A DNA stretch of 64,000 bases. Source: Minisyncoccota bacterium (GTDB lineage: Bacteria; Patescibacteriota; Minisyncoccia; Phycocordibacterales; SBAW01). This document shows positions 1 through 64,000 of the stretch, in pieces. The DNA lies in the NCBI GenBank assembly GCA_035546615.1, contig DASZWM010000006.1, forward strand, positions 144,417-208,416. Reading direction: 5' to 3'. Positions within the stretch are counted from its first letter, which is position 1; each line of letters starts with the position of its first letter. The notes beneath the pieces were generated by a model. That model searched no databases, had not been told where the DNA came from, and worked only from the letters and a program-made list of their open reading frames with translations. The position numbers and the translations under genes were made by a program.

Positions 1-116
1 GTACTCCTCGGCCTGGCCTTTATCCCAAGCCGCGAGGTCGTCTTCGTCTACGGCACGCATGCGTACCTCCCTTCGTTTCTCCTGCGGGCAACTATACAGC
101 ATTTTCGGGAACTCTT

Positions 117-734
117 CTAGCTGCGCGAGCTAAGCGCGCTGGCGATAGTGTCCGGGTCGGCGTATTCTATCTCGCTGCCGGTCGAGAGGCCGCGGCCGAG
201 GCTTGAGAGCCTGAAGTTGAACCCTTGGCTCATGGGGCGAAGCTTCTCGCTCAGAAGCTGGCGGGTATGGTCGCCCTCGGTCGTGGCGGAGAGGCCCAAA
301 ATAAGTTCGGTCAAAACCAGGTCGCTGCCGTCCCGCTCTACCCGTGCTACCAGCTCGCGCATGCGGATGTGGCTTTGGGGCTCCTCGGCCGCCAGCGGCA
401 CGGTGCCGCCCAGCACGAAGTACACGCCCTTGAAGCCGCTTCTCTCAACGTTGTCGATATCCGCGTCCTTTTCGACGACGAACAGTATCCCTTTCTCGCG
501 CCTGGAGTTGCCGCAGATATTGCAGAGGACGGTGTCGTCGGCGCTTTTGACAGACCAGCGGAAACACTCCGAGCACTGAAAGGTGTTGGCGCCCAGCTTG
601 CCCAAGTCCTGCGCGAGCGCCGCGCGAAAGGCGCCCGGCTGAACCAGGAGGAACTGCACGAACCGCCGCGCCTGCCGGGGCCCTATGCCGGGAAAGCGCT
701 CGAATGCCTGGGTTAGCCGGTCTATCGGGTTCAC
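117..734 (-). CDS. recR: Recombination protein RecR
   Basis: 205-aa ORF. N-terminal HhH with GIGPRQA motif, C4 zinc finger (CSEC...CNIC) and a C-terminal Toprim-like region, as in RecR. Confidence 0.85.
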   Translation of the reverse strand: MNPIDRLTQAFERFPGIGPRQARRFVQFLLVQPGAFRAALAQDLGKLGANTFQCSECFRWSVKSADDTVLCNICGNSRREKGILFVVEKDADIDNVERSGFKGVYFVLGGTVPLAAEEPQSHIRMRELVARVERDGSDLVLTELILGLSATTEGDHTRQLLSEKLRPMSQGFNFRLSSLGRGLSTGSEIEYADPDTIASALSSRS

Positions 735-749
735 CCTTCTATTTTACAG

Positions 750-2162
750 CTAAAAGTCGTGTTTGGCTTCCTCGAAAACGCCGAAGTCGGTCTTTGAAAG
801 CGATTCGAAGTTGGCGTGCTTGTCGTTGAACATGAGCTCCACCTTGCCCACGGGGCCGTTGCGGTGTTTTTCTATCAGAATCTCAGCGATGCCGGTCGGC
901 TCGGCGCCGTCCCCGCGCTGCTGCTTGTCTTCGCGGTGGATGAACATCACCACGTCGGCATCCTGCTCGATGGAGCCGGAGTCGCGCAGGTCCGAGAGTC
1001 TGGGCTTGCCGCCGCGCTGCTCCACCGCGCGGGAAAGCTGCGAGAGCGCAAGCACCGGCACGTCGAGCTCGCGGGCGAGTATTTTGAGCGAGCGGGAAAT
1101 TTCCGTTATCTGCTGGACCATTGAGTCCGACGCGCGCGTAGTGGTGGGCATCATGAGCTGGAGATAGTCCACGACCAGGAGCCCGAGGCCGTTTTCGCGC
1201 TTGAGGCGCCGCGCCACCGCGCGCATCTTGAGGATATTGTTGCCCGCCTGGTCGTCTATGAAAATCGGGGCGGAGGAGAGGCGGTCGTACGCGTCACGGA
1301 TGCGCTCAAAATCCTCGCTGTTCTCCTTTATGCGGCCGACGCGCCAGTCCCACGCGCTTACGCGCGCCTCCGAGGCTATCATGCGGTCCACGAGCTGCTG
1401 GGCGGACATCTCAAGCGAGAAGATGCCCACGGTCGTGCCGTGCTTTACCGCGGCCTGGCGGGCGATATCGAGCGCCAGCGCGGTCTTTCCGACTGACGGC
1501 CGGGCGGCGAGGATGATGAGGTCGCTTTTCTGAAGGCCGGCGAGCATGTTGTCGAGGTCAGGGAAGCCGGTGCGCACGCCCCTGATCTCGCCCTGGTGCT
1601 CCTGCAGGTGCGCGTAGTGCTCCCATGCCTTGCCGAGGCTCTCGCGCAGTGACGTGAACTTGGTGAGGCTCGGCATATCGGTCACCTCGTAGATGCGCTT
1701 CTCGGCCTTGTCGAGCGTCTCCTCAAGCTCGCCGCTTTCGTCGAAGCCAAGCTCCGCCACGAACTCGCCGGCGTCTATCAGGTTGCGCAGCATGTACTTC
1801 TTCTGCACCTGGTTGGCGTAGTGGCGGGCGTTGGATGCCGCGGGCACTTCGCTCACGAGCTCCGCGAGGTACGCGACGCCGCCGACGCCTTCAAGCTGCT
1901 TGCTGTCGGCCAGGCACGCGCGCACGCTCTCGATGTCGATGGGCTCGTTCTTGCCCCAGAGCCCGACCATCGCGCGAAAGATGATGCGGTGCTTTTCGCT
2001 GTAAAACGCGTCCGCCGAAATGATGTCCACCGACTCGGCCATGCCTTCCGGCCGCACCATAACGGCGCCCAGGAACGCGCGCTCGGTCTCTATCGTCTGC
2101 GGCGGCATGCGCAGCGGGTCTATCTTTTTCGGTTTCGGCGCCTGGGGAGGAAACTTTGCCAT
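750..2162 (-). CDS. dnaB: Replicative DNA helicase DnaB
   Basis: Walker A (ARPSVGKT) and the DnaB C-terminal RecA-like domain are present. Start trimmed to MAKFPPQ; the upstream 73 codons of the long ORF look non-coding. No intein. Confidence 0.85.
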   Translation of the reverse strand: MAKFPPQAPKPKKIDPLRMPPQTIETERAFLGAVMVRPEGMAESVDIISADAFYSEKHRIIFRAMVGLWGKNEPIDIESVRACLADSKQLEGVGGVAYLAELVSEVPAASNARHYANQVQKKYMLRNLIDAGEFVAELGFDESGELEETLDKAEKRIYEVTDMPSLTKFTSLRESLGKAWEHYAHLQEHQGEIRGVRTGFPDLDNMLAGLQKSDLIILAARPSVGKTALALDIARQAAVKHGTTVGIFSLEMSAQQLVDRMIASEARVSAWDWRVGRIKENSEDFERIRDAYDRLSSAPIFIDDQAGNNILKMRAVARRLKRENGLGLLVVDYLQLMMPTTTRASDSMVQQITEISRSLKILARELDVPVLALSQLSRAVEQRGGKPRLSDLRDSGSIEQDADVVMFIHREDKQQRGDGAEPTGIAEILIEKHRNGPVGKVELMFNDKHANFESLSKTDFGVFEEAKHDF

Positions 2163-2332
2163 GCCCTTATGGTACCCCCTTTGCCCCCGCGCAAAAAGCC
2201 GCCCGCAAGAGGCCTCACCTGTGGGTATGTGTATAGAAGGGGGATAGCCGAAAGGCCCTACCAAAACCCTGATTCGTGTGGTATATCTTCGGACAGAGGT
2301 GGGAGTGCTACCCGCGTGAGGAGCGCATGATA

Positions 2333-2827
2333 ATGAAAGCAGGACACGAGGAATCGGGAAAGCCGGAACGGATTCTGTCACCCGAACAGCTGTATCAGAC
2401 GCTATGCCGAGAGTTCGGAGCGCAAGCGCCGGTAGGCGACATGCCCGCGTTCCAGCAGGATGGGGTCTGGTTTTCGATCAATTTCCTGGATGCCGGCAGC
2501 CGGGACGTCGCAATCAAAATCCACGACTATCGTACGCGTGAATCGGTCACGCCGGAATCTGTGGCGGAGCAGGAGCACATCGACGCAATAGTCGCTGCAT
2601 TGAAGGCTGACAAGAAGGAGGCGGGGATGATATGGTTCTTCCCCGCAAACCCGGGTTCGGAGAAGCTGAAGCCTGTTCTGATGGTTGTCATGGGCCGCAG
2701 CGGCGACACCATCCGCTATGATCCGACTGCCGACGTCGCGGCGCTTCGTGACCGGGTACTCGGCCTGCTTTTGAAGAGGCGGCCGAAATGCTTTTCACAC
2801 ATGGCTGCGTTCTCGGACCTAGTCTGA
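2333..2827 (+). CDS. Hypothetical protein (164 aa)
   Basis: ORF 2276..2827. GAGGAG Shine-Dalgarno at 2318-2323 sits 9 nt before the ATG at 2333. No recognisable motif. Confidence 0.5.
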   Translation: MKAGHEESGKPERILSPEQLYQTLCREFGAQAPVGDMPAFQQDGVWFSINFLDAGSRDVAIKIHDYRTRESVTPESVAEQEHIDAIVAALKADKKEAGMIWFFPANPGSEKLKPVLMVVMGRSGDTIRYDPTADVAALRDRVLGLLLKRRPKCFSHMAAFSDLV

Positions 2828-2888
2828 TCCAGTCGTCTATAAAGGCAAACTCCAAGCTCCGCACGTCCCTTGGCTGCGGAGCTTGTTT

Positions 2889-4361
2889 TTATCTTTTCAT
2901 CAGCTGAGCGCCGCCAGCCGTGTCTTTTATATCGTAGCCGGCTTCTTCTATTTTTTTGCGCAGGTCGTCCGCTTTTGTAAAATCCTTCTCTTTCCGCGCC
3001 TCCTCGCGCTGGCGCATCAGGCTTTGCACGTCCTGCGGCAGGTCAGATTCTTCGACCACGGTCAGGCTTGCGGAGGGCCGCGTGTCGGATAGGCCGAGCC
3101 CTAATACCTTGTCGGCAAATAAGAGAGCGCTGCGCTTTGCCGCGGGGGAGACGGCCGTATCCTTCACTAGCTCCCACATTCGCGCTATAACGCGCGGCGT
3201 GTCGAGGTCGTTTGAAAGCGCTCCGTGGATGTCACGCTTGAACAGTACCACGGCCGCATCATCCGGCGCCGTCGCGGTTCCCGCTTCCAAAAACGCGCGG
3301 GTGAGCCGGTTGAGCGCCTGGTTAGCGCCTTCTATTGCTTCCCATGTGAAGTTCATCTGCGTGCGGTAATGGCCGGTCAGATACCAGTAGCGGAACGCCC
3401 GGGCGGAGAAACCGCGGTCGGTAATATTGTGGAGGTATACCGTATTGCCGAGCGACTTTGATATCTTCTTGTTCTCGATCGTGATGTGCGCGTTGTGGAG
3501 CCAGTACTGCACGTACTGCTTTCCGGTTATCGCCTCCGCCTGCGCTATCTCGTTGTTGTGGTGTATCGGAATGTGCTCGATGCCGCCGGTGTGGATGTCT
3601 ATCTGTTTGCCCAACAGCTTGAATATCATCGCCGTGCACTCGATATGCCATCCAGGGAACCCTTTGCCCCAGGGCGACGGCCACCCAAAGGTCGTACTCA
3701 GCTTCCAGAGCACGAAATCCTGAGAATTCTTCTTCTCCGCCTTTTCCTCTACCCGCGCGCCTTCCTTTTGGCCCGCAAGATTGATATGCCCCAGCTTGCC
3801 GTAGCCTGCGAACTTCGCCGTGTCGTAGTAGATGCCGTCGCTTATCTTGTACGCGTAGCCTTTCTGCTCCAGCGATTTTATAAGAGCGACCTGCTCGGGG
3901 ATATAGTCGCTCGCGCGCGGGTAGGTAACCAGGCTCGTGTTCACGCCGAGCTTGGAGATATCGTCAAAGAAAATAGCGGCGTACTTCTCGGCAAGCGCGC
4001 GCATGCCCTTCATCGTAAAGGGGAGCCCGTCGCGCTTGAGGCCGCGCACCATCTTGTCGTCGCCGTTGTTCGGGTCGTCCTCGTTGTCGCCGGTCAGGTG
4101 CCCGAAGTCGGTGATGTTCATTACCTGCTTCACCTTGTATCCCCAGAGGTTGAGCGTCCGGCGGATTGTGTCGGCCAAAATGGCGGGGACCAGGTTGCCG
4201 ATATGCATCTGGTCGTACGGCGTCGGCCCGCAGTTGTACATTTTTACCTCCCGCGGCGACAGCGGCGAGAATTCCTCAAGCGCGTTTGAAAGCGTGTTGT
4301 GGAAGCGAAGCGGCGGCAGGTCGACCGCCGGTTTTTTGCTGAAGAAGGAAAAGATGCTCAT
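2889..4361 (-). CDS. cysS: Cysteinyl-tRNA synthetase
   Basis: Class I aaRS with HIGN (HIGH-type) and KISKS (KMSKS-type) motifs. Overall CysRS-like sequence with a Cys/His zinc site. Confidence 0.85.
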   Translation of the reverse strand: MSIFSFFSKKPAVDLPPLRFHNTLSNALEEFSPLSPREVKMYNCGPTPYDQMHIGNLVPAILADTIRRTLNLWGYKVKQVMNITDFGHLTGDNEDDPNNGDDKMVRGLKRDGLPFTMKGMRALAEKYAAIFFDDISKLGVNTSLVTYPRASDYIPEQVALIKSLEQKGYAYKISDGIYYDTAKFAGYGKLGHINLAGQKEGARVEEKAEKKNSQDFVLWKLSTTFGWPSPWGKGFPGWHIECTAMIFKLLGKQIDIHTGGIEHIPIHHNNEIAQAEAITGKQYVQYWLHNAHITIENKKISKSLGNTVYLHNITDRGFSARAFRYWYLTGHYRTQMNFTWEAIEGANQALNRLTRAFLEAGTATAPDDAAVVLFKRDIHGALSNDLDTPRVIARMWELVKDTAVSPAAKRSALLFADKVLGLGLSDTRPSASLTVVEESDLPQDVQSLMRQREEARKEKDFTKADDLRKKIEEAGYDIKDTAGGAQLMKR

Positions 4362-4390
4362 GGCTGAAACCTACCAACTGCGCGGCCCTT

Positions 4391-5302
4391 TTACAACCAT
4401 CCGCGGTGGCGGAAGTACATGAATATGCTGATAGCCATAAGCCCCATGACGCCCACCACCATCCAGAAGCCGTAGGGGTTGTGCATAAGCGGCAGGTACT
4501 GAAAGCTCATGCCGAACAACTGCCCGACGAACGTCAGCGGCAGGAAGACGAACGCGGTCACGGTGAGCGTCTTCATTATCTCGTTCTGCTTGGTCGAGAG
4601 CAGGGAGTTGTTCGTTTCGCGCAGTTCCAGCAGGGAAGTGTGCAGGTTCTCAATGGTTCGCTCGACGCGCTCCTCGGTGCCGATGAGGTCGCGCAGGTAG
4701 TAGGCGAACTCCGGGCCGAACAGGCGCGTGGCGACCGGCTCAAGCGAGGTAAGCATTTCCTTATGCGGGGCGAGCGCCTCGCGGAAGTCGTGCAATACGC
4801 GGCCCATCTGGGATATCTCGATGACCATCTGGCGCTCGCGGCCGCTGAAGACGCGCTCCTCAATGTCCTGAAGCCGCTGAGACACGGTGTGCGACTCGCT
4901 TATAAGCGCCTCATACAAGGAGCGCGCCATGGAAGTAAAGAGATGCCCGCCGTGCTGGTGGGTAATGGGGCGGCCGAGCACGGTCGTTACCTCGAACGCC
5001 TGCGCGAAGGCGTGGAGCGGGTCTACGGTGCCGTAGCGCGTGGTAATAAGGAAGTTCTTCCCGATGACGAAGTCTATTTCCTGCTCCTGCCGCTGGTTCA
5101 TGCCCCGCAAGATAGGGAAGTGGAGGATAACGTAAATGATGTCGCCGCGCCGCTCCACCTTCGGCTTGAAGGAGGGCACCAGAAGCTCCTCGGCAATAAG
5201 CGGGTCGATGCCGAATTCCTGCATGAGCGCGCGCACTTCCGCCGGCGTAGGCGCGACTAAGTCTATCCAAGCAGCATGCTTCTGCCCGTAGCGGGTTAAC
5301 AT
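4391..5302 (-). CDS. corA: Magnesium/cobalt transporter CorA
   Basis: CorA cytoplasmic domain plus two C-terminal TM helices with a GMN-type motif region (YLPLMHNPYGFW). Start trimmed to M74 (MLTRYGQ). Confidence 0.75.
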   Translation of the reverse strand: MLTRYGQKHAAWIDLVAPTPAEVRALMQEFGIDPLIAEELLVPSFKPKVERRGDIIYVILHFPILRGMNQRQEQEIDFVIGKNFLITTRYGTVDPLHAFAQAFEVTTVLGRPITHQHGGHLFTSMARSLYEALISESHTVSQRLQDIEERVFSGRERQMVIEISQMGRVLHDFREALAPHKEMLTSLEPVATRLFGPEFAYYLRDLIGTEERVERTIENLHTSLLELRETNNSLLSTKQNEIMKTLTVTAFVFLPLTFVGQLFGMSFQYLPLMHNPYGFWMVVGVMGLMAISIFMYFRHRGWL

Positions 5303-5354
5303 GTGCAAATTATACCAGGGAATTTTCTTGGGCCATGACGCGCTGTGATATACT

Positions 5355-6590
5355 ATGTGCATGTCAAAGCAGAAGTTGTGGGCGCTTGGAGGCTCGGCAG
5401 TTGTTGCGCTCGCCTTTGTGGCGGGCGTATACACCGGCCTGGGCGAGCGCGTTGCCAATACCGTTTCCGCCCAGTCGGTCAATTTCCTCGAGCCGACAAA
5501 TGCGCCGGCCGATGTCGACATGCAGAAGCTCTGGAAGGCGTGGTCTCTTTTGCGCGACGATTACGTCCCGACGCACGCCTCGACCACGTACCCGACCGCC
5601 GAAGAACAGCTCTGGGGCGCCATCGGCGGCCTTACCGACAGCTTCGGCGACCCGTACACGGTTTTCCTGCCGCCGGCGGAAGCCAAGACCTTTCAGGAGG
5701 ACATCAGCGGCGCGTTCGAGGGCGTGGGCATGGAGATGGGAACTAAAGACGGCCAGCTGGTGGTCGTGGCGCCGCTTAAGGACTCTCCCGCGGAGAAGGC
5801 CGGCATTCACAGCGGCGACGCGATACTTTCAATAGACGGCAAAGACACGGGCGGCATGTCTGTGGACGACGCAATCAAGCTCATCCGCGGCAAAAAGGGC
5901 ACGGTCGTGACACTCAGCATTGGCCGCGAAGGCAGCGCGACCCCGTTTGAGGTCAAGATAACGCGCGACACCATCAGCATCCCGGTGCTCAAGAGCTACA
6001 TGCGCGAGGACGGCATCTACGAAATCGACCTGTACAGCTTCTCCGCCAACTCGGCCGACCTGTTCCGCGGCGCCCTGCGCGAGTTCATCAAGAGCGGCTC
6101 GAACAAGCTCATGTTCGACCTGCGCGGCAATCCGGGCGGCTACTTGGAAGCGGCCGTTGATATGGCGAGCTACTTCCTTCCGGTAGGCGACACGGTCGTA
6201 AGCGAGGATTTCAAGGGCAAGCGGCCGGCCAACGTGCACCGCAGCGCGGGCTACAACGTGTTCGCGGGCAAGAACCTCCATATGGCAATCCTGGTGGACC
6301 AGGGCTCCGCCTCGGCTTCGGAGATTCTTTCAGGCGCGCTCCAGCAGCACAATGTCGCCAAGCTCGTCGGCACCCGCACGTTCGGCAAGGGCTCCGTCCA
6401 GCAGCTCATGGAGCTCGGCGGCGGGGCGGAGCTCAAGATAACTATCGCTCGCTGGCTTACCCCGAATGGCTCGTCCATCTCCGACGGCGGCCTCACGCCC
6501 GACATTCTGGCGACAACCACCCCCGAGCTCATCAAGGCCGGCAAAGACGTGCAAAAGGATGCGGCAGTGAAGTGGCTTCTCTCGCAGTAA
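5355..6590 (+). CDS. ctpA: Carboxy-terminal processing protease (S41 family, PDZ domain)
   Basis: N-terminal TM anchor, PDZ domain, and S41 catalytic region (GSASASEI...TFGKGSVQ). Alternative start at ATG 5361. Divergent promoter (TATACT at 5340-5345) with a very short leader. Confidence 0.8.
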   Translation: MCMSKQKLWALGGSAVVALAFVAGVYTGLGERVANTVSAQSVNFLEPTNAPADVDMQKLWKAWSLLRDDYVPTHASTTYPTAEEQLWGAIGGLTDSFGDPYTVFLPPAEAKTFQEDISGAFEGVGMEMGTKDGQLVVVAPLKDSPAEKAGIHSGDAILSIDGKDTGGMSVDDAIKLIRGKKGTVVTLSIGREGSATPFEVKITRDTISIPVLKSYMREDGIYEIDLYSFSANSADLFRGALREFIKSGSNKLMFDLRGNPGGYLEAAVDMASYFLPVGDTVVSEDFKGKRPANVHRSAGYNVFAGKNLHMAILVDQGSASASEILSGALQQHNVAKLVGTRTFGKGSVQQLMELGGGAELKITIARWLTPNGSSISDGGLTPDILATTTPELIKAGKDVQKDAAVKWLLSQ

Positions 6591-6672
6591 CTCAGCAATT
6601 GTGTACTTCTCCCTAAGGTGATAGTGTCTTACCGGTGTTCTTAAGGCAGGACCTGACACAGGAGGAGACGCA

Positions 6673-6912
6673 ATGCCGCTTTGGATAATTATCTTGGCCG
6701 CCCTACTCGTCGTGGCGCTCATCTACCTACTGCTTGGCTACTTTACCCTTCGCATGAGGGTTGGTCTGCAGGGACAGGGACTTCCTGTGCAGGTCGGAAC
6801 CACGGTCTGGCACTTCTGGTTTTGGTGGGTAACGATCTTCTGGGTTTTACCGGCCTTCCTCGCGTACAAGCAAGGTGCTGAAGTGGTTCAAACCCAATAC
6901 AGCGTTTTTTGA
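6673..6912 (+). CDS. Small membrane protein (79 aa, 2 TM, Trp-rich)
   Basis: Strong Shine-Dalgarno (AGGAGG) 6-8 nt upstream. Hydrophobic throughout. Confidence 0.55.
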
Positions 6913-6974
6913 AGCCCGATGCTGCGCGCCCGACCAGGATTGTCGGGCGCGCATTAATTTTGTATAGTCATCGC

Positions 6975-7421
6975 ATGAAAGTAATACTGCTTAAGGACGT
7001 GCGCGGGGTGGGTGCGCACGGCGACGTAAAGCACGTAGCCGACGGCTACGCGCTTAACTTCCTCTTTCCGCACCGGATGGCGGAGGCCGCGACGGAAGAC
7101 AAGATACAGAAAATAGCCGCGCAGAAGGCGGCGCACGAGGCCGAGGCTCAGAAGGCCGAAGCCGAGCTGACGGACAAGATAATGGGCCTGCGCGGCAAGC
7201 GCGTCGCTCTTTCCGCCCGCGCCACCGAAAAGGGAGGGCTTTTCAAGGCGCTCGCGGCCAAGGACATTGCCCGCGCCATCAAGGCCGAGCACGATATCGA
7301 TATTCCCGAGGATTCCGTCTACCTTCCGGACCCCATAAAGACAGTAGGGGAGCACCAGGCGCTCCTTAAGAGCAAGACCCAGAAGGTCGAGCTCGCCGTC
7401 TCTGTAGTCGCTGCTGCCTAA
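6975..7421 (+). CDS. rplI: 50S ribosomal protein L9
   Basis: [13 protein letters not shown]... matches the L9 N-terminus. Start trimmed from ORF 6909. Confidence 0.85.
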
Positions 7422-7441
7422 TCGAACAGAGGTTCAAAATC

Positions 7442-7471
7442 AAAAGGCCCGCCTTACCGGCGGGCCTTTTG
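7442..7471. terminator. Bidirectional rho-independent terminator
   Basis: GGCCCGCC-ttacc-GGCGGGCC followed by TTTT, preceded by AAAA. Lies between convergent rplI and rpmA. Confidence 0.8.
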
Positions 7472-7485
7472 CGTATGTATTTAAA

Positions 7486-7764
7486 TTACTTGGCGATAAC
7501 GTCAACGACCGGGCGGGTGGAAGTGGTGCCGTTGAAATTCTGCTTGCGGGCGGTGCGGAAGGAGACAATGCCGCTGATCAGCGAGAAGATGGTATGGTCG
7601 CGGCCCAAGCCGACATTCTTGCCTACCATGTAGCGGGTGCCGCGCTGGCGGACGATAATGGCGCCGGGCTGGGCTGCTTCGCCGGCATAGAGCTTAACTC
7701 CCAGGAATTTTGCCTGTGAGTCGGTAAGGTTTTTCGCTGATCCGCCTGCTTTCTTATGTGCCAT
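7486..7764 (-). CDS. rpmA: 50S ribosomal protein L27
   Basis: MAHKKAGGS...GRDHT matches the L27 signature. Confidence 0.9.
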
Positions 7765-7788
7765 GGTATGGTATGTTTAAGCCCCAAC

Positions 7789-7817
7789 ATGATAGCAGAT
7801 TTAGGGAAACAAGGCAA
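7789..7817 (-). promoter_or_regulatory. Putative sigma70 promoter of rpmA (TTGCCT-17-TATCAT)
   Basis: Minus-strand -35 at 7812-7817 and -10 at 7789-7794, about 25 nt upstream of the rpmA ATG. Confidence 0.4.
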
Positions 7818-7951
7818 GCGATGGCTCGACTTCCTCCTTATACCGGCTATAGTTATCCTAGTCGGGGCAGCCTGCTTCGGCTTGGGGCGCCTTTCGGCCC
7901 TGAGCGAGCAGAAGCCCGGCCTCGTCATACACCCCGCCACGGGCCAAACCA

Positions 7952-8200
7952 ATGATGAAAACCACTAAACGCGCCGTCGTCCTCATAATCGCCATCCTCT
8001 TCCTCATACTGGGGGTAGTGGGGCTTGTCCTTCCGTTCCTGCAGGGCCTTCTATTCCTCGCGGTCGGGTTCATCCTCCTGTTCTTCCTCTTTCCGTCTCT
8101 GCGCGAGAAGACCCAGAAGCACACGGTAAAGTACCCGAAGTTCCACGCGATGATGCTCAAGGTAGAGGACTTTATCGGCCGCATCTTGGGAGACATCTAG
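7952..8200 (+). CDS. YbaN/DUF454-like small inner-membrane protein
   Basis: 82 aa, two TM segments. VVLGVVGLVLPFLQG resembles the YbaN motif. Immediately precedes the exonuclease gene. Confidence 0.6.
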   Translation: MMKTTKRAVVLIIAILFLILGVVGLVLPFLQGLLFLAVGFILLFFLFPSLREKTQKHTVKYPKFHAMMLKVEDFIGRILGDI

Positions 8201-8201
8201 T

Positions 8202-8804
8202 ATGCTTGCCGTTGACGTAGAATCCTCCGGCACGGAGGCCCACAAGCACTCCATTTTGAGCCTCGGCGCCGTCGACCTCGGCAATCCGTCCAGGCCCTTT
8301 TTCTACGAAGAGTGCCGCGCCTGGGACGGCGCCAAGCTCGAGCCCGAGGCATTTGCGGTGAACGGCTACACCGAAGCGACCGCGACCGACCCGACCAAAC
8401 AGTCCGAAGCCGACCTGGTGCATAAGTTCAAGGAATGGGCTATGCAGTCCGACGACCGCACCTTTGCGGGGCAAAACGTTTCCTTCGACCGCGATTTCCT
8501 TAAGTACGCCGCCGAGCGCGCGGGGCATACCGACTGGCCGTTCGCACACCGCACCATCGACACGCATACCCTGTGCTGGATGCACATGGTAAAGCGTGGC
8601 CTTACGCCGCCTCTGGACCCGGTAAAGAAGCGCTCCGCGCTCGATTTGGACGCCATTCTGGTCTACTGCGGCATTCCGGACGAGCCGACGCCGCACAATG
8701 CTCTCACGGGCGCCAAGTCCCATGCCGAAGTCATCTCGCGCCTGTTGTACGATAAGAAGCTCCTGCCCGATTTCGAGCAGTTCGACATACCCTGGCTCTC
8801 ATAG
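8202..8804 (+). CDS. DEDDh 3'-5' exonuclease (DnaQ-like)
   Basis: Exo I DxE (VDVESSG), Exo II and Exo III H...D (HNALTGAKSHAE) motifs are present. Confidence 0.75.
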   Translation: MLAVDVESSGTEAHKHSILSLGAVDLGNPSRPFFYEECRAWDGAKLEPEAFAVNGYTEATATDPTKQSEADLVHKFKEWAMQSDDRTFAGQNVSFDRDFLKYAAERAGHTDWPFAHRTIDTHTLCWMHMVKRGLTPPLDPVKKRSALDLDAILVYCGIPDEPTPHNALTGAKSHAEVISRLLYDKKLLPDFEQFDIPWLS

Positions 8805-9325
8805 CCGTTCTTTGGTAGGGTCAAAATAGAGCAACCGCTCTGTCAAAAAGAAGGAATATCCGATGACAGGAATAGTCGATACACGCCGCGCATGTCTAAG
8901 ATGCGGTAGCCCCATCTCATCCGCAAGCAGCCCGCTTGTTGTGCAAGAGCGAGGCTTCAGCGCAGAAGCGTGCGTGCCCGCTGCGATATGTCGCAATTCG
9001 GCCTGTGGCCAGGTCACTGCGGATCGCGCAAGTGTGGCGAACTCATCGTTGCGGTGGATGTACGGGCGCACCCCGGTCACTTTCGTTCCGGGCCCGATTT
9101 CCCGGTCTAATGAGTTTTTGCTTACTCCTACGGCCGCGCAGCTCCATCGGGCGTAAGGCTCAACGGAAACGTCACCTCCCCGTCGCGTCCAGTACAGGAT
9201 GCGACGGTTTTGCTTCGCAAACCCGCGACCCCGCCTCACAATCGCTTTAGCGATATGTTCCGGCCTTCAATTCCGGGCGCAGGCAAAGCAGTTTACCTGC
9301 TCGGCCCTCCTTCGTTAACACTCAG

Positions 9326-9396
9326 TCGGGCCGCCGGGAATTGAACCCGGTCTACATGCACCCCATGCATGTGTACTGCCGGTATACTACGGCCCG
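9326..9396 (-). tRNA. tRNA-Pro (anticodon GGG)
   Basis: Manual cloverleaf fold. Acceptor CGGGCCG/CGGCCCG; D-stem GTAT/GTAC; anticodon stem CATGC/GCATG with loop ATGGGGT (U33, GGG, G37); T-arm CCGGG-TTCAATT-CCCGG; discriminator A. CCA is not encoded. Confidence 0.8.
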
Positions 9397-9475
9397 TTTC
9401 TTCCAGTATTTACTACCATACCTCACTCTGTTAGTGTTGCGCTAGTAACGTACCTCAATAACCGGAGACTGCGCC

Positions 9476-10258
9476 ATGGCTGACAAGCCGCTTATTCCGA
9501 GTGCCGCATTCCATATCGACGAGATCAAGAAGCTCCGGGCCTCCAAGGAGGAGCGGAGGAAGACCTATGAGGCGGGTCTCGCCGAGGATCAGCAGGATAT
9601 CGACGAGCACCTCGAATACCTGCGCGATAATCTCAAAGCCGGGGATACTACTGGCGACCGCATAACCGACCATGTACTGACCCATTGGGGCGGCGACCCC
9701 GAGCGGGAAGAGTGGTATCGGGCTGCAGACGCCCGGCTCAAGGGCCACGGAGGGCAACTCGTACTGACCTTCGCGACCCAGCTGGTCGCAGAAGGTCCGT
9801 TCATCCGGCACATGGAGCACCCCGGGGCCAAACACATCATGGCCCCGCCGCGTCCGGCCAAAAAGCTGGTTACGCATTATCAGCTGGCGGTCCTGACCGG
9901 CGAGGAGCTCGTCTTGACCGATGCCTCGCCGCGCCTGCCGACCAAACAGTACATCGTCTGGTCGGTAAAAGAGGGTAACTCAAGCCCCCCGACCGTCGTC
10001 AACAGCCTCATTCCGAACGAGATGTTGCCGCTGCCGGCGAAGCCGGTATCAGGGGCGAGACCTCCCCAGTTCTCCCATCTTCTTGTCGACATCGACGACG
10101 TCGACGAAGACGTGCCGGTCGACAACCCGCTTTTTGTGGGCGACGAAGAGGTGGGCGAGCTCTTCAAGAAGAACGGCTGGCCCGAGAGCTTCTGGATACA
10201 ATGCCTCAACAAGCTGGGCCGCTACGATCTCGTAGCGCCCGACCATCAGACTGCGTAA
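9476..10258 (+). CDS. Hypothetical protein (260 aa), acidic C-terminus
   Basis: GGAGA Shine-Dalgarno upstream. No recognisable domain. Followed by a terminator. Confidence 0.55.
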   Translation: MADKPLIPSAAFHIDEIKKLRASKEERRKTYEAGLAEDQQDIDEHLEYLRDNLKAGDTTGDRITDHVLTHWGGDPEREEWYRAADARLKGHGGQLVLTFATQLVAEGPFIRHMEHPGAKHIMAPPRPAKKLVTHYQLAVLTGEELVLTDASPRLPTKQYIVWSVKEGNSSPPTVVNSLIPNEMLPLPAKPVSGARPPQFSHLLVDIDDVDEDVPVDNPLFVGDEEVGELFKKNGWPESFWIQCLNKLGRYDLVAPDHQTA

Positions 10259-10275
10259 GCGGTCTCTAACGACAA

Positions 10276-10306
10276 CCCCCGCCGGGTCATACCGACGGGG
10301 TTTTTC
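10276..10306 (+). terminator. Rho-independent terminator (CCCCG...CGGGG-TTTTT)
   Basis: Hairpin followed by a T-run, downstream of the 9476 gene. Confidence 0.6.
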
Positions 10307-10310
10307 TTTG

Positions 10311-10400
10311 CCAGCAAAAAAGAAAAACCGCGCGTCCCCGGTGCCAGGGAACGCGCGGCTCTTGCTTCGGCGTCGGTTGCCGAACTTCCGCCGAAGCGAA
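10311..10400 (-). terminator. Tandem hairpins plus T-run (terminator of the 10403..10744 gene)
   Basis: GCTTCGGCG...CGCCGAAGC and CCGCGCGTTCCC...GGGACGCGCGG hairpins, then TTTTTCTTTTTT on the minus strand. Confidence 0.65.
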
Positions 10401-10402
10401 TG

Positions 10403-10744
10403 TCATGACTCAAGCAGAGGCTCCAGCAGCACTATGCTGAACCCGTCGTCCTTGGGGACGAAGTAGTGCAGCAGATACCACTGCCCGCCGTGCTTGAAGC
10501 GGACGACGGTCCTGGGGCTCCATGCCTCGGGTCCGTCGCCAACCATGATCGTGTCCGCCCCGCACGGCTCCGGAGGAATCACGTCGCCCTTCAGGTCTAC
10601 CGCCAGCGCAATGGCGTCCGGCGCGTTCGGGCAGACGTAGCCCGTCATTTCCACTGGAGGCGGCGTCGGGGGGAGGCATGATAGCACGCCCATACCTGCC
10701 GATAGCACGGCGCCGCAGTACATGACTATCCCTGCTGTCATCAA
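10403..10744 (-). CDS. Small secreted hypothetical protein (signal peptide, 113 aa)
   Basis: N-terminal hydrophobic signal. Pro/Gly-rich mature part. Own terminator. Confidence 0.5.
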   Translation of the reverse strand: MMTAGIVMYCGAVLSAGMGVLSCLPPTPPPVEMTGYVCPNAPDAIALAVDLKGDVIPPEPCGADTIMVGDGPEAWSPRTVVRFKHGGQWYLLHYFVPKDDGFSIVLLEPLLES

Positions 10745-10918
10745 AGAACCTCCCGTACGCTCGGGCCTCCGAGCTCGTACACAAATTATAGCACCGGGTG
10801 AATCTTGAGTGAATAGAGGGCATGGAAGGTCGGCAAAACCCCTAAAAAGCTTTAAAACAAAGGCATATCGCCGTCAATTCACGCGTGTTTCAGGACCCTG
10901 TTTTTTGTCAAGGGACCC

Positions 10919-10950
10919 CTATTGACCCTATTGACAAAAGTATGCTATCA
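10919..10950 (+). promoter_or_regulatory. Putative extended -10 promoter with tandem CCTATTGAC repeat
   Basis: CCTATTGAC occurs twice in tandem (TTGAC -35 boxes). The first TTGACC lies 18 nt from TATCAT, which carries an upstream TG. Confidence 0.4.
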
Positions 10951-11031
10951 TTATCTTATCTCCGGCGTCGAACCGGAGCTTTTGTTTTCTAGGTCCCTAA
11001 CCCGTTCCCGTGCCCCGTTCCCACGCCCCTT

Positions 11032-11469
11032 ATGAACATCACTGCTAGCGTCGCTATCGCAGTCTCCGCAGCGTTCAATGTGACCCCTGCGCAGATGCCG
11101 CCCCTGCCGGCTCCGATGCCCCAGGTGCAGACCGTTAAGGAGTATGTAGAACAGTACTTTGCCGACGAGCCCATCCTTGCCGCTATCGCGTCCTGCGAGT
11201 CGCAGTACCGCCAGTTCGACAAGAACGGCGACGTTCTCAAGAACAGCGCGGGCAGCTCGGCGGTAGGTCTCTTCCAGATTATGTCGTCCATCCACTCGGA
11301 CTTCGCTGACGACAAGCTCGGCCTCGACATCAATACGCTCCAGGGTAACGCCGCCTACGCGCGCTACCTGTACGACAAGCAGGGCCTCAAGCCTTGGGAA
11401 GCGTCCAAAGCGTGCTGGTCCAAGAGCCAGGCATACAAGAATATGCAGGCTCTCGCCCTCAATAAGTAA
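11032..11469 (+). CDS. Lytic transglycosylase (SLT-domain)-like secreted protein
   Basis: Signal peptide. Catalytic-Glu motif CESQY, then GLFQIM and AAYARYLY (SLT-like E-S / GLMQ / AYN pattern). Confidence 0.6.
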   Translation: MNITASVAIAVSAAFNVTPAQMPPLPAPMPQVQTVKEYVEQYFADEPILAAIASCESQYRQFDKNGDVLKNSAGSSAVGLFQIMSSIHSDFADDKLGLDINTLQGNAAYARYLYDKQGLKPWEASKACWSKSQAYKNMQALALNK

Positions 11470-11492
11470 AACAGCATAAGTAATCTAAAACA

Positions 11493-11524
11493 AAAACCGT
11501 CCGGCTAACCCCGGGCGGTTTTTG
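11493..11524 (+). terminator. Rho-independent terminator
   Basis: CCGTCCGG-ctaacc-CCGGGCGG followed by TTTTT. Confidence 0.8.
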
Positions 11525-11698
11525 TATAGTAAGGGTCAAAAAGGAAAGGGGCCGGTCCGAAGACTGGCCCCATACATGGTAAGACGTCGAGACGTCCCGC
11601 GCCCTGAACGCTTTCAAAGCGGCCCACGCACCTTTATAGCGTACTGCATGCGGCACACAATCGCCAAGCGGGGATAGTGGATATGCTAGAATACGGGT

Positions 11699-12214
11699 AT
11701 GAAAAAGCATCTTGCCTTGTTCGCCATTGGCGCCGTGTTCCTGCTTCCTCAGCCGGCCGCCGCCGCTTCTCTTACTCAGGCGCAGGTAATCGCCATCGTG
11801 AGCCTGCTCCAGTCCTTTGGCGCGGATTCCTCCGTTATCGCCAACGTCCAGAAGTCGCTGGGGGGCACTTCCATAACCGTTTCCAATACCTGCAAATCGA
11901 ACCTGGTCGTTACGGCCGACACCGATACGGTCAATCTCAAGGTAGATAATTCCAAGGACCGCGGCAACGTGGTATTCACCCTCGATATAACCTCCTGCAA
12001 GTCCTTCACTTCAAGTGCTGTACATATGCTCTTCGACAAAAGGGAAGCGTATCTGCCTATAGACACCAGCGGCACCAAGCAAAGCGACGGCACTTGGCGC
12101 TCCACCACCGACGCTACCGCAAGCGGCTCGATGTTCCGCACGACAGGGGAGCATCTGGTCATCTTCGACTACCAAGGCCTCACCACGAGCCTCGTCATCA
12201 ACGTCAAACCGTAA
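11699..12214 (+). CDS. Secreted hypothetical protein (171 aa, signal peptide, Thr/Ser-rich)
   Basis: Canonical signal peptide with AAAAS cleavage-like site. Confidence 0.55.
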   Translation: MKKHLALFAIGAVFLLPQPAAAASLTQAQVIAIVSLLQSFGADSSVIANVQKSLGGTSITVSNTCKSNLVVTADTDTVNLKVDNSKDRGNVVFTLDITSCKSFTSSAVHMLFDKREAYLPIDTSGTKQSDGTWRSTTDATASGSMFRTTGEHLVIFDYQGLTTSLVINVKP

Positions 12215-12300
12215 TACGTTAAAATATTGACGATTCCACATATTTTGTGGTATTTTGTCCCTTGGCTAGATTTAACCAAGCGCCGAAGGACGCATAGTAA

Positions 12301-12660
12301 ATGCCGCAGATTACGCTTTGGTGCCTTCCGCATATGTCGGAAGGAAAACTGCGCGAGCTTCATAAGAGTGTCGTTGCAGCAGCGGTCAGCATCAAGGAGC
12401 TCGGACTCAAGGACGAGAACGATTTCCTGACCGTTTTTCCGGTCGATATGATGGAATACGGTCTCGGTACCGAGATCATGGTCCAGGTGTCGGAGCTCTG
12501 GGACAAGCCGGAGCGTACGCCTGAGGTCCGCAACCGCCTCGCTCAAGCGCTGGGCAAGGCGGTCAAGGAACTGTTCCCAGGTGCGCTCGTTGCAGCCCGC
12601 ATCGACCCGCCCTTCAGCCCGAAAGAACATGGATTCTGGGCGTCAAATATGCCGGAATAA
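12301..12660 (+). CDS. Hypothetical protein, possible tautomerase-superfamily fold (N-terminal Pro1)
   Basis: Starts MPQITL with a beta-alpha-beta-like pattern. Assignment is weak. Confidence 0.45.
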   Translation: MPQITLWCLPHMSEGKLRELHKSVVAAAVSIKELGLKDENDFLTVFPVDMMEYGLGTEIMVQVSELWDKPERTPEVRNRLAQALGKAVKELFPGALVAARIDPPFSPKEHGFWASNMPE

Positions 12661-12663
12661 TAC

Positions 12664-12720
12664 CGGCCGACGAATGAAAAGCCTTCCGGCGATTCACTTC
12701 GTCGGCCGGCTTTTCTTTTA
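12664..12720 (+). terminator. Rho-independent terminator (12-bp stem)
   Basis: CCGGCCGACGAA...TTCGTCGGCCGG followed by CTTTTCTTTT. Confidence 0.8.
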
Positions 12721-12856
12721 TATAAGCAGGGAAGTGGCTTCCCTCTTTGTGGCGAGAAAATAGAGTAGGTGGAAATCCCGCTTTATAATTTTAGATTATT
12801 CCCAGATCTTTGAGTTTCTAAGGTAAGAATCCCTACCTGTCTTTATCGTAGAAACC

Positions 12857-13915
12857 CTATCCGTTCTTGGCAAGCTTGTCGGTGTTGGAAGGGTTTCCCG
12901 CACCACTGTTCTTAGGGGGTTTATTGTCAGATCCTCCACCGTCACTAACTTTATCTTTTTCTTTTCCATTTTCGTTACCCGGTTTAATTATACTTGCTTT
13001 ATCTTGTTTTTGTAAAAGTTTATCAATAAAGCCTGTTATATCATCACTCCCATCATCTACGAGCATAAGATGGATAGAAAGTTTTTCCAGAGACTTCTTA
13101 TATTCTTCACTAAATGGCATCTCATCAGCTTTAATTACATTAGGTAAATAGGACTTGAGAAGGCTATAGTCTACGACGTATCCGTGGTCAGGGCAGTCGT
13201 ATGCTAGGAAATCAATAAAGTTATCGACCTTAGCTTGCTCCATCTCACTGTATTGAGTAAGAATCCGCTTAGCATACATTCTCCCAACATCTAGAGAGCG
13301 AGTCATTGTGCCGAGCTCTATTGTTTCCACTTTCTGAAGAAGGGGTTGATAGAATTTTGCAGAATAATCCAGCAACATTTCGGCAAGGGGTTTTCTCCCG
13401 ATTTTCAATATCTCCTCAGTGACTTTCTTTTTAGAACGAAGTTGGTTGAACATTTCGAGCATACCTTGTCTTGAGCGAGCCTCAATTTGTAAGAGACTGG
13501 CTTGTACATTCAAAGCGGATGACCACTGGCCTTCGGGGTCTGTGTCATCATCCTTCTTGACTTGTACGTCAATTGGTCCAAGTTCGCCGAAGTCACCAAG
13601 AACGACTCGGCTCGCGCCGAGAGTAAATATAGTGGCGGCGCTTTTTGCCCAAAACGGGATTACGACATTTACAATATCGAACTTCTCACGAAATGTTCTT
13701 ATTAACCGATAGGCATCGTCAGCTTGTCCTCCTCCAGATTGAAGGATTATATCTACTTCTGCGCTATGTGGGGTGTCTTGCAGACTCCTTCGGACTCTTA
13801 CTACATTGATGCCACCGATTCCACCAAAGTAGACAAAAGTAGGTATTTCTCCTCTTAAATTTTGCAACACTTTAACCTCGGTGAGTACTTTTGGAATATC
13901 TCTCATCTCGGACAT
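12857..13915 (-). CDS. S49/SDH-family (ClpP-class) serine protease, in an AT-rich islet
   Basis: GGIGG...LQSGGGQADDAYRLIRTF...PFWAKSAATIFTLGA resembles the serine dehydrogenase proteinase / SppA-like family. Gene GC (~40%) is far below the window average. Confidence 0.6.
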   Translation of the reverse strand: MSEMRDIPKVLTEVKVLQNLRGEIPTFVYFGGIGGINVVRVRRSLQDTPHSAEVDIILQSGGGQADDAYRLIRTFREKFDIVNVVIPFWAKSAATIFTLGASRVVLGDFGELGPIDVQVKKDDDTDPEGQWSSALNVQASLLQIEARSRQGMLEMFNQLRSKKKVTEEILKIGRKPLAEMLLDYSAKFYQPLLQKVETIELGTMTRSLDVGRMYAKRILTQYSEMEQAKVDNFIDFLAYDCPDHGYVVDYSLLKSYLPNVIKADEMPFSEEYKKSLEKLSIHLMLVDDGSDDITGFIDKLLQKQDKASIIKPGNENGKEKDKVSDGGGSDNKPPKNSGAGNPSNTDKLAKNG

Positions 13916-14357
13916 AATATCTCTGTAGAGGCGCCTTGTAAATCAACATGCGTTTTGAGAAGGGAAATGGATTATGCTGTAAAGACTTTATGATCCCGAG
14001 TTCATTGATAAACAAAAGGATTCTATCCGGGGAAGGGGTGCGGATTATTCTAGCCGAGATTCCCGGCCCTCTCTAGGTTAAAAGGTATATATAGGTCGCA
14101 AAAGGTATATTGTGCGACGTATCTACCCTTTAACTAATCCCGCACGCGGCGGGCTTCCCCATTTGATTTGCATCACTCAATTAAGTTTCCGCAGCGTATC
14201 AGTTTTTAACAATCTCCTTCCAGATCTGCGCTGTGCTTTTTCAACGAACTGGGTACTCCCCTGAACACAATAGTCGGACAGGGGAGCAAGTCCAGTTTTA
14301 AGGGGGGGGGTATAAACTCCTCCTTTGCTTCCCTGCCCCAGCTTTCCCTTATGCCTA

Positions 14358-14387
14358 TTGACATACTTTATAATGATATGTTATGAT
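14358..14387 (+). promoter_or_regulatory. Sigma70 promoter TTGACA-18-TATGAT
   Basis: Lies upstream of the AAGGAGG Shine-Dalgarno and the ATG at 14421. Confidence 0.5.
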
Positions 14388-14420
14388 ACATGAACGGAAA
14401 GTTCATTGAAGGAGGTGACT

Positions 14421-14672
14421 ATGACGGAACGTCGCAGGAACATCCCGAAGGGCAAGACGAGAGTCATCGGCTGCGATCTCTTCGATCGCAGCGATTACTT
14501 GGTCGGCGACTATCACAAGCGTGAAGACGCTTTCAAGATCGCCGACGAGAAGAACCGCGCTCGCACCGGCTCGATGGATGATGTCTATTACGTCTACGAC
14601 GACACCGGCAAGTACATTCGCGGCGAGGAAGCCGTGAAGGAGCTGACCGGCGGCCTCGGCATCAGTCCGTAG
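14421..14672 (+). CDS. Hypothetical small protein (83 aa)
   Basis: Strong Shine-Dalgarno (AAGGAGGTG). Native GC content. Followed by a terminator. Confidence 0.6.
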   Translation: MTERRRNIPKGKTRVIGCDLFDRSDYLVGDYHKREDAFKIADEKNRARTGSMDDVYYVYDDTGKYIRGEEAVKELTGGLGISP

Positions 14673-14701
14673 GTCGAAGATGGGGCGATAGCGTAGCATT
14701 A

Positions 14702-14732
14702 GGCGGGAGAGAAATCTCCCGCCTTTTCTTTT
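14702..14732 (+). terminator. Rho-independent terminator
   Basis: GGCGGGAGA-gaaa-TCTCCCGCC followed by TTTTCTTTT. Confidence 0.85.
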
Positions 14733-14818
14733 GATACGTTTTGCGACGCCGCTTCAGATAATTGAATTTGTGCGACACTTATAACCTCGCGACCCGGCTG
14801 GTACAATGACTGGTACGC

Positions 14819-15487
14819 ATGCGGTACAAAGATCAGATCCGGGCCCTTCTCTCCCCTGCGGAGCGCGCCGTCTTTAAAAAGTTAAAGACTCCAATGCTTG
14901 TACAGGACTACATTGAGGCCCTCCCCCAGAATTTTTCTTACAAGGCGGGGGACACCTGCCGCTCGGCGCGCCGGATATTGAAGGAAAAGAAGGCCTACTG
15001 CTTTGAGGGGGCGGTATTCGCCGCTGCCCTGCTCGCCTACCATGGCCGCACGCCGTGGCTCCTTGATCTCCAGACCACCAACGACGACGAGGACCACGTG
15101 CTCGCGCTCTTTAAAGAGAACGGGCTGTGGGGCGCCGTCAGCAAGACCAATCATCCGGTCCTGCGCTGGCGCGACCCGGTGTACAAAACGGTGCGCGAGC
15201 TTGCGATGAGCTTTTTCCACGAATACTTTCTGCCCGACACGGGGAAGAAGACGCTCCTTGCGTACTCCAAGCCTTTTGATCTTTCAAAATATAAGCCGGA
15301 GCTGTGGGTCACCTCAGAGAAAAGCCTGGACTGGCTGGCGGAGGACATGGACGCCTCAAAGCACTTCCCCATTGCAGACAAAATCTCGCTTAAGCGAGCG
15401 CGCAAAGCATCGAAGCTTGAGCGCAAGGCACTGATGCTCGAAGAATGGAAACCGAAAACTAATTCTTCATCCCTATCCCCTTTTTGA
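14819..15487 (+). CDS. Hypothetical protein with possible Cys-His-Asp hydrolase signature
   Basis: AYCFEGAVFAAALL (Cys), DHVLALF (His) and downstream acidic residues. Papain/transglutaminase-like fold is a guess. 3' end overlaps the convergent ABC-2 permease by 29 nt. Confidence 0.45.
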   Translation: MRYKDQIRALLSPAERAVFKKLKTPMLVQDYIEALPQNFSYKAGDTCRSARRILKEKKAYCFEGAVFAAALLAYHGRTPWLLDLQTTNDDEDHVLALFKENGLWGAVSKTNHPVLRWRDPVYKTVRELAMSFFHEYFLPDTGKKTLLAYSKPFDLSKYKPELWVTSEKSLDWLAEDMDASKHFPIADKISLKRARKASKLERKALMLEEWKPKTNSSSLSPF

Positions 15488-16232
15488 ACAGCGTGAGGAT
15501 TATGATGAGGAACGCGGCGGTGAGCGCCAGCAATATGCCGAAGGAAAGCCCGACGGGCACGTCCGACTGCCCCAGGAATCCGTAGCGGAACGCGTTGACC
15601 ATATAGAGTATGGGGTTGAAGAGCGACACGGTCTGCCAGAACGGCGGGAACTGCTCTATCGAGTAGAACACTCCCCCGAGGAACGTAAGCGGCGTCAAAA
15701 TGAACGTCGGCACGATGGAAATGGAATCGAACGTATTGGCGAACATCGCGTTGAGGAATCCGGCCAGCGAAAAGAGCACGCAGGTAAGCACGAAGGCGGC
15801 CAGCACGATGAATACGTTGTGGACAACCAGATGCGTGAAGAAGAGCGCCGTTATGAGCACCAGGACCCCGATGACGCAGCCGCGGATGATGCCGGCGGTG
15901 ACGTAGCCCGCCACTATCGTCCAGTTGGGCATCGGCGAGACCATCATTTCCTCGAGGTTCTTCTGGAACTTGGCCATGAACAGGGCGGTGGAGGTATTGC
16001 TGTAGGCGTTCATGATTATCTGCATCATCACCAGGCCCGGGACGATGAACATAATGTATGAAACGCCGTGGACGGCCGGCAGCTGGGAGCCGATGAAGGT
16101 GCCGAAGACCAGGAAGTAGAGCGACGTGGTGATGACGGACGGCAGGAACGTCTGCTGCCACAGGCGGAACATGCGCCATGAGTCCTTGCGGACGACCGTG
16201 AGATACGCGATGAATATTTTTTTAGGGGTCAT
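15459..16232 (-). CDS. ABC-2 family transporter permease
   Basis: Six TM segments. ABC-2 permease pattern. Downstream of, and almost overlapping, the ATPase gene. Confidence 0.8.
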   Translation of the reverse strand: MTPKKIFIAYLTVVRKDSWRMFRLWQQTFLPSVITTSLYFLVFGTFIGSQLPAVHGVSYIMFIVPGLVMMQIIMNAYSNTSTALFMAKFQKNLEEMMVSPMPNWTIVAGYVTAGIIRGCVIGVLVLITALFFTHLVVHNVFIVLAAFVLTCVLFSLAGFLNAMFANTFDSISIVPTFILTPLTFLGGVFYSIEQFPPFWQTVSLFNPILYMVNAFRYGFLGQSDVPVGLSFGILLALTAAFLIIILTLFKKGIGMKN

Positions 16233-16233
16233 A

Positions 16234-16983
16234 TTATATATTTTCCTTCGGGCCGTCGGAATCGATCATCGAGACGAATATGTCCTCCAGGCTCTGGTCG
16301 CCGTGGCGCTTCAAGAGCGACTCCATGCTCTCGCTTGCGAGTATCGCGCCCTTGTTGATGATGGCGATGTTGCGGCACAGGGCCTCGGCCTCCTCCAGAT
16401 AATGCGTGGTGAGGATGATGGTAGTCCCTTCTTTGTTGATGCGGCGCAGATAGTCCCACATCGAGCGGCGCAGCTCAACATCTACGCCCGCCGTCGGCTC
16501 GTCCAATATCAGGAGGCGCGGCTTGTGGATGAGCGCGCGGGCTATCATGAGCCGGCGCTTCATGCCGCCGGAGAGCTTTTGGCCCATCTGGTCCTTCTTG
16601 TCCCACAGCCCGAGCTGCTTGAAGAGCCCTTCCGCCTCCTTGAGCGCCTCGCGGCGCGGGATGCCGTAGTAGCCGGCCTGGTTGACGACGATATCGATGG
16701 CCTTCTCGAAGATGTTGAAGTTGAACTCCTGCGGCACGACGCCGATGTACGATTTCACCTTTTCCGGCTCCGCGTCTATCGAGGCGTCGAAAACCCGCAC
16801 CTCTCCCCCGCTCTTTACCACGAGGCCGGTAAGCACCCCGATAATGGTGGTCTTCCCCGCCCCGTTGGGGCCCAGAAGCGCGAAAAAGTCGCCCTCCGTC
16901 ACGGAAAGGTCTACGCCCCTGAGGGCCTGCGTGCCGCCCTTATAGGTCTTAGTGAGTCCCTTGATAGATACCGCTTCGGACAT
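16234..16983 (-). CDS. ABC transporter ATP-binding protein
   Basis: Walker A GPNGAGKTT, ABC signature LSGGMKRR, Walker B LLILDEPT. Start trimmed to MSEAVSI. Confidence 0.85.
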   Translation of the reverse strand: MSEAVSIKGLTKTYKGGTQALRGVDLSVTEGDFFALLGPNGAGKTTIIGVLTGLVVKSGGEVRVFDASIDAEPEKVKSYIGVVPQEFNFNIFEKAIDIVVNQAGYYGIPRREALKEAEGLFKQLGLWDKKDQMGQKLSGGMKRRLMIARALIHKPRLLILDEPTAGVDVELRRSMWDYLRRINKEGTTIILTTHYLEEAEALCRNIAIINKGAILASESMESLLKRHGDQSLEDIFVSMIDSDGPKENI

Positions 16984-16998
16984 GAAGTCCCAGTATAG

Positions 16999-17026
16999 CA
17001 AAAATCCCCCGGCAGGGGGATTTTTG
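16999..17026. terminator. Bidirectional terminator (perfect 11-bp stem AAAAATCCCCC/GGGGGATTTTT)
   Basis: Hairpin flanked by A- and T-runs, between the DUF378 gene end and the ABC ATPase start. Confidence 0.75.
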
Positions 17027-17049
17027 CGAGAGGATAGTCCCGAACGGGA

Positions 17050-17259
17050 TTACATCATCTTCTTCCAGTCCAGCAGCGCCCAGACGCCGGCGAGGCCGAC
17101 GAGGACATAGACTACTGCCTCAACCTGCATCCACGCCCCGAGGAGCAGGTGGACGACGTTCCAGTCCGCGCCGCCAACGAGCCAGCCGAGGCCCACAAGG
17201 CCCCAGTTAAGCGCGCCGACCACGAGAAGGAGGGTTGCGATAGGTTTAAGTGCTTTCAT
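17050..17259 (-). CDS. DUF378-family small membrane protein
   Basis: MKALKPIATLLLVVGALNWGLVG matches the DUF378 signature. Start trimmed to M22. Confidence 0.65.
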   Translation of the reverse strand: MKALKPIATLLLVVGALNWGLVGLGWLVGGADWNVVHLLLGAWMQVEAVVYVLVGLAGVWALLDWKKMM

Positions 17260-17375
17260 AGCAGTTTGTATACGGAAATAGTGAGAGTGTAGGTAAGAAT
17301 CGCGGCTCGACCGCCCGCTCACATCAGTATGAAGCTTTCAGGATGGATTGAAAGGGAGCGCTGTTGATATCTATC

Positions 17376-18647
17376 TTAAAGCGCCGGCAGGTACGACAGC
17401 GGATTGAGATACGCGTTAAGCGGCACTATGGGAATGAATGCGGTGGCTCCGCTGTTGCAGGTGTACTGCTTGAAGGTGACGGCGCTGGCGATATACACGG
17501 TCAGGTGCAGGTGCGGGCCGGTGGCGTAGCCCGTGTCGCCCGAGTAGCCGAGCAGGCTCCCCGTATCGACCCGCTGGCCCTTGGCGACGGCGATGTTCGA
17601 AAGATGCGCGTAGAGGGTCGAGAGGCCGTTGTCATGGCGCACAAGCACCCACTTGCCGTACTGGCAGTACTTCACCGCGCCCTGATTTATCTCCTGCACG
17701 GTGCCCGAAAGCGCGGCTTTGACCGGCGTGCCTATGGATGCTCCGAAGTCTACGCCGTTGTGCCCCTGCCCGCTGTAGGCGCCCGATTGCGCGAAGGCGG
17801 TGTTGCCGAAGTACTGCGTGATGCGGATGCTATCAAGCGGCCAGGCAAGTATTCCCTTCTGCGGCGCCGGCGCGCTGCCGGTGTCCGCGGGGCCCAGGCC
17901 CTGCGCGAGCTTGATGAGCGCGGCCTCGAAGCTCGCCTCTTCCGCCTGCTTCTGCGCGATAAGCGCCTGGTACGCGCTTTCCTTGCTCTTGGTCTGCTCG
18001 AGCAGGGTGCTCTGCTGGGTTTTTGCCAGCGTGAGGCCCTGCTTCTGCTGGCCGAGGTTGCTGTTGAGGCTTGATAGCTCCTTGCGCTTGCTCTCCGCCG
18101 CGCTCTTGTTCACTTCAAGATCGGTCTTCAGGCCCGCGAGCGTGTGGATATGCTCCTGCAGTCCCGTGCGCACGGCCTCAAGCGTCGCCGCGTCGTCGAA
18201 GAACGACGACAGCGTGCCGTTGCCCAGGAGCGTCATGAGGAACGGCTGGTAATCAAGCGTCTGGAGCTCGCGCAAAGAATCCGCCACCTGCGTCTGCGAT
18301 TCGGCGATGCGCTGGGCGGTGGTCTGTATGGTGCCCGAGAGCTGGCCTATCTCGCCGTCCTTCTGCTTTATCTGCGTCTGGGTCAGCGTGATGCTCTTAG
18401 TCAGCTTCTGGATATTGAGGTTGAGCGCGTTGATGGCGTTCTGGAGCGTCTGTTTCTGCTCGGTGGTTGCGTTGAGGTCTTTCTGAAGCGCGGCTATCTC
18501 GTCGCGCAGCTTGGCTATCTGGGCGTTGCTCGCGTCTATCTGCGCCTGGACTTCCTCGTTGGTATCGGCGTGGATGTAGGATATCCCCCCGCCCATGATG
18601 GCGAGCGCAAAAAATCCCGCCGCAATAGCCTTCCCAGCCTGTCGCAT
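17376..18647 (-). CDS. M23 family peptidase with N-terminal coiled-coil (EnvC-like)
   Basis: Long Gln/Leu-rich coiled-coil, then a C-terminal LytM domain (HNGVDF...GDTGYATGPHLH). Confidence 0.8.
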   Translation of the reverse strand: MRQAGKAIAAGFFALAIMGGGISYIHADTNEEVQAQIDASNAQIAKLRDEIAALQKDLNATTEQKQTLQNAINALNLNIQKLTKSITLTQTQIKQKDGEIGQLSGTIQTTAQRIAESQTQVADSLRELQTLDYQPFLMTLLGNGTLSSFFDDAATLEAVRTGLQEHIHTLAGLKTDLEVNKSAAESKRKELSSLNSNLGQQKQGLTLAKTQQSTLLEQTKSKESAYQALIAQKQAEEASFEAALIKLAQGLGPADTGSAPAPQKGILAWPLDSIRITQYFGNTAFAQSGAYSGQGHNGVDFGASIGTPVKAALSGTVQEINQGAVKYCQYGKWVLVRHDNGLSTLYAHLSNIAVAKGQRVDTGSLLGYSGDTGYATGPHLHLTVYIASAVTFKQYTCNSGATAFIPIVPLNAYLNPLSYLPAL

Positions 18648-18651
18648 CCGC

Positions 18652-19986
18652 TTATTTTACCACAGAGAGCGCTTTGGTAAGCCGGGCCAGGGTTTTTTCA
18701 CGCCCAAGCAGGCCCGCGAGCGTAAACGGATCGGGCGATTTCTCCTTTCCTGAAAGCGCTACGCGCATGGGCCAGAGCGCGGCGCTCCTTCCGACTTCGG
18801 TCGCATACGGAAATACCGCTTCCTTGACCGCTTCGGCCGTGAACGATTCGTCGCCCATGCCTGAAAGCGTCTCGATGACCTTTTCCAAATGCTTAGAAAC
18901 GTCCGCGGCCTCAGCCTTCGCTCCCTGAAGCAATAATTCTTTCGTCGGGGCGGGTTCGGTATCAAGAAAATCAAACTCATTCTTGAGCATCTCCGCCGCC
19001 TCGCCAAGCGTCTGCGCCCGGTCCTTTATCAAAGGCGCCAAAGCCGGGATATCCCGCCCTCCGGCATATTCTGGACTTCGTAAGTCCAGATATTTCTTCA
19101 GTTGGTCGGCAAAGGCTTCGTTTGACAGGCGCTTCAAGTACTCCTGGTTGAACCATTTGAGCTTTACCTCGTCGAATATGCCGCTCCCCTTCTGGATGCG
19201 CTCGAGGCTGAATGCCTGCACTAGCTCGTCCACGCTGAATAGTTCCTGCTCCCCTTCCGGGTGCCAGCCCAGGAGCGCGAGATAGTTGATGAGCGCCTCC
19301 GGAAGGTATCCTTCGTCGCGATACTGGGTCAATGCTTTGGCGCCGCGGCGCTTGGAAAGCTTGGTGCGGTCCGGCCCGAGCACCAGCGGCAAGTGCGCGT
19401 AGGTCGGAATAGGCAGGCCGAGCGCCTGCATGATAAGTATCTGGCGCGGGGTGTTGGAGATATGGTCTTCGCCGCGCACGACGTGCGTCACGCCCTCGTC
19501 GGCATCATCCACCACGACCGCGAAGTGGAACACCGGCTCGGTCTCCGAGCGCGCAATGACAAAATCGCCTAGGTCGGTCGTGTCCACGGTTATAGGCCCG
19601 CGGATAACATCGGTAAAAGTGAGTGTCGTCTTCGGATTTCGAAAGCGTATGACCTCCGCACGCTGGCCGGGCTCCTTCGGCTCTTCTTTCGATACGTACG
19701 CGAGGTCCTTGGCGATAAGCTCTTTCAAAAGCGCCTGGTGGCGCGGCGCGTTCTCGCTCTGGCGGTAGAACTTGTCGTGCTTGAGGCCAAGCCACTGAAG
19801 CGTCTCCAGAATATTGTCCTCGTACTCCTTCTTGGAGCGCTCGCGGTCGGTGTCCTCGATGCGCACGATAAACTCGCCCCCGGTCTTCTTGGCGTACAGG
19901 TACGCAAATACTGCCGTGCGGTAATTGCCGCCGTGGAGCAAGCCCGTGGGACTGGGTGCGAACCGGGTTACGACCCTCTGTGTCAT
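18652..19986 (-). CDS. gltX: Glutamyl-tRNA synthetase
   Basis: RFAPSPTGLLHGGN (HIGH-type) and KLSKR (KMSKS-type). GluRS catalytic and anticodon-binding organisation. Confidence 0.85.
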   Translation of the reverse strand: MTQRVVTRFAPSPTGLLHGGNYRTAVFAYLYAKKTGGEFIVRIEDTDRERSKKEYEDNILETLQWLGLKHDKFYRQSENAPRHQALLKELIAKDLAYVSKEEPKEPGQRAEVIRFRNPKTTLTFTDVIRGPITVDTTDLGDFVIARSETEPVFHFAVVVDDADEGVTHVVRGEDHISNTPRQILIMQALGLPIPTYAHLPLVLGPDRTKLSKRRGAKALTQYRDEGYLPEALINYLALLGWHPEGEQELFSVDELVQAFSLERIQKGSGIFDEVKLKWFNQEYLKRLSNEAFADQLKKYLDLRSPEYAGGRDIPALAPLIKDRAQTLGEAAEMLKNEFDFLDTEPAPTKELLLQGAKAEAADVSKHLEKVIETLSGMGDESFTAEAVKEAVFPYATEVGRSAALWPMRVALSGKEKSPDPFTLAGLLGREKTLARLTKALSVVK

Positions 19987-20034
19987 ACGAAGATACTACC
20001 AAAAAAAGCCTTATATAGCTTGGCAGCTACTGTA

Positions 20035-20063
20035 TTGACAAGTATAGTATTTGGGTGTATAAT
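20035..20063 (+). promoter_or_regulatory. Consensus sigma70 promoter TTGACA-17-TATAAT with extended -10 (TGTATAAT)
   Basis: Exact consensus hexamers. Near-identical cassette repeated at 63767-63795. Confidence 0.6.
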
Positions 20064-20097
20064 AGTTAGGAACGGTTCCGAAACTAAACCCTCGAAT

Positions 20098-20403
20098 ATG
20101 GAGGCTGTCTTGAACGGCAAGATATATAAGGACTCTGCTGATTTCACAACGGCCATGAAGGCGGCCGCGTGGGAAACGCAAATGATCTGGCGCGGTGCAG
20201 GCAAGCGGCGCAAGTTCAATTCTGCGGCAACCGCCGCGATACAGTTGAATCTTACCGATAGCATCGCCGTGCGCGGACTCAACGAGGAGATCGTTAAGAG
20301 CCTCCGCGCTCTTGCGTTCGATGAGCCAGACAGCGTGACGACGGACGTGGAAGTCGGTCATGCTTGGGGCGCTTATTGCCAACGCGTTCAGCAGACTGCC
20401 TGA
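20098..20403 (+). CDS. Hypothetical small protein (101 aa)
   Basis: First ATG downstream of the consensus promoter. Weak Shine-Dalgarno. Followed by a terminator. Confidence 0.45.
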   Translation: MEAVLNGKIYKDSADFTTAMKAAAWETQMIWRGAGKRRKFNSAATAAIQLNLTDSIAVRGLNEEIVKSLRALAFDEPDSVTTDVEVGHAWGAYCQRVQQTA

Positions 20404-20414
20404 ACCAGTTCGAA

Positions 20415-20462
20415 CCCCGACAGTTGTTTGCTCACGCAAACGCTGCCGGGGCTTTCGTTTTT
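20415..20462. terminator. Structured hairpin terminator between convergent genes
   Basis: CCCCG...GTTTGC-tcac-GCAAAC...CGGGG followed by CTTTCGTTTTT. Confidence 0.55.
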
Positions 20463-20466
20463 ATAC

Positions 20467-21597
20467 CTACGCTTCGTGGCTTAAGGAGATATCTATCAGC
20501 GCATTTGCTATCGTTTTTGCGGCGTCGGGGCGGCCGAAGTTCCTTGCGGCTTCGGACATGCTGTGGACGAGGTCGGGCTTGCTTAAAATGCGGTCAACTT
20601 CCGCTACCAAAAGGCCGGGCGTGAGATTATTCTGCTCCACCACCACCGCGGCGCCCGTGCGCGCGTAGGCGAAGGCATTGCGCGTTTGGTGGTCCTGCGC
20701 GGAACCCTCAAGCGGCACCAGTATGGACGGCAAGCCCCAGGCGGCTATTTCGAATATGCCGCCGGCTCCCGCGCGGGAAATGACAAGCGACGATACGCCC
20801 GCCGCCATGCGTATGGCGAGGTCGTTGAGGTACGCGAATGGCTTGTACCGCTCCGGGTACGCGGAGTTCTGAAGCGCGATGCGCGAGCGGCCCTCCACCT
20901 CGGTAAAGTTCGCCTGGCCGGTCTGGTGGAGCACCTGGTACTTCTCAACCAGATGCGGAATTGCCCCTAGCACCACCTCGTTGAGCGCCATGGCCCCTTG
21001 CGAGCCCCCAACGATGAATATGGTCGGCAGCTCCCGCTTGAGCTTGAGGAACTCGTGCGCGCCTTCGCGAAGCGGAATGAGCGCCCCCTTGCGGATGGGG
21101 TTGCCGGTGTAGGCCACTTTGTCCTTGGGGAAATACTGCGCGGCCTCCTCGAACGACACTGCTATTTTCTCAGCGAATTTGCCTGCCCAGCGGTTGACGC
21201 GGCTCGGCTCGATGTCGGTGGCATAAATAACGACCGGAATGCGGAAGAGCCTGGCGGCGAACAGGGTCGGGAACGACGCTCCCCCGCCGGTGCCGAATAC
21301 GACGTCAGGATACAAAAAGAAGATGCGGAAGACCGACTTCGTAATGCCCCACGCGGTCTTAAAGAAGTCGATGAAGTTGAGGATGGAGAAATAGCGGCGC
21401 ATCTTGCCGGCCGAAGTGGGCACGAAGGTAATGGCGTTGGCGATGAGCATCTCGCGATCAAACGGCTCGGGAGCGGCGTAGTACAGCTGCGGCTCCAGGA
21501 GCTTGCGCTCGCGCACGAGGTCGCTGATGGCCTCGGCCACCGCGATGATGGGGTAAAAGTGCCCGCCCGAGCCGCCCCCTGTAAATAAAATCTTCAT
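20467..21597 (-). CDS. murG: UDP-GlcNAc:undecaprenyl-PP-MurNAc-pentapeptide GlcNAc transferase
   Basis: MKILFTGGGSGGHFYP N-terminus and GT-B MurG layout. Confidence 0.85.
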   Translation of the reverse strand: MKILFTGGGSGGHFYPIIAVAEAISDLVRERKLLEPQLYYAAPEPFDREMLIANAITFVPTSAGKMRRYFSILNFIDFFKTAWGITKSVFRIFFLYPDVVFGTGGGASFPTLFAARLFRIPVVIYATDIEPSRVNRWAGKFAEKIAVSFEEAAQYFPKDKVAYTGNPIRKGALIPLREGAHEFLKLKRELPTIFIVGGSQGAMALNEVVLGAIPHLVEKYQVLHQTGQANFTEVEGRSRIALQNSAYPERYKPFAYLNDLAIRMAAGVSSLVISRAGAGGIFEIAAWGLPSILVPLEGSAQDHQTRNAFAYARTGAAVVVEQNNLTPGLLVAEVDRILSKPDLVHSMSEAARNFGRPDAAKTIANALIDISLSHEA

Positions 21598-21603
21598 AGT
21601 GGT

Positions 21604-22710
21604 TTAAGCCGTGTGCCGCATCCTTCTGGACACGCTTAGTATAACGCCCGCTTCGGCCAGCGCCATGGCGAGCGCCGTGCCGCCGTGGGAGACGAATATA
21701 AGCGGCACGCCGACAAGCGGCACGAGGCCAAGGGTAGAGGCGATATTAAAGAAAGACTGTCCCACCATTAGGACCACAAGTCCGACTACCAAAAGGCCGC
21801 CGAAGGGGTCCGGCGCGCGCGCGGCGATGCGCAGGCCGAGCAGGCCAAGCGTCAGAAACAGTCCCACTAAGAGGACGCTGCCGACAAAACCGAACTCCTC
21901 GCCTGCCACGGCGAATATTGAGTCGCCCACCGGCTCGGGAAGGTAGGAAAATTTCTGGATGCTTTGGCCCAGTCCTTTGCCGACAAATCCGCCCGAGCCT
22001 ACCGCAATAAGCGACTGCTGTATCTGCCAGCCCGCGCCCTTCGGGTCCTGCGACTGGTTAAGGAATGTCTCGATGCGCTCGGAGACGTGCGGGTACACCA
22101 TCGCCGCTCCGGCTATCGCGGCGACTCCTATGAGCGCGAGCAGGCCCAGATGCATGACGCGTCCTCCTGCGGCGAACAGCACGCTCACTGACGCGGCGCC
22201 TATCATGACCACGCCAGCGGTGTTCGGCTGTGCCAGAAGGATGAGCGCCGCCGGGCCCGCAATGGCCAGAAGCGGAAGGATGCCGCCCTTGATAGTTTGG
22301 ACCGCCTTCATGCGTCCGGCATACCATGCGGCGAGCATGGCGACGGTCGCAAGCTTAAGTATCTCTTCCGGCTGGAATGAGACGGGTCCCAGGTCTATCC
22401 ACCTTGAGGCGCCTTTAAGCTCTAGCCCGATGTGCGGTACGAAGGTAAGGAGCGTCAGGCCGATGGCGAATGCGAAGAAATGCGGCGTGTACGGCCGCCA
22501 AGCGCGGTAATCGAGCCGGGAAATGACGAAGCACGCGACCGAGCCGCAGATGAGGCCCAGAAGCAGCTGGCTTACCGCCACGGAAGAGAATGAAGCGCCG
22601 TTTCGCGCGAGAAGGCCGAGCGCGGCGGAAGTGAATATAAGCAGGCCGAAGGCGACTATCGCGCATAGCACGAGCAGGAACGGCGTATCGGGGGACTTTT
22701 TCGTACTCAT
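21604..22710 (-). CDS. ftsW: SEDS-family peptidoglycan glycosyltransferase FtsW/RodA
   Basis: Ten-TM SEDS pattern. Located between mraY and murG. Confidence 0.8.
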   Translation of the reverse strand: MSTKKSPDTPFLLVLCAIVAFGLLIFTSAALGLLARNGASFSSVAVSQLLLGLICGSVACFVISRLDYRAWRPYTPHFFAFAIGLTLLTFVPHIGLELKGASRWIDLGPVSFQPEEILKLATVAMLAAWYAGRMKAVQTIKGGILPLLAIAGPAALILLAQPNTAGVVMIGAASVSVLFAAGGRVMHLGLLALIGVAAIAGAAMVYPHVSERIETFLNQSQDPKGAGWQIQQSLIAVGSGGFVGKGLGQSIQKFSYLPEPVGDSIFAVAGEEFGFVGSVLLVGLFLTLGLLGLRIAARAPDPFGGLLVVGLVVLMVGQSFFNIASTLGLVPLVGVPLIFVSHGGTALAMALAEAGVILSVSRRMRHTA

Positions 22711-22716
22711 GATGAC

Positions 22717-23769
22717 CTACAGCAGCGCTATCGCCATGCCGACGATGCCGCACACGATGCCCACAACCCAGTAGCGCATGGTCACCTTGTAGGGCGGCCA
22801 GCCTATCGCCTCGAAATGGTGGTGGAGCGGCGCGACACGCAGGAGTTTGCGATGCAGGAGCTTCTTGCTTGCTATCTGGGCAAGCACCGACAGCACGGTT
22901 ACCACCAGTAAGAATGCGATAATGGGAAGCGCCAAAAGGCCGCGGCCGAGGCCGTGCAGGTCGGTAAGGAACACGATTACGACGAGCGCTAGCGTAAGCC
23001 CCATCGTGCCGGTTTCCGACATATAGAACCGGGCGGGGGGAATGTTGAACCACAAGAACGCCAGCAAGGCTCCCACGATAGCAGCGCACAGCGCCGCAAT
23101 ATTGAATTGCCCCTGAAAGAATGCGATGCCCGCGTACGCGGCGAATATGCTGCCGTACACGCCTCCCGAAAGCCCGTCGATGCCGTCTATGACCGCGCCC
23201 GCATACAAGGACAGCGCCACCAGCATAAAGAACGGGATAAACAGGATGCCGAGATCAAGCGGTCCGGAGATGAACGGGAACGAAATGGCCGACACGCCGA
23301 GCTTGGAGTAGAACCACCACGCGGAAAGGAAGGAAACGAGCGCCACGACCCCCAGGCGCATGCGAAGCGGTATCCCGCGATGCCCGCGCACCTCATAGAG
23401 GTCGTCGATAAAGCCGACCAGCGCGCCTGCCGCGAGCGCCGCCAGAGGCAGCCACGTTTCCGCGCGGCTAATGAAGGCGAAGTTGCCGAACGTGTCCGGC
23501 ATAAGCGCGGCCAGCGCGGCGAAGATTCCCGCGGTTACAAGCACGCTCCCCCACACCAGGATGCCGCCTGCGCGCGGGGTGCCGGTCTCGCGCTTCTCGT
23601 GCAGCTTGTTGAAGGTTTCTGCGGGCGTGCCGTCGAGCGACACTTTGTTCGCGCCGGCCTTCCAGAATTTATATTTGTACAGGAAATGGCTGAGGGTCGG
23701 CGTGGCCGCGATGCCCAGCACGAATGCGGCTGTCGCGGGCAAAAATATGCGCATGATGTCGAGTGTCAT
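22717..23769 (-). CDS. mraY: Phospho-N-acetylmuramoyl-pentapeptide transferase
   Basis: MraY/WecA family motifs (DDxxD-like GFIDDL, HHHFE). Confidence 0.85.
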   Translation of the reverse strand: MTLDIMRIFLPATAAFVLGIAATPTLSHFLYKYKFWKAGANKVSLDGTPAETFNKLHEKRETGTPRAGGILVWGSVLVTAGIFAALAALMPDTFGNFAFISRAETWLPLAALAAGALVGFIDDLYEVRGHRGIPLRMRLGVVALVSFLSAWWFYSKLGVSAISFPFISGPLDLGILFIPFFMLVALSLYAGAVIDGIDGLSGGVYGSIFAAYAGIAFFQGQFNIAALCAAIVGALLAFLWFNIPPARFYMSETGTMGLTLALVVIVFLTDLHGLGRGLLALPIIAFLLVVTVLSVLAQIASKKLLHRKLLRVAPLHHHFEAIGWPPYKVTMRYWVVGIVCGIVGMAIALL

Positions 23770-24677
23770 AACGAGGGTTGAGGGTGCGCTGCGGCGGCGC
23801 GGCGTGCCGCTTCTATCAAAGCCTTCACGTCCTCGAACCGCCCGTCGCGGCTGGAGCCCAGGACGGCAATGATGATGGGATGGCCGATATGGATATCGAA
23901 TGCGGCGACCAGGTTGCCGCCCGCCAGATCAGTGTACCCCGTTTTGGCGGCTATAAGCCCGGGGATGCTCTGGAGCGGTACCGACGTAGAGTCCGCCGTC
24001 AGCACGTGCTCGCCGGAGCGGATGGTTACCGACGGATTGGCTGTGGCCTCGAACAAGCCCGGATGCTCGCTCAGGAACGAGGCGACAAGCACTGCCATGT
24101 CGCGCGCCGAGCCGTACGCACCGGCGGTCTCGAGGTCCACATCAAGGCCGGTCGGATTGCTGAAATAGGTGCGGGTAAGGCCCAGCTGGGCCGCGCGGAG
24201 GTTCATGGCGGCGATGGCTCCCCCGGGCACCGCATCAGCCGCAGCGGCCATCGCGTCGTTGCTCGAAGCGACAAGGCCGAACACGAGCAGGTCGTGAATG
24301 TTCCACGTTTCGCCCGGGATAAAGCCCCAGTCCCCTTCGGGCTTGAGGTCGTCGGTCGTAATGGTTACTTGCGCGCCGGGCTTGGCAGCCGCAAGCACCG
24401 CCTCCGCCGACATGAGCTTGGTAAGGGACGCGAGCGGCAAAGGCGCATCCGCGTTCTTGGCATAGAGCATCTTCTTGTCGGTCGGATCGTACACGACGGC
24501 CGCCTTGGCGCTGATATCCACCGAATCGAGGCTCATCACGGTAGTGGCAGGCAAGGTGGGGAGGGTCGGATACAAAGGGTTCCCGCTGGCGTAGAGGCCG
24601 GTCAGCACAACGGCGCACACGAGGCTGGCGCCCGCAAGCGTATACAGTACCGCGGTGCTGTCAGGCATTTGTTTCAT
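23766..24677 (-). CDS. D-alanyl-D-alanine carboxypeptidase (serine-type, PBP5/DacB-like)
   Basis: Signal/TM anchor. SxxK (ASLTK), SGN-like and KTG (AKTGYT) motifs. 4-nt overlap with mraY. Confidence 0.75.
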   Translation of the reverse strand: MKQMPDSTAVLYTLAGASLVCAVVLTGLYASGNPLYPTLPTLPATTVMSLDSVDISAKAAVVYDPTDKKMLYAKNADAPLPLASLTKLMSAEAVLAAAKPGAQVTITTDDLKPEGDWGFIPGETWNIHDLLVFGLVASSNDAMAAAADAVPGGAIAAMNLRAAQLGLTRTYFSNPTGLDVDLETAGAYGSARDMAVLVASFLSEHPGLFEATANPSVTIRSGEHVLTADSTSVPLQSIPGLIAAKTGYTDLAGGNLVAAFDIHIGHPIIIAVLGSSRDGRFEDVKALIEAARRAAAAHPQPSL

Positions 24678-25230
24678 TGTTCTGGCTTTCTTTCAGGCGG
24701 TACGCGGCTTCAAGTTCCGCAAGCTTGCCGCGCACGATCTCGAACTCGGGCAATTCGTCGCGATGCTCCACGCCCAGCTGGGACAGAAGCTCCGTGGTCG
24801 GTTCGTAAAGCCATTGACGCGCATCCTTGGGGTTCTCTATCTTGCGGACGAGCCCGCGCATAAGGAGCGTGCGGAGCGTCTGGCTTGAATTCACGCCGCG
24901 GATGAAATCGATTTCCGAGCGCGTAAGCGGCCCGCGATAGAGTATTGCCGACAAAGCTTCCAGGCCCGCGCGGCCGATATCGCGGCTGAGCTCCTCCTTG
25001 CGGACTTCTTCGACAAGGGCCGAGGTTTCCGGCGAGGCGCGCAGCTCCAGCGTTGTTCCGTCGTCAACGCACACGATGCCGCCGCTCCTAGCCTCGCGCA
25101 GATGCCGTATCGCAAGCTCAAGCTCGTCGCTCGTACATGTAAGCTTGGCTATAAGCTCTTTACGCGCTATAGGGCCGCCAAGGGCGAACAACAGCGCCTC
25201 TATCTTGTTGGATAGTTCCTGATCATTCAT
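24661..25230 (-). CDS. scpB: Segregation and condensation protein B
   Basis: Tandem winged-helix ScpB pattern. Confidence 0.8.
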   Translation of the reverse strand: MNDQELSNKIEALLFALGGPIARKELIAKLTCTSDELELAIRHLREARSGGIVCVDDGTTLELRASPETSALVEEVRKEELSRDIGRAGLEALSAILYRGPLTRSEIDFIRGVNSSQTLRTLLMRGLVRKIENPKDARQWLYEPTTELLSQLGVEHRDELPEFEIVRGKLAELEAAYRLKESQNNETNA

Positions 25231-25939
25231 ACGTCGGTGTCGAAACCTGGTCGGATTGCAGCTGAATATCGCCGAACTCTTTCTCCTGGCTTGCCATGAT
25301 TATACCCTGCTTTACCAGCTCCAAAAGGGCCAAAAAGCCCACTATTATCTCGCCTTTTTCCCTTTTGCCGGCGAACTCGCGGAACGACAGCCGCATGGCC
25401 GAGGAGATGCGCTTGGAGAGGCTCTCTATCATGTCCTCCAGCGACATTATTTTCTTTACCTCCACTTTCGGAAGCGCGGCAAGCTGCGGGAAGCCCTGGA
25501 TGAGCACCTGCGCGGCGGCTCTGAGCGACTCTTTTGTAACGGAGTCATCCGGCAGGAACATGGGCTCCGGCGCCTGCGGCGTGCCTTCCCAGAGCATTGG
25601 GCCGTTAAACGACTGCCTGAGTCCTTTGGCGGAGTCTTTAAGCAATTGGTAAACCGCAAGGCGGTACTGAAGCTCCTTGATGTCGCGCTCCTCGTCGCCC
25701 GATAGTTCAAGATTCGGCAGAAGCGAGCGGGATTTGATGAGGAGCAGTGTAGCCGCGAGCGAAACGAACTGCGCCGTCTCGCCGACGGGTAGCGTTTCCA
25801 TCGCATTGACGCTCGCAATGTACTCGTCCGCTACTTGTGCCAAAGAAATATCGTTTATGAGGAGCTTGCGCTTCTCGATAAGCTCGAGCAACAGGTCCAG
25901 CGGACCTTCATACACGGGAGTTTTGACGTTCAGAGGCAT
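25223..25939 (-). CDS. scpA: Segregation and condensation protein A
   Basis: ScpA N-terminal motif YEGPLDLLLELI. Confidence 0.8.
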   Translation of the reverse strand: MPLNVKTPVYEGPLDLLLELIEKRKLLINDISLAQVADEYIASVNAMETLPVGETAQFVSLAATLLLIKSRSLLPNLELSGDEERDIKELQYRLAVYQLLKDSAKGLRQSFNGPMLWEGTPQAPEPMFLPDDSVTKESLRAAAQVLIQGFPQLAALPKVEVKKIMSLEDMIESLSKRISSAMRLSFREFAGKREKGEIIVGFLALLELVKQGIIMASQEKEFGDIQLQSDQVSTPTYE

Positions 25940-27165
25940 TACAGTGTGAACTGCCCGTTATCGTAGATAACTTTCTGCGTGCCGTCGGTCAGATGCGCGG
26001 TAACGCGGCGTTTCGTAGTTGTGATGATATCGGTATGCACCGAAGAATCGTTATAGCCCAGCGCCGCCGACTGCTTTTTAGTGAGTTTGCTCACGTCGCC
26101 GGTGTAGGTGTCTTCATAGGCGGAACCCAACGCGATGTGCGAATTGCCCTGCGGGCCGCCCATGTTCTCGTCGAACAGGGTCTCGGCCATGAACTTCGTG
26201 ATGCGCGAGTGGCGGCGGTCGGTCATCGAGAACTCGCCGATGCGGTCGGCACCGGGCGTGCGTATCATTTCGTGCAGGAGCTTCTGGCCGGTCTTGGCGC
26301 GGCTCTTTACGACCCTGCCGTTTTTGAACCATAGCTCGATGCCGGTTATCTTGCTGCCGTAGCGGTAGAGCGGCTGGTTGAATCGTATCCAGCCGCTGGT
26401 CCCCCGCCAGTCGGGAGAAGTGAATATCTCAAAGCTCGGAATGTTTGCGCCGCGGCCGGAAAGCCATTTGCGGCTTTCGCCCAGCGTAATCCAAAGGTCG
26501 GCGTCTTCCCCTTCTATATGCAGGCGGTCTATTTTCGGCGAGAGGTCGTTGAGCTTCTTGTTGTACTTATGGATGTCCTTATATACGTCGTTCCACTTTT
26601 TTATAGGGTCCTTCTCATCAAGAAAGCATGCCTGGATTATCTCGTGCCAGTACTCTTGTATGGAAAGCCCCGCTTCTTTGGCCATACCCTCGGTGCCATA
26701 GAGCGCGATGGACCAGGACAGCTTGCCCTGATTCTCCTTGTCGCGGCGCCAGTCCATGAACTGCTTCATGGCCTTGCCCCGGCGCATAATCTTCTTCGGA
26801 TCTACGTTCTTGAGCGCCTGAGAATCCACATCGGCCAGGATAAAAAGGATATGGTCCATCTGATCTACAAGCCCTTTAAAGTAGTGCGCCGGAAAAAAGT
26901 CGAGCTGGTGGTCCTTCGCGCGCTCAAAAAAATCGGCGCTGAAGTTGTACCGGTCGTCGCCGTTTGGCTGGTAGAGCATGATGGTGTGCCCTCCCGCCTC
27001 AAGCACCGCATTGCGCACCGCGATAAAAAGCGGACGGCATGATTCCATGCCGTTTATGCAAACCACGTCGCCTTTCTTGATTCCCCTGCCGTGGCCCAGA
27101 GCGAAATTCACCAGCACGTCCGCGTAGCGCTTTAGGACCACCGGACTAGGCGTATACCCCTTCAT
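25939..27165 (-). CDS. Aminopeptidase, M29 (AmpS/PepS) family
   Basis: M29 thermophilic metalloprotease-like sequence across its length. Confidence 0.7.
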   Translation of the reverse strand: MKGYTPSPVVLKRYADVLVNFALGHGRGIKKGDVVCINGMESCRPLFIAVRNAVLEAGGHTIMLYQPNGDDRYNFSADFFERAKDHQLDFFPAHYFKGLVDQMDHILFILADVDSQALKNVDPKKIMRRGKAMKQFMDWRRDKENQGKLSWSIALYGTEGMAKEAGLSIQEYWHEIIQACFLDEKDPIKKWNDVYKDIHKYNKKLNDLSPKIDRLHIEGEDADLWITLGESRKWLSGRGANIPSFEIFTSPDWRGTSGWIRFNQPLYRYGSKITGIELWFKNGRVVKSRAKTGQKLLHEMIRTPGADRIGEFSMTDRRHSRITKFMAETLFDENMGGPQGNSHIALGSAYEDTYTGDVSKLTKKQSAALGYNDSSVHTDIITTTKRRVTAHLTDGTQKVIYDNGQFTL

Positions 27166-27197
27166 ATGGGCCCATTTTAGCGCAAATACAGGCTATT

Positions 27198-27812
27198 TTA
27201 AAGGCTCTTGATGTCCTTAACTATCTCCGGAAACTGCTCTTGATTCTGGTGTTTCCTGTCTTCGAATATTCGAACGGTAGCGTTGGGAAGCAAGTTACGA
27301 TACTTCTCAAGCTCGTCGATATTTACGATAGGATCATCTTTACTGTGGTATAGGAATATCTTTCCGGCTTGTTTTTCGAATTTCTCAAGAGAGCTGGGCA
27401 GGACGAATTCGCTTACGACCCTCTGAGTCTCTCCTTTTCCGCGCATCTCAAATGGAGCTGCGACTAGAAATACTCCATTTATCTTTTTTGGGAACTCCTC
27501 TTCGGACAAGTATCTCGCCAAGAATATGCCTCCAAGCGAATGGCCTACCAATATAACTCCATGTTCTATGAAAGGAATGAATCTTTCGAACCATATCTTC
27601 CACTCCGGATATCGGGCATTTTCCTTATTGGGCATGCCGGGATATATAACCTCGTATTCATCGCCAAGGCTCTGAGGAAGCCTGCTTTTCCAGTCCCCAC
27701 CGCCTTTGAACTTATCGATATAAATCGGCTTAGTCTTGAGATTGTTAAGAAAATCCTCGTAAGTTGGAAAAGCAGAACTGCCACCATGTATGACTACAAC
27801 TTGTTTTTTCAT
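27198..27812 (-). CDS. Alpha/beta-fold serine hydrolase (YdeN/RBBP9-like)
   Basis: GHSLGG nucleophile elbow with downstream Asp/His. AT-rich gene. Confidence 0.65.
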   Translation of the reverse strand: MKKQVVVIHGGSSAFPTYEDFLNNLKTKPIYIDKFKGGGDWKSRLPQSLGDEYEVIYPGMPNKENARYPEWKIWFERFIPFIEHGVILVGHSLGGIFLARYLSEEEFPKKINGVFLVAAPFEMRGKGETQRVVSEFVLPSSLEKFEKQAGKIFLYHSKDDPIVNIDELEKYRNLLPNATVRIFEDRKHQNQEQFPEIVKDIKSL

Positions 27813-29074
27813 TATAGTATCTTATTAGCTGCGTCTAATCCTGTTGCTAAGGCTGCTTCGACAGTGGCTGCCTCTCTACCTTGATATAACGCTTCGCCTG
27901 CGAAAAATATCTTGTTATCTATTGGCTCCAAAAGTTCCGTTTTTGCTGCCGCGGTAGACGGCTTTGCGTAACTATAAGCGCCTTTTGCATAGGGGTCAGC
28001 AGACCAATTTATCACGCGAAAGTGCTTAAGCTCGCTTTGCAGCATTTCTTTCGAAACTTTCAAGATGGTTGCAAGCGTATCAAGAGAGCGACTTACCACT
28101 ATTTCGTCGCTTAACCCTTCGAATTCCTTAACCTTAGGGCCCGCAAGCCAGCCGGTAAGCATTGGAATCTCTTCCGGGTACTGCGTCCACCATGCCCCGA
28201 ACTCCTCGTTAGTAAGCAGCAATATCATCTTGCTCAGATCATGTTCATTCGCCTGTGCCCACCAGCGAGATTTGAACTTCAAGAGCACTTTTATTACGCC
28301 GCCAAATCCGATGTTTTGTGCTGCCTGGATCTTTTCCGGCTGCTCCGGCGTAAAGGAAATATTTGGCAAAATCGAAGTCGGCACGGTTACAAGGACTTTC
28401 TGGGCCTCAAATATTTTTCCATCAGAGCACGTTATTTTTATAGTGTCGGTCGATGTATCTATTCCCTGTACTACAGTATGCAACTGTATCTCTACTCCAA
28501 GTCTTTTGCACTCATTTTGTAAAAACTTCACAAGCGCTCCATACCCCTCCTTCAATTTTGCCTGCTCTCCCATGCCTTCGCTCATCCACTCGTCGCGCAG
28601 CATGTACATGCTTACTTCCGCCGGGTCGGCTGCGTCGTACCCTTCAGCCATCCGCGTTACCGCATTGCGTAGACCTTCGTATTTTTCTTCCAAAAAATGC
28701 GTATCCAGGAATTTGGCAAGCGGCATATCTTCCTCAAGGACTTTTAACTTCTCCTGCAGTGCGTCCATATCGGGAACGATAAAGGGAGCCTGCGAAAGTT
28801 CGCCGTTGCGGGCATTCCAAATTTCTCCATCGCGCACTAATACCGTTAGCCCAGCGTCTTGTGCGAGAGCCCTGGTAACAGGAGTAGCTCCGTGTATAAA
28901 CTCTGCACCGGCTTCTGCAGGAAAGCCGAATTCATCGGCAGGTAAAGTGTAAATGCGCCCTCCGACGCGATCGCGCGCTTCCAGAATAGTCACTTTCTTT
29001 CCGGCCTTCGCGAGCTCTCGCGCAGCCATAAGTCCCGCAGCTCCGGCGCCTACAATAATTACCCCAGTATCCAT
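27812..29074 (-). CDS. Flavin-containing amine oxidase / FAD-dependent oxidoreductase
   Basis: N-terminal GAGAAG Rossmann motif and amine-oxidase-like body. AT-rich gene. Confidence 0.7.
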   Translation of the reverse strand: MDTGVIIVGAGAAGLMAARELAKAGKKVTILEARDRVGGRIYTLPADEFGFPAEAGAEFIHGATPVTRALAQDAGLTVLVRDGEIWNARNGELSQAPFIVPDMDALQEKLKVLEEDMPLAKFLDTHFLEEKYEGLRNAVTRMAEGYDAADPAEVSMYMLRDEWMSEGMGEQAKLKEGYGALVKFLQNECKRLGVEIQLHTVVQGIDTSTDTIKITCSDGKIFEAQKVLVTVPTSILPNISFTPEQPEKIQAAQNIGFGGVIKVLLKFKSRWWAQANEHDLSKMILLLTNEEFGAWWTQYPEEIPMLTGWLAGPKVKEFEGLSDEIVVSRSLDTLATILKVSKEMLQSELKHFRVINWSADPYAKGAYSYAKPSTAAAKTELLEPIDNKIFFAGEALYQGREAATVEAALATGLDAANKIL

Positions 29075-29105
29075 GTTCTAGATAAGTTTGAAAAAACTTA
29101 GGACT

Positions 29106-29480
29106 CTAGATTTTTTTAACAGTAAAGTAAGAACTAGCGACAGTCTTCTCACCAATGAGAATTTCTACATCGTAGCGACCTTCTTTCTCAACGGGGAACC
29201 CTTGAAGTCTATGTATAAATTGATGACGAAAGTTTTTTGGTTCAAAAGTTGTTGAATCCCTTCCAATTTCTTTTCCTTCACAGGAGATCCTAAATGATTC
29301 CATATATTGCTTATTTTGTTGGTCAGCCGGTATTTCAATATTGACAACAATGCACATACTGCTATGTATTGCAGGAAAGCCAGGTACATTTATAGAATCA
29401 AACACACCTCTGATATTTAATTTTTTGTCGTTCTCAGAAATTTCGGCCGAATCACACAAAAGAATGAAATTTGGTTTCAT
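29106..29480 (-). CDS. Hypothetical protein (124 aa)
   Basis: AT-rich. No recognisable motif. Confidence 0.45.
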   Translation of the reverse strand: MKPNFILLCDSAEISENDKKLNIRGVFDSINVPGFPAIHSSMCIVVNIEIPADQQNKQYMESFRISCEGKEIGRDSTTFEPKNFRHQFIHRLQGFPVEKEGRYDVEILIGEKTVASSYFTVKKI

Positions 29481-29519
29481 AAAAACTATTTTAGCATGTA
29501 AAAAAATATTTGTCTAATT

Positions 29520-30965
29520 TCATTTTATTTCCTTTTCTGTGGAACTATTCTCAGTCTCAAAAGAATTAGAAGAAGAAGGCAAGGTAAAGTCTTTCGTAGT
29601 TTGCGTTACCCCTAACTCATTGTAATCAATCTCTGGATTTGAGTTAATACGTTGATCAATCCGGTTCATATCGCGTGGGAAGGCGGACGCTTCTTTAACG
29701 TTCGCGAGGTTAAGCATTTTCATCGTGAGGCGCTCGAGCCCGGTTGAGCAGCCGCCGTGCGGCGGCATACCGTACTTGAAGGCCTGGAGATAGAAGGCGA
29801 ACTTCGCTGTGTCCATACCGCGCAATTTCATCTTCTCGATCAATTCATCGTAGTTATGGATGCGCTGCGAGCCGGAGTTGATCTCGAGCCCGCGGAAGAG
29901 GAGGTCGAAGCTACGGCTAAACTCCGGGTCCTCCGGGTCGGGGTAGGTGTAGAACGCGCGCTTCTTGGTCGGGAAGTGCGTAATAAAGATAAAGTCGGAG
30001 CTGAGCTTCTCCTTGGCGTATTGGCAGATCTGGCGCTCGTGCTCGGGCTCAAGGTCGAGCTCTCCTACTGCCTTGCCGCCGAACTCTTTCTCGATTATTT
30101 CTTGTGCTTCGCGCAAGGTGAAGGTTGGGAATGGTCCCTGCGGCAGCAGCGCCGGCTCCACCTTGAAGCGCTTCAGCGCGTCGATATGCTTCTCAGCAAC
30201 AGTCGTCGATATAGTTCGTATCACCTTCTCGAGCATCGCCATCACGTCCTTGTGCGAATCGACGAAGCCCATTTCGAACTCAAGCTGCGTCAGCTCGGCC
30301 AAATGCCGCGTCGTTGCGCTTTTCTCGGCGCGGAAGGTCTTGGCTACGGTCATCGAGCGCTCGAACGGCCCGACCATTATCTGCTTATAGAGCTGGCCGC
30401 TGGTCGCCAAGTACGCCTGCTTGCCGTAGTAGTCTTCTATCTTGAATACCGCCGCGCCTCCTTCGGCGTCGCCGCCCACCAGGACCGGCGCTTGGAATTC
30501 GGTAAAGCCTTCATCGCGCAATGCGTTCCTGAACGCGTTGACGATGGTTGCCTGCACGGTAAAGATGTCGCGCGTGCGCTCGATGCGCAGCGTGAGCGGC
30601 AGATTGTCGAAATGCGTGTCGATATTGAGCTCCGCGTCCATCGCAAACGGCAGCGAGTGCGCTTCCGAAAGCACTTTTATGCCCGTAATTTCAAGCTCGA
30701 TGTTGCCGTTGGGGACGTCGCGGCGCATCTTCTCCGGCCGCTCGTTCACCTTGCCCTCGATGCGCACGACCCACTCTTGCTTTAGCTTCTGCGCCACCTC
30801 AAGCACCTCCGGCTTGCCGAATACGACGCCCTGTACCTTGCCGGAGCGGTCGCGGAAGTCGAAAAAGGCCATCTTGCCCTGGTTGCGCGCGACATCCACC
30901 CAGCCGCCGATGGATACGGTTTCTCCGATATGCTTGCTCAAATCTCCAATTAAAGTCCGTTCCAT
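29520..30965 (-). CDS. aspS: Aspartyl (or asparaginyl) tRNA synthetase, class IIb, with unusual AT-rich C-terminal extension
   Basis: N-terminal OB fold. Motif 2 FRAE, motif 3 GGCSTGLERL. AspRS type 2 versus AsnRS cannot be resolved by eye. The last ~50 codons are Ser/Asn/Glu-rich and encoded by AT-rich DNA. Start trimmed to MERTLIG. Confidence 0.75.
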   Translation of the reverse strand: MERTLIGDLSKHIGETVSIGGWVDVARNQGKMAFFDFRDRSGKVQGVVFGKPEVLEVAQKLKQEWVVRIEGKVNERPEKMRRDVPNGNIELEITGIKVLSEAHSLPFAMDAELNIDTHFDNLPLTLRIERTRDIFTVQATIVNAFRNALRDEGFTEFQAPVLVGGDAEGGAAVFKIEDYYGKQAYLATSGQLYKQIMVGPFERSMTVAKTFRAEKSATTRHLAELTQLEFEMGFVDSHKDVMAMLEKVIRTISTTVAEKHIDALKRFKVEPALLPQGPFPTFTLREAQEIIEKEFGGKAVGELDLEPEHERQICQYAKEKLSSDFIFITHFPTKKRAFYTYPDPEDPEFSRSFDLLFRGLEINSGSQRIHNYDELIEKMKLRGMDTAKFAFYLQAFKYGMPPHGGCSTGLERLTMKMLNLANVKEASAFPRDMNRIDQRINSNPEIDYNELGVTQTTKDFTLPSSSNSFETENSSTEKEIK

Positions 30966-31002
30966 ATGTATTTTGTGTTTTTGCAAAAAGCTAAAATGAT
31001 TT

Positions 31003-31944
31003 TTATAGAGCCACGCCGACTTTTTGCCTGACATCCGCCATCTTAGCCGATGCTATCGCGCGGGCCTTTTCGGCTCCTTCGCGCAGGATCTGCTTAACCT
31101 GCTCGTCGGTTATATTTGCGCGCCTTTCCCGCATAGGGTCAATCGCAGCCTCTATGTCTTCCACAAGCGCGTCTTTCAGAACTTTGTAGCTGCCCTTATT
31201 CGCCGCATACAAGCTTTCAAGCTCGCTTTCGCTCTTAAAGAGCTTATGGATCGCGTACACATGCTCGGGGCGCTCGCCAGAGGAGTCGGTCACGATGCTC
31301 ATGACCGCTTTCGATATCTCGTCTTTGGTGCCGAAGAGTGGAATGGTGTTCTTATAGCTCTTGCTCATTTTCTGACCGTCGGTGCCGGGCACAGTGGCAA
31401 CCTCTTCGGAGATCTTTTCTTGCGGTTCTTTGAACGTTTGTCCGTATGCATTATTGAACTTGCTCGCCGCCTCGCGAGCGTATTCAACATGCTGGCGCTG
31501 GTCGGCCCCTACCGGCACGATATCGGTATCATACAGAAGGATATCGGCAGCCATAAGCATTGGGTACGTAAAAAGGCCCGCGTTCGCCTCGAGTCCTTTC
31601 GCTACCTTGTCCTTATATGAGTGCGCCTGCATCAAAAATGGCACGGTAACCAAACAATCAAATATCCACGCCAGTTCTGTGTGCTCCTGCACATCTGACT
31701 GCTTGAATATGATAGCCTTGCTCGGATCTACTCCTGCAGCGACATAGTTCTTTACCACATCAATAATGTTCTGCTTCAGCACCGCCGGGTCTTTAAGGCT
31801 CGTGAGCGCGTGGTAATCAACGACCATGAGGAAGCTTTCGTACTGCTCGTATTCGCTCACAAAGGGCTTGAGCGCGCCGAAATAGTTGCCGATATGCAAG
31901 GTGCCGGAAGGCTGAAGGCCCGTCAAAAGCCGCTTTTTTGCCAT
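31003..31944 (-). CDS. trpS: Tryptophanyl-tRNA synthetase
   Basis: HIGN and KMSKS motifs. Class Ic TrpRS-sized (313 aa). Confidence 0.85.
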   Translation of the reverse strand: MAKKRLLTGLQPSGTLHIGNYFGALKPFVSEYEQYESFLMVVDYHALTSLKDPAVLKQNIIDVVKNYVAAGVDPSKAIIFKQSDVQEHTELAWIFDCLVTVPFLMQAHSYKDKVAKGLEANAGLFTYPMLMAADILLYDTDIVPVGADQRQHVEYAREAASKFNNAYGQTFKEPQEKISEEVATVPGTDGQKMSKSYKNTIPLFGTKDEISKAVMSIVTDSSGERPEHVYAIHKLFKSESELESLYAANKGSYKVLKDALVEDIEAAIDPMRERRANITDEQVKQILREGAEKARAIASAKMADVRQKVGVAL

Positions 31945-31995
31945 ATGGCACTTAGTGTATCAGAAAATCCTTCCCTACCAAGGCTATTTCTATAC

Positions 31996-32024
31996 TTGAC
32001 TTTCTACTTAAATAGGAGTATAAT
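31996..32024 (+). promoter_or_regulatory. Sigma70 promoter TTGACT-17-TATAAT, ATG 5 nt downstream (leaderless-type)
   Basis: Consensus hexamers. -10 ends at 32024, ATG at 32029. Confidence 0.5.
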
Positions 32025-32028
32025 TAAC

Positions 32029-32427
32029 ATGAAACTGAACATTGGAGTACTAAAGATGCCAAAGTCAGAGAAGCCCAACGGTCTTACCGTCCTCCAGCGT
32101 TTTGTGACGGAGGAGATTTTCAAGGTCAGCGCAGAGATCGCCAAGAGATCACAGCAGACGGGAGTGAAGTCCCACACAGCTGCCTTTACTGCCGTCTTTG
32201 GGAAGCGTCTTGCGGTGCTTGATGCAATCTTGCTGGTGGTGAACCACCACCAGCACCGCCACAAAGGCTTATCGGAGAAGACTCGCCTCAATCTGATTCA
32301 GGCGGCAGAGACTTCTTTGTGGTCCTCCTCTCTTTCTGCAGACGGCGAGGAGGTGTCGCGCTATGTACCTCCCATGATGGAAGAAGACAAGATGCGCGAG
32401 TTGTTCCGTCTGATCCGTGCTGCCTAA
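32029..32427 (+). CDS. Hypothetical protein (132 aa)
   Basis: ATG immediately after the promoter. No recognisable motif. Confidence 0.45.
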   Translation: MKLNIGVLKMPKSEKPNGLTVLQRFVTEEIFKVSAEIAKRSQQTGVKSHTAAFTAVFGKRLAVLDAILLVVNHHQHRHKGLSEKTRLNLIQAAETSLWSSSLSADGEEVSRYVPPMMEEDKMRELFRLIRAA

Positions 32428-32618
32428 CCCGCCCGCAGAAGCCGTTCCGGCTCTGTCGGGCGGTTTCTGTTTATATGACAACTAGAGTCATAGATAATTT
32501 AGTTGTCGTCACAACTAAATTTCTGCCGACCCCGCCTCAGCTATTTTGCTTGCTGGCAAAATATGCTTCCGGCCCGTGTAAGTGCAGCAAAAAGTAAAGC
32601 AGTTTACTTTTTTCAGCC

Positions 32619-33701
32619 TTACACGCCTTCTTCCTTGAGTTTCTCTATCAGTCCTTTAGCTGTTTTGGAGAGTTTTTGTGGCAGGATTATTTTAACGCGC
32701 ACTATTAAATCGCCGCGCTTGCCCCGGCCCATAACTACGCCGCGGCCCTTTACCGAAATAGTCTCGCCATGCGTGATGCCGGGTGGAATAGAGAGGGCCT
32801 CTTCCCCGTCGAGTGTTTGAATTTTATATTCTGCACCCAAAAGCGCGTCGGAAAGCTTTACCGAAAGGTCGGTCATGATATGCGCGCCTTCTTTCTTAAA
32901 GCGCGGATCGGGGCTGACGTGCACTTTTACGTACAGGTCGCCTGAGGCTCCGCCCGCCACCGCCTCCCCCGAGCCGGTAAGGCGTATCATCTCGCCGCCC
33001 TCAATGCCCGCGGGCACGACTATCTCTATCTCTTCCTGCTTCTTGTAGACGCCTTCGCCGCGGCAGGTGTGGCATTTTTCCTTCGGAACTTTGCCGGTGC
33101 CGTGGCATTGCGGACAGACCCGCGTCATCGAGATGGAACCGAAGAACGAGTTGTTGGTCTCGTGGATCTTGCCCGCGCCGTTGCACTTGTTGCAGGTCTC
33201 GAGCTTGGTGCCCGGCTCGGCGCCGGAGCCGCCGCAGGTCTCGCATTGCGCGGTCTTGGCAAGAAGCACGCGGCGGGTCGTGCCGAATACGGACTCCTTA
33301 AAGGAGATCTCTAAATCTATGGAAATGTCGCGGCCGCGGCGCTGGCGCGTGCCGCCGCCCTGAAAGAGGTCGCTGAATACGTCGCTAAAGTCGAAGCCTC
33401 CCATGCCGCCGTTGAATGCGTCCTGGAATTGCGAGAAGTCGAAGCCCTGTCCGCCGCCGAAACCGCCCTGGTTGGGATTGCCGCCGCTGAACGTGCGGCC
33501 GTAGGAATCGTACTCGGCGCGCTTCTTTTCGTCGGAAAGTATTGAGTATGCTTCGGAAACCTCTTTGAATTTGTCGGAATCACCGGAGCTTTTGTCCGGG
33601 TGGAATTTATGCGCGAGCTTGTGGAACGCTTTCTTTATCTCATCCTTGGTGGCCTTTTTATCGACTCCCAGGATCTCGTAATAGTCGCGGTTCCCTGCCA
33701 T
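32619..33701 (-). CDS. dnaJ: Chaperone DnaJ
   Basis: J-domain with HPD, G/F region, four CxxCxGxG zinc-finger repeats. Confidence 0.9.
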   Translation of the reverse strand: MAGNRDYYEILGVDKKATKDEIKKAFHKLAHKFHPDKSSGDSDKFKEVSEAYSILSDEKKRAEYDSYGRTFSGGNPNQGGFGGGQGFDFSQFQDAFNGGMGGFDFSDVFSDLFQGGGTRQRRGRDISIDLEISFKESVFGTTRRVLLAKTAQCETCGGSGAEPGTKLETCNKCNGAGKIHETNNSFFGSISMTRVCPQCHGTGKVPKEKCHTCRGEGVYKKQEEIEIVVPAGIEGGEMIRLTGSGEAVAGGASGDLYVKVHVSPDPRFKKEGAHIMTDLSVKLSDALLGAEYKIQTLDGEEALSIPPGITHGETISVKGRGVVMGRGKRGDLIVRVKIILPQKLSKTAKGLIEKLKEEGV

Positions 33702-33719
33702 AATTCCATTATTCTACCG

Positions 33720-35564
33720 CTATTTTTCGTCTTCCGCAAGCTCCTCCTCTTCCGGGGCTTCCTTCAAAGCTGCCTCGGCATCATCATCAATTATGAAACC
33801 GCCCGCCTGTATGCTCCAGAGCTTATGGTACAAACCTTTCTGCTGCAGAAGCTCCTCGTGCGTGCCTGACGCCACGACTTTGCCGTTTTCAAGTACGACG
33901 ATGCGGTCCATTTTCATGATAGTGCTGAGGCGGTGCGCGATAACGATGACGGTCTTGCCGCGCATAAGCACCTCAAGCGCGTCCTGAATGAGCGCTTCCG
34001 ACTCGGAGTCGAGGCTCGAAGTCGCTTCGTCGAGCACCAGTATCGGTGCATCCTTCAGTATTGCGCGAGCAATAGCAACGCGTTGGCGTTCGCCGCCTGA
34101 AAGCTTGATGCCCCGCTCGCCCACGAATGTGTTATAGCCTTCCGGCAGATGCGCGATGAACTCGTGGCAATGCGCTTTGCGCGCCGCCTCGATGACTTCC
34201 TCGTCAGAAGCGTCGCGGCGGCCGTAGCGGATGTTCTCCATAAGCGTCCGGTGGAAAAGAATCGGCTCCTGCGGGACGAAGGAAATAGCGTCGCGCAGGC
34301 TCTCTTGCGTGACATCCGCGATGTTCTGGCCGTCCACTTCTATAGACCCGCCCTTAAGATCGTACAGGCGCAGCAAGAGCTTCGTGATGGTCGTTTTCCC
34401 CGCTCCGGAGGGCCCGACAAGCGCGATCTTCTCCCGCGGCGCGATGCTAAGCGTGAAATCCTCCAATATGCTGCGGTTGTCGTGGAAGCGGAACTGGACA
34501 TTCCTGAAAGAGACCTGTCCCTCCGCAACCTTCAGCGCCTGCGCGCCCTTTTTGTCCCGGATCTCATGCGGCGTTATGAGGATCTCCACCATTTCGCTGG
34601 CGTCCGCGAACGCATCGTAGAAGCGCCGGAGCTCGCGGTTGATGCCCACCAGGCGGTCGAACGTGGTCAGAAGGTACGATTGGATAAGCACGAAGTCGCC
34701 GATGGTGAGAAGCCCTTCCTGCCACAGCAGAACGCCGCCGTAGAGAAGGCCTATCTCGATGACGGTCATAAAGAGCCCGATGCCGGCCCAGATCCAGTCG
34801 TCCGTCATCCAGGAGCGCAGGCTCGCCTTGCGCCATGCGTCTATCGCCTCGCCGTAGCGCTTATTCTCGTACGACTTGCCGGAAAACAAATCGATAGTCG
34901 CCTGGTTGGAGACCGCGTCCGCCAAGGCTGCCGTAGTGCGCGTCTCCGCCTCGGAGCGGGCGATGCGGACAGGCTGGCGCAGGTGCGCGACGAACACCTG
35001 GAACGTTATAAAGCAGACAGCCCATACGGCAAGCGCGATGCCCAGCATGTGGCTGCGCATGAACAGAACCGTTACCGCGCCGGCCACGAACAGGAAGGTG
35101 GGAAAGAACGATATGACCACGTTGTCGAACAGCATTTCGAAGGAGCGCACGTACTTGCTCAGCTTATGCGTGAGCGAGCCCGCGAAGTGGGAAACGAAGA
35201 AATTGTAGGAGTGCCCGATAAGGTAGGAGAAGGACGACGAATACAGGCTGGTCATCACCTTCGCGGTGAAATAATTATTGCTCTGTCCCTGCACGCGCCT
35301 GGCCGCCCACTCGCCCAGATAGATGAGGGTTACGATGGCGAGTATGCCGCCCAGCGTATGCACGGTTTGGGCGTCCGGATGCGGGGTGGTGGCCAGTATG
35401 TTGAAGAAGTTGCGCAGGTACCAGGGCGCCGCCAGGCTTGCGAGCTGGATGCCGACGCCGCCCAGGATGATAAGCGATAGAAGCCCGGGGTATGCCCTGA
35501 CTTCCGTAAAATACGCGCGGAACACCGCGCCGGCTTTCGCCCGCTTTTTCTCCTGTTTCGGCAT
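33720..35564 (-). CDS. ABC exporter, fused permease/ATPase (MsbA-like)
   Basis: Six-TM domain plus NBD (Walker A GPSGAGKTT, LSGGERQR, Walker B). Embedded in the dnaK operon. Confidence 0.8.
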   Translation of the reverse strand: MPKQEKKRAKAGAVFRAYFTEVRAYPGLLSLIILGGVGIQLASLAAPWYLRNFFNILATTPHPDAQTVHTLGGILAIVTLIYLGEWAARRVQGQSNNYFTAKVMTSLYSSSFSYLIGHSYNFFVSHFAGSLTHKLSKYVRSFEMLFDNVVISFFPTFLFVAGAVTVLFMRSHMLGIALAVWAVCFITFQVFVAHLRQPVRIARSEAETRTTAALADAVSNQATIDLFSGKSYENKRYGEAIDAWRKASLRSWMTDDWIWAGIGLFMTVIEIGLLYGGVLLWQEGLLTIGDFVLIQSYLLTTFDRLVGINRELRRFYDAFADASEMVEILITPHEIRDKKGAQALKVAEGQVSFRNVQFRFHDNRSILEDFTLSIAPREKIALVGPSGAGKTTITKLLLRLYDLKGGSIEVDGQNIADVTQESLRDAISFVPQEPILFHRTLMENIRYGRRDASDEEVIEAARKAHCHEFIAHLPEGYNTFVGERGIKLSGGERQRVAIARAILKDAPILVLDEATSSLDSESEALIQDALEVLMRGKTVIVIAHRLSTIMKMDRIVVLENGKVVASGTHEELLQQKGLYHKLWSIQAGGFIIDDDAEAALKEAPEEEELAEDEK

Positions 35565-35587
35565 GTTTTCTACAGTAGCACGAACCT

Positions 35588-37498
35588 TTACTTGGCCTCC
35601 GGATTATCGTTGGGGGCTGATTGTGAGCCTGCTTCGCCCGGCGGAGGCGTTTGACCGTCCTGGGGAGCGGATTGAGAGCCTGCGGCCTTCTGCACCGCTT
35701 CGTAAACCTTCGAGAGTTCCTTTGAAAGCTCCTCGGCGGCCGATTTGAGCGCGGCTGCGTCGTCGCTTCCCTTCTTGCCCTCAACTGCGGCGATTTTCTC
35801 GTTTATAGAAGCCTCGAGCTCCGCCGGAACCTTGCCCTTGTTGTCGGCAAGCGCCTTTTTGGCGCCGTAGACCAGCTGTTCGGCCTGGTTGCGGGCTTCG
35901 GCTATCTCCATTTTCTGCTTGTCGCTGGCGGCATTGGCCTCCGCGTCCTTCTTCATGCGCTCAATATCGGCGTCGGAAAGGCCCGAGCGGGCTTCGATGC
36001 GAATGGTCTGCTCCTTGCCGGTCGCCTTGTCCTTTGCCTTGACCGAAAGGATGCCGTTTGCGTCCACGTCGAAGGTGACCTCTATTTGCGGCAGGCCCCG
36101 GGGCGCCGGCGGAATGCCGTCAAGCACGAACTGGCCAAGCGACTTGTTGTCGGATGCCATGGCGCGCTCGCCCTGGGTGATGTGTATCTCTACGGACGTC
36201 TGGTTGTCGGCTGCGGTCGAGAAGGTCTGCGATTTGCTGGTCGGAATAGTGGTATTGCGCTCAATAAGCTTGGTTGACACGCCGCCCATGGTCTCGATGC
36301 CGAGGGAAAGCGGAATAACGTCCAAGAGGAGCACGTCCTTCACTTCGCCACCCAAGATGCCGCCCTGGATGGCGGCGCCTATTGCCACCACTTCGTCGGG
36401 GTTGACCGACATATTCGCCTTGCGGCCGAAGAACTTCTCTACCGCCGCCTGGAGCGCCGGCATCCGGGTCTGGCCGCCCACCAGAATGACCTCGTTGATA
36501 TCGCCGACCTTAAAGGGAGAGGCTTCCATGGCGCGCTTGGTTATGGCCATAGCGCGGTCGACGAACTCCGCGGCGAGCTCCTCGAGCTTCGCGCGGGTCA
36601 TCTTGATAAGCAGGTGGCGCGGGCCCGAAGCGTCGGAGGTGAGGAACGGGATGTTTACCTCGGTCTCAACGGCCGTTGAAAGCTCGATCTTGGCCTTTTC
36701 CGCCGCCTCGTCGAGGCGCTGGCGCGCGAGCGGGTCATTGCGCACGTCGATGCCGGACTCCTTCTGGAACTCGGTCGCGAGGAAGTCGATTATCTTCTGG
36801 TCGATATCCTTGCCGCCCAGGTGCGCATCGCCGTCGGTGGACTTAACCTCGATGGCGCCCTCGCCCTCGGTGGACATGCCGACCTCGAGGATGGAGATGT
36901 CGAAGGTGCCGCCGCCGAAGTCGAACACCGCTATCTTTTCGTCCTTTTTCTTGTTGAATCCGTACGCGAGCGCGGCCGCGGTCGGCTCGTTGATGATGCG
37001 CTTTACGTCCAGGCCCGCTATTTTGCCGGCGTCCTTGGTCGCCTGACGCTGGGAGTCGTTGAAGTATGCCGGAACGGTGATGACCGCTTCGGTAATAGGC
37101 TCGCCGAGGCGCTTTTCAGCGTCCGCCTTGAGCTTGGCGAGGATCATCGCCGAAACCGCTTCAGGCGTGTACCATTGGTCGCCCATCTGCACCTCTATGC
37201 CGCCGCTTGAGGTCTTGCGCATCTCGTAGGGCACCGCGCCTTTGTCCTTCTGAACCGCCGGCTCGTCGAACGTGTGGCCGATGAAGCGCTTTATCTGATA
37301 GACCGTGTTCTTGGGGTTGGTAACTCCCTGGCGGCGGGCGATGAGGCCCACCAGGCGCTCGCCGGTCTTGCTGGTTGCCACGACCGAGGGCATAGTGCGC
37401 GCCCCTTCCGAAGTTTCAAGAATGGTCGCTTCGCCGCCCTTCATCACCGCCATTGCGGAGTTAGTGGTGCCCAGGTCTATGCCGAGAATTTTTGCCAT
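35588..37498 (-). CDS. dnaK: Chaperone DnaK (Hsp70)
   Basis: [10 protein letters not shown] and DLGGGTFD motifs. Full Hsp70. Confidence 0.95.
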
Positions 37499-37525
37499 AG
37501 TATTTTATAGATTAATTGCTAAATT

Positions 37526-38038
37526 TTAAGATTGTTTGTAGCTGCCTACCGACACTTGCGCCGGTCTGATGACGAAATCACCAATACTATATCCGGAGCG
37601 TTCTACCGAGACAATAGTGTGCTCTTTTTCTGCCGAATCCACCGCGACTTCGCGCAGCGCCTCGTGCTTGTGCGGGTCAAATTTCTCGCCCGCGGCGCCA
37701 TATTGCTCTATGCCCATGCGCTTAAGGGTGCCGAGGAGCTGCTTGTAGAGCACTTCAAGCTCCTTTGAGGCCCCATGCTTGGCTGACATCTCGAACGAGT
37801 CGAGTACCGGGATAAGCTCCTCCGCAAGGCCGGCCTTCGTGCGCTCCTGCATGTACTGGCGCTGCGTAGCCTCATCCTTTTTGTAGTTGGCGAGGTCCGC
37901 CTGCGAGCGCTGCCAGCCCTCAAGGTTGGTCTTTGCTTCCTCTTCTGCCTTCGAGGCGCGGTCGCGGAGCTTCTTTATCGCCCCTGCGGGATTTTCCGCG
38001 TCTTCTTCCGGCACGAACTCATCGTCGATGTCGGACAT
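37526..38038 (-). CDS. grpE: Nucleotide exchange factor GrpE
   Basis: GrpE coiled-coil plus C-terminal beta domain. Confidence 0.85.
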   Translation of the reverse strand: MSDIDDEFVPEEDAENPAGAIKKLRDRASKAEEEAKTNLEGWQRSQADLANYKKDEATQRQYMQERTKAGLAEELIPVLDSFEMSAKHGASKELEVLYKQLLGTLKRMGIEQYGAAGEKFDPHKHEALREVAVDSAEKEHTIVSVERSGYSIGDFVIRPAQVSVGSYKQS

Positions 38039-38047
38039 AGTGAAAAC

Positions 38048-38076
38048 ATTATACTCAAAATTTGAGATTGGTCAAG
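38048..38076 (-). promoter_or_regulatory. Sigma70 promoter of grpE (TTGACC-17-TATAAT) with internal CTCAAAATTTGAG dyad
   Basis: Minus-strand -35 at 38071-38076 and -10 at 38048-38053, ~9-nt leader. Near-palindrome in the spacer may be a repressor site. Confidence 0.5.
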
Positions 38077-38105
38077 AAAAAACCGGCTTTCGCCGGCTTT
38101 TCTTG
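38076..38105 (-). terminator. Rho-independent terminator downstream of rpsI
   Basis: GCCGGC-gaaa-GCCGGT followed by TTTTTT on the minus strand. Confidence 0.75.
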
Positions 38106-38331
38106 AAGTATAGTTAGCGCTTGCGGCCACATGTCGAGTTTAGCCGTCGCTAAACTCGCACGCGGTCAGGCGTCGTTTTCTGCTGAAAACGCGCACGACC
38201 CTGGCTCGCGCCGTCGCGCTCCGCCTCTGAATCCTTCAGGTGTTCGGATTCAGCCCGCCTCGCCATTTTGCAAGTGCAAAATATGGCTCCGGCCGTCTCG
38301 CGTTTAATAAAAGCAAAACTGATTGCTTTTA

Positions 38332-38745
38332 TTAGCGCTTCGACCACTGCTTGCGCTTGCGGGCTTTTCTGAGGCCGAACTTGCGGCGCTCTTTAGCGCG
38401 AGGGTCGCGCTTGAGGAAGCCCTCCTTCTTGAGGACGCCGCGCAGGTCGGCCTGATAGTCGACGAGCGCGCGGGAAATAGCATGGCGTACCGCGATAGCC
38501 TGCCCCGCGATGCCGCCGCCGCGGACAACGATGGTAACCGCGAACTGAACCGGCAAATTTACCTTGAGGAACGGCTCCATAGCCGCTATGCGAAGGGCTT
38601 CGGTATCAAAATACTTGTTCGCGTCCATGTTGTTTATGGAAACGATGGTGCGCGGGCCCGGCGTAAGGCGGGCGCGGGCGATAGCCGTCTTGCGGCGGCC
38701 GATGGTCTCTATATAGCGGTCTGTTTCTTTGGGTTTGGTTGCCAT
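38332..38745 (-). CDS. rpsI: 30S ribosomal protein S9
   Basis: GRRKTAIARARL ... C-terminal KRKQWSKR. Confidence 0.9.
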   Translation of the reverse strand: MATKPKETDRYIETIGRRKTAIARARLTPGPRTIVSINNMDANKYFDTEALRIAAMEPFLKVNLPVQFAVTIVVRGGGIAGQAIAVRHAISRALVDYQADLRGVLKKEGFLKRDPRAKERRKFGLRKARKRKQWSKR

Positions 38746-38747
38746 AA

Positions 38748-39089
38748 CTATTTTTGTATCGTAAGCAGCTTGATGCGCTTCGCCTGCAGCTTGTTCTTGG
38801 GGAGCATGCCCAGCACCGCGCGGCGGATGGCTTCTCCATGGCCGCGGCGCGCCGTGAGCATACTATAGTTCTCGAACTTTTGCCCGCCCGGATAGCCGGA
38901 GTAGCGGACGTACTCCTTCTGGAGTTCCTTGGCGCCGGAGATCTTTATCTTGGAAGCGTTCGTGACGGTTACCTCCTCGCCCATGACGGCGTTCTTGGCG
39001 AAGGTCGGCTTGTGCTTGCCGAGCATGACCTTTGCCGCCTCCGAGGCGACACGGCCGAGCGTCTTATTTGTTGCGTCGATGGTAATCAT
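38748..39089 (-). CDS. rplM: 50S ribosomal protein L13 (short form)
   Basis: L13-like sequence, 113 aa. Confidence 0.75.
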   Translation of the reverse strand: MITIDATNKTLGRVASEAAKVMLGKHKPTFAKNAVMGEEVTVTNASKIKISGAKELQKEYVRYSGYPGGQKFENYSMLTARRGHGEAIRRAVLGMLPKNKLQAKRIKLLTIQK

Positions 39090-39122
39090 ATTATGAATTC
39101 ACTTTTTGATTGATCGAGTTTG

Positions 39123-39470
39123 CTACACAAACTCGATTAGCGCCATTGGGGATGCGTCGCCCTTGCGCGGCACCATCTTGACGATGCGGGTGTATCCGCC
39201 CGCGCGTTCCTTGTAATTCTGTGCCGTCTTGATGAGCTTGTTGGCGGTTTTAATGTCGCCGAGCTGCGCCACCAGCAGGCGGCGGCTGGCGACGCTGTCG
39301 GTCTTGCCGCGGGTGAGCATTTTCTCAACGAGCGGGCGGATCTCCTTGGCCTTGGCCTCGGTGGTAGTGATGCGGCCGCGGATGACGAGCGAGCGGGCAA
39401 GGGACTTAAGCAGCGCCTCACGTGGGCCCTTCATGCGTCCGAATTTTCTGTTGTTGTTGCCGTGTCTCAT
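39123..39470 (-). CDS. rplQ: 50S ribosomal protein L17
   Basis: MRHGNNNRKFGR matches the L17 N-terminus. Confidence 0.9.
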   Translation of the reverse strand: MRHGNNNRKFGRMKGPREALLKSLARSLVIRGRITTTEAKAKEIRPLVEKMLTRGKTDSVASRRLLVAQLGDIKTANKLIKTAQNYKERAGGYTRIVKMVPRKGDASPMALIEFV

Positions 39471-39492
39471 GGGTTTAGTACTTCAGGTCGGA

Positions 39493-40452
39493 CTACTTAA
39501 GGATGATACCGAAGTTCGCAAGCGCGCGCTTGACCTCCTGTATAGCTTTCGGGCCCATGCCCTCTATCTCAAGCAGGTCATCCTCCTTCTTGCGGGCGAG
39601 GCCTCCGACAGTGCGGATGTTCGCCTTTTCGAGCGCGGAAATAGTGCGGCTGGAGAGCTCGAGGTCCTCGATGCGGGTCTTCATGACCTCGGCCGAGCTG
39701 TCGGGGCTGAGAGCGGCGTCAGCTGCGGCCGCCTGAGGTGCAGCCTCCGGAGCCTCTTCCTCGCGGAAGCCGACAATGGACTTGAGCTGGGTGATCATTA
39801 TTTCGATGGACTGCTCGAGCGCTGCGCGCGGGGCGACGGTGCCGTCGGTCTCGATGGAGATGCGGAGGCGGTTGAAGTCGGTGCGGTCGCCGACACGCAT
39901 GTTCTCCACCTCGTAGTTCACGCGGCGGATGGGGCTGAAAATAGCATCGACGGAGATCTCCCCTATCTCGACGCGCTCCTTCTTAAGCGCCTCGCGCGGC
40001 ACGTAGCCCAGGCCGCGCTCGATGTGGAACTCCGCCTCTATGGAAGCGTCCTTGGAGGTAAGCTCGCAGATATAGGAATCAGGATTGAGGAGGCGCACCT
40101 GGCCGGGAACCTGGAGGTCCGCGCCGGTCACCTTCTTGGCGCCCTTTGCGGAAAGCGTAACCACCTGCGCCTCGCCGCCGATTATCTCGAAGCGGAGCTT
40201 CTTGAGGTTGAGCAAAAGAGTGACGACATCCTCCTTCACGCCGTCCATGGTGGAGAACTCGTGCTCGACGCCCTCTATCTTAACGGAAGTAACCGCCGCG
40301 CCGGGGAGCGAAGAAAGGATGATGCGGCGCAAGGAATTGCCAAGCGTGTGGCCGTAGCCCGGGTAGAGGCCGTCTATCTCGTAGACGCCGGACTGGTCCT
40401 CCTCGTTAACGACGCGAGGCTTCGACGGCAATGTGATTGAATACTCCATCAT
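39493..40452 (-). CDS. rpoA: DNA-directed RNA polymerase alpha subunit
   Basis: N-terminal dimerisation domain plus C-terminal domain. Sits in the ribosomal cluster. Confidence 0.9.
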   Translation of the reverse strand: MMEYSITLPSKPRVVNEEDQSGVYEIDGLYPGYGHTLGNSLRRIILSSLPGAAVTSVKIEGVEHEFSTMDGVKEDVVTLLLNLKKLRFEIIGGEAQVVTLSAKGAKKVTGADLQVPGQVRLLNPDSYICELTSKDASIEAEFHIERGLGYVPREALKKERVEIGEISVDAIFSPIRRVNYEVENMRVGDRTDFNRLRISIETDGTVAPRAALEQSIEIMITQLKSIVGFREEEAPEAAPQAAAADAALSPDSSAEVMKTRIEDLELSSRTISALEKANIRTVGGLARKKEDDLLEIEGMGPKAIQEVKRALANFGIILK

Positions 40453-40505
40453 AAAATTATTTTTAAAATTAATTCTTTTTAATTGTGTCTCGTAAACTCG
40501 ACGTC

Positions 40506-41120
40506 TTAACGGCTGTAGAACTGGATAACCACTCCGGCGTTGAACGGAAGCTCGGTTTCAGAAAGGGTGGGCTCGGCCTTTACGGTAACGCCAAAGCCGT
40601 CTTCGGACGGGGCGAGCCAGTTCGGAAGCTTCGTTTCGGCGGCGGCCTCGGCGCGGTTCGCGAAAAGCGGGCTCTGGCGGCTCTCCTGGCGCACCGCGAT
40701 GACCTCGCCCGGAGCGACCTTATATGAAGGGATGTTCACGCGGCGGCCGTTCACCGTCACATGGCCGTGGCCCACCAGCTGGCGGGCGGCGCGGCGGGTC
40801 TTTACCAGGCCGGCGCGGAAGACCGTGTTGTCGAGGCGCGCCTCAAGGCGCGAAAGGAGCGCGAGGGATGAATCCTTGCCGTGCTTCTCCATAGCCTCGC
40901 TCGCGTAGCGGTAGAACTGCGACTCGGTGAGCCCGTAGGTAAACCGGGCCTTCTGCTTCTCGAGAAGCTGGGCGCCGTAGTCGGAGCCGCCGCCGCGCTT
41001 GCCGCGGGAAATTTTCCGCGGTGCGCGGGCCTCGGCAAGCTGGTATTTCTGCGTCTGGCACTTCTCGAAGACCGATGCTCCAAGGCGCTTGCAGATCTTA
41101 TATTTTGGTCCAATCAACAT
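40506..41120 (-). CDS. rpsD: 30S ribosomal protein S4
   Basis: GPKYKICKRLG zinc-ribbon-like N-terminus plus S4 domain. Start trimmed to MLIGPK. Confidence 0.85.
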   Translation of the reverse strand: MLIGPKYKICKRLGASVFEKCQTQKYQLAEARAPRKISRGKRGGGSDYGAQLLEKQKARFTYGLTESQFYRYASEAMEKHGKDSSLALLSRLEARLDNTVFRAGLVKTRRAARQLVGHGHVTVNGRRVNIPSYKVAPGEVIAVRQESRQSPLFANRAEAAAETKLPNWLAPSEDGFGVTVKAEPTLSETELPFNAGVVIQFYSR

Positions 41121-41178
41121 AAATTTATTTATGTTCAATTAAAAGAGGCATAGTAAAAAGGGTCATACAAATGATGGA

Positions 41179-41610
41179 TTACACGCGGCGGGGCTTGGGC
41201 GGGCGCGGGCCGTTGTGCGGCACCGGCGTGCGGTCCTGGATGGAAGAAATATGGATACCCTTGCTCGTGAAAGCGCGGATGGAGGACTCGCGGCCGGCTC
41301 CGACGCCCTTCACCACAACCGAAACCTCGCGCAGGCCCATGAGCGCCGCCTTATCGGCCAGGAGCTCCCCTACCTTGGCGGCCGCGAACGGGGTGCCCTT
41401 CTTGGCGCCCGCAAAGCCCAAAGAGCCGCTTGAGGACCACAACACGACGTTGCCGGACGGGTCCGCCACGGAGATCTTGGTGTTGTTATAGGTGGCCTCC
41501 ACCATAAGGATGCCGGTATCGAGCTTGCGCTTGGATGCGCGCGAGGAAGAACCCCGGTTTTCGCCCGACCCCGCCTCACCCCCCTTTTTGACTATTCGTT
41601 TCTTACCCAT
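41179..41610 (-). CDS. rpsK: 30S ribosomal protein S11
   Basis: S11 signature (VVKGVGAGRESSIRA). Confidence 0.9.
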   Translation of the reverse strand: MGKKRIVKKGGEAGSGENRGSSSRASKRKLDTGILMVEATYNNTKISVADPSGNVVLWSSSGSLGFAGAKKGTPFAAAKVGELLADKAALMGLREVSVVVKGVGAGRESSIRAFTSKGIHISSIQDRTPVPHNGPRPPKPRRV

Positions 41611-41639
41611 AGGTATAGTCTGCTAGATTACAATATATT

Positions 41640-42020
41640 TTATGTCTTTTCAACCTTGCGGCGGCCGGAACCCATGGTCTTGCGGACATTGCCGCGGACG
41701 GTGCGGGAGTTGGTCTTGGTGCGCTGGCCGCGAACCGGCAGTTTCTTGCCGTGGCGAAGGCCGCGGTACGCGCCGATATCCTTGAGGCGCTTGATATTGC
41801 CGGCCACTTCGCGCTTGAGGTCGCCCTCGAGCTTGAAGGATTCGACGATGCGGCGGATGTCGTTCTCGTCATCCGGCGTGAGGTCCGCGATCTTCTTCAT
41901 CGGGTCCACCTTCGCGTCTTTGCAAATTTGGGCGGCGCGAGGCTGGCCGATACCGTACAAAGTGGTCAGGCCGTAGACGAGGCGCTTGTTATTGGGAAGT
42001 GTGATGCCGGTTATACGCAT
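41640..42020 (-). CDS. rpsM: 30S ribosomal protein S13
   Basis: MRITGITLP N-terminus. Confidence 0.9.
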   Translation of the reverse strand: MRITGITLPNNKRLVYGLTTLYGIGQPRAAQICKDAKVDPMKKIADLTPDDENDIRRIVESFKLEGDLKREVAGNIKRLKDIGAYRGLRHGKKLPVRGQRTKTNSRTVRGNVRKTMGSGRRKVEKT

Positions 42021-42032
42021 AAAATATCTTCG

Positions 42033-42146
42033 CTAGCCCTGCTTTTGCTTGTGGCGCGGGTTGCTGCAGGTAACGTAAATGCGGCCCTTGCGGCGGACCA
42101 GCTTGCAATTCGCGCAGCGCTTTTTGATGGATGCTTTTATCTTCAT
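42033..42146 (-). CDS. rpmJ: 50S ribosomal protein L36
   Basis: Not in the supplied ORF track. Manual translation gives [37 protein letters not shown] (37 aa). Confidence 0.85.
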
Positions 42147-42150
42147 TGCG

Positions 42151-42360
42151 TTACATTCTCCTGGTGATCCTGCCCTTTCCCCCGTAGGGGTCAAGCTTGA
42201 CCGTCACCTTGTCGCCTACCAGGACCTTTATCCGGTGAAGGCGCATTTTGCCGGCCAGGTACGCAAGAATAGTTTCGCCCCCATCAAGGTTGACCTTGAA
42301 GAGGGTGTTTGGGAGCGCTTCTTCGACTACTCCCCCTACTTCCTTATCCGACGTATCCAT
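42151..42360 (-). CDS. infA: Translation initiation factor IF-1
   Basis: S1-like OB fold, 69 aa. Confidence 0.85.
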
Positions 42361-42425
42361 TAGCGACAGCGTTTTCTATAGTAACAAGTAGGCCCGCGGA
42401 TGTCAATTTAGCCCTGAGCGGAGCC

Positions 42426-43727
42426 CTACTTTTGGGTGCCGGAAACCACGGTTATCTTGTCCGGATCGGCCGGGAAGCTCCCCTGCCAGAACGGACGGAC
42501 CTTCGCCTCGGCGCGGCTAATGGCCGGCGCGAACGACTCAACTATGGCCTGGAAGGTGTCTTTTTTCTTGCCTACCAGCGCCGCTTTGAGGCCCGCCTGG
42601 TCGTACTGCCATACGAGGGTCGGGCTGCCGCCGAGCGTTATCGTAATATCCGCTCCCGGTTTCGTAGTGGTCGCGGCCGCAAGCGTCAGCTGGGAAACGT
42701 CCGCAAACGCGACCGGTTCGCCGTTGTAGGCGGACACTGAAGCGCGCGCGACAGCGGCGGCGAGCGCATCCACCTTCACTATGGCGCCCGTCATCGTTGC
42801 CGATTGCGCAAGAGTGGCGTTATTGGCGCCCGCGGGCGTCTGCGATGTATTGCTGAAGGTCAGCTGGAGGCTTCCGGGAATGACGACGTAGTCTGCGGGG
42901 ATCTGGGAGGTAAGCGAGGACTGAGCCGCCTGGCTCAAGCCCTGCTTGAGCGTGTCGGTGCCGCGGGCAAGATCGGCAGACGCGACGGACGGCTCCGGCC
43001 CGACATATCCGCCGGAAATCGCCGAGGCCTGGGCATAGAACTTGTCGTAGCGCGGGTCGCTCTTGAAGCCGGGGATAGTGAAGCGCGTCTCGCCGCGATT
43101 GTACGCCTCGCCAGGCGAGTCCGCGTAGACGGTGGCGGTGGCCGAGCCGGGGGTAATAGTGCCGTCTGCGGCCTTCGTGCCGCCCGGTACCACGACGGAA
43201 TCATGAATGCGGTAGATCTTGCCGTCCGGAGCCTCGAAGCGCGTATTGGCGATAAGGCGCTGGACATCGGTTCCCGCGGCATTGTAGATGGTGATGACGC
43301 CGGAGGCGCTGCGCGACACCTGCTTGGTGCCCGAGGCCGTAACGGTGGTGCTTGCCGAGCGCGTAACGGTCATCGTCTCGTAGCCGAGCTCGCCGCCCGC
43401 GGGATGCAGTTTTGCGGTAAGGGTAGCGGGCGGTGTTACCGGTTCCTGCTTCGGATACACGGTAACGGTCGCCCCCGCGAAAAGGGTCGAAAGGAGGAGG
43501 CCGGCCAGAGCGCACACCACGACGACCGCGGCTGCGATTATCACGAACAGGCGGCGGTTGCCCCGCGGGTGGCGGCGTATCATAGCAGGGCGTTCTTGGG
43601 GCATAGGGGTATCGATTTCGTCGTCCATATCCTGCGCGGGCGCGGCGCCGGTTTCGTGCCGGCGGCGCGAGGGAGATACCGGGATGTTTCGGATAGAACG
43701 TCGCTCCGGGGGCACCATGTCGCGCAT
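42426..43727 (-). CDS. Hypothetical membrane-anchored protein (433 aa, single TM, Thr/Ser/Ala-rich ectodomain)
   Basis: Basic cytoplasmic N-terminus, one TM helix, low-complexity extracellular region. Confidence 0.5.
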   Translation of the reverse strand: MRDMVPPERRSIRNIPVSPSRRRHETGAAPAQDMDDEIDTPMPQERPAMIRRHPRGNRRLFVIIAAAVVVVCALAGLLLSTLFAGATVTVYPKQEPVTPPATLTAKLHPAGGELGYETMTVTRSASTTVTASGTKQVSRSASGVITIYNAAGTDVQRLIANTRFEAPDGKIYRIHDSVVVPGGTKAADGTITPGSATATVYADSPGEAYNRGETRFTIPGFKSDPRYDKFYAQASAISGGYVGPEPSVASADLARGTDTLKQGLSQAAQSSLTSQIPADYVVIPGSLQLTFSNTSQTPAGANNATLAQSATMTGAIVKVDALAAAVARASVSAYNGEPVAFADVSQLTLAAATTTKPGADITITLGGSPTLVWQYDQAGLKAALVGKKKDTFQAIVESFAPAISRAEAKVRPFWQGSFPADPDKITVVSGTQK

Positions 43728-43773
43728 ACGTATAAGTAATTATACCGTAAATTTTTTGCCCGCCTAGGGCTTA

Positions 43774-44748
43774 TCAGGCGTAGCGTGACTTATCCACAAA
43801 AAGGGCCTCCAGCATAAGGGGCAAGTCAGGCCGCGCCCCGTGCCCGCCCATGAACGGCTGCGCGTGCCCAGTACGCACCGCGCGCACGCTGGCCCCGTCC
43901 TGAAAGAGTTCCGAAAGCGAGTCGTTGTCGCCGAGCGCGCGGGCGAACCACGTCTCGGAAAGCTGGGGCGCCAAAACGAATACGCTCTGCGCCGGAGCGA
44001 CCCTGAGAAGCGGCTTGGCGACATCCGCGAACTCTTCCGCAAAATGGGCGGCCGCGTGGCGCAGCGGCTCCGGGGCCGGATGGCCACTGGCCCCGCGGCC
44101 TTCAAGGCTCAGATACGAGCGGGCCTCCTCCGGGCTCATGCCGCCGTGGGATATGAGCGTCCGCAGCAGCGTGTGGAGGCCCAGCGGCAGGGTCGCGCGG
44201 GCCTTCAGGGAGTTGTCGGCGACAAGCAGGAGCTCTGTCGCCTCCCCGCTCACGATGCATATAAGCGCCGGCCCTTCATCGGGAAAAAACGACAGCGCTC
44301 CGTGCAAGGCGGCGGCGCCGTATGGGTGCAGGCTCAGCTTCTGCTCGCCCAAAGTCGCCCGCGCCGCCGAGCGCAGCGTATCGCGCATATGCGGCATGAA
44401 GGTCGGGGTTCCCGCAAGTTCTATAGAGGCCCACGGGACGGAAAAGAACCCGGCAATATGGGCTACCTCGCCCTCGGTGCCGAGCGTTTCGTGCAGGCGC
44501 ATGCGGGACGAAACCTCGCTTATGTGCGCGAGAGCTTCCTCAAGCGCCTTTTCCGTCTGGCGCGCCAGCAGCGCCGGATTATGGGTGCGCGACAGCGGCA
44601 AGAGGACGCGCTTTTCGGCGAACAGGCGCGGCGCCTCGCCGGGTGCAAGGCGCACGAGCGCCGCGGCAACGCTGCCGTTCTCGATATCGGCTATCGCGAC
44701 GGTCTTGCCTGCGCGTTTTTTCTTCCCGAACATAAAATAAGTATACAC
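43774..44748 (-). CDS. Hypothetical protein (324 aa); possible actin-like ATPase fold (FtsA/PilM-like)
   Basis: N-terminal VAIADIENGSVAAALV resembles the phosphate-1 motif of actin-like ATPases. Low confidence. Confidence 0.4.
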   Translation of the reverse strand: MYTYFMFGKKKRAGKTVAIADIENGSVAAALVRLAPGEAPRLFAEKRVLLPLSRTHNPALLARQTEKALEEALAHISEVSSRMRLHETLGTEGEVAHIAGFFSVPWASIELAGTPTFMPHMRDTLRSAARATLGEQKLSLHPYGAAALHGALSFFPDEGPALICIVSGEATELLLVADNSLKARATLPLGLHTLLRTLISHGGMSPEEARSYLSLEGRGASGHPAPEPLRHAAAHFAEEFADVAKPLLRVAPAQSVFVLAPQLSETWFARALGDNDSLSELFQDGASVRAVRTGHAQPFMGGHGARPDLPLMLEALFVDKSRYA

Positions 44749-44879
44749 CCTGTCGGCGCGCGCGTTTTTTATAGTATGAAAAGCAAAAGGGCACCTGACG
44801 GTGGGTATTGCAGAATCATTTCTGATCGCGCGTGCACCACCAGGTGCCCGGATAGGTTACGGAATATCAGCCGTTTCGA

Positions 44880-45290
44880 CTACGTCGCCTGCTTCCTGTC
44901 CCGGCTGAGCCGGTCAAAGAAGACGCTCCCATCCTCGACGAAATTCGCGAGGAAGACGATCAGCGCGATAACGAACGCGCTGACGAAGGGATTGGTAAGC
45001 CCGTTTCCGACCGTGAGGTCGACCATGCCGGCGTAGAGGCCAAGCAGGAGGATCTCGGCATAGGTGACCAGCCGAAGCGCGATTCCGCCGACGGATGTTG
45101 CAGCCTGCGAGTTACCCCGCACGACCCTGACACCCAGAACGACGAGACCGGCGACGATGAGCACCAGACCGATACCGAATTGGACCGACCATTCCTGATA
45201 GCCCGGAATCGCCCGACCCAGAGGGTAGAACGAGAGGGCGATGAGGAGAGCGGCGACGTTGTAAAATACGAGCTTGCCTTGGTTTGGCAT
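44880..45290 (-). CDS. Hypothetical membrane protein (136 aa, 4 TM)
   Basis: Start trimmed to MPNQGK (GGAAAGG Shine-Dalgarno upstream). Promoter/operator dyad upstream. Confidence 0.5.
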   Translation of the reverse strand: MPNQGKLVFYNVAALLIALSFYPLGRAIPGYQEWSVQFGIGLVLIVAGLVVLGVRVVRGNSQAATSVGGIALRLVTYAEILLLGLYAGMVDLTVGNGLTNPFVSAFVIALIVFLANFVEDGSVFFDRLSRDRKQAT

Positions 45291-45431
45291 TTTCGTAAAA
45301 CCTTTCCTTACCAGAGTTACGTTACTTGGAACGAACAAACAACCGTTCCATATACTATTATATCATATATGCCTGTCTGATGTCAAGAACCTAAAAAAAG
45401 AGCTGTGCAGCTAGTTACCGTAGCGTAGCGC

Positions 45432-45472
45432 AAAAAAGAAAGCGTCCGGCAATGGATTGCCGGACGCTTTGG
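45432..45472 (-). terminator. Rho-independent terminator (15-bp stem)
   Basis: AAAGCGTCCGGCAAT-gg-ATTGCCGGACGCTTT followed by TTTTTT on the minus strand. Confidence 0.8.
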
Positions 45473-45475
45473 TAC

Positions 45476-45742
45476 TTAGGCTTTCTTCTTCTGTTTTTCT
45501 TCGAGTTTCCTCAAGATGTGCTCGACGAGGTGATCCGGTTGCTGTCTTGCTGTCGCCGCAACCGCTTTTGCCCATGCCGCAACGGGCTTATCTTTCCGGG
45601 TTTTTCTTTGCGCCGCGGCACGTTTTGCCATCTCCATGAAACGCTCAAGGGTAGCCTGGGGGTCCTGGACACCGCCGCTTCCCGACGTCATCATGTCGAA
45701 CTCATACGGGCCTATCGGCCCCAGACAGTCGCCATAGCGCAT
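45476..45742 (-). CDS. Hypothetical small basic protein (88 aa)
   Basis: GGGAGA Shine-Dalgarno before the MRYGD start. Lys-rich C-terminus. Confidence 0.45.
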   Translation of the reverse strand: MRYGDCLGPIGPYEFDMMTSGSGGVQDPQATLERFMEMAKRAAAQRKTRKDKPVAAWAKAVAATARQQPDHLVEHILRKLEEKQKKKA

Positions 45743-45803
45743 ACATCTTCTCCCGGGCAATGTGAGGGTTCAGTCCTTCTGCAACGGTAACAGAAACAGC
45801 CGC

Positions 45804-47681
45804 TTATTCAAGCACCGCTTTTATGCGGCGGACACCCGCGGAAACGGCTTCTTCTTTGAGTATCTTGAATGTTCCCGACTCTGAAAGTTGCCCCGTATGC
45901 TCTACATGCGGCCCGCCGCAGAACTCTATCGAAAACGCGTGGTCGAGCGGGCCAATGGAATACACTGAAACGCGCTCCGGATATTTGGCGCCGAACTCGT
46001 GCTCGGCGCCGAGCTTCTCCGCCTCTTCCTTCGGCATCTCAGTGCGAACGACCTGCATATCCTCTTTTATTTTCTCGTTCACGATGCGCTCCACCTCTTT
46101 TTTCTGCTCGTCGGTCATCTTAGCGCCCCAGTTAAAGTCGATGCGGAGGCGCTCCTGCGTGATGTTGCTGCCGCGCTGATGGACCTCGGGGCCAAGCACG
46201 GTCTGAAGCGCTTTGAGGAGGAGGTGGTGCGCGGTGTGAAGCCGCGTCGTCTTCTCGCTGGTGTCAGCCAGGCCGCCCTTAAACTTTTGTTCTGATCCGG
46301 CACGGGAAAGGTCCTGATGCTGGCGCAAAAGTTCTTTGAAGCCTTCGGTATCTATCTGCTTGATGCCCTTCTCCCCCGCTTCTTCAAGTATGAGCTCAAG
46401 CGGAAAGCCATAGGTCGTAACAAGCTGGAACGCGTCCTGCGCCGAAAGGTTGCCGTGGCCGGCGAAGCGCTCGAGCTCGCGCATGCCACGGGCGAGCGTG
46501 GTGCGGAACCGGGCCTCCTCGTCGGCAATAGCTTTCTCGATGCGCTCGCGCTGTTCGCCTACTTCCGGGTAGCTGTCCTGATACATATCGGCGACCGCGC
46601 CGACTATCTGGAAGAGGGCGCCCTCATGCAGGCCGAGCTTATCGGCATAGCGCACCGAGCGGCGCAGAAGGCGGCGGACGAAATATCCCTGGTCGGTATT
46701 GGACGGCTGGACTCCCGCGGCGATAAGAAATACCGCGGCCTTGGTATGGTCGGCCACGATGCGGAACGCTTTTGTCTCTTGCGGATTCTGACCGTAGGCT
46801 TTGCCCGTTGCGCCCGCGAGGAAATGGACGATAGACGCATGCGCGGCGATAAAAATGTCGTTGACGTCGCGTTTGGCCATCGCGATGCGCTCAAGGCCGC
46901 CGCCGAAATCCACGTTCTGCTTCGGGAGAAGCGCGAAGGAGCCGTCCTCTTTCTTTATATATTGCATAAAGACCGAGTTCCCTATCTCAAGGAAGCGGCC
47001 GCAATCGCAGTTAGGATGGCATTCCGGGCCGAATTTGGTGTCATGCGGCGTGCCGAAGTCATAAAATACTTCCGAGTCAGGTCCGCCCGGCTCGCCCGCA
47101 GGCATCTTGTCCGGAGTGCCTGCTCGGGACCACCAGTTCTTCTTTGCGTCGTAGTAAAAGATGCGGCCGCCTTGCATGCCGACCTGGTAGCCGTTCTCTT
47201 CAGAGCCTATCTCAACTACTTTCGCTTCAATGCCTTTGTCGCCAAAGAGCTTCTTCCAAATCTCCGCTGATTCGGTATCGCGCGGAACATTATTTTTTTC
47301 ATCACCCAGGAAGGCCGTTACATACAGCTTCTGCGGGTCGAGCCCGACGACGCCGGTCAGGAACTCGAAGAAGAACGGCAATTGCTCATCCTTAAAATAA
47401 TCGCCGAGGCTCCAGTTGCCGAGCATCTCGAAGAAGGTCGTGTGGCGGTTGTCGCCTATCTCCTCTATATCGCCGGAACGGAAGCACTTCTGCGAGTCTA
47501 CAAGCCGCGTACCCGCCGGATGGTTCTTGCCGAGCAAGTACGGAACGAGCGGCTGCATGCCTGAACCGGTAAAGAGCGTGGTCGGATCGTTCTCGGGCAC
47601 CAAAGAAGAGCTCGGGATGACCGTGTGCCCTTTTGACTTGAAGAATTCAAGGTATTTCGACCGCAACTCGTTGAGCTCCAT
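45804..47681 (-). CDS. alaS: Alanyl-tRNA synthetase, short form lacking the C-Ala domain
   Basis: Class II AlaRS catalytic core plus editing domain (HxxxH ... CGGPHV). 625 aa, versus ~870 typical. Confidence 0.85.
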   Translation of the reverse strand: MELNELRSKYLEFFKSKGHTVIPSSSLVPENDPTTLFTGSGMQPLVPYLLGKNHPAGTRLVDSQKCFRSGDIEEIGDNRHTTFFEMLGNWSLGDYFKDEQLPFFFEFLTGVVGLDPQKLYVTAFLGDEKNNVPRDTESAEIWKKLFGDKGIEAKVVEIGSEENGYQVGMQGGRIFYYDAKKNWWSRAGTPDKMPAGEPGGPDSEVFYDFGTPHDTKFGPECHPNCDCGRFLEIGNSVFMQYIKKEDGSFALLPKQNVDFGGGLERIAMAKRDVNDIFIAAHASIVHFLAGATGKAYGQNPQETKAFRIVADHTKAAVFLIAAGVQPSNTDQGYFVRRLLRRSVRYADKLGLHEGALFQIVGAVADMYQDSYPEVGEQRERIEKAIADEEARFRTTLARGMRELERFAGHGNLSAQDAFQLVTTYGFPLELILEEAGEKGIKQIDTEGFKELLRQHQDLSRAGSEQKFKGGLADTSEKTTRLHTAHHLLLKALQTVLGPEVHQRGSNITQERLRIDFNWGAKMTDEQKKEVERIVNEKIKEDMQVVRTEMPKEEAEKLGAEHEFGAKYPERVSVYSIGPLDHAFSIEFCGGPHVEHTGQLSESGTFKILKEEAVSAGVRRIKAVLE

Positions 47682-47700
47682 AGCTTTCTATTATATAGAC

Positions 47701-49470
47701 TTATTTCGAAACGGCCTTCTCAAGCGCCACAACGTCCCGCTCTATTCCCTTGAGGCCTTCGAGGAATACATCGGGCTTGTAGAGATCGAGGCCGCAGGCT
47801 GCGAAAATATCTTCCGGCGAAGCGCTTCCGCCGGCGCATAGGAACGTGTCGACGTTTTTGATAAACGTCGGGTCTTTGCGGACCTTTTCTAAAAGCGCGC
47901 GGGAAATAAGAAGGCCGTACGCGTAGGAATATACATAGAAGAAACGGCGGATATGCCCCCATGCGACAAAAAAATATCCGTCGTCCGGGGTAAGAGCGAC
48001 CGCCTCGCCCAAATACGCCGCCATGTGCTTGTTCATAAGCGCGGCAATGCCTTCTTTCGGCAAAAGGCCTTTGGCGCGGATGGTGTTGTGGAGCTCGGTC
48101 TCGAAGTTGAAGCACGCTATCTGGCGGAACACTGTTGAGACATCGTCCTGCGCACGGTCATGCAGGGCAATAAGCTTCTCATTCTCCGGGAGCATATCTG
48201 CCAGCGCTTCGAATGCCGCGCGCTCGAAGAACGTGCTGGCGACCTCGGCGGTCGAGATGGTGTGGCCCTGGTACAGCGGCCGCTGCGTTTTGCTGCGCTC
48301 CGCGTGCACCGCGTGGCCCATTTCGTGCGCGAGCGTCAAAAGCGAATGCGCGTCGTCCACATGGTTGAGAAGCACCAATGTCGGCGTACCGATGGTACTT
48401 GAGCAGTAGGCGCCGGAGGTCTTCCCCTTCTTCGGGTATACGTCTACCTGGCCGTTCTGAAGCAGGCGGTCAAAAATGGCGGCGTAGGCCGGGTCGAGCT
48501 TGCTGAAAGTCTCGCGCACGACCTTTGCGGCGTCGGCAAAAGGTATCTTCTTCTTTATATCGCCCACCGACGCCGTGCGGTCGGCGTAGGAGAGCTTCTT
48601 CTCCTTCATCATCTTCGCCTTCGCGCGGTAGAAGCGCTGCGCGATGCCGAAATTCTTGGTAACCACGTCAACGAGCGTAAGAATACTCTTGCGGTCGTTC
48701 TCGTAGCCGATGATGGTCGCGTCGTACGGCTCCTTGAAGCCGCGCAGCTCGTCGCCTATTTTCTTGCGCGCCACTATCGCGTTAAGCTCGCTTTCCGCCA
48801 TCTGCGCCGCGGATTTGTACGCCGTATTTACGATCGTATACAGCGCGCGGCGCTTAGGCGTCGGCAAGGCCTTAAGGAGCTCCTGGGCCGAGTTGAGCGG
48901 CATTTCCTTCCCTTCCCAGACGACCGATTTGGTATTAAGGATGTTATCGACCGCCTGTATCCACCGGCCGAACGAGACATCGGAAAGAAGCGACATGAGC
49001 TTCTCTTCAGGCTCGGAAAGATTGTACTTCGCGTTCTCGAACAAGCGCTCAAGCCAATAACGGAATCCGCTCAGCTCTTTGGCGGCAACGAACTTCTTTT
49101 GCGCAGGCGCCGGAACTTTTGCAAGCTCCAGCTCGAAGAAGAGCAGGCTGTTTCCGCGCTTGGTAAACCGCTCGTCCAGCACGTTCATGAGCGCCTCGGC
49201 CTCTTTGTCGTCGCTGTCGAGCTCTTTGCGGTAGTTGGCGTACAAAAGCGGCGCGGAGGATGCGGCGACCATAAGATTTTCGTACGACTCAAGCGCCTTA
49301 GCGAGCGCCTTCGGGTCCGTGAGCCACTTCTTATTTCTGGAATATTCGCGCGCGAAAGCGGTCACTGCCTTGTCGCCCGCCTCGACATCGCGCATCAGCC
49401 GGGGGTCCTTGAGCGACTTGTAGAAAAGCCGGTTAAGTTCCCACTGGGTCTTCAATTTCATGCTACGCAC
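47701..49470 (-). CDS. pepF: Oligoendopeptidase F (M3B family)
   Basis: HEMGH zinc motif and M3-family layout. Confidence 0.8.
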   Translation of the reverse strand: MRSMKLKTQWELNRLFYKSLKDPRLMRDVEAGDKAVTAFAREYSRNKKWLTDPKALAKALESYENLMVAASSAPLLYANYRKELDSDDKEAEALMNVLDERFTKRGNSLLFFELELAKVPAPAQKKFVAAKELSGFRYWLERLFENAKYNLSEPEEKLMSLLSDVSFGRWIQAVDNILNTKSVVWEGKEMPLNSAQELLKALPTPKRRALYTIVNTAYKSAAQMAESELNAIVARKKIGDELRGFKEPYDATIIGYENDRKSILTLVDVVTKNFGIAQRFYRAKAKMMKEKKLSYADRTASVGDIKKKIPFADAAKVVRETFSKLDPAYAAIFDRLLQNGQVDVYPKKGKTSGAYCSSTIGTPTLVLLNHVDDAHSLLTLAHEMGHAVHAERSKTQRPLYQGHTISTAEVASTFFERAAFEALADMLPENEKLIALHDRAQDDVSTVFRQIACFNFETELHNTIRAKGLLPKEGIAALMNKHMAAYLGEAVALTPDDGYFFVAWGHIRRFFYVYSYAYGLLISRALLEKVRKDPTFIKNVDTFLCAGGSASPEDIFAACGLDLYKPDVFLEGLKGIERDVVALEKAVSK

Positions 49471-49488
49471 AATAGCTTAAAAACGCCT

Positions 49489-50157
49489 CTACAGCCAGTC
49501 GATGGGCTTCTCGCCATGCTCTTGTAAATACGCGTTCGCTTTTGAAAAGGGCTTTGAGCCGAAGAAGCCGTTCGCTGCGGAAAACGGCGACGGATGCGCC
49601 GATTCAATGACCAAATGCTTGCTGCGCTCGATGGAGGTACCCTTCTGCCGCGCGTAATTTCCCCAGAGAATAAAAACAAGATGCTCGCGCTCGCTTGAGA
49701 GCGCTTGTATCGCCGCGTCGGTAAACTGCTCCCAACCCTTCCCTTGATGCGAGCCGGCCAAGCCTCCGCGCACGGTGAGCGTTGCATTAAGGAGCAGCAC
49801 GCCTTGCTTAGCCCACCGGCTCAGGTCGCCGCTCGTATGCACTAAGGGTTTGCCGAGATCGCTTTCTATTTCCTTAAAAATATTCTGGAGGGAGGGGGGC
49901 GGGCGCACCCCTTCCTCTACCGCAAAAGAAAGGCCATTAGCCTGCTTCGCACCATGATACGGGTCTTGCCCGAGTATGACAACCTTCACTTCATTGAACG
50001 GCGTCAGCTCGAACGCGCGGAATATGTTCTTGGGCGGAGGATAAATAGTTCCGCTTACATATTCCTTCTTTACAAAGGCAGTAAGCTCTTCAAAATACGG
50101 CTTTCCGAACTCCGCTTCCAAATGCTTTTTCCAGGAAGCCTCGATCTTTACGTCCAT
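49489..50157 (-). CDS. ung: Uracil-DNA glycosylase (family 1)
   Basis: GQDPYH water-activating motif and C-terminal HPSPLS motif. Start trimmed to MDVKIE. Confidence 0.85.
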   Translation of the reverse strand: MDVKIEASWKKHLEAEFGKPYFEELTAFVKKEYVSGTIYPPPKNIFRAFELTPFNEVKVVILGQDPYHGAKQANGLSFAVEEGVRPPPSLQNIFKEIESDLGKPLVHTSGDLSRWAKQGVLLLNATLTVRGGLAGSHQGKGWEQFTDAAIQALSSEREHLVFILWGNYARQKGTSIERSKHLVIESAHPSPFSAANGFFGSKPFSKANAYLQEHGEKPIDWL

Positions 50158-50219
50158 GCCGCCAGTATACAAAATCGACCGCAAAAATTCGCGGTCGATT
50201 CAGCATTCTGGTTTTCCTT

Positions 50220-50540
50220 TTACCAACAGGCGGCATGCCCCGACCAGTTCACGTTGCACGTAAGCCTGTTCTTGGACGGGTCCTTGAGAAAGGCCACCGC
50301 CTCCCGGGCGTTGGTATCGCTCCAGGCCTTCTGGCCGCTGCAGTCCAGCTGCGTCGAAATAGAAGTAGCGGTGCCGGATACCCCGGTTACCGTGCAGGCC
50401 GCCTCATGTTGAGACTCAAGAAGCCTGATTGCCGGAGACTGCGAAAAGAACGCCGCCGCGATGCACAGGAGTATTCCTGCCAATATCCAAGGAACAGTTC
50501 TTTCCCGCCGGACTTGGGGATCTACGAACGAAGGGGACAT
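50220..50540 (-). CDS. Hypothetical Cys-rich secreted/membrane protein (106 aa)
   Basis: One TM/signal segment. Six Cys. Confidence 0.4.
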   Translation of the reverse strand: MSPSFVDPQVRRERTVPWILAGILLCIAAAFFSQSPAIRLLESQHEAACTVTGVSGTATSISTQLDCSGQKAWSDTNAREAVAFLKDPSKNRLTCNVNWSGHAACW

Positions 50541-50571
50541 GTGGCACCTTTCTTTGGTTGGTCCAGTCCTA

Positions 50572-50877
50572 CTATATGATAGCTCCCTCTTTTTTCAAAA
50601 GAGCGCGCTTCGCTTTTTCTCCGCCGCGGTTGTAGTTCCCTATTGTGCCGTCGGCACGGATGACGCGGTGGCACGGAATTTTGGGGTCGAAATTCTTCGA
50701 CATCCAGTAGCCCACCGCGCGCGCGGCTCCTGCGTTGCCGGCCTTCTTGGCGACCATAGCATAGGTCATGACCTGACCCTTTGGAATTTTGGCGACTACG
50801 GCGCGTACCTTCTTCGCGAACGGGGAATACTGCACGTCGTCTTTAGAAGAGCTGCGGTGTGGTTTGTTCTTCTTCAT
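50572..50877 (-). CDS. ogt: Stand-alone methylated-DNA-protein-cysteine methyltransferase domain
   Basis: Active-site PCHRV and HTH; only 101 aa, with no N-terminal domain. Overlaps the upstream nuclease gene by 35 nt. Confidence 0.75.
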   Translation of the reverse strand: MKKNKPHRSSSKDDVQYSPFAKKVRAVVAKIPKGQVMTYAMVAKKAGNAGAARAVGYWMSKNFDPKIPCHRVIRADGTIGNYNRGGEKAKRALLKKEGAII

Positions 50878-51700
50878 GGCCTTTTTCTTTTTTTGCTAAT
50901 TTCTTTGGTTCCGGCACAGCGGGTTTTTCCTTTTCCGCATTCTGCGCCGCCCATAAGGCCTTTCCTGCTGATTCGCGGTAGCGGCAGTAATCGCAGTCCG
51001 CTCCCGCCGGAGGTATCTCGCCGCTGTCCAGACACTTCTTGAGCGCGAGCAGCGTCCCTTCTACCCAGTCAGTTGACCCTTTGTACGGCACGAGCGTCAG
51101 CTCGAAGTCGAGCTTGCCGTCGAAGGCCTCCCGGTCCTTGGTCGCGTTGGCATAGAACCAGTAGCCCATATCGGACACCTTGAAGCCGTTCTGGCGCAGG
51201 AGCCATTGATATACCTCAAGCTGGCGCTTGTAGCCCTTGTGCCACTCCTCGTCGAGGCTCTCGATGCGGCCGTCCTTGCTGGTAGCCTTGTAGTCGATGA
51301 CGATGAGCTCGCCGTCGGGGGTTACCCAGATGTCATCAACGCCGCCGCGCACAAGCAACCCCGTTTCCTTATGGAGCCACTGCACCCCGTGCCTGAGGGC
51401 GTCGCGCCATTCGTCCATTTTTTCGTGCGCGAGCGGGACGGCGTCGAGGCCGTAGGCTTTCGCGAGCGGATGCTGAGTGCCCTTCGCGCGATGCGCGTCC
51501 AGCTCCTTCTTAAGGAGCGCGTCGACCGCCGAGTTGAGGTTGAACGGGAATCCCGGCGGCCTGGCGACGCCGAGCTTGTTGTCCAGATAGAAGCACCGCT
51601 GGCAATCCAAAAAGAGATCTATTTTGGAGCGCGACAGCGTCCACTTGGGGCCGCCGTAGTTGTAGTCGGGCTTGCGATTGGGCTTATAGTATTGGCTCAC
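50843..51700 (-). CDS. PD-(D/E)XK nuclease with predicted Fe-S cluster (Cas4/AddB-like)
   Basis: DDIW...IDYK (D-ExK), QxxxY (RQLEVY), N-terminal CxxC and C-terminal CxxC. Confidence 0.65.
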   Translation of the reverse strand: MSQYYKPNRKPDYNYGGPKWTLSRSKIDLFLDCQRCFYLDNKLGVARPPGFPFNLNSAVDALLKKELDAHRAKGTQHPLAKAYGLDAVPLAHEKMDEWRDALRHGVQWLHKETGLLVRGGVDDIWVTPDGELIVIDYKATSKDGRIESLDEEWHKGYKRQLEVYQWLLRQNGFKVSDMGYWFYANATKDREAFDGKLDFELTLVPYKGSTDWVEGTLLALKKCLDSGEIPPAGADCDYCRYRESAGKALWAAQNAEKEKPAVPEPKKLAKKEKGHEEEQTTPQLF

Positions 51701-51728
51701 TGAGCCATTCTACACCATGGGCCCGAGG

Positions 51729-52214
51729 TCAGTCTAAGGTCGTCCCGTATTTTGCGCGTATCGAGTTTTCCACGCGCAGGAACAGCGTGAATATCGCGAG
51801 CGCGAGCACGGTCGCAACGAGGGCGAGAAGGTAGAACCCGAATCCGCATGCCATGCCGACGCCCGCGGCGACCCAGATGCCTGTAGCGGTCGTCAGTTCA
51901 ACCGGATGGTCGCCCCGCAGCAGGCTCAATCCCGAGCCGATGAAGCCGATGCCGATGATGACCGAGCCGGCCAACTGGAGCGGGTTGACGCCCGGAAAGA
52001 GCGCGCCGAGCTGGAGGCTTGCAAGCGTGCCGAGTATCGCGAACAGGCATGAGCCGAGGCTCACCAGCGCGTAGGTGCGCATCCCCGCGTGCTTGCCCGC
52101 AACCGAGCGTTCAAGCCCCAGCATCGCGCCGAGGAAAGCGGAAATGACAAGCGCCCAGACGAAATCAATTTCGGTTACGGGAAGCGGCCATGCGTGAATG
52201 AGCGATGCGGTCAT
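51729..52214 (-). CDS. mgtC: MgtC/SapB family membrane protein
   Basis: GLERSVAGKHAGMRT matches the MgtC motif. Four TM segments. Confidence 0.75.
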   Translation of the reverse strand: MTASLIHAWPLPVTEIDFVWALVISAFLGAMLGLERSVAGKHAGMRTYALVSLGSCLFAILGTLASLQLGALFPGVNPLQLAGSVIIGIGFIGSGLSLLRGDHPVELTTATGIWVAAGVGMACGFGFYLLALVATVLALAIFTLFLRVENSIRAKYGTTLD

Positions 52215-52218
52215 GCGA

Positions 52219-52965
52219 TTAGCGGGTCTTGAAGGTGTACCAGACGACTTTGCCGTCAGCCCCCGTCACTTGCTTGTCGCCGTGGAGCGAGAAGACGCGG
52301 TCGTTGCCGGTGTCTGCGCTTTCGCCCACAAGATAGGTCTGATTAGGCTGGGTCGCGCGAAGAAGGCTGACGGTGCCCGCCTTGCCGTTTTGCTCGGGGA
52401 AGAAAAGGGTGGCGCCAAGCGCGCGGCCGGGAGCGCCGTTGAGGGACTCATACACGACTACCCACGTAGGAGCGGAAACGGTGGCGCTGGTTATCGCGAC
52501 GGTAAGCCCCGCGTTCTGCGGAGAGGCCACGGTAAGGGAACCGGTGCCCGAAGCCATGGTCGGTACGCCGGTCATGTCGGTGCCGTTCGTATCAGTGTTA
52601 ACACCGGTTTCGGTAGAAGTTGCGACGGTACCGGTTGCGCCGTTATTGGAGCCGCCCCACAGCGACCACGCGACGATAAGGAGGATGACCACTACTACCG
52701 CGCCCGCGAGCATGCCCATGCGCTTGGACGAGGCGGGATCAGACGGCTGGTTCTTTGATGCGGAAGGCGATGATTGCTTGTTCTGCTGCATCGGCGCAGA
52801 GGACTTCTGATTGTTTGCCGCGCCGCCGGTCGGCATGAGCGACGGCGTGCTTGCAGCACCCGCTGCCGGCTGCGACCATGACAATCCCGCCGGCTTCTGA
52901 TTCTGGCCGGACGCGCTACCGCCCTGCCCTGAGTTCGAGTTCTGACCCGGAGTATTCGTTTGCAT
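52219..52965 (-). CDS. Hypothetical membrane-anchored protein, low-complexity N-terminus, globular C-terminal domain
   Basis: Gln/Ser/Pro-rich N-terminus, one TM, Thr-rich linker. Confidence 0.45.
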   Translation of the reverse strand: MQTNTPGQNSNSGQGGSASGQNQKPAGLSWSQPAAGAASTPSLMPTGGAANNQKSSAPMQQNKQSSPSASKNQPSDPASSKRMGMLAGAVVVVILLIVAWSLWGGSNNGATGTVATSTETGVNTDTNGTDMTGVPTMASGTGSLTVASPQNAGLTVAITSATVSAPTWVVVYESLNGAPGRALGATLFFPEQNGKAGTVSLLRATQPNQTYLVGESADTGNDRVFSLHGDKQVTGADGKVVWYTFKTR

Positions 52966-53024
52966 ACAGTGTGTTATCGATCAAGAAAATTAATAAAGGT
53001 TAGACCTGTTTCCCAGTACCCTTA

Positions 53025-53843
53025 TCATATACCGACTCCCGGGACGCACAATGCGCCCACTTCCTCAAGCACCTGGTCCGCGCGCGGGCCGGTTATGCCC
53101 GCCCGCGCAAGGACGTCGGTATTGTCGGGAAGCCCCTTGCACAGGACCATGCGCTCGCTCAACAGAGCCGTTTTTTCGTGAGCGCTTAGGGTGGTAAGCG
53201 CGGTTACCGGATAGAGCCCGGCCTTTTCTATCCGGTCATGGAGGTTATTCCCCTGGGGATAATCCCAGCTGAGGAGCTCGAGGCCCGCGCAGGCGGCGTA
53301 CTGCTCGGCCTTGGAGGTGAATTTGGTGTTGGTAACGACCAGGCCTCTGCCCTTTCCGATATCGTCTATGCGCGCCTTCACGTACAGCACCGTCTTGAGG
53401 TCGGTCTTGAATCCGGCCGCGTTGTGGAACTTCGCTTCCGCATACATGGTCTCGCCGCCCTTCGTCATGACCACGTCCACCTCGTGGTCGACGCAGTGCC
53501 CCTGTATCATCTGGTCCACTTTCGTCTCCCAGCCCTCGACGCGGTACAGCTCCGCTATGAAAGATTCGAACGGGAATCCGGACGGGCCGAAATCGAGCAC
53601 CGCCCGCTTCAGGCTGTAGCGCGCGGCCACGGCATGGCGATGCTCGCGCAGGCGCGCGAACGCGCGGGAATATATTTCCTGCGTAGAGATGCCGCTCCAG
53701 AGCTCTTTTTTGACGCTCCCGAGTATCTGCGAGGCGGCGTCCTCCTTGGCGCCCGCGCGGGTAAGCGACGCTATCAATTTGCGCGGATCAAACGGCTCCT
53801 GGGTCCCGTCCGCCTTAACGACTAGTATTTCTTCTTTCGGCAT
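53025..53843 (-). CDS. ATP-cone domain protein fused to Mrr-like (PD-(D/E)XK) restriction-endonuclease domain
   Basis: N-terminal ATP-cone (ILVVKADGTQEPFDPRKL...). Core DHEVDVV...YAEAK resembles the Mrr catalytic domain. Confidence 0.6.
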   Translation of the reverse strand: MPKEEILVVKADGTQEPFDPRKLIASLTRAGAKEDAASQILGSVKKELWSGISTQEIYSRAFARLREHRHAVAARYSLKRAVLDFGPSGFPFESFIAELYRVEGWETKVDQMIQGHCVDHEVDVVMTKGGETMYAEAKFHNAAGFKTDLKTVLYVKARIDDIGKGRGLVVTNTKFTSKAEQYAACAGLELLSWDYPQGNNLHDRIEKAGLYPVTALTTLSAHEKTALLSERMVLCKGLPDNTDVLARAGITGPRADQVLEEVGALCVPGVGI

Positions 53844-53845
53844 AG

Positions 53846-54940
53846 TTATGCGGTAAGTGTAGCATTTGTTATGACCCCGCCTCCAAGGCAGCGCTCCCCG
53901 CGATACAGCACCAGCGACTGGCCCTGCGGCATGTAATGGGGTTCGTCGATGGTTACTTCCTTTCCGCCTTCAGCGAGCATCGCCGGCATCAGCGCCTGGC
54001 GATAGCGGTAGCGCGCCTCGCATGCGCCCTCGCCTCTTTCGCCGATCCAGTTGGCGTGCTCCAGGGCGACGATGGTCTTGCGCATGCCCTGCGGGAATTT
54101 CTCGGCCGAGACGGTTATCGTATTCTTTTTCGCGTCCTTGCCGATGACGTAGCGCGCCTCTTCGTGAGGAACGTCGTGATACAGCGAGAAACCGTGCCGC
54201 TGGCCGAGCGTATACAGCGCCGCTCCGCGATGCTCGCCGATGACCGCGCCGTGTTCGTCAAGCACGCTGCCCGGCTCCGGCGCCGCTTCGCGCTCCAGCA
54301 TGTCTTCTATTGATATGTCGCCGAGGAAACATAACCCCTGACTGTCGGGGCGCCTGGCATTAGGGAGGCCGAACTTCTTCGCGAGCGAGCGCACAGCCGG
54401 CTTTTCCATGGAACCCACGGGAAACAGCGTGCGACGCAATGCCTCCTGCCGCACCGCCCATAAAAAATAGCTTTGGTCCTTGTTCTTATCGGCTCCCATA
54501 TAGAGAAGCCCTTCGCGAGCCTGCGCGTAGTGGCCGGTCGCCACAACATCGGCGCCGCGGGACATGCAGAAGTCGTAAAAGGCGCCGAACTTTATCTTCT
54601 CGTTGCACAAGGTGTCGGGGTTGGGCGTGTTCCCCTTCTTGAACTCGCCAATGGACGGAAGGAACACCTCGCGCTCGTACTCCTTCGACAGGTCCACCTC
54701 GATGAACGGAATGTTGAGATGCGCGGCAACCCGCATGGCTTCTATGCGGTCGCGCGCGGCCGGGCACGGGTAGCCGGGGATCTGTATCTTTATGAAAACG
54801 CCCGTCACATCCCGGCCTTCGCGCTTGAGGAGCGCGGCGGAAACGGCGGAGTCGACTCCGCCGGAAAGGCCCACGAATACTTTCTTATTACTGGGCGGTG
54901 GTGCTTGCCGTCGTAGTAGCGGCCGTAGTAGTTGAAACAT
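53846..54940 (-). CDS. mnmA: tRNA-specific 2-thiouridylase MnmA
   Basis: PP-loop SGGVDS and MnmA catalytic Cys. N-terminal 53 nt overlap the upstream gene, so the true start may be later or non-ATG. Confidence 0.8.
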   Translation of the reverse strand: MFQLLRPLLRRQAPPPSNKKVFVGLSGGVDSAVSAALLKREGRDVTGVFIKIQIPGYPCPAARDRIEAMRVAAHLNIPFIEVDLSKEYEREVFLPSIGEFKKGNTPNPDTLCNEKIKFGAFYDFCMSRGADVVATGHYAQAREGLLYMGADKNKDQSYFLWAVRQEALRRTLFPVGSMEKPAVRSLAKKFGLPNARRPDSQGLCFLGDISIEDMLEREAAPEPGSVLDEHGAVIGEHRGAALYTLGQRHGFSLYHDVPHEEARYVIGKDAKKNTITVSAEKFPQGMRKTIVALEHANWIGERGEGACEARYRYRQALMPAMLAEGGKEVTIDEPHYMPQGQSLVLYRGERCLGGGVITNATLTA

Positions 54941-55472
54941 CAGGGGTCGGCACTATATCGATAGGAGCGGGCTCGACCGGCGCGGGCTCGTACACCGGCG
55001 TCGGCTCCGGCATGCTGAGGCCGAGCATTCCCAGGACAAGGTTTGGCTGGAAGTAGAACAAGGCGCCGAGCCCCGCTATGAGAACCACGAGAAGGATGAG
55101 GAGCATGTACAAAAGCCCGTGGCCTTTCTTTGCGGCGACCCGCGCGGTGCTGAGCTCGGAGGCGGCCATGACGGGCCGGGGCTGCATGGCGGGCGCGGTG
55201 GGCGAGCCGAATTGCCCGCCCATAGGCTGGAGCGGCGGGACATTCGGATTGGGCTGCATCGGAGGCGTAATAACGCGCGGCGCCACCGGGCCCGGGGTTG
55301 CGGGAGGAGGGGGCGGCGGAGGCGGGGTCTGCACCCCATCTATCGCCATGAACGCTTCGGCGACGTCCTGCTGGGTCCAGCCACCTTGCGCGAGCGCCTG
55401 GGTTATCGCTTCTTTTGAAAGTCCGGAGGCGCGCTGCGCGCGGACATAATCGAGGAGCTGCGGATTTATCAT
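54888..55472 (-). CDS. Hypothetical Pro-rich membrane protein
   Basis: Small N-terminal helical domain, poly-Pro, one TM, Thr-rich tail. Confidence 0.45.
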   Translation of the reverse strand: MINPQLLDYVRAQRASGLSKEAITQALAQGGWTQQDVAEAFMAIDGVQTPPPPPPPPATPGPVAPRVITPPMQPNPNVPPLQPMGGQFGSPTAPAMQPRPVMAASELSTARVAAKKGHGLLYMLLILLVVLIAGLGALFYFQPNLVLGMLGLSMPEPTPVYEPAPVEPAPIDIVPTPDVSTTTAATTTASTTAQ

Positions 55473-55481
55473 GGGTTTATT

Positions 55482-56480
55482 CTACCTCAGGTATTTCTGC
55501 TTTGCAGCCAGGTGCTGTGAATAGGTGGCGCTGTAGTACATGTTGCCGCTCGAGTCCGACAGATAGTACAGGTAGCTGGTCTCGATCGGCGTGACCGCGG
55601 CCAGTATGGCGTCCAGGCTCGGGTTGGCGATGGGCCCGGGCGGGAGCCCTTTATTAGTGTAGGTGTTGTAGGGCGAGTCCGTCTTAAGGTCGGTCTTCGT
55701 GAGCGTGTACGAGTTCTTGCCGATGATGTACGGGAATACGGCGTCCACCTGGAGCGGCATGCCGAGCTTGATGCGCTTCCAGAGAATGCCGGCAATGACG
55801 CGGCGGTCATACGTCTCAGGCGCTTCGCGCTCCAAAAGCGATGCCATCACGACAACGTCCGATAAAGGCTTTCCGAACGCGTCCAGCTGCTTCTGGATGC
55901 TCGCTATATGGGTGGCGAAATTGTTGGCGAACGCGCCAAGTATCGCGTGTGCGTCCTGCCCGGGCATGAAGAAGTACGTGTCGGGGAACAAGTAGCCTTC
56001 TTTGCCGCGCGCTTCGCGCATGAACGCGGCCAGGTCGAAGCCGGGGATGCTTTTCTGCAGCTGGGCGCCGATATCCTCCACCGTCGCGCCCTCAAGCACG
56101 CGCACGCGCGCGGGCTCCACCTCGAAGTCCCCCGCCCCCAGCCTCCGCGCGACCGACCATACGTTCTCCTTGTCGGGGAAAAAGTATTCCCCCGCTATCA
56201 CATGGTGCTGGGTGCCGGCGGTGCGCACGAGCCCCTGGAACATCCACTCGGAGCGGATGATGCCGCGGGTCTTGAGAATGTCGGCGGCCTCAGCCAAGGT
56301 CGATCCGGACGGGATATTCACGTACGCGCCGGTCGGGAACTGGAACGGCGCCGCTAAGAAAGCGAAGTATATGAGCAGAATGACGGCCGCGGTCCCGCCC
56401 GCCCAGCGCACGGGATAGCGCCGCATGCTGCGTCGCATGCGGTAGAAGATGTTCAGGAAAAAATTCTTGATGGATCGCAT
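55482..56480 (-). CDS. mltG: Endolytic murein transglycosylase MltG (YceG family)
   Basis: TM anchor plus YceG-like domain. Start trimmed to MRSIKNF. Confidence 0.75.
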   Translation of the reverse strand: MRSIKNFFLNIFYRMRRSMRRYPVRWAGGTAAVILLIYFAFLAAPFQFPTGAYVNIPSGSTLAEAADILKTRGIIRSEWMFQGLVRTAGTQHHVIAGEYFFPDKENVWSVARRLGAGDFEVEPARVRVLEGATVEDIGAQLQKSIPGFDLAAFMREARGKEGYLFPDTYFFMPGQDAHAILGAFANNFATHIASIQKQLDAFGKPLSDVVVMASLLEREAPETYDRRVIAGILWKRIKLGMPLQVDAVFPYIIGKNSYTLTKTDLKTDSPYNTYTNKGLPPGPIANPSLDAILAAVTPIETSYLYYLSDSSGNMYYSATYSQHLAAKQKYLR

Positions 56481-56490
56481 AGGAGCTGTA

Positions 56491-57891
56491 TCAGCGGGCC
56501 GAAGAGGCGCGTATGCCGGTCGGCAGGTTCGCCGGAGCTTCCGAGCGCTTGGAAGCCACGCGCTCAAGCCCCGGCGGCGCGGTCTTGGAGTTCGGGAAAT
56601 GCCATAGGGTAGCGAGCTCTTCGGTGTTCATGAATACCGGCACCTGGTCGTACGGCACGTAAAAATATGCGCGGTTCTTGTAGAACTCATAGGTCTGCTT
56701 CTTTATGTAGCGCTTGCGGATATCGTGAAAGTCCTGCCACGGGTAGTCGAATATCGCCATCCCGCGGGTCGGGTTTATCTGGTTGTAGTCGTTTGAGCGC
56801 ACCGGGTCAAACAAGCGCACGAGCGAGCCGATATTGACCGGATTGAACCGCCCTTTCTTGGAAATATACACGCCGCGCATGCCGCACTCGAACGTGAGCT
56901 TGCCCATGGCTTTCTCTATCGCCTCCACCCGGCGGCGCTCCGACTCGGTCAAAAGCGTGAGCCCGCGCGCCTGCGCCTGCGCCTGCTTTTCGGGGTCCTC
57001 GCCGACCAGCTTCTTGGCGCGCTCCCCCGCCACTTTGACCATCTTGTCTATCTCGGCCTTGCCGCCGTCCTTGTAGTGATCGTGCTTGTAGTCGTAGAAC
57101 CCGAACCATTCGTCTTTCTTGCGGGCCTTCATGATTATCTGGAGCCATAAGTACTCGCCTTCGCCCACATGCGAGAAATATTCCAGGATATTCGTTATCG
57201 GGTCCACCTGAATCTCGGGCGTATCCGGATTCTTGTCGAGCGCGTAATCCACGTAGGTCTTTATCGGCACCGCGCCGGCCTGCGCCTTGGAGTATTCGGT
57301 GCCCCACAGGTCGTAGTCGTCCAGGTTGAAGTTGACCTTTGCGGCGTAATCTTCCGCAAGCGTTATTTTCGCCTCGGGGTACTGGCCGTACAGGCGCGCT
57401 TCGATGACGTTGCGCCAGCTCTGGCGCGTGTGGATGTAATAGCTCACGCGGCCCTCGTTGGATGCGATCTCCAGCGCCCATACTGGCCGGAACTGGCCCT
57501 TCCAGATGCGCGCGATGAAGGTGCTTTCGCCGCCGGAGTTCCACAGGGTGGTCAGGAAGAGCTCCATCGAGAGCGGGGATTTTTCCACTTCGGGCGGCAG
57601 CTGCACTTCAAGCAGGATATGCTCCTGCGAGAACCAGAACTGGAAGCGGATGTATTCGATCCAGCTCGTCCAGAAGAAGCTCACGATGAAGAGGGGCACC
57701 CACACCGGCGAAATGGCGGCGGTCGCAAGCGCCGCCGCCTTGACCGCGGCCGGGTCCACCGACAGCGCGGCTACGAGGAAGATGACGAACGCGACGGGCG
57801 CCACGACCAGAGCCTCGATATGGTAGCCCGCCAATCCGATCTTCAGGCTGTCGTCATTGCCGAACTTATGCGACCACTCGTGGAACAGCAT
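56491..57891 (-). CDS. Hypothetical membrane protein (466 aa), unknown family
   Basis: N-terminal TM segments followed by a large soluble domain. No motif recognised. Confidence 0.5.
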   Translation of the reverse strand: MLFHEWSHKFGNDDSLKIGLAGYHIEALVVAPVAFVIFLVAALSVDPAAVKAAALATAAISPVWVPLFIVSFFWTSWIEYIRFQFWFSQEHILLEVQLPPEVEKSPLSMELFLTTLWNSGGESTFIARIWKGQFRPVWALEIASNEGRVSYYIHTRQSWRNVIEARLYGQYPEAKITLAEDYAAKVNFNLDDYDLWGTEYSKAQAGAVPIKTYVDYALDKNPDTPEIQVDPITNILEYFSHVGEGEYLWLQIIMKARKKDEWFGFYDYKHDHYKDGGKAEIDKMVKVAGERAKKLVGEDPEKQAQAQARGLTLLTESERRRVEAIEKAMGKLTFECGMRGVYISKKGRFNPVNIGSLVRLFDPVRSNDYNQINPTRGMAIFDYPWQDFHDIRKRYIKKQTYEFYKNRAYFYVPYDQVPVFMNTEELATLWHFPNSKTAPPGLERVASKRSEAPANLPTGIRASSAR

Positions 57892-57929
57892 GTACCACCA
57901 TTGTAGAATAGTTTGTATACTATACCTAT

Positions 57930-58295
57930 ATGCCGGTGTTAATTGAGGGCGTCATCTCCAACCCCTACACCCTGGTCGTGGTCGCGCTCAGTTTGGCCGG
58001 CGCGTTCGCGTTCATCACCTTTCTGCGCGGGACGCTGAGCGGGCTCAAGCAGCTGACGACCATAAACGAGAACGCCGAGGAGCTCGAGCATTTCCGCACG
58101 TACGCCATCTGGGGCGTCGCGCTTATGGCGTTCTGGTTCGCGCTCTGGGAAACGATACGGGTCGTGCTGGCCTTCGTACAGGGCGAGCCTATGCCGCCCG
58201 GGCTTTGGGTAGCCGCGATATTCGCGGCGGGCACGGTTATCTATCTTTTGAAATTAGCGTTCGGAAAAGGGGGCGGAGGCGGCGGGCATCATTAG
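57930..58295 (+). CDS. Hypothetical membrane protein (121 aa, Gly-rich C-terminus)
   Basis: Four hydrophobic segments. Followed by a terminator. Confidence 0.45.
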   Translation: MPVLIEGVISNPYTLVVVALSLAGAFAFITFLRGTLSGLKQLTTINENAEELEHFRTYAIWGVALMAFWFALWETIRVVLAFVQGEPMPPGLWVAAIFAAGTVIYLLKLAFGKGGGGGGHH

Positions 58296-58302
58296 GCAAA
58301 AC

Positions 58303-58330
58303 AAAAAAGCCCCTAACCGGGGCTTTTTTG
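58303..58330. terminator. Bidirectional rho-independent terminator
   Basis: AAAAAAGCCCC-taacc-GGGGCTTTTTT. Confidence 0.85.
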
Positions 58331-58343
58331 CTGCTGTGAAATA

Positions 58344-59387
58344 TTATTTTACCAGGATGAACTTGTTGTCCTTGCCGCGCTTGAAATATTTCTGGTTCTG
58401 GAGGTTCACTGCGACGGTGCCCGGCTTCACATGGCGCTCCTTGAGCACCTTCTCGATTATCTGATCCTTGGTCAAGGGGCCCTGCTCGCGCAGGATATTG
58501 CGGATGACGTCGCGCACGACGCCGGAGGCATAGCCCCACTCCTTGAGCGCGTACATGCCGCGGCCAACGAGCACGAAGCGGTCGTCCTTGATGAGTTCGT
58601 TGTGGGTCGTCGCTACGTGCGCGGCGCGATTGAACATTTTTTCGATGAGCTGCGATACTTCGCGGAAGTGAAGCGGCGAGCCGTGCTTCTTAACGGCAAG
58701 GTACGCATAGTCGCGCACGCCCTTGGTCTTTACGTTCGGAGACGCGGAGTGGCCCCACTCGCCCAGCGGGTTCTTGCCGATGCGCTTGGAGATGGAGAGC
58801 CAGCGGCGCAGGACCTCGTCGTTGCGGTGCTTGTCGTTGATGTCCTGGAGCTCCTTGAGGAAGCGGTCGATCATCTCGCCTTCCGGGATGAGGTCCTCGT
58901 CGGAAAGGCCCTCGTACAGGCGCTTCAGCGCGCCCTCTACCTTGTCGGCCAGGCCCGGGTCCACGTACCAGCAGCGCTCTACTTCGTCATCCTCCTTGCG
59001 GTATTTGAACGGGTCGCCGAGCACGAGCAAAAAGTAAATGTGGTTCTGGAGGCCCTGGTCCTTCGTTATGAAATCAAGCAGGTCCTGCTCGCAGACGATG
59101 CCGCCGAGGGAATCCACAATGCGCTCAAGCTCGTGGAATGCGGCATTTGCCTCGGCAAAAGAAGGAGATTTCTTAAGTGCGGCAAGGGCGTGGTTCTCTA
59201 TCTGGCGGACGCGCTCGCGGGTAATGCCCCAGCGCTTGCCGATCGCCTCAAGCGTGACCTTCTCGGTATTGGTGCCGAGGCCGAAGCGGGCCTCAAGGAC
59301 GGTGCGGGAACGCTCAGGGAGCGTCGTGAGGAGTTTCTTAACTATCGCCTTGGGCTTAAAGCCCGTTTTGTCCCCTGTTTGTGGCAT
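58344..59387 (-). CDS. Sigma-70 region-4-like HTH domain protein with large C-terminal domain of unknown function
   Basis: N-terminal LPERSRTVLEARFGL...TLEAIGKRWGITRERVRQIENHAL matches sigma70 region 4. No regions 2 or 3. Confidence 0.55.
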   Translation of the reverse strand: MPQTGDKTGFKPKAIVKKLLTTLPERSRTVLEARFGLGTNTEKVTLEAIGKRWGITRERVRQIENHALAALKKSPSFAEANAAFHELERIVDSLGGIVCEQDLLDFITKDQGLQNHIYFLLVLGDPFKYRKEDDEVERCWYVDPGLADKVEGALKRLYEGLSDEDLIPEGEMIDRFLKELQDINDKHRNDEVLRRWLSISKRIGKNPLGEWGHSASPNVKTKGVRDYAYLAVKKHGSPLHFREVSQLIEKMFNRAAHVATTHNELIKDDRFVLVGRGMYALKEWGYASGVVRDVIRNILREQGPLTKDQIIEKVLKERHVKPGTVAVNLQNQKYFKRGKDNKFILVK

Positions 59388-59450
59388 ATATGTGTGTTCT
59401 AATATATCACACTCTAAAATCCTGTCAAACCCGGCCCTGCCGCAAAGAAG

Positions 59451-62300
59451 TTAGTGCACCACGAAACTTATGACCTTACCAGGAACATACACCGCCTTTA
59501 CCTCCTTGCCAAGGGCGAGCCATTTAGCCACCCCGGCCTCGCCGCGGGCTGCCGCTAGAGCCTCTTCCTCCCCCGCCGAAGCGGGGATATCCACAGTGGC
59601 ACGCAGCTTCCCGTTCACTTGGACCGCAATTTTAGCGGTAGCGGAGACTATTTTTGCAGCATCGAATCGGGGCCACGGAATTTCATGTATCGCAGCGCTT
59701 TCGCCCATTCCCTCCCACAGCTCGGATGCAATGTGCGGCGCAAGCGGATACAGCATCTGCAAAAATATTTTGTATGCCTCTCGGGGAACCGAAGGAAGTT
59801 CGGCAAGCGCGTTGAGCAATATCATCAAGCTCGAAATGGCGGTATTCATTTTAAGCCCGTCGAGATCTTCCCCGACTTTCTTGATGGTCTGATGCAAAAG
59901 CGTCTCCGTCTTCGCATCAAGCGCCCCATCGCCTACCTCAAGCTTCCACACGCGCTCCAGGAACCGGCGCGTGCCGATGATATTCTGCGAACTCCACGGC
60001 TTGTGCGTTTCAAGCGGGCCCATGAACATCTCGTAGAGCCGCAACGTGTCGGCGCCGTACGTTTCCGTGATGTCCATCGGGTTTACCACGTTGCCGAACG
60101 ACTTGCTCATCTTGCGGCCGTCCTCCCCGCCGATAAGCCCCTGGTGCCGAAGCTTGAGGAACGGCTCAGTGAAATCAATAAGCCCATGCTTTTGAAGCGC
60201 TTTGGTGATGAAGCGCGAGTACAAGAGGTGCAGCACCGTATGCTCGGCGCCGCCGACGTACAAGTCTACCGGCAGCCACTTCTGTATAGCCTCAGGACTC
60301 GCAAACGCTGTTTCGTTATGCGGGTCGCCAAAACGGAAATAGTACCAAGAAGAACATACAAAAGTATCCATCGTGTCTATTTCGGGCTTCCAGCCTTTTC
60401 CGAATATCTTTTCCGTGCGCTCAAGCAATTCTTTCGACTGTCCGAGCGGCGAGGTGCCCTTGGGGCTGAACTCGACGTCGGTGGGCAGCATCCACGGCAG
60501 ATGTTCCTCCGGAATGGGATGCGGCTTGCCTTCCGGGTCATAGACCACGGGTATAGGCGCGCCCCAATACCGCTGGCGGGAAATAAGCCAGTCGCGCAGG
60601 CGGTAGGTCGTGACCCACTTGCCGCCGACGAAGTCGGTTATCTTCTTCTTGGCTTCTTCAGATTCAAGGCGAGTAAATTTGCCGGAGTTCGAGAGCGTAC
60701 CGTAACCGGTATAGATATCCTGCTCGCCCAAGAGCCAGCGCAGCGCATGCAAGTGCGTATCCGGGGTCAGGAACTTCTTAAGCTCGTCAGCGGTAAGCCA
60801 AAGCACTTCATGTATTGCCTGCTCGTTTTGGGCGACTTCCGCGCGCGCGTCGCTCTGGAGCTCCAGATATACGACGTGCGCGTGCGCGTTTCGATTGGTC
60901 TTCTTCGGCACATGGTAGAACTTCCCGTGCACGACGCCGAAATCCCGCACGAATTTAGCATCCGTATAGCCGACTTCTTCGGCAAGCTCGGCCTTGGCTG
61001 CCGTCTCGGGAGTCTGACCCGGCTCGATACCGCCGGTTATGAACGTGCCCCAGGCGACCTGCTTCCACTTGAGCGCGATATATTTGTCTTCCTGCCAATG
61101 CTTAACAATGGCGATTATCGCTTCGCGATGGTCGAACGGCTCGCCTTCGCGGATTTTCCCCGGTTCTGTCCCCTGCTCATAGGTCGGCTCAATAACTTCT
61201 TTGATCGGAATATTGAATTTCTTCGCGAACTGATAGTCGCGCTCGTCGTGGGCAGGCACGGCCATGATGGCTCCGGTGCCGTAGCCGCCCAGCACATAGT
61301 CGGCCACATATATCGGAATCTCTTCCTTGTTCGCGGGGTTGATAGCTTTCACTCCCTTCAGTTCTACGCCTGTCTTGTCCTTCTGTTCTTCCTGACGCTC
61401 CAAGTCAGTTTTATTCTTTGCAGCGGCAACGTATGTTTCCACTTCCTCTTTATTTTCCAGATTTTCCGCGAGGGACGCTACCAAAGCATGCTCCGGCGCC
61501 AGCACCAGATACGTCGCGCCGAACAAAGTATCCGGCCGAGTAGTGAATACCGTAATTCTGGACTTCGTAAGTCCAGATACTTCAAAATCTATCTCCGCGC
61601 CCTCAGAGCGGCCAATCCAGTTGCGCTGCGCTATCTTGGTAGACTCCGGCCAGTCGACCTGGTCAAGGTCGTTTGCAAGCGCGTCGGAGAATTCGGTGAT
61701 CTTGAAGAACCACTGCGCGAGATCCTTCTGGATGACCTTCGTGCCGCACCGCACGCACACGCCCTTTTCGCCCGTCTCGCTTACCGTCTGCTCGTTGGCG
61801 AGCACCGTCTGGTCCTTGGGGCACCAGTTCACCTTGGCCATGCGCTTTTCGGCCAGGCCATTGTTGTATAGAAAGAGGAAGAACCACTGCGTCCATTTGT
61901 AGTACTCGGGCGTGTGCGTGCCTATCTCGCGCGACCAGTCATATGAGAGGCCCAGGCTCTTTATCTGCGCGCGGAATGCGTTTATAGACTCTTCAGTCGT
62001 CTTAACGGGCGGAACGCCGGTCTTGATGGCGTAGTTCTCCGCCGGCAGGCCAAACGCGTCCCAGCCCATCGGGTGCAGCACGTTGAACCCCTGCATACGC
62101 TTGAAGCGGCTATAGATGTCGGTGGCGGTGTAGCCCTCGACATGGCCAACATGAAGTCCTGCGCCCGAAGGGTACGGGAACATATCGAGCACGTACAATT
62201 TTTCCTTTTTGGAGTCTTCGTCAGCCTTGAACGCCTGGGATTCTTCCCAGCGCTTCTGCCACTTCTTTTCTACAGCCTTGTGGTCGTACTTGCCAGCCAT
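59451..62300 (-). CDS. leuS: Leucyl-tRNA synthetase with inserted Nudix-like domain
   Basis: HVGH (HIGH-type), CP1 editing domain (TTRPDT), YRLRDW, KMSKS. ~150 extra residues sit between the CP1 end and YRLRDW. Confidence 0.9.
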   Translation of the reverse strand: MAGKYDHKAVEKKWQKRWEESQAFKADEDSKKEKLYVLDMFPYPSGAGLHVGHVEGYTATDIYSRFKRMQGFNVLHPMGWDAFGLPAENYAIKTGVPPVKTTEESINAFRAQIKSLGLSYDWSREIGTHTPEYYKWTQWFFLFLYNNGLAEKRMAKVNWCPKDQTVLANEQTVSETGEKGVCVRCGTKVIQKDLAQWFFKITEFSDALANDLDQVDWPESTKIAQRNWIGRSEGAEIDFEVSGLTKSRITVFTTRPDTLFGATYLVLAPEHALVASLAENLENKEEVETYVAAAKNKTDLERQEEQKDKTGVELKGVKAINPANKEEIPIYVADYVLGGYGTGAIMAVPAHDERDYQFAKKFNIPIKEVIEPTYEQGTEPGKIREGEPFDHREAIIAIVKHWQEDKYIALKWKQVAWGTFITGGIEPGQTPETAAKAELAEEVGYTDAKFVRDFGVVHGKFYHVPKKTNRNAHAHVVYLELQSDARAEVAQNEQAIHEVLWLTADELKKFLTPDTHLHALRWLLGEQDIYTGYGTLSNSGKFTRLESEEAKKKITDFVGGKWVTTYRLRDWLISRQRYWGAPIPVVYDPEGKPHPIPEEHLPWMLPTDVEFSPKGTSPLGQSKELLERTEKIFGKGWKPEIDTMDTFVCSSWYYFRFGDPHNETAFASPEAIQKWLPVDLYVGGAEHTVLHLLYSRFITKALQKHGLIDFTEPFLKLRHQGLIGGEDGRKMSKSFGNVVNPMDITETYGADTLRLYEMFMGPLETHKPWSSQNIIGTRRFLERVWKLEVGDGALDAKTETLLHQTIKKVGEDLDGLKMNTAISSLMILLNALAELPSVPREAYKIFLQMLYPLAPHIASELWEGMGESAAIHEIPWPRFDAAKIVSATAKIAVQVNGKLRATVDIPASAGEEEALAAARGEAGVAKWLALGKEVKAVYVPGKVISFVVH
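60729..61220 (-). other. Nudix-fold insertion within leuS
   Basis: GGIEPGQTPETAAKAELAEEVGY aligns to the Nudix box GX5EX7REUXEEXGU, with Glu->Gln and Arg->Ala substitutions. Confidence 0.6.
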
Positions 62301-62337
62301 GTGCTATACAAAGTACCACACAATTCTTAAAAGAAAA

Positions 62338-62763
62338 CTACCGAACCGTGCCGAAGTATATTTGGTTAGTTTTCTGCGCATCAATGCAATGCTGGTCGCC
62401 CACAATGAGAGGACTCGGTAATGATTTTTGCGAATACCAACTCCATTTCTCACATGAACTATACTGCGTGACTATAGGTTCTCCGGACTTCCATTCTGCG
62501 ATAACCCCAATATCTAAATAATGTGAACCTTCCCAGCTAAGCACGTTCTGAAATGCAACGACTTTAGGATTTTGGATTTCGATGCCGGCTTCCTCACGGG
62601 CCTTACGTATAGCGCACTCCTCTAGTGACTCGCCGAACTGCAAGCGGCCACCGGGACCGGCATATTCTTGCTTCCCATCACCGCGGACGCGCTTACCGAA
62701 AAGGATTTCTCCGTTTTTGTATATAACTACTCCGACAACCACCTGCGGCTGCGGTTTCTCCAT
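62338..62763 (-). CDS. Nudix hydrolase
   Basis: Canonical Nudix box GPGGRLQFGESLEECAIRKAREEAGI. AT-richer than its neighbours. Confidence 0.8.
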   Translation of the reverse strand: MEKPQPQVVVGVVIYKNGEILFGKRVRGDGKQEYAGPGGRLQFGESLEECAIRKAREEAGIEIQNPKVVAFQNVLSWEGSHYLDIGVIAEWKSGEPIVTQYSSCEKWSWYSQKSLPSPLIVGDQHCIDAQKTNQIYFGTVR

Positions 62764-62765
62764 AT

Positions 62766-63728
62766 CTATTGCGCCGCCTTATTGAACGGCGGGAAGAAGT
62801 CCGGGTCTATCGAGCGCACGAAGCAGGTGCGGCCCGCGCCGTGGTCCCAATCCGCATCGCCTACTACTCCGTATGCGCGCGGAGCGGCCGTCGGGCGGGC
62901 GGATATGCCGGTGGCGACCGTATTCTCTTTGTTCGGCGCCGCGAATGTCGCGCATAGCTCAAAGCCGAGGTCCGCGTCTTTTATATATTCGTACTCCATG
63001 CCGGTTTCCGGGTCCTTAGGGATGTCGAAGTACAGCGTCGGGTCCTCAAGCTGGGCCAGCACGCTCGGAAGCATCTGCTTCTGCTGGTAGAAAGACAGCA
63101 CTTGCGACTGGATGTTCTGCAGGTCCTGCACGCGCTGGTTGTCGAGCCGCATCACGCGCGCTTCCCAAGGAGTTCCGATGATAAAGAAGCCTGCGGCAAT
63201 GGAAAGGACGATAAGTACAAGCACGCTCCACCCCACCGAGCGGGCGCGCGCCGGATATTTGACCCAGAAGCCCCAGATGTCGGCTAGGAAGTGCATGAAG
63301 CCGCCGCCCGCGACCAATAGCACCACAAGCACCTTCAGGATAAAGCGTACGGTAATGTCCTGGCCGGATAGGAAGTAGTAGATGAACGTGATGAGGTCGC
63401 CCGCGATAGTGAGCCCCGCGATGAAAACCGTCAGGTACAGCGCCCAGCGGCGCACCCACACGTCGCTGCGCGAAGGATCCTCGGCAATGTCGCGGCGTAT
63501 GGCGCGCATGAGTATCAGGAACGCCGGAAAGAGCACGATGAGCGATGCGATCTCAAACGAGACTGAGCCTTGGTACGGGTCCCACGTGTAATAGCTCAGC
63601 GCGTCCGGAAACGCGTAGTTGATGTAATCGATAAGGAGACGGATGAACGCGATGGCGCTGCCGTAAAGCATAAGCATGGCACCGGCCCACAAAAAGAAAT
63701 CCTTCGGCGTCGCTTTTGGTGTTTGCAT
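62766..63728 (-). CDS. Hypothetical polytopic membrane protein (320 aa)
   Basis: ~7 TM segments plus a C-terminal soluble domain. Confidence 0.5.
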   Translation of the reverse strand: MQTPKATPKDFFLWAGAMLMLYGSAIAFIRLLIDYINYAFPDALSYYTWDPYQGSVSFEIASLIVLFPAFLILMRAIRRDIAEDPSRSDVWVRRWALYLTVFIAGLTIAGDLITFIYYFLSGQDITVRFILKVLVVLLVAGGGFMHFLADIWGFWVKYPARARSVGWSVLVLIVLSIAAGFFIIGTPWEARVMRLDNQRVQDLQNIQSQVLSFYQQKQMLPSVLAQLEDPTLYFDIPKDPETGMEYEYIKDADLGFELCATFAAPNKENTVATGISARPTAAPRAYGVVGDADWDHGAGRTCFVRSIDPDFFPPFNKAAQ

Positions 63729-63766
63729 GGCTCAAGTATAAGCCCTTTTAGCGCTGTGGATATGGA

Positions 63767-63795
63767 TTGACAAATATATTATTTGGGTGTATAAT
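63767..63795 (+). promoter_or_regulatory. Consensus sigma70 promoter TTGACA-17-TGTATAAT (second copy of the cassette)
   Basis: 31 of 33 positions identical to the cassette at 20035. Confidence 0.6.
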
Positions 63796-63831
63796 AGATA
63801 CTGTGCTTAACGTTCATTGAGGAGGTTGACT

Positions 63832-64000
63832 ATGGCCGCACAGGTCATTGATTCCAATTCGACTTCGCACGCGGGAGAGAAGGAGCCTTCGGCCTTCGTC
63901 TACTACCTCTCATTGGCGGTGGCAGGCGGGGTGGGACTTTCGCTCGGCGCGTACGCGGTAGGTGTTCGCTTGATCGAGCTCGGCTTCGACAAGTGGCTCG
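63832..64000 (+). CDS. Hypothetical membrane protein (5' partial, continues past the window)
   Basis: GAGGAGG Shine-Dalgarno 7 nt upstream. Hydrophobic. Confidence 0.5.
   Translation, partial: MAAQVIDSNSTSHAGEKEPSAFVYYLSLAVAGGVGLSLGAYAVGVRLIELGFDKWL

What the first reader, a model, noticed from the sequence alone, without database searches (positions are those of the whole stretch)
42426..44748. Two unknown genes occupy the position normally held by secY-adk-map upstream of infA
The cluster infA-rpmJ-rpsM-rpsK-rpsD-rpoA-rplQ is intact. In place of the usual upstream genes are a 324-aa protein, with a possible actin-like ATPase phosphate-1 motif (VAIADIENGSVAAALV; FtsA/PilM-like guess), and a 433-aa single-TM protein with a Thr/Ser/Ala-rich ectodomain. 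The two are co-directional and separated by 46 nt. Candidate for a membrane-associated assembly or division-type pair carried with the ribosomal operon.
Basis: inference. Interest (0 to 1): 0.5.

Follow-up and report, generated by a model that had tools for sequence, protein, structure and literature searches.

The report
Degenerate FtsA-like protein with membrane partner
Two conserved but unannotated genes of an ultra-small "candidate phyla radiation" bacterium encode a stripped-down relative of the cell-division protein FtsA and a membrane-anchored partner whose outer domain looks like a phage baseplate protein. Together they are probably a previously undescribed cell-envelope module.

Summary
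Two co-directional minus-strand ORFs (A 43774-44733/44748; B 42426-43727; 46-nt gap) lie between alaS and infA-rpmJ-rpsM-rpsK-rpsD-rpoA-rplQ. There is no secY, adk or map in the window.

B has a conserved cytoplasmic N-terminal peptide (RSIRNIP), one TM helix, and an ectodomain resembling baseplate-J wedge proteins and the GlxA barrel.

The pair is not a local oddity. alaS-A-B-infA occurs in 71 of 74 informative Paceibacteria species loci.

Longer A forms keep a 1C-like insert. They grade into an FtsA-like protein with intact ATP motifs (P0340). That protein also sits after alaS and before a B-like gene (52/52 loci), usually followed by ruvX-mltG and often mreB-mreC-pbp2.

Best reading: an FtsA-derived, probably non-catalytic scaffold plus a bitopic partner, working on the cell envelope. 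A-B binding and the cellular process are inferred, not shown. I rate it a new variant of a known kind, with moderate to high interest.

The parts
43774..44733 (-). Gene A: 319-aa (324 from the upstream GTG at 44748) FtsA/PilM-type actin-fold protein, short form without the 1C subdomain
44713..44733 (-). A N-terminal hydrophobic-basic tail MFGKKKR (F and G nearly invariant). Possible remnant of an amphipathic membrane-targeting helix (MFKKLFKKLGK in P0340).
   Evidence: Conservation. The membrane-binding role is inference.
44653..44700 (-). A phosphate-1-like strand-loop VAIADIENGSVAAALV (degenerate: DIENGSV versus DIGSGSV in long forms and DIGT in P0340)
44338..44442 (-). A residues 103-137: short stub (two mini-strands and one helix) where FtsA/PilM and the long A forms carry the ~75-85-aa 1C subdomain
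   Evidence: Secondary structure. Split profile matches in ~400-aa relatives. Alignment A3 and hhalign to FtsA.
44221..44256 (-). A phosphate-2-like segment IVSGEATELLLV (Asp lost; GGG replaced by SGE; E169 and E172 invariant)
43728..43773 (-). 46-nt A-B spacer, with a TATAAT-like box 13 nt before the B start
   Evidence: Sequence. No function tested.
42426..43727 (-). Gene B: 433-aa bitopic membrane protein (N-in)
   Evidence: ORF. More than 660 homologues. AF2 pLDDT 83.9.
43677..43727 (-). B cytoplasmic N-terminal peptide MRDMVPPERRSIRNIPV (S11, I12, R13 invariant). Candidate docking peptide.
   Evidence: The docking role is inferred by analogy with FtsN and PilN.
43479..43550 (-). B transmembrane helix (residues 60-83)
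   Evidence: Hydropathy. AF2 helix 58-80.
42429..43478 (-). B ectodomain, baseplate-J/GlxA-barrel-like. Most conserved motifs: QRLIANTRFEAPDGKIYR (43209-43262), ADSPGxxYN, TRFTIPGFKxDPRY (43047-43088), WQYD, RPFW.
42378..42406 (-). Sigma-70-like promoter match (TTGACA-17-TACTAT, TG) in the 65-nt B-infA gap. Suggests infA can be transcribed on its own.
   Evidence: consensus match only
42151..42360 (-). infA, the downstream neighbour (context, not part of the module)
   Evidence: Pfam eIF-1a E 6e-21
44880..45338 (-). 152-aa multi-pass membrane ORF between alaS and A. Not conserved in relatives. Preceded by a 12/12 consensus promoter (45357-45386) and a 14-bp-stem terminator (45439-45470).
45804..47681 (-). 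alaS (short 625-aa form), the conserved upstream neighbour of the pair

Best explanation
A and B form a two-protein transmembrane module derived from an FtsA-family protein and its bitopic partner.

Shown:
- A has the FtsA/PilM actin fold. In this clade it has lost the 1C subdomain and the canonical phosphate-2 and adenosine motifs.
- B is N-in, single-pass, with a folded baseplate-J/GlxA-like ectodomain.
- The two genes stay adjacent across two deep clades.
- In the deeper clade they sit next to ruvX-mltG-mreB-mreC-pbp2.

Inferred:
- A is a non-catalytic scaffold held at the inner face of the membrane. Two things would hold it there: its basic-hydrophobic N-terminus, and docking of B's invariant cytoplasmic peptide (RSIRNIP). 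This is how FtsA binds FtsN and PilM binds PilN.
- B's ectodomain, like baseplate-J wedge proteins, makes an oligomeric platform on the outer face.
- The module links the cytoplasm to cell-wall growth or division, rather than to pili or translation.
For: Fold of A:
- pLDDT 93.8.
- Profile of A aligns in register with E. coli FtsA over 243 columns (E 1.3e-4) through phosphate-1, the 1C insert and phosphate-2.

Evolutionary chain:
- The A profile finds 1833 cluster representatives.
- These include ~400-aa forms with a ~75-aa insert at the 1C position. Their best NCBIfam or Pfam hit is sub-threshold ftsA.
- P0340 has DIGT, DIGGGTTD and CGGGSG motifs. It scores TIGR01174 ftsA E 2.9e-37 against pilM E 2e-9. 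It hits long A forms at 1e-14.
- P0340 lies after alaS and before a protein whose ectodomain is homologous to B (hhalign 97.9%, E 3e-13).

Fold of B.

Pairing:
- A is directly upstream of B in 71 of 74 informative GTDB species loci. The same holds in L001-L006 and L087.
- A B-like gene follows the FtsA-like gene in 52 of 52 metagenome loci.
- One 855-aa A-B fusion ORF exists.

Context in the P0340 clade: RuvX 38/50, MltG 41/45, MreB 18/37, MreC 15/32, PBP2 13/26.

Peptide: invariant S-I-R in B's N-terminus, conserved across both the short-A and long-A clades.

Precedent: the N-terminal peptides of FtsN and PilN bind the IA-IC cleft of FtsA and PilM (PMC7613929).
Against:
- The RSIRNIP motif persists in three loci with no adjacent A (L079, L081, L082). 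It is missing in about seven loci that keep A. It did not change when 1C was lost. So motif and A do not strictly co-vary.
- In the window's own clade no elongasome genes are adjacent. mltG lies 10 kb upstream.
- The fusion ORF could be an assembly artefact. A B-infA fused call (P0087) shows that such calls occur.
- Gene neighbourhood is only circumstantial evidence for the process.
- I could not check whether these genomes also carry a canonical ftsA next to ftsZ.
Confidence: 0.5

Rival explanations
1. A is this lineage's one and only FtsA, the true Z-ring tether, radically reduced. B is its divisome partner and replaces the roles of the FtsA membrane helix and of FtsN/FtsQ.
For: - FtsA structures are the best fold matches.
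- ftsA is the best, though sub-threshold, family for long forms and for P0340.
- The window's dcw fragment (dac-mraY-ftsW-murG, 20.4-24.7 kb) is not followed by ftsQ/A/Z.
- No other FtsA-like gene is present in the 64 kb.
Against: - It is never next to ftsZ in about 170 loci.
- Even P0340 scores below the TIGR01174 cutoff (128.6 against 175.85 bits).
- There is no C-terminal amphipathic helix in the window's A.
- 1C, the FtsN-binding and self-interaction domain, is deleted.
- Patescibacteria, Paceibacteria included, are reported to express annotated cell-division genes, ftsA among them, though not resolved by class (PMC9938205).
Confidence: 0.2
2. The pair is a PilM-PilN-like (or, when fused, GspL-like) alignment subcomplex of a type IV pilus or secretion machine.
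For: - The partner has PilN-like topology: a short conserved N-terminal peptide, a TM helix and an ectodomain.
- The fused form has GspL-like architecture.
Against: - No pilB/T/C/D or pilin genes occur near the pair in any locus.
- PilM_2 (PF11104) and TIGR01175 do not match A. Both match P0340 far worse than ftsA does.
- hhalign to PilM gives only 8.6% probability.
- B's ectodomain is baseplate-J-like, not the ferredoxin-like PilN/PilO fold.
- CPR bacteria already have canonical PilM/N/O co-localised with pilB/T/C (PMC6744442).
Confidence: 0.1
3. B is a domesticated phage or contractile-injection-system baseplate protein. The locus would then be a prophage remnant, a phage receptor or a defence module.
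For: Baseplate wedge proteins (Mu gp47, A-1(L) gp31, XM1 gp16, diffocin, PVC, AFP) dominate the fold hits.
Against: - There is no sequence-level Baseplate_J match.
- No other phage or CIS genes are nearby.
- The position is fixed and housekeeping-like in at least 245 species genomes.
- The protein is TM-anchored and its closest hit is the cellular protein GlxA.
- GC content and GC3 are the same as in the neighbours.
Confidence: 0.04
4. The region is lineage-specific filler: disordered or pseudogenised ORFs with no function.
For: No family annotation for A.
Against: - Both ORFs are intact.
- Fold predictions are high-confidence.
- Sequence conservation is strong: 16 invariant columns in A and 36 in B.
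- Synteny is conserved in more than 130 loci.
Confidence: 0.01

Closest known systems
FtsA (with its bitopic partner FtsN), bacterial divisome
   Same: - Same actin-fold topology with no 1B subdomain.
- Long relatives carry an insert at the 1C position.
- ftsA is the best sequence family for long forms and for P0340.
- The logic is the same: a cytoplasmic actin-like protein is paired with an N-in single-pass protein whose short N-terminal peptide is conserved.
   Different: - The window's A has no 1C, no C-terminal membrane-targeting helix, no GGG phosphate-2 motif and no GG adenosine motif.
- It is not next to ftsZ or ftsQ.
- The partner's ectodomain is baseplate-J-like, not a SPOR domain.
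- Scores fall below every curated FtsA threshold.
PilM-PilN (type IVa pilus alignment complex) and the fused equivalent GspL
   Same: - PilM has no membrane helix of its own and is held at the membrane by PilN's conserved N-terminal peptide.
- A natural A-B fusion mimics GspL architecture.
   Different: - No pilus genes are in the neighbourhood.
- No PF11104 or TIGR01175 match.
- The partner motif is RSIRNIP, not INLLP.
- The partner ectodomain has a different fold.
MreB-RodZ / MreC elongasome
   Same: - An actin-fold protein is coupled through a bitopic protein to extracytoplasmic wall synthesis.
- In the deeper clade the pair lies immediately upstream of ruvX-mltG-mreB-mreC-(mreD)-pbp2.
- The N-terminal amphipathic tail of P0340 resembles the MreB-type N-terminal membrane helix.
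   Different: - Those same loci encode a separate genuine MreB.
- B is unrelated to RodZ or MreC.
Baseplate J family wedge proteins (T4 gp6, Mu gp47, P2 gpJ, T6SS TssF)
   Same: B's ectodomain aligns structurally with these proteins over up to 360-380 columns. The barrel domain shows about 20% identity.
   Different: - B is a cellular, TM-anchored protein in a housekeeping locus.
- No Pfam Baseplate_J hit.
- No tail or baseplate partner genes.
- Domain orientations differ (TM-scores ~0.2).
GlxA (Streptomyces membrane-anchored radical copper oxidase), domain 2, Pfam PF21110
   Same: - PF21110 matches 36 of 40 B homologues.
- GlxA is also N-terminally membrane-anchored and acts in cell-envelope glycan deposition.
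   Different: B has no beta-propeller catalytic domain and no copper site. Only the accessory barrel is shared.

Membership tests
Actin/ASKHA fold superfamily | Two RNase-H-like domains (IA, IIA) with the beta-beta-beta-alpha-beta-alpha-beta-alpha core and a connecting C-terminal helix | tested here: met
   [not shown]
FtsA | Sequence match above the curated thresholds (TIGR01174 175.85 bits; PF14450 31.8 bits) | tested here: not met
   The window's A has no hit at E<=1. Long forms score 18-44 bits and P0340 scores 128.6 bits on TIGR01174. P0340 and P0319 do pass PF14450, at 62.5 and 36.2 bits.
FtsA | 1C (SHS2) subdomain inserted in IA in place of 1B | tested here: not met
   1B is absent, as in FtsA. 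Only a ~35-residue stub remains at the 1C position in the window's A. The ~400-aa relatives keep a ~75-aa insert that aligns with FtsA 1C.
FtsA | Intact nucleotide-binding motifs (phosphate 1 DxG[ST], phosphate 2 DxGGGT, adenosine GGxxxxG) | tested here: not met
   The window has DIENGSV, IVSGEATE and LAPQLSE. Long forms have DIGSGSV, DVxGEVTE and no GG. P0340 has all three motifs.
FtsA | C-terminal amphipathic membrane-targeting helix | tested here: not met
   A ends 7 residues after the last core helix (PDLPLMLEALFVDKSRYA).
FtsA | Genomic linkage to ftsZ/ftsQ and binding of the FtsZ C-terminal peptide | tested here: not met
   No FtsZ within the window or within 7-10 kb in about 170 related loci. 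FtsZ binding itself cannot be tested with these tools.
PilM | PF11104 / TIGR01175 match, and location in a pilMNO(PQ) cluster | tested here: not met
   No match for A. No pil genes in any locus.
PilM | Binds the conserved N-terminal peptide of a bitopic partner in the IA-IC cleft | not testable with these tools
   A conserved partner peptide exists, but no complex prediction was possible. The precedent is described in PMC7613929.
Baseplate J (PF04865 and relatives) | Sequence match to the family, and a role as a wedge subunit beside gp25/gp7-like genes | tested here: not met
   No Baseplate_J hit in 40 homologues at E<=1. The neighbours are alaS and infA. The resemblance is at fold level only.
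GlxA beta-barrel domain (PF21110) | Match at or above the gathering score of 27 bits | tested here: inconclusive
   [not shown]

The most novel reading that the evidence does not exclude
A is the sole FtsA-family protein of these Paceibacteria. Under this reading the Z-ring/membrane tether has been rebuilt. FtsA would have lost its 1C subdomain, its membrane helix and its nucleotide site. It would work only as an adaptor clamped to the membrane by a baseplate-J-like bitopic protein. That protein would form a ring-shaped platform outside the membrane and couple to MltG and the elongasome. This would be a divisome architecture not seen in any studied bacterium.
Probability: 0.15. Interest if true: 0.8.

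Novelty: new variant of a known kind. Interest (0 to 1): 0.55.

Why it matters
Patescibacteria (CPR) make up a large share of bacterial diversity, yet almost nothing is known about how their tiny cells build and divide their envelope.

This pair has four notable properties:
- It is present in hundreds of species: at least 245 GTDB species, and 1833 clusters at 50% identity.
- It is invisible to Pfam and NCBIfam.
- It is genomically fixed.
- It descends from an FtsA-like gene that sits beside mltG-mreBCD-pbp2.

It offers a natural series: full ATP motifs with 1C, then degenerate motifs with 1C, then no 1C. That series shows how an actin-family protein can turn into a nucleotide-independent adaptor.

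It also places a phage-baseplate-like fold on the outside of a cellular membrane, in a housekeeping role. If the module proves to be divisome- or elongasome-linked, it would fill a gap in models of CPR cell biology. It would also give a concrete annotation to thousands of 'hypothetical proteins'.

Tried and rejected
- Pfam and NCBIfam on A and on 32 of its homologues: nothing.
- PDB sequence searches with the A and B profiles, and with the N-domain of the B-like protein of L088: nothing.
- The afdb50 fold library was not available. As a result, the distribution of the B fold outside CPR was not examined.
- I tried to walk along the source contig from the window's end genes. Those exact products are not on record. 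secY-adk-map could therefore not be located in this genome.
- tblastn/phmmer for SecY, Adk, Map, L15 and FtsZ in all fetched loci: none.
- The 152-aa membrane ORF upstream of A is not part of the module. It has no counterpart in related loci.
- Tat signal and translation-arrest-peptide readings of B's N-terminal motif were rejected. The motif lies 40-50 residues before the TM helix, at the very N-terminus.
- Rfam: no RNA element in or near the pair.
- Literature searches on CPR FtsA/PilM-like proteins, baseplate J in Patescibacteria, and FtsA-like plus MltG found no description of this pair.
- The supplement of PMC9938205 lists ftsA in Patescibacteria but not by class.
Full report
**Origin and layout.** The window comes from a Candidatus Paceibacterota (Patescibacteria/CPR) MAG. 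The product of gene A is 100% identical to NCBI protein VHD55_03740, on a 208-kb contig. Almost all genes in this part of the window are on the minus strand. In transcription order they are ung, pepF, alaS (short, 625 aa), a 94-aa ORF, a 152-aa membrane ORF, A, B, infA, rpmJ, rpsM, rpsK, rpsD, rpoA, rplQ, rplM, rpsI, grpE, dnaK and an ABC transporter, then dnaJ.

**Observation.**
- A is 43774-44748 from GTG. The conserved MFGKKK start and the database call favour ATG 44733, giving 319 aa.
- B is 42426-43727 (433 aa), and the spacer is 46 nt.
- The motif VAIADIENGSVAAALV is at A residues 17-32.
- B has one TM segment at residues 60-83, with a basic N-side flank, so its topology is N-in.
- B's ectodomain is 36% Thr+Ser+Ala, against 21% in housekeeping proteins.
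- SecY, Adk, Map and L15 are absent from the whole 64 kb.

**What A is.** A has no Pfam or NCBIfam hit, even at E<=1, and neither do its 31 aligned homologues. A profile of the family finds nothing in PDB sequences.

The protein is, however, a reduced and degenerate member.
- There is no 1B subdomain, as in FtsA and PilM.
- Where FtsA and PilM carry the ~80-residue 1C subdomain, A has only a ~35-residue stub at residues 103-137.
- Phosphate-1 is DIENGSV.
- Phosphate-2 is IVSGEATE, with the Asp and two Gly lost.
- The adenosine GG motif is absent.

**The family and its descent.** A profile search of 1.84 billion cluster representatives finds 1833 members, 917 of them at E<=1e-10. Many are ~400 aa and match the profile in two pieces separated by a ~75-residue insert, exactly at the 1C position. 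These long forms have DIGSGSVG and D-V-x-G-E-V-T-E. They give sub-threshold FtsA hits (PF14450, TIGR01174) and no PilM hits. A mixed short and long profile aligns in register with E. coli FtsA over 243 columns: phosphate-1, then the 1C insert, then phosphate-2 (E 1.3e-4). The match to PilM is much weaker.

A search seeded with the most divergent long forms reached P0340 (419 aa). P0340 has intact DIGT, DIGGGTTD and CGGGSG motifs and an amphipathic N-terminus, MFKKLFKKLGK. It scores TIGR01174 ftsA E 2.9e-37 (128.6 bits, below the 175.85 cutoff) against pilM E 2e-9. P0340 hits long A forms directly at 1e-14 to 1e-4.

This gives a graded series. The first step is an FtsA-like protein with full ATP motifs. 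The second is a long A with 1C but no adenosine motif. The third is the window's short A, with neither 1C nor a phosphate-2 Asp.

**What B is.** More than 660 homologues at about 50% identity were found. The alignment shows four parts:
- an almost invariant N-terminal cytoplasmic peptide, M-[RQ]-D-[MV]-x-P-x(2-4)-R-S-I-R-N-I-P;
- a variable charged linker;
- the TM helix;
- a ~350-residue ectodomain with very conserved motifs (QRLIANTRFEAPDGKIYR, ADSPGxxYN, TRFTIPGFKxDPRY, WQYD, RPFW).

**The pair is conserved.** A GTDB scan with B found relatives in 245 species genomes, and 80 loci were fetched (Adler-, Kaiser-, Nomurabacteria and other Parcubacteria). alaS-A-B-infA-rpsM is essentially universal in them.

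An HMM of A finds it directly upstream of B in 71 of these loci: 48 short forms and 23 long forms. Six loci are cut by a contig end. Three (L079, L081, L082) have a truncated 401-aa AlaS abutting B, with no A. The same order holds in JGI, Logan and NCBI contigs, including the complete 808-kb genome CP064958.1. One contig encodes an 855-aa A-B fusion. This may be an assembly artefact, because a B-infA fused call also exists.

**The link to the ribosomal cluster is secondary.**
- In at least nine loci, 0.4-1.2 kb of extra DNA, or extra genes, separate B from infA.
- The window has a promoter-like site in the B-infA gap.
- In the P0340 clade the pair is not followed by infA at all.

A metagenome scan with P0340 gave 441 or more relatives, and 80 loci were fetched. 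Among loci long enough to judge:
- a B-like gene follows in 52 of 52;
- alaS precedes in 54 of the 81 P0340-type loci (these 80 plus L088), a count not restricted to loci long enough to judge;
- downstream come RuvX (38/50), MltG/YceG (41/45), MreB (18/37), MreC (15/32) and PBP2 (13/26).

The commonest orders are AlaS-FtsAlike-Blike-RuvX-MltG and the same extended by MreB-MreC-PBP2. alaS-ruvX-mltG is, from my own knowledge of Bacillus subtilis (alaS-yrzL-ruvX-yrzB-mltG), an old conserved arrangement. The pair therefore looks like an insertion into a cell-wall neighbourhood. In the window itself mltG lies 10 kb upstream (55482-56567), and a dac-mraY-ftsW-murG block lies 20 kb downstream.

**Mechanism.** Three things are shown: the two folds, the topology, and the persistent pairing with its envelope-gene context in the deeper clade.

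The rest is inferred. I propose that A is a nucleotide-independent scaffold at the inner membrane face. It would be recruited by its own basic-hydrophobic N-terminus and by B's invariant N-terminal peptide. This is how FtsA binds FtsN(1-8) and PilM binds PilN in the IA-IC cleft; PilN mainly contacts the IA domain (PMC7613929). B's baseplate-J-like ectodomain would provide an extracytoplasmic platform acting with wall-remodelling enzymes.

There are weak points.
- The motif is retained where A is not adjacent, and it is missing in about seven loci that keep A.
- Loss of 1C left the motif unchanged.
- No complex prediction was possible.
- Gene neighbourhood is circumstantial evidence.

**Rivals.**
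- A sole, remodelled FtsA. This cannot be excluded, because I could not scan a whole genome. Against it: no ftsZ linkage in about 170 loci, and sub-threshold scores.
- A PilM-PilN-like pilus platform. Against it: no pil genes nearby, no PilM family match, a different partner fold, and canonical PilMNO already present in CPR (PMC6744442).
- A phage or CIS remnant. Against it: housekeeping synteny, a TM anchor, and no phage genes.
- Non-functional filler. This is refuted.

**Novelty.** No paper in the searchable library describes the pair. Both proteins are 'hypothetical' in every source. I rate it a new variant of a known kind: an FtsA/PilM-type protein plus a bitopic partner. Two features are unusual. 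One is an actin-fold protein stripped of 1C and of its nucleotide motifs. The other is a cellular, membrane-anchored baseplate-J-like ectodomain.

Noticed in passing
window 59451-62300 (-): The 949-aa leucyl-tRNA synthetase carries a NUDIX domain (PF00293, E 1.9e-12) at residues 416-522, inserted just after the editing domain. This is an unusual fusion or insertion for LeuRS.
   Followed up: no
window 12000-15000 and 27000-30000: Two low-GC patches (0.42-0.51, against ~0.59 elsewhere; GC3 down to 0.30-0.49). They hold a ClpP-like SDH-type serine protease (12857-13915), an alpha/beta hydrolase (27198-27812), a flavin amine oxidase (27812-29074) and a 124-aa ORF (29106-29480). These may be horizontally acquired islands.
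   Followed up: no
window 20011-24677 (-): A dcw-type fragment, D-Ala-D-Ala carboxypeptidase, mraY, ftsW/rodA and murG, is followed by an unannotated 142-aa ORF and gltX rather than ftsQ-ftsA-ftsZ. An M23 peptidase with a coiled coil (EnvC-like) lies at 17376-18647.
   Followed up: partly
window 45357-45470 (-): A 14-bp-stem terminator (45439-45470) is followed immediately by a perfect 12/12 sigma-70 consensus promoter with an extended -10 TG (45357-45386), just upstream of the 152-aa membrane ORF and gene A. This probably marks the start of the transcription unit that holds A and B.
   Followed up: no
L005 431-2998 (P0268): An 855-aa ORF fuses a long-form A to B through a translated spacer, on a 3.2-kb ENA contig between alaS and infA. 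It is either a natural GspL-like fusion or a lost stop codon in the assembly. P0087 (494 aa) is a similar B-infA fused call.
   Followed up: partly
L079 5758-8335; also L081, L082: In three Parcubacteria genomes AlaS is truncated to ~400 aa (catalytic core only) and directly abuts B. There is no A gene, yet B keeps the RSIRNIP peptide.
   Followed up: partly
L088 8184-9731 and the B-like genes of L089-L161: In the P0340 clade, the B-like proteins have a ~200-residue cytoplasmic N-terminal region in place of the short RSIRNIP peptide. Its first ~80 residues (ILYLEIDEEVTSIVDRMK...) are the best-conserved part of the protein and match nothing in Pfam, NCBIfam or PDB sequences.
   Followed up: partly
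window 54888-55472, 56491-57891, 58344-59387 (-): Three ORFs lie around mltG: a 194-aa and a 466-aa ORF with no Pfam match, and a 347-aa protein whose only hit is sigma-70 region 4 at its N-terminus.
   Followed up: no
window 45804-47681 (-) and related loci: AlaRS is a short form throughout this group (578-684 aa; tRNA-synt_2c plus tRNA_SAD, no C-terminal C-Ala domain).
   Followed up: no
window 43840-45036 (+): A 398-aa antisense ORF overlaps all of gene A and is longer than it. This is a typical high-GC shadow ORF that a naive longest-ORF caller would pick instead of A.
   Followed up: partly

What the first reader, a model, noticed from the sequence alone, without database searches (positions are those of the whole stretch)
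53025..53843. ATP-cone domain fused to an Mrr-like PD-(D/E)XK nuclease
N-terminal ~90 aa match the ATP-cone (the nucleotide-sensing module of NrdR and ribonucleotide reductases). The core DHEVDVV…YAEAK matches the Mrr catalytic motif. A nucleotide-pool-sensing module coupled to a DNA endonuclease suggests a regulated nuclease (defence or stress-triggered). It is embedded on the same strand as mnmA and the MgtC/membrane genes, which is odd for a housekeeping role.
Basis: partly seen in the sequence, partly recalled or inferred. Interest (0 to 1): 0.5.

Follow-up and report, generated by a model that had tools for sequence, protein, structure and literature searches.

The report
ATP-cone-gated nuclease, core Patescibacteria gene
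The gene really does encode an ATP/dATP-sensing domain fused to an intact Mrr-type DNA-cutting enzyme, but it is an ancient, uncharacterised housekeeping or stress protein inherited vertically with core genes, not a phage-defence nuclease.

Summary
ORF 53025-53843 (-) encodes a 272-aa protein with an ATP-cone (Pfam E=2.6e-11), an Mrr_cat PD-(D/E)XK core (E=2.4e-9; E93, D123, E136 and K138 invariant), and a C-terminal HhH-like domain homologous to PDB 1Y88/AF1548 (E=5e-28).

The ATP-cone keeps the NrdR inner-site residues and the ATP/dATP gatekeeper Tyr, so adenine-nucleotide gating of an active nuclease is well supported.

The defence reading is not supported:
- There are no relatives in 50,697 phage records or 2.9 million viral contigs, and only 2 of 72,556 plasmids carry one.
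- PADLOC finds no known system.
- The window is core chromosome.
- When loci are sampled through mnmA, 27 of 28 in this clade carry the gene just downstream.
- Its divergence tracks MnmA, LeuRS and AlaRS.

The same three-domain protein occurs in Archaea, Bacteroidota and Chlamydiota. AF1548 itself is full-length with an ATP-cone; the crystal construct was truncated. In Bacteroidota and Chlamydiota the gene is usually followed directly by a beta-CASP nuclease, and in four loci also by thymidine-phosphorylase-like and PRPP-synthetase-like genes, often among stress genes.

Best reading: a nucleotide-gated nuclease for nucleic-acid turnover, salvage or repair. The family is catalogued but biochemically untested.

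The parts
53025..53843 (-). Complete gene for the 272-aa three-domain protein (ATP-cone, Mrr_cat nuclease, AF1548-like C-terminal domain)
   Evidence: ORF. Homologues of 262-283 aa with the same architecture. No paralogue in the window.
53604..53825 (-). ATP-cone domain (aa 7-80), the predicted adenine-nucleotide sensor
   Evidence: Pfam E=2.6e-11. hhalign against E. coli NrdR gives 96% probability and E=4.9e-9, mapping K10, E16, P17, F18, K22, L23, T54, I57 and Y76 onto NrdR K53, E59, P60, F61, K65, L66, S105, I108 and Y131. The model superposes on NrdR ATP-cones at 1.8-2.0 A.
53565..53597 (-). Linker motif L/F-G-P-S-G-F-P-F-E (aa 83-93) joining the sensor to catalytic helix 1; it ends in the catalytic Glu93
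   Evidence: This is the most conserved stretch of the family: 68% mean identity, against 39% for the ATP-cone and 44.5% for the nuclease core. G86, P87, G89, F92 and E93 are invariant. The model has low pLDDT here. Its role as a coupling element is inferred.
53268..53579 (-). Mrr_cat / PD-(D/E)XK nuclease core (aa 89-192) with E93, D123, E136-x-K138 and N172
   Evidence: Pfam E=2.4e-9. 1Y88 by sequence E=5e-28. Foldseek 1Y88 TM 0.80, followed by Can2, NucS and MspJI nuclease domains. Catalytic residues 47/47.
53046..53258 (-). AF1548-like C-terminal helical (HhH-like) domain (aa ~196-266), the presumed DNA-backbone-binding module
   Evidence: The phmmer alignment to 1Y88 runs to aa 262. PF22357 is detected in the 65%-identical homologue P0115 and in archaeal members, which also give weak HHH_5 hits. 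hmmscan did not detect it in the query itself at E<=1.
53846..54940 (-). mnmA (tRNA 2-thiouridylase), the immediately upstream gene; probably co-transcribed with the target
   Evidence: Pfam E=9e-65. A 2-nt spacer separates it from the target ATG. It sits at -1 or -2 in 52 Patescibacteria loci, and 27 of 28 loci in the mnmA-anchored sample carry the target.
49489..52214 (-). Conserved downstream syntenic neighbours (context, not shown to be functionally linked): MgtC (51729-52214), Cas4-like PDDEXK_1 nuclease (50843-51700), MGMT DNA_binding_1 protein (50572-50877), UDG (49489-50184)
   Evidence: Pfam. Positions +1 to +6 are conserved across Patescibacteria loci.

Best explanation
The gene encodes an allosterically gated nuclease that belongs to the core genome of this Patescibacteria (Paceibacteria) lineage.

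Mechanism:
(1) The N-terminal ATP-cone binds adenine nucleotides (ATP versus dATP, possibly also reporting ADP/AMP), as it does in NrdR and ribonucleotide reductases.
(2) Occupancy changes the oligomeric or conformational state. The change is passed through the very conserved GPSGFPFE linker into the first catalytic helix (E93) of the PD-(D/E)XK core (D123, E136, K138), switching cleavage on or off.
(3) The C-terminal HhH-like domain holds the nucleic acid non-specifically. The substrate is most likely DNA.

Physiological role I commit to: regulated nucleic-acid turnover or salvage, coupled to the cell's adenylate/dATP pool under nucleotide or energy limitation. It is not restriction of foreign DNA.

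Status of each step:
- Shown: the domain architecture, intact catalytic and nucleotide-binding residues, vertical inheritance, absence from mobile elements, and the operon partners in other phyla.
- Inferred: nucleotide binding itself, the direction of regulation, the substrate and the physiological role.
For: Architecture and residues. NrdR inner-site residues are taken from bioRxiv 10.1101/2025.03.28.645925. All map to conserved family positions (K10 47/47, F18 44/47, K22 44/47, T54 44/47, Y76 46/47). The ATP-cone is as conserved as the other domains, so it is not decaying.

Core-gene status: synteny LeuRS, sigma70, DUF8128, YceG, MnmA, target, PDDEXK_1, MGMT-like, UDG, AlaRS. The target's identity correlates with that of MnmA (0.85), LeuRS (0.89) and AlaRS (0.85), with the same median of about 48-49%. 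In the mnmA-anchored sample 27 of 28 loci carry it. The window holds DnaB, several aminoacyl-tRNA synthetases (aaRS), MurG, FtsW, MraY and DnaK/J.

Not mobile or defence.

Turnover/stress link: in 15 of 17 loci outside Patescibacteria a beta-CASP/RMMBL nuclease lies close by; in 11 of the 13 Bacteroidota loci mapped it is the next gene on the same strand. In Cyclobacterium, L081, Pontibacter and Criblamydia the gene heads an operon, with overlapping or closely spaced genes, of beta-CASP, thymidine-phosphorylase-family and ribose-phosphate-pyrophosphokinase genes. Depending on the locus, these loci also carry Usp or Hsp20 genes, a P-type ATPase, or (Criblamydia only) phosphoketolase, glycogen phosphorylase and acetate kinase. 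The MBL/Prs/TP trio is microoxia-induced in Bradyrhizobium (PMC6515984). A Usp-domain fusion protein lies next to the Geoglobus copy. CPR bacteria (the candidate phyla radiation, i.e. Patescibacteria) cannot synthesise nucleotides (abstract of bioRxiv 10.64898/2026.07.13.738296), so regulated nucleic-acid breakdown is plausible housekeeping for them.
Against: - No biochemical data exist for any family member.
- The beta-CASP/TP/Prs partners are absent from the window and from all Patescibacteria loci examined, so the salvage link is transferred across phyla.
- In Patescibacteria the nearest conserved neighbours are a tRNA-modification gene and DNA-repair genes, which fits a repair role equally well.
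- Archaeal contexts are heterogeneous.
- The substrate (DNA or RNA) and the sign of regulation are unknown.
- Conserved adjacency in tiny syntenic genomes may reflect inertia rather than function.
Confidence: 0.45

Rival explanations
1. DNA repair or recombination nuclease. The protein would be a structure- or lesion-specific endonuclease (Hjc/NucS-like), licensed by dNTP/ATP status and working with the downstream Cas4-like PDDEXK_1 nuclease, MGMT-like protein and UDG.
For: The PDDEXK_1, MGMT DNA_binding_1 and UDG genes lie at +1 to +6 in many Patescibacteria loci (PDDEXK_1 in 37 of 52, UDG in 20 of 52). Fold neighbours include NucS/EndoMS (2vld, 5gkj). Archaeal members give weak Pfam Hjc hits, and JGI labels some members 'Holliday junction resolvase'. 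HhH-like C-terminal domains are typical of repair proteins. One distant member carries a histone-H1-like Lys-rich tail, although that hit is below Pfam's cut-off.
Against: The repair neighbours are confined to Patescibacteria, and the identity correlation with PDDEXK_1 is weak (0.30). Geoglobus has a separate bona fide Hjc three genes away. Hjc hits are below Pfam's cut-off, and the query itself gives none. Bacteroidota and Chlamydiota contexts are stress or metabolic rather than repair.
Confidence: 0.27
2. Anti-phage or anti-plasmid defence. The protein would be a Type IV-like or abortive-infection nuclease, triggered when infection perturbs the dATP/ATP pool.
For: The Mrr_cat core is shared with Type IV restriction enzymes. 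There are weak PADLOC hits to the nuclease domains of ZorD (4e-5) and a CARF-PDDEXK protein (0.02). Structural neighbours Can2, Card1 and Cdn1 are ligand-activated defence nucleases.
Against: Nothing was found in 50,697 phage records or in IMG/VR, and only 2 of 72,556 plasmids carry a relative. No defence or methyltransferase neighbours were found. The gene holds a fixed position in a housekeeping block (27 of 28 loci) and has aaRS-like divergence. The architecture is uniform across Archaea and Bacteria, without the domain shuffling typical of defence genes. There is no Mrr_N modified-DNA reader.
Confidence: 0.07
3. RNA-directed enzyme. The protein would be an ATP-gated endoribonuclease acting on tRNA, rRNA or mRNA, for example ribosome or tRNA turnover in dormancy.
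For: The gene is tightly coupled to mnmA (tRNA thiolation) in Patescibacteria. Its partner elsewhere is a beta-CASP protein with the RMMBL 'RNA specificity' domain. Some PD-(D/E)XK relatives in the fold list are reported to cleave RNA as well as DNA (from memory; Can2 and Card1 appear).
Against: The HhH-like C-terminal domain and the Mrr/Hjc-type core are usually DNA-directed. No RNA-binding domain was detected. Beta-CASP enzymes also include DNases (general knowledge).
Confidence: 0.13
4. Non-catalytic regulator. The protein would be an NrdR-like nucleotide-sensing DNA-binding protein whose nuclease fold only binds DNA.
For: It has the same logic as NrdR: an ATP-cone plus a DNA-binding module.
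Against: E93, E121, D123, E136, K138 and N172 are invariant in 47 of 47 homologues. That is the signature of an active PD-(D/E)XK site rather than a degenerate one.
Confidence: 0.04

Closest known systems
AF1548 of Archaeoglobus fulgidus (PDB 1Y88; Pfam PF22357 AF1548-like_C; NCBI name 'ATP cone domain-containing protein / restriction endonuclease')
   Same: True homologue. Sequence E=5e-28 over aa 95-262 and TM 0.80. The D/E/K triad is the same. The full-length A. fulgidus protein (P0271, 265 aa) has the identical ATP-cone, Mrr_cat and AF1548_C architecture.
   Different: About 33% identity. The crystallised chain lacks the ATP-cone, so no structure shows how sensor and nuclease are coupled. 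C235 and C266 of the bacterial proteins are often absent in archaea. No member has been characterised biochemically.
NrdR (transcriptional repressor of ribonucleotide reductase genes)
   Same: An ATP-cone fused to a DNA-binding module. The inner-site residues and the Tyr gatekeeper are conserved. NrdR works by ATP/dATP-dependent oligomer switching, which is the mechanism I infer here.
   Different: NrdR's output is a Zn-ribbon that binds NrdR boxes, with no catalysis, and its ATP-cone is C-terminal to that module. Here the cone is N-terminal and the output is a nuclease. The query scores far below the NCBIfam NrdR cut-off (15 bits against 125).
N-terminal ATP-cone of ribonucleotide reductases (NrdA, NrdD, NrdJ)
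   Same: An N-terminal allosteric on/off switch on an enzyme of nucleotide economy, driven by competitive ATP/dATP binding (PMC4390871). The profile hits the NrdD cone 8p23.
   Different: The catalytic partner is a radical reductase rather than a nuclease.
E. coli Mrr (Type IV restriction endonuclease)
   Same: The Mrr_cat catalytic core. Mrr activity is controlled by its oligomeric state, through tetramer dissociation (title of PMC5435990, listed).
   Different: Mrr has an N-terminal modified-DNA-binding domain and is laterally acquired (abstract of PMC3152355). This protein has an ATP-cone, is vertically inherited, and shows no sign of reading DNA modification.
Can2, Card1 and Cdn1 (CARF-PD-(D/E)XK CRISPR ancillary nucleases)
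   Same: A small-molecule sensor domain fused to a PD-(D/E)XK nuclease. These are the closest non-family structural neighbours (8bao, 7bdv, 9u49, 6xl1).
   Different: Their sensor is CARF, which binds cyclic oligoadenylates, and they sit in type III CRISPR loci. There is no CARF domain and no CRISPR context here.
NucS/EndoMS and archaeal Hjc
   Same: Similar minimal PD-(D/E)XK fold (2vld and 5gkj; weak Hjc Pfam hits in archaeal members).
   Different: There is no NucS N-terminal domain. Hjc scores are below the cut-off, and a separate Hjc coexists in Geoglobus.

Membership tests
ATP-cone domain (PF03477) | Profile score above Pfam's gathering cut-off | tested here: met
   44.4 bits against 25.8, E=2.6e-11
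ATP-cone domain (PF03477) | Beta-hairpin lid plus helical cone fold | tested here: met
   The AF2 model has strands at 7-9 and 15-17 followed by helices. It superposes on E. coli NrdR cones at rmsd 1.8-2.0 A over 71-77 residues.
ATP-cone domain (PF03477) | Conserved nucleotide-contacting residues (lid Lys and Glu, helix-1 Lys, hydrophobic adenine pocket, helix-4 Tyr) | tested here: met
   hhalign maps K10, E16, P17, F18, K22, L23, T54, I57 and Y76 onto NrdR K53, E59, P60, F61, K65, L66, S105, I108 and Y131. Conservation is 38-47 of 47 at the polar and aromatic contacts (K10, E16, F18, K22, T54, Y76); the pocket positions V8, L23 and I57 stay hydrophobic, and P17 is variable (19 of 47).
ATP-cone domain (PF03477) | Actual binding of ATP or dATP, and an allosteric effect | not testable with these tools
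   Needs ITC or DSF and activity assays
Mrr_cat / PD-(D/E)XK nuclease (PF04471) | Profile score above the gathering cut-off | tested here: met
   37.8 bits against 21, E=2.4e-9
Mrr_cat / PD-(D/E)XK nuclease (PF04471) | Catalytic E...D...(D/E)xK residues intact | tested here: met
   E93, D123, E136 and K138 are invariant in 47 of 47
Mrr_cat / PD-(D/E)XK nuclease (PF04471) | Mg2+-dependent phosphodiester cleavage | not testable with these tools
   Needs a biochemical assay
AF1548-like three-domain family (1Y88 / PF22357) | Homology to AF1548 through both the nuclease and the C-terminal domain | tested here: met
   phmmer E=5e-28 over aa 95-262. Foldseek E=1.7e-14, TM 0.80.
AF1548-like three-domain family (1Y88 / PF22357) | PF22357 profile hit in the query itself | tested here: not met
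   Not reported at E<=1 for the query. It is found in the 65%-identical P0115 (27.2 bits against 23.9) and in archaeal members, so the model is biased towards archaeal sequences. Homology is established through 1Y88.
Type IV restriction enzyme of the Mrr type | N-terminal modified-DNA recognition domain (Mrr_N winged helix) | tested here: not met
   The N-terminus is an ATP-cone, with no Mrr_N hit
Type IV restriction enzyme of the Mrr type | Sporadic, laterally transferred, island-associated distribution | tested here: not met
   27 of 28 mnmA-anchored loci carry the gene. Divergence tracks the aaRS genes. It is absent from phages and viral contigs.
Type IV restriction enzyme of the Mrr type | Modification-dependent cleavage | not testable with these tools
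   Needs a biochemical assay
Known anti-phage defence systems (PADLOC-DB v2) | Match to a system protein plus the cognate partner genes nearby | tested here: not met
   Only weak domain-level hits (ZorD 4e-5, CARF_PDDEXK 0.02). Among the neighbours, only a stand-alone Cas4-like fold.
Archaeal Holliday junction resolvase Hjc (PF01870) | Hjc profile above the cut-off; a ~130-140 aa single-domain protein | tested here: not met
   No hit for the query. Archaeal members score 18 bits against 21.1. A separate 132-aa Hjc lies next to the Geoglobus copy.
NrdR (TIGR00244) | Zn-ribbon plus ATP-cone, with a score above the NCBIfam cut-off | tested here: not met
   15.2 bits against 124.65, with only the cone region aligning

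The most novel reading that the evidence does not exclude
This family would be a third functional class of ATP-cone proteins, after ribonucleotide reductases and NrdR. It would act as a pan-prokaryotic gate on the catabolic/salvage side of nucleotide economy. A nuclease reads the ATP/dATP (energy and dNTP) state and opens nucleic-acid breakdown when pools fall. The products would feed a beta-CASP exonuclease, a nucleotide/nucleoside phosphorylase and a PRPP-synthetase route in Bacteroidota and Chlamydiota. In nucleotide-auxotrophic Patescibacteria it would be an essential, fixed core function.
Probability: 0.25. Interest if true: 0.7.

Novelty: new member of a known kind. Interest (0 to 1): 0.5.

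Why it matters
ATP-cones are understood only as switches on ribonucleotide reductases and on their repressor NrdR. A conserved ATP-cone wired to an intact nuclease would show the same sensor controlling nucleic-acid breakdown. This protein is present in Archaea, Bacteroidota and Chlamydiota, and is fixed in a Patescibacteria clade that cannot make its own nucleotides. It would also assign a role to a 20-year-old structural-genomics orphan (1Y88). It is a cheap, testable candidate for how ultra-small symbionts and hypoxia-stressed bacteria meter nucleic-acid recycling or repair. In practical terms, automated labels such as 'restriction endonuclease' for this family should not be counted as defence genes.

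Tried and rejected
(1) Defence system. PADLOC on the protein and on ten neighbour or partner proteins, the phage database, IMG/VR and plasmids were all negative or nearly so.

(2) A 4-Cys Fe-S or Zn cluster bridging the nuclease and C-terminal domains. C117, C185, C235 and C266 are invariant among close homologues. Across the family, however, only C117 and C185 hold (45 of 47 each), while C235 (37 of 47) and C266 (31 of 47) are missing in many archaeal members, and AF1548 itself lacks the fourth. A universal cluster is therefore rejected. No model coordinates were available to measure distances.

(3) Canonical Hjc or NucS. Rejected in the membership tests.

(4) AF1548 as a stand-alone nuclease showing that the ATP-cone is a later add-on. 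Rejected, because the real gene encodes a 265-aa protein with the cone.

(5) Beta-CASP, TP-family, Prs, Usp and Hsp20 partners in the window or in Patescibacteria loci. None found.

(6) Extra fused domains in longer family members as functional clues. Only a Lys-rich histone-H1-like tail below the Pfam cut-off, plus insertions.

(7) The top PDB hits of the ATP-cone profile were designed helical-repeat proteins. These are spurious, with no stretch individually significant.

(8) Alignment A2 was too diverse for the locus scan (error), so A3 was used instead.

(9) The promoter and terminator scan around the gene gave counts no higher than in shuffled sequence.

(10) Literature searches for AF1548, ATP-cone with nuclease or endonuclease, and the NCBI product name found no functional study.
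Full report

Yes. The minus-strand ORF 53025-53843 (ATG start, 272 aa) is present as described.
- Pfam reports ATP-cone at aa 7-80 (E=2.6e-11, 44.4 bits against a cut-off of 25.8) and Mrr_cat at aa 89-192 (E=2.4e-9, 37.8 bits against 21).
- The quoted motifs are C117-V-D-H-E-V-D123-V-V and Y-A-E136-A-K138.
The region from aa 95 to 262 aligns to PDB 1Y88, 'hypothetical protein AF1548', at E=5e-28.
- An AlphaFold2 model (pLDDT 84, pTM 0.72) matches 1Y88 with TM 0.80 and rmsd 2.8 A.
- Its next neighbours are the PD-(D/E)XK domains of Can2, NucS/EndoMS, MspJI and Cdn1. Its N-terminus superposes on E. coli NrdR ATP-cones at 1.8-2.0 A.

**2. Are both modules functional?**

I aligned 47 homologues at 36-63% identity and counted residues per column.
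- Nuclease site: E93, E121, D123, E136, K138 and N172 are invariant in 47 of 47. D123, E136 and K138 correspond to the D38/E51/K53 predicted for AF1548 (PMC1821046), after a 13-residue offset in the crystallised chain.
- ATP-cone: a structural study of E. coli NrdR names V51, K53, E59, P60, F61, K65, L66 and I108 as the inner adenine-nucleotide site, and Y131 as the ATP/dATP gatekeeper (bioRxiv 10.1101/2025.03.28.645925).
- A profile-sequence alignment of the family's N-terminus to NrdR (hhalign, 96% probability, E=4.9e-9) places V8, K10, E16, P17, F18, K22, L23, I57 and Y76 on those positions.
- These positions are conserved: K10 47/47, E16 38/47, F18 44/47, K22 44/47, T54 44/47, Y76 46/47.
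Its numbering agrees with every residue cited in that paper.
- The ATP-cone (39% mean identity) is as constrained as the nuclease core (44.5%) and the C-terminal domain (35%).
- The most conserved element is the linker L-G-P-S-G-F-P-F-E (68%), which ends in the catalytic E93.

An active nuclease with a working adenine-nucleotide sensor is therefore well supported. The linker's role as the coupling element is my inference.

**3. How widespread is the family?**

- The word-indexed search gave 5,614 proteins at E<=1e-3. The best 120 are all 262-283 aa with the same architecture at 64-91% identity, from Paceibacterota and other Patescibacteria.
- The exhaustive search of 50%-identity representatives gave 1,192 clusters at E<=1e-3 and 426 at E<=1e-30. 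Nearly all of the best 150 align full-length.
Besides Patescibacteria these include cultured Bacteroidota such as Cyclobacterium, Formosa, Dokdonia, Halomarinibacterium and Lacibacter.
- A search with the AF1548 fragment showed that the real A. fulgidus protein (P0271, 99% identical) is 265 aa and has ATP-cone, Mrr_cat and PF22357 'AF1548-like_C'. The same holds for Ferroglobus, Geoglobus, Korarchaeota, Bathyarchaeia and DPANN members.
- The 1Y88 chain is therefore an N-terminally truncated product, and the fusion is ancient and uniform across both prokaryotic domains.
- No paper in the searchable library describes its function.

**4. Genomic context in Patescibacteria**

- The window is core chromosome: DnaB, CysRS, GluRS, MurG, FtsW, MraY, DnaK/DnaJ, further aaRS genes, PepF, sigma-70 and LeuRS. 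No methyltransferase or defence gene is present.
- The target starts 2 nt after the mnmA stop codon.
- The order LeuRS, sigma70, DUF8128, YceG, (small membrane protein), MnmA, target, (membrane protein), (MgtC), PDDEXK_1, (MGMT-like), (UDG), AlaRS recurs in long contigs. It also recurs in about 50 Patescibacteria loci, down to 43% identity.
- Across 52 loci the target's identity to the window protein correlates with that of MnmA (Spearman 0.85), LeuRS (0.89) and AlaRS (0.85). The medians are equal at 48.5, 48.7 and 49.4%.
- Those loci were all chosen because they contain the target. To remove that bias I sampled metagenome loci through MnmA instead. Where MnmA is at least 45% identical and at least 900 nt of downstream sequence is available, 27 of 28 loci carry the target within 0-664 nt. 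At lower MnmA identity (other lineages) the count is 0 of 26.
- The one exception, L098, has a rearrangement on a short contig.

This is the signature of a fixed, vertically inherited core gene.

**5. Context elsewhere**

- Bacteroidota: in 11 of 13 loci the next gene on the same strand is a 456-469 aa Lactamase_B, Beta-Casp and RMMBL nuclease. Counting two further Bacteroidota loci and the two plasmid copies, 15 of 17 loci outside Patescibacteria encode it close by.
- Seven of those loci carry two to five copies of Usp-like paralogues (only one member was checked against Pfam). Some also carry Hsp20 or a P-type cation ATPase.
- In Cyclobacterium, L081, the Pontibacter megaplasmid and the Criblamydia plasmid the order is target, beta-CASP, thymidine-phosphorylase-family protein, ribose-phosphate pyrophosphokinase. 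The genes overlap or lie a few bases apart.
- In Criblamydia this cassette sits beside phosphoketolase, glycogen phosphorylase, acetate kinase and a P-type ATPase.
- The MBL, Prs and TP trio (bll3115-3117) is induced by microoxia in Bradyrhizobium at both RNA and protein level (PMC6515984).
- Archaeal contexts vary. Ferroglobus has CorA, target and DUF389 with overlapping genes. Geoglobus has a permease-Usp fusion upstream and a separate Hjc nearby.
- None of these partners occurs in the window or in the Patescibacteria loci examined.

**6. Tests of the defence idea**

- PADLOC gives only weak domain-level hits for the protein: ZorD nuclease domain 4e-5 and CARF_PDDEXK 0.02.
- Among the neighbours, only the stand-alone PDDEXK_1 gives a Cas4-like hit.
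- tblastn finds nothing in 50,697 phage records, the IMG/VR scan finds nothing, and only two of 72,556 plasmids carry a full-length relative.
- Taken with sections 4 and 5, a restriction or abortive-infection role is unlikely. I put it at about 0.07.

**7. Mechanism and role**

- Shown: a three-domain protein with an intact PD-(D/E)XK site, an ATP-cone that keeps the NrdR-type nucleotide site and gatekeeper Tyr, and an HhH-like C-terminal domain (weak HHH_5 hits in archaeal members).
- Inferred by analogy: in RNRs competitive ATP/dATP binding to the cone switches activity (PMC4390871), and in NrdR ATP/dATP occupancy remodels the oligomers. E. coli Mrr is activated by tetramer dissociation (PMC5435990). 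By analogy, nucleotide occupancy sets the oligomeric or conformational state, and through the GPSGFPFE linker it sets the competence of the active site.
- The direction of regulation and the substrate are unknown. I take DNA as more likely.
- For the physiological role I favour regulated nucleic-acid turnover or salvage tied to nucleotide and energy status (0.45). The grounds are the beta-CASP/phosphorylase/PRPP operon, the stress islands, and the nucleotide auxotrophy of CPR bacteria (abstract of 10.64898/2026.07.13.738296).
- A DNA-repair role comes next (0.27), supported by the PDDEXK_1, MGMT-like and UDG neighbours in Patescibacteria. An RNA-directed role follows (0.13).

**8. Comparison with known families and novelty**

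- The protein is a bona fide member of the AF1548-like 'ATP cone domain-containing protein' family, which is already catalogued (Pfam domains, NCBI product names, a 2004 structure of two of its three domains).
- It is not a member of Mrr-type Type IV enzymes (no Mrr_N domain and not mobile), Hjc, NucS, NrdR or any PADLOC system. See the membership table.
- It works like NrdR or RNR on the sensor side, and like ligand-gated PD-(D/E)XK effectors such as Can2 and Card1 on the output side.
- Novelty: a new member of a known but functionally uncharacterised kind.
- Interest is moderate (0.5). The fusion itself is not a discovery. Its fixation as a core gene, its pan-domain uniformity, the truncated-structure finding and the cross-phylum operon make a clear, testable case for a third class of ATP-cone-regulated proteins.

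Noticed in passing
PDB 1Y88 versus P0271 (A. fulgidus); no window coordinates: The crystallised 'AF1548' chain lacks about 80 N-terminal residues. The real gene product (P0271, 265 aa, 99% identical) has an ATP-cone. The structure therefore represents a truncated protein. The 2007 description of AF1548 as an 'ORFan' that is a restriction endonuclease (PMC1821046) missed the sensor domain.
   Followed up: yes
L055:10001-14616; L081; L085:1972-6597 (Pontibacter plasmid); L086:8995-13602 (Criblamydia plasmid): A four-gene cassette recurs across Bacteroidota and Chlamydiota: ATP-cone nuclease, beta-CASP/RMMBL MBL hydrolase, thymidine-phosphorylase-family protein (~500 aa with an N-terminal extension), ribose-phosphate pyrophosphokinase. 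The genes overlap or lie a few bases apart. In Criblamydia the cassette sits next to phosphoketolase, glycogen phosphorylase, acetate kinase and a P-type ATPase. The last three genes of the cassette are microoxia-induced in Bradyrhizobium (bll3115-3117, PMC6515984). I know of no description of this module.
   Followed up: partly
L057, L058, L060, L064, L070, L076, L077 (Bacteroidota loci, about 5-14 kb): Tandem arrays of two to five paralogues of ~280 aa, one of which was confirmed as a Usp-family protein, flank the ATP-cone nuclease and beta-CASP pair. Hsp20 lies nearby in four loci. From memory, this gene set resembles the mycobacterial DosR and Burkholderia lxa low-oxygen regulons (PMC3721108 lists the overlap in Usp, alpha-crystallin and cation ATPase).
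   Followed up: partly
window 51729-52214 (MgtC); L087:5958-8721 (Ferroglobus CorA-target-DUF389); P-type ATPases in L055, L081 and L086: Mg2+ and cation-transport genes (MgtC, CorA, P-type ATPases) recur next to family members in three unrelated lineages. This may point to a link between Mg2+/ATP homeostasis and this Mg2+-dependent, ATP-sensing enzyme, or it may be coincidence.
   Followed up: no
window aa positions C117, C185, C235, C266 of the ORF 53025-53843: Four cysteines are invariant among close homologues. C117 and C185 are near-universal (45 of 47 each). C235 and C266 are mostly bacterial. They could form disulfide or redox-sensitive pairs rather than a metal cluster. Distances could not be measured because no coordinates were available.
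   Followed up: partly
window 50843-51700 and 50572-50877 (-): A stand-alone Cas4-like PDDEXK_1 nuclease with Cys motifs (CQRCFY...CDYCRY) overlaps by about 35 nt a 101-aa protein that consists only of the MGMT DNA_binding_1 domain and retains the PCHR active-site motif. UDG follows. This trio is conserved in many Patescibacteria loci, and no CRISPR array or cas genes are nearby.
   Followed up: partly
window 56491-57891 (-): A 466-aa membrane-associated protein has no Pfam hit in this copy (precomputed hits for homologues show faint or weak DUF8128). It is conserved at position -3 to -5 in nearly all Patescibacteria loci. Its ORF overlaps the annotated YceG ORF by about 77 nt, so the YceG start is probably further downstream.
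   Followed up: no
window ~12000-14700 and ~27000-33000: There are two low-GC stretches (0.42-0.52 against about 0.59 elsewhere). The first holds a ClpP-like SDH-type serine protease homologue (12857-13915). The second holds an amine oxidase (27812-29074) but also aaRS genes, so it is not simply a foreign island.
   Followed up: no
L061:10001-10852 (Lacibacter sp., complete genome): tblastn matches query residues 5-266, but the longest ORF starts only at residue ~70 (228 aa). This could be a frameshift, a non-canonical start, or a decaying ATP-cone in this copy. It is also one of the two loci outside Patescibacteria that lack the beta-CASP partner.
   Followed up: no

Follow-up and report, generated by a model that had tools for sequence, protein, structure and literature searches.

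Cells obtain Ap4A-type dinucleotides mainly from aminoacyl-tRNA synthetases, and the coupling between the level of these compounds and translation is a long-standing question. In NadM-Nudix, a HIGH-motif nucleotidyltransferase and a Nudix domain acting on an adenine dinucleotide-type metabolite are known to be combined in one polypeptide. The leucyl-tRNA synthetase (LeuRS) described here is homologous over its full length to the LeuRS of Thermus thermophilus (1H3N/2BYT) and Escherichia coli (4AQ7/4ARC), with phmmer E values of 5.6e-217 and ~1e-196, respectively. Compared with such bacterial LeuRS with CP1, it adds a Nudix domain of ~150 residues between T. thermophilus (Tth) positions 372 and 377. 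In a survey of 213 events, the LeuRS editing domain was always the insert and never the host (PMC13114784); because its own CP1 editing domain hosts the Nudix domain, the present LeuRS is a counterexample to that survey.

A 2017 review of the Nudix clan contains neither the word "tRNA" nor the word "synthetase," and no model or description of a LeuRS with a Nudix domain was present in the profile libraries searched. Literature searches covering LeuRS or aminoacyl-tRNA synthetases with Nudix, CPR, Parcubacteria, or Patescibacteria gave no paper describing the architecture, in agreement with the preliminary description, which knew of none. Proteins bearing the insert are at present annotated just as "leucine--tRNA ligase" or "class I tRNA ligase family protein." All coordinates refer to the window, the whole stretch of 64,000 nt that was analyzed from a Minisyncoccota bacterium (GCA_035546615.1, contig DASZWM010000006.1, 144,417 to 208,416).

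The host synthetase

The LeuRS in the window scored 973.1 bits against the NCBIfam equivalog TIGR00396 (leuS_bact), for which the cutoff is 548.4, and the match was broken at residue 378 by the insert (Table 1). The aminoacylation motifs HVGH (residues 50 to 53) and KMSKS (residues 730 to 734) were found, together with the editing motifs TTRPDT (residues 253 to 258) and GTGAIM..AHD (residues 341 to 352, with AHD at 350 to 352). The HVGH, KMSKS, TTRPDT, and AHD columns were invariant across 65 homologues. Alignment to T. thermophilus LeuRS indicated that the leucine-specific domain, corresponding to Tth 577 to 637, is absent from the window LeuRS. Aminoacylation and editing by this enzyme appear to be intact.

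Table 1. Features of leuS, its nested Nudix insert, and the neighboring Nudix gene, in window coordinates
Feature	Position	Strand	Residues or length	Basis or remark
leuS, bacterial-type leucyl-tRNA synthetase	59451..62300	-	949 aa	ORF, TIGR00396, motifs
YRLRDW	60588..60605	-	leuS 566-571	
CP1 editing domain, C-terminal part, continuing past the insert	60621..60698	-	535-560	PF13603, Tth alignment
Nested Nudix module with structured linkers	60699..61190	-	371-534	
Pfam NUDIX match within the insert	60735..61055	-	416-522	PF00293
Variant Nudix box GGIEPGQTPETAAKAELAEEVGY	60966..61034	-	423-445	Q429 for Glu, A437 for Arg
NIPIKEVI	61191..61214	-	leuS 363-370	
CP1 editing domain, N-terminal part, hosting the Nudix insert	61191..61625	-	226-370	PF13603
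MutT-like Nudix gene	62338..62763	-	141 aa	37 bp upstream of leuS; Pfam NUDIX 53.6 bits
Nudix box of the neighboring gene GRLQFGESLEECAIRKAREEAGI	62581..62649	-		RK where RE expected (RKAREE)

A Nudix domain nested in the CP1 editing domain

The preliminary description had placed ~150 extra residues between NIPIKEVI and YRLRDW, after the end of CP1, and had taken them for a Nudix module. The extra stretch was borne out by the coordinates, by the T. thermophilus alignment, which skips from query 380/Tth 372 to query 530/Tth 377, and by minimal relatives, in which the insert site measures 17 residues compared with 194 in the window LeuRS. Its position required correction, since the CP1 model PF13603 was split by the insert, model positions 1 to 146 aligning to residues 226 to 376 upstream of it and 152 to 183 to residues ~526 to 557 downstream; the insert thus lies inside the editing domain rather than behind it. 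When the whole LeuRS was searched against Pfam, NUDIX (PF00293) was matched with 47.8 bits (gathering score, 21.1; E, 1.9e-12), far beyond chance, and the insert alone scored 52.2 bits against the same threshold of 21.1. The insert also has the alpha/beta/alpha sandwich of the Nudix fold. Profile match and fold comparison therefore confirmed a true Nudix-fold module as opposed to an ordinary LeuS linker, and residues 371 to 534 were shown to form a complete and genuine Nudix-fold domain within a CP1 surface loop, at approximately Tth 372 to 377. The Nudix box GX5EX7REUXEEXGU is incomplete in the insert, 7 of 9 specified positions being kept (G423, E438, L439, E441, E442, G444, and Y445); the two deviations are those reported initially, namely, Gln in place of E429 and Ala in place of R437.

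The insert was present in 92 of the 120 nearest LeuRS and absent from those of T. thermophilus and E. coli. By tblastn, 133 genome loci were confirmed; 80 were kept, with titles mostly from Patescibacteria. On the sequences compared, the insert appears to be specific to Patescibacteria, where the architecture is common. This comparison, with the 17-residue site of the minimal relatives, upheld a lineage-specific insert, and extra length as a trait of typical bacterial LeuRS was ruled out by the minimal relatives and the T. thermophilus alignment. An assembly chimera, an intein, and a mobile element were likewise ruled out, as the insert keeps the reading frame, matches the remainder of leuS in GC content, is joined to it by linkers that are modeled with confidence, and recurs among homologues whose sources are spread over several public collections.

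The Nudix family of the insert was found at no fewer than four LeuRS sites (core positions ~209, 240, 362, and 443), in 1 to 3 copies per LeuRS, and once inside an archaeal-type ProRS, between the anticodon-binding and C-terminal domains. It also includes small stand-alone genes (~41 representatives), some of the Q type, in which the box has Gln/Ala for Glu/Arg. Free-standing Q-type copies were located upstream of leuS in two loci, at a distance of 46 bp in one (L050) and 2.4 kb in the other (L048). Among the top 150 matches, the hosts characterized for proteins of more than ~400 aa were LeuRS, as judged from the core HMM or from Pfam, or the single ProRS, the exception being a 467-aa protein (P0238) with Nudix domains only and no host domain. 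These results show a Patescibacteria-centered Nudix family that has been built repeatedly into aminoacyl-tRNA synthetases and also occurs free-standing, in some cases beside leuS. Ham1, HAD, and alpha/beta-hydrolase domains were also found nested in related LeuRS, where several loops are occupied.

The neighboring Nudix gene

The stand-alone gene upstream of leuS had been described as a canonical Nudix hydrolase of lower GC that was not a close paralogue of the insert but formed a striking pair with it. Its Pfam score supports a Nudix hydrolase, but not a fully canonical one: its box has Lys for the Glu of REUXEE, a state common to its closest homologue only, with RE in 35 of 40 homologues. 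The score with TIGR00586 (the MutT 8-oxo-dGTPase equivalog), 42.5 bits, was also below the cutoff of 97.9. The lower GC was confirmed (0.488, versus 0.56 for leuS), with a GC3 of 0.50 compared with 0.70 for leuS and 0.70 to 0.78 for the flanks of the neighbor. Insert and neighbor had no detectable similarity (BLASTP E = 19), so that they are indeed not close paralogues, and paralogy was ruled out.

The pairing itself did not stand. Among 25 related loci with the same upstream membrane-protein gene, the neighbor was found at this position in one (L009), and in most of them the membrane-protein gene directly adjoins leuS. With this count and the outlying GC3, a conserved operon of leuS and the neighbor was ruled out. 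The neighbor is compositionally foreign and lies outside the LeuRS module. A weaker form of the juxtaposition survives, in that other Nudix genes directly precede leuS in independent lineages, a MutT-like one in L048 and the Q-type stand-alone copy in L050.

Possible function of the nested domain

No characterized Nudix subfamily reached threshold for the inserts in NCBIfam or in a PDB sequence search, the best scores being 25 to 30 bits against 95 to 259. The best match was RppH (NF001937), at 25.2 bits against a cutoff of 139, so that no curated model of the Ap(n)A hydrolase/RppH subfamily was matched, and the canonical-box inserts of other LeuRS scored ≤30 bits against the subfamily models. 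Structural neighbors were 2AZW (Enterococcus faecalis MutT/nudix), the ApnA/polyphosphate enzymes Ndx1 (1VC8), Rv2985 (9CXX), and DIPP/DDP1, and RppH and AvrM14, of which the nearest, 2AZW, is without an assigned function. The pocket residues R392, K466, N469, R470, E493, H497, and W501 are kept in the window copy, the first five being the shared basic and acidic residues. A conserved aromatic pair, F461/Y462, lies 16 to 17 residues past the box; Tyr87 of human NUDT2, the specificity aromatic in the X-loop of that Ap(n)A hydrolase, has a different spacing (PMC5389931). The preliminary description had proposed either hydrolysis of synthetase side products such as Ap4A or other nucleotide conjugates or a degenerate, regulatory nucleotide-binding module, and both remain hypotheses. 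The structural neighbors and the conserved basic pocket lean toward polyphosphate nucleotides as the putative substrate.

The explanation that we favor, tentatively, is that the nested Nudix domain, as part of a synthetase-coupled Patescibacteria family, could bind or act on ApnN-type by-products of the synthetase. The metal-binding Glu residues and the basic pocket are kept. The module would bind Mg-polyphosphate nucleotides and would act on adenylylated by-products (Ap3-6N and p4A) formed from aminoacyl-adenylate and a nucleotide. These would be hydrolyzed where they are made or, in the Q type, would be bound or sensed with weakened catalysis. The architecture suggests, for these synthetases, an additional role in dealing with Ap4A and similar nucleotide by-products. 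Counted against this explanation were the Ham1, HAD, and alpha/beta-hydrolase domains of sister LeuRS, which are not specific to ApnN, as well as the subfamily scores, the functionally unassigned 2AZW, and the lack of a canonical partner within the 64 kb, a degenerate copy being always accompanied by a canonical one in multicopy proteins.

The Q-type state was observed in 73 of 244 family copies and is a conserved subfamily trait in which the Arg of the box has been lost in step with the change of Glu to Gln. As the window box is without the GX5E Glu and the Arg, and one in four Q-type copies has QE for EE as well, hydrolysis may be weak or absent, a further point against the favored explanation, and the conserved Q/A variant may leave the catalytic competence of the window copy in doubt. 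A noncatalytic Q-type domain could serve LeuRS as a structural or allosteric ligand-sensing domain or form the inactive half of a pseudo-heterodimer beside a canonical copy. Noncatalytic Nudix domains have precedents in TRPM2 NUDT9-H, NrtR, the MutY C-terminal domain, and mitoribosomal L46. However, E438 and E442 are each conserved in 100% of Q-type copies and E441 in 75%, and the window copy retains the shared pocket; given these Glu residues and the basic and acidic pocket, a role in the fold only is not expected. Moreover, the window LeuRS has no canonical Nudix partner in cis or within the 64-kb window, and stand-alone Q-type genes exist. A noncatalytic role is accordingly rated as rather unlikely.

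Q-type inserts were 83 to 89% identical where the LeuRS catalytic cores were only ~52% identical, and by this measure the window copy is more conserved than the aminoacylation core. Recent horizontal transfer of a cassette was ruled out as the cause of the higher Nudix similarity, because at 4-fold degenerate sites the background identity (0.2 to 0.5) was alike in Nudix, CP1, and core. The insert and the LeuRS core had discordant histories, suggesting that cassettes were gained, lost, or replaced. Such discordance would suit a hitchhiking nucleotide-pool sanitizer, independent and with no mechanistic link to aminoacylation, which, like the other nested hydrolases of sister LeuRS, had lodged in tolerant surface loops because its host is essential and constitutively expressed and the genomes are streamlined. 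Several unrelated hydrolase folds in several LeuRS loops and the stand-alone family members also favor such a role, and Nudix, Ham1, and HAD are classic house-cleaning families. Against it, the host is nearly always a synthetase, and the multiple copies per LeuRS, the stand-alone copies beside leuS (L050 and L048), and a conservation exceeding that of the catalytic core argue for coupling to the synthetase, making independent house-cleaning unlikely.

Improbable, finally, is an enzyme on CP1 that strips tRNA of a 5'-triphosphate or Np(n)N/NAD cap or of a pyrophosphate or nucleotide adduct at the 3' end, the other nested hydrolases providing further end repair: CP1 binds the tRNA acceptor end, where the 5' and 3' ends are adjacent, RppH gives the best HMM similarities, and the structural neighbors include RppH and AvrM14 along with other decapping enzymes, but every RppH score is far under its cutoff, the ProRS module has no obvious acceptor-end position, stand-alone family members exist, and unprocessed or capped tRNA ends are without support in these organisms.

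A wider reading, also unlikely as a whole, is that patescibacterial synthetases might be platforms for nested hydrolases (Nudix in 1 to 3 copies, Ham1/ITPase, HAD, and alpha/beta hydrolase). These would provide an undescribed second layer of quality control or signaling built into the synthetase, destroying or sensing Ap(n)N alarmones at the source or repairing or decapping the tRNA acceptor end, with the Q type being the most constrained because it would mediate the coupling.

A Nudix-bearing synthetase would be a natural experiment, with canonical-box and conserved variant-box forms in close relatives, and would allow a direct test of the physical coupling of nucleotide synthesis with removal or sensing. 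The CP1 editing domain can host further domains, though reported only as an insert, and the unusual set of nested hydrolases in CPR LeuRS bears on how functions are packed into very small genomes.

Comparison with known systems

The small Nudix hydrolases 2AZW, Ndx1, Rv2985, DIPP/DDP1, and RppH are only 14 to 21% identical to the insert; they are free-standing, whereas the window domain is nested in a synthetase and has Gln/Ala for the Glu/Arg of the box. NadM-Nudix (NMN adenylyltransferase with ADP-ribose pyrophosphatase; PRK05379) showed, in its Nudix half, weak HMM similarity to some LeuRS inserts, far below the cutoff, and is a terminal fusion of another Nudix subfamily to another host, in contrast to the nested insertion in LeuRS. 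IleRS with GNAT (NCBIfam NF040702, "ileS_w_GNAT") is likewise a class Ia synthetase with an extra catalytic-type domain, curated as distinct, and differs from LeuRS-Nudix in both added domain and host. TRPM2 NUDT9-H resembles the window LeuRS in placing a Nudix domain inside a non-Nudix host; there, the embedded domain has a degenerate box and acts as a ligand sensor. The box substitutions that inactivate human TRPM2 resemble those of the Q type, including EE to QE (PMC6461439, PMC4974056). In contrast to TRPM2, the window copy has its E-U-x-E-E intact, the losses being confined to the GX5E Glu and the Arg, and the subfamily and host are unrelated.

Results

The window LeuRS scored 973 bits against NCBIfam leuS_bact (cut-off, 548), and its HVGH, KMSKS and CP1 editing motifs (TTRPDT and GTGAIM..AHD) were invariant in an alignment of 65 homologues. 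The leucine-specific domain of Thermus thermophilus LeuRS (Tth 577-637) was absent. Between NIPIKEVI (residues 363-370) and YRLRDW (residues 566-571), the window protein has 194 residues compared with 17 in minimal close relatives, and alignment to T. thermophilus LeuRS jumped from query 380/Tth 372 to query 530/Tth 377. Pfam NUDIX matched residues 416-522 at 47.8 bits (gathering score, 21.1), bearing out the preliminary description, which had proposed a Nudix domain here. That description had placed the insert after the end of CP1. The LeuRS editing-domain model PF13603 was instead interrupted by it (model positions 1-146 before, 152-183 after), and the Nudix domain is therefore nested within CP1. 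The full-length predicted model gave a pLDDT of 89.5 and a pTM of 0.79. Its linker blocks (361-390 and 521-540) scored 87-94, which points to an insert rigidly integrated in CP1 rather than floppily tethered.

The Nudix box deviated from the consensus only at E, which is Q429, and at R, which is A437, the same two substitutions noted at the outset. Among 244 aligned copies, the canonical Glu/Arg pair was found in 143 and Gln at the Glu position in 73; a few copies had M, H or L there with K as partner. In a separate tally of 86 Gln-containing (Q-type) copies, Arg was kept in 2 and otherwise replaced by A, M, T, Q or S. Both types retained R392, G423, G424, E438, E442, G444, Y445, K466, N469, R470, L481, E493, H497 and W501, while E441 was conserved in 100% of canonical and 75% of Q-type copies. 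H401, W402, V415, T430, H458, H463, P465 and H473 were additionally fixed in the Q-type. Copies of this type were nested, arranged tandemly after a canonical copy, or encoded by stand-alone genes. By these alignments, the variant box marks a conserved subfamily rather than decay.

Features of the window, of related genome loci (L-numbers) and of homologous proteins (P-numbers)
Feature	Location	Strand	Remarks
leuS, bacterial-type LeuRS	59451..62300	-	ORF, 949 aa
Variant Nudix box GGIEPGQTPETAAKAELAEEVGY	60966..61034 (residues 423-445)	-	Compared with GX5EX7REUXEEXGU
MutT-like stand-alone Nudix	62338..62763; box 62581..62649	-	Pfam, 53.6 bits
Point lacking leucine-specific domain	about 60114..60134		Between residues 723 and 730
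tRNA-Pro(GGG)	9325..9396	-	Sole tRNA or Rfam match in the 64-kb window
Nudix family in LeuRS	Core about 362 (the window's site)		177 copies; local HMM/Pfam mapping
Nudix family in LeuRS, further sites	Core about 209, about 240, about 443		Local HMM/Pfam mapping
LeuRS with two or three family copies	P0124, P0125, P0152, P0128, P0139, P0154; L036, L038, L042, L056, L063, L070, L078		
Archaeal-type ProRS P0262	L082 2906..4837 (8.5-kb contig)		Family member between anticodon-binding and C-terminal domains
Stand-alone Q-type gene	L050 5980..6471		46 bp upstream of leuS that has a canonical insert
Stand-alone Nudix genes	L048 5932..6480, 8395..8844		Q-type 2.4 kb, MutT-like 4 bp upstream of insert-less leuS
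NUDT2-like Nudix	L050 10177..10674; L001, L043, L045, L055, L057, L038, L063		
Ham1/ITPase	P0002, P0183		Equivalent of window residue 244; P0183, between catalytic and anticodon-binding domains
Ser_hydrolase/alpha-beta hydrolase	P0098, P0138, P0216		About window residue 244
HAD	P0073, P0220		P0073, exactly at the window's Nudix site; P0220, further downstream

A Nudix domain occupied the same site in 92 of the 120 highest-ranking LeuRS homologues. When one genome from each GTDB species was scanned by pattern for Q-type motifs only, 133 loci were confirmed; the majority of the 80 kept came from MAGs under the labels Paceibacterota, Kaiser-, Adler-, Sung-, Moran-, Azam-, Colwell- or Doudnabacteria, “Saccharibacteria” or similar. 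An exhaustive phmmer search with the insert against 1.84 billion cluster representatives gave 323 matches at E<=1e-3 (170 at E<=1e-10), which were placed on their hosts with local HMMs and Pfam. Stand-alone members numbered about 41 representatives of 150-190 aa. The box in the ProRS, GGQDNLDIKEAAQKEIIEETGY, is shorter by one residue, lacks the Glu and has Lys in place of Arg.

In the QA-type group, the Nudix segment was more conserved than any other part of the protein. Nudix domains 83-89% identical to the window's were present in several LeuRS whose catalytic cores were only ~52% identical, whereas LeuRS with 80-83% core identity had either a canonical-box insert of only ~34% identity or no insert. 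This discordance implies that the cassette was gained, lost or replaced long ago. Set against P0010/P0016-18 and P0059/P0064/P0097/P0104, the window LeuRS is a mosaic. In pairwise codon alignments to genome loci, four-fold degenerate third positions were at background identity (0.2-0.5) in every region, which rules out recent transfer as the cause of the high Nudix identity and indicates long-term purifying selection. Since synonymous sites were saturated everywhere, the mosaic is due to old cassette replacement or recombination acting together with a Q-type Nudix that is very strongly constrained. The insert (GC, 0.577; GC3, 0.71) agrees in composition with the remainder of leuS.

The stand-alone Nudix gene directly upstream of leuS showed no sequence similarity to the insert and, at GC 0.488 and GC3 0.50 against flanking GC3 values of 0.70-0.78, is a compositional outlier, suggesting recent acquisition; the lower GC and the lack of close paralogy had both been recognized previously. 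It scored 42.5 bits against TIGR00586 (cut-off, 97.9). It had been called canonical, but its box reads RKAREE rather than REUXEE, with Lys beside Arg where RE has Glu. This Lys was common only to the nearest homologue, P0274; 35 of 40 homologues were canonical. Among 25 related loci keeping the upstream membrane-protein gene, the Nudix gene was in place in only one (L009), and in most others the membrane-protein gene directly adjoins leuS, so the pairing is sporadic and recent. The juxtaposition described as striking is thus sporadic for the window pair, although Nudix genes do lie beside leuS in independent lineages. Stand-alone Q-type genes upstream of leuS are the gene-neighborhood counterpart to the nested fusion. 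Several “Saccharibacteria”-labelled genomes also carry a NUDT2-like Nudix gene (box GHIEEGE..TAEREI.EETGL) 1-1.7 kb downstream of leuS, in the order nusB-Nudix-rnc in the one locus inspected (L050).

Discussion

CP1 contains a rigidly built-in Nudix-fold domain that is very strongly constrained, and the family of this domain is repeatedly tied to synthetases by nesting and by gene neighborhood. The domain probably has a Mg-polyphosphate-nucleotide binding pocket, judging from the EUXEE glutamates that it keeps, from a conserved Arg/Lys/Asn/Arg/Glu/His set and from structural neighbors that include ApnA, polyphosphate and RppH enzymes. Synthetases convert aminoacyl-adenylate to Ap3-5N (PMC7705103), and one ProRS also has a nested family member; the most economical reading, still tentative, is therefore that the module hydrolyzes these by-products, the Q-type perhaps only binding or sensing them. 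The insert reached no model threshold for a characterized Nudix subfamily and is thus assigned to no specific Nudix enzyme.

That the domain is non-catalytic, with a structural or allosteric role or as partner in a pseudo-dimer, seems unlikely. One canonical and one degenerate copy were present in 14 of 17 multi-copy cases (including the stand-alone-plus-insert pair of L050), and none of the 17 had two degenerate copies without a canonical one; this pairing suggests an intramolecular pseudo-heterodimer in most multi-copy LeuRS. No second family member accompanies the window's Q-type copy within 64 kb. Somewhat more doubtful is a house-cleaning enzyme that hitch-hikes, uncoupled, in tolerant loops. 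Related patescibacterial LeuRS carry nested non-Nudix domains (P0002, P0047, P0183, P0098, P0103, P0114, P0138, P0216, P0073 and P0220). The relative closest to the window protein, P0002 (83% identity), has a Ham1 domain that the window protein lacks. An activity directed at the tRNA end is improbable.

As the preliminary description had supposed for LeuRS, no account of a Nudix module in this or any other synthetase was found in the literature, and the words “tRNA” and “synthetase” do not occur in the Nudix clan review of 2017. In a survey of domain insertions from 2026, the LeuRS editing domain is reported as insertion-only, never as a host (PMC13114784). Pfam annotations already precomputed for public proteins show the Nudix-in-LeuRS architecture, which is therefore unremarked rather than unseen.
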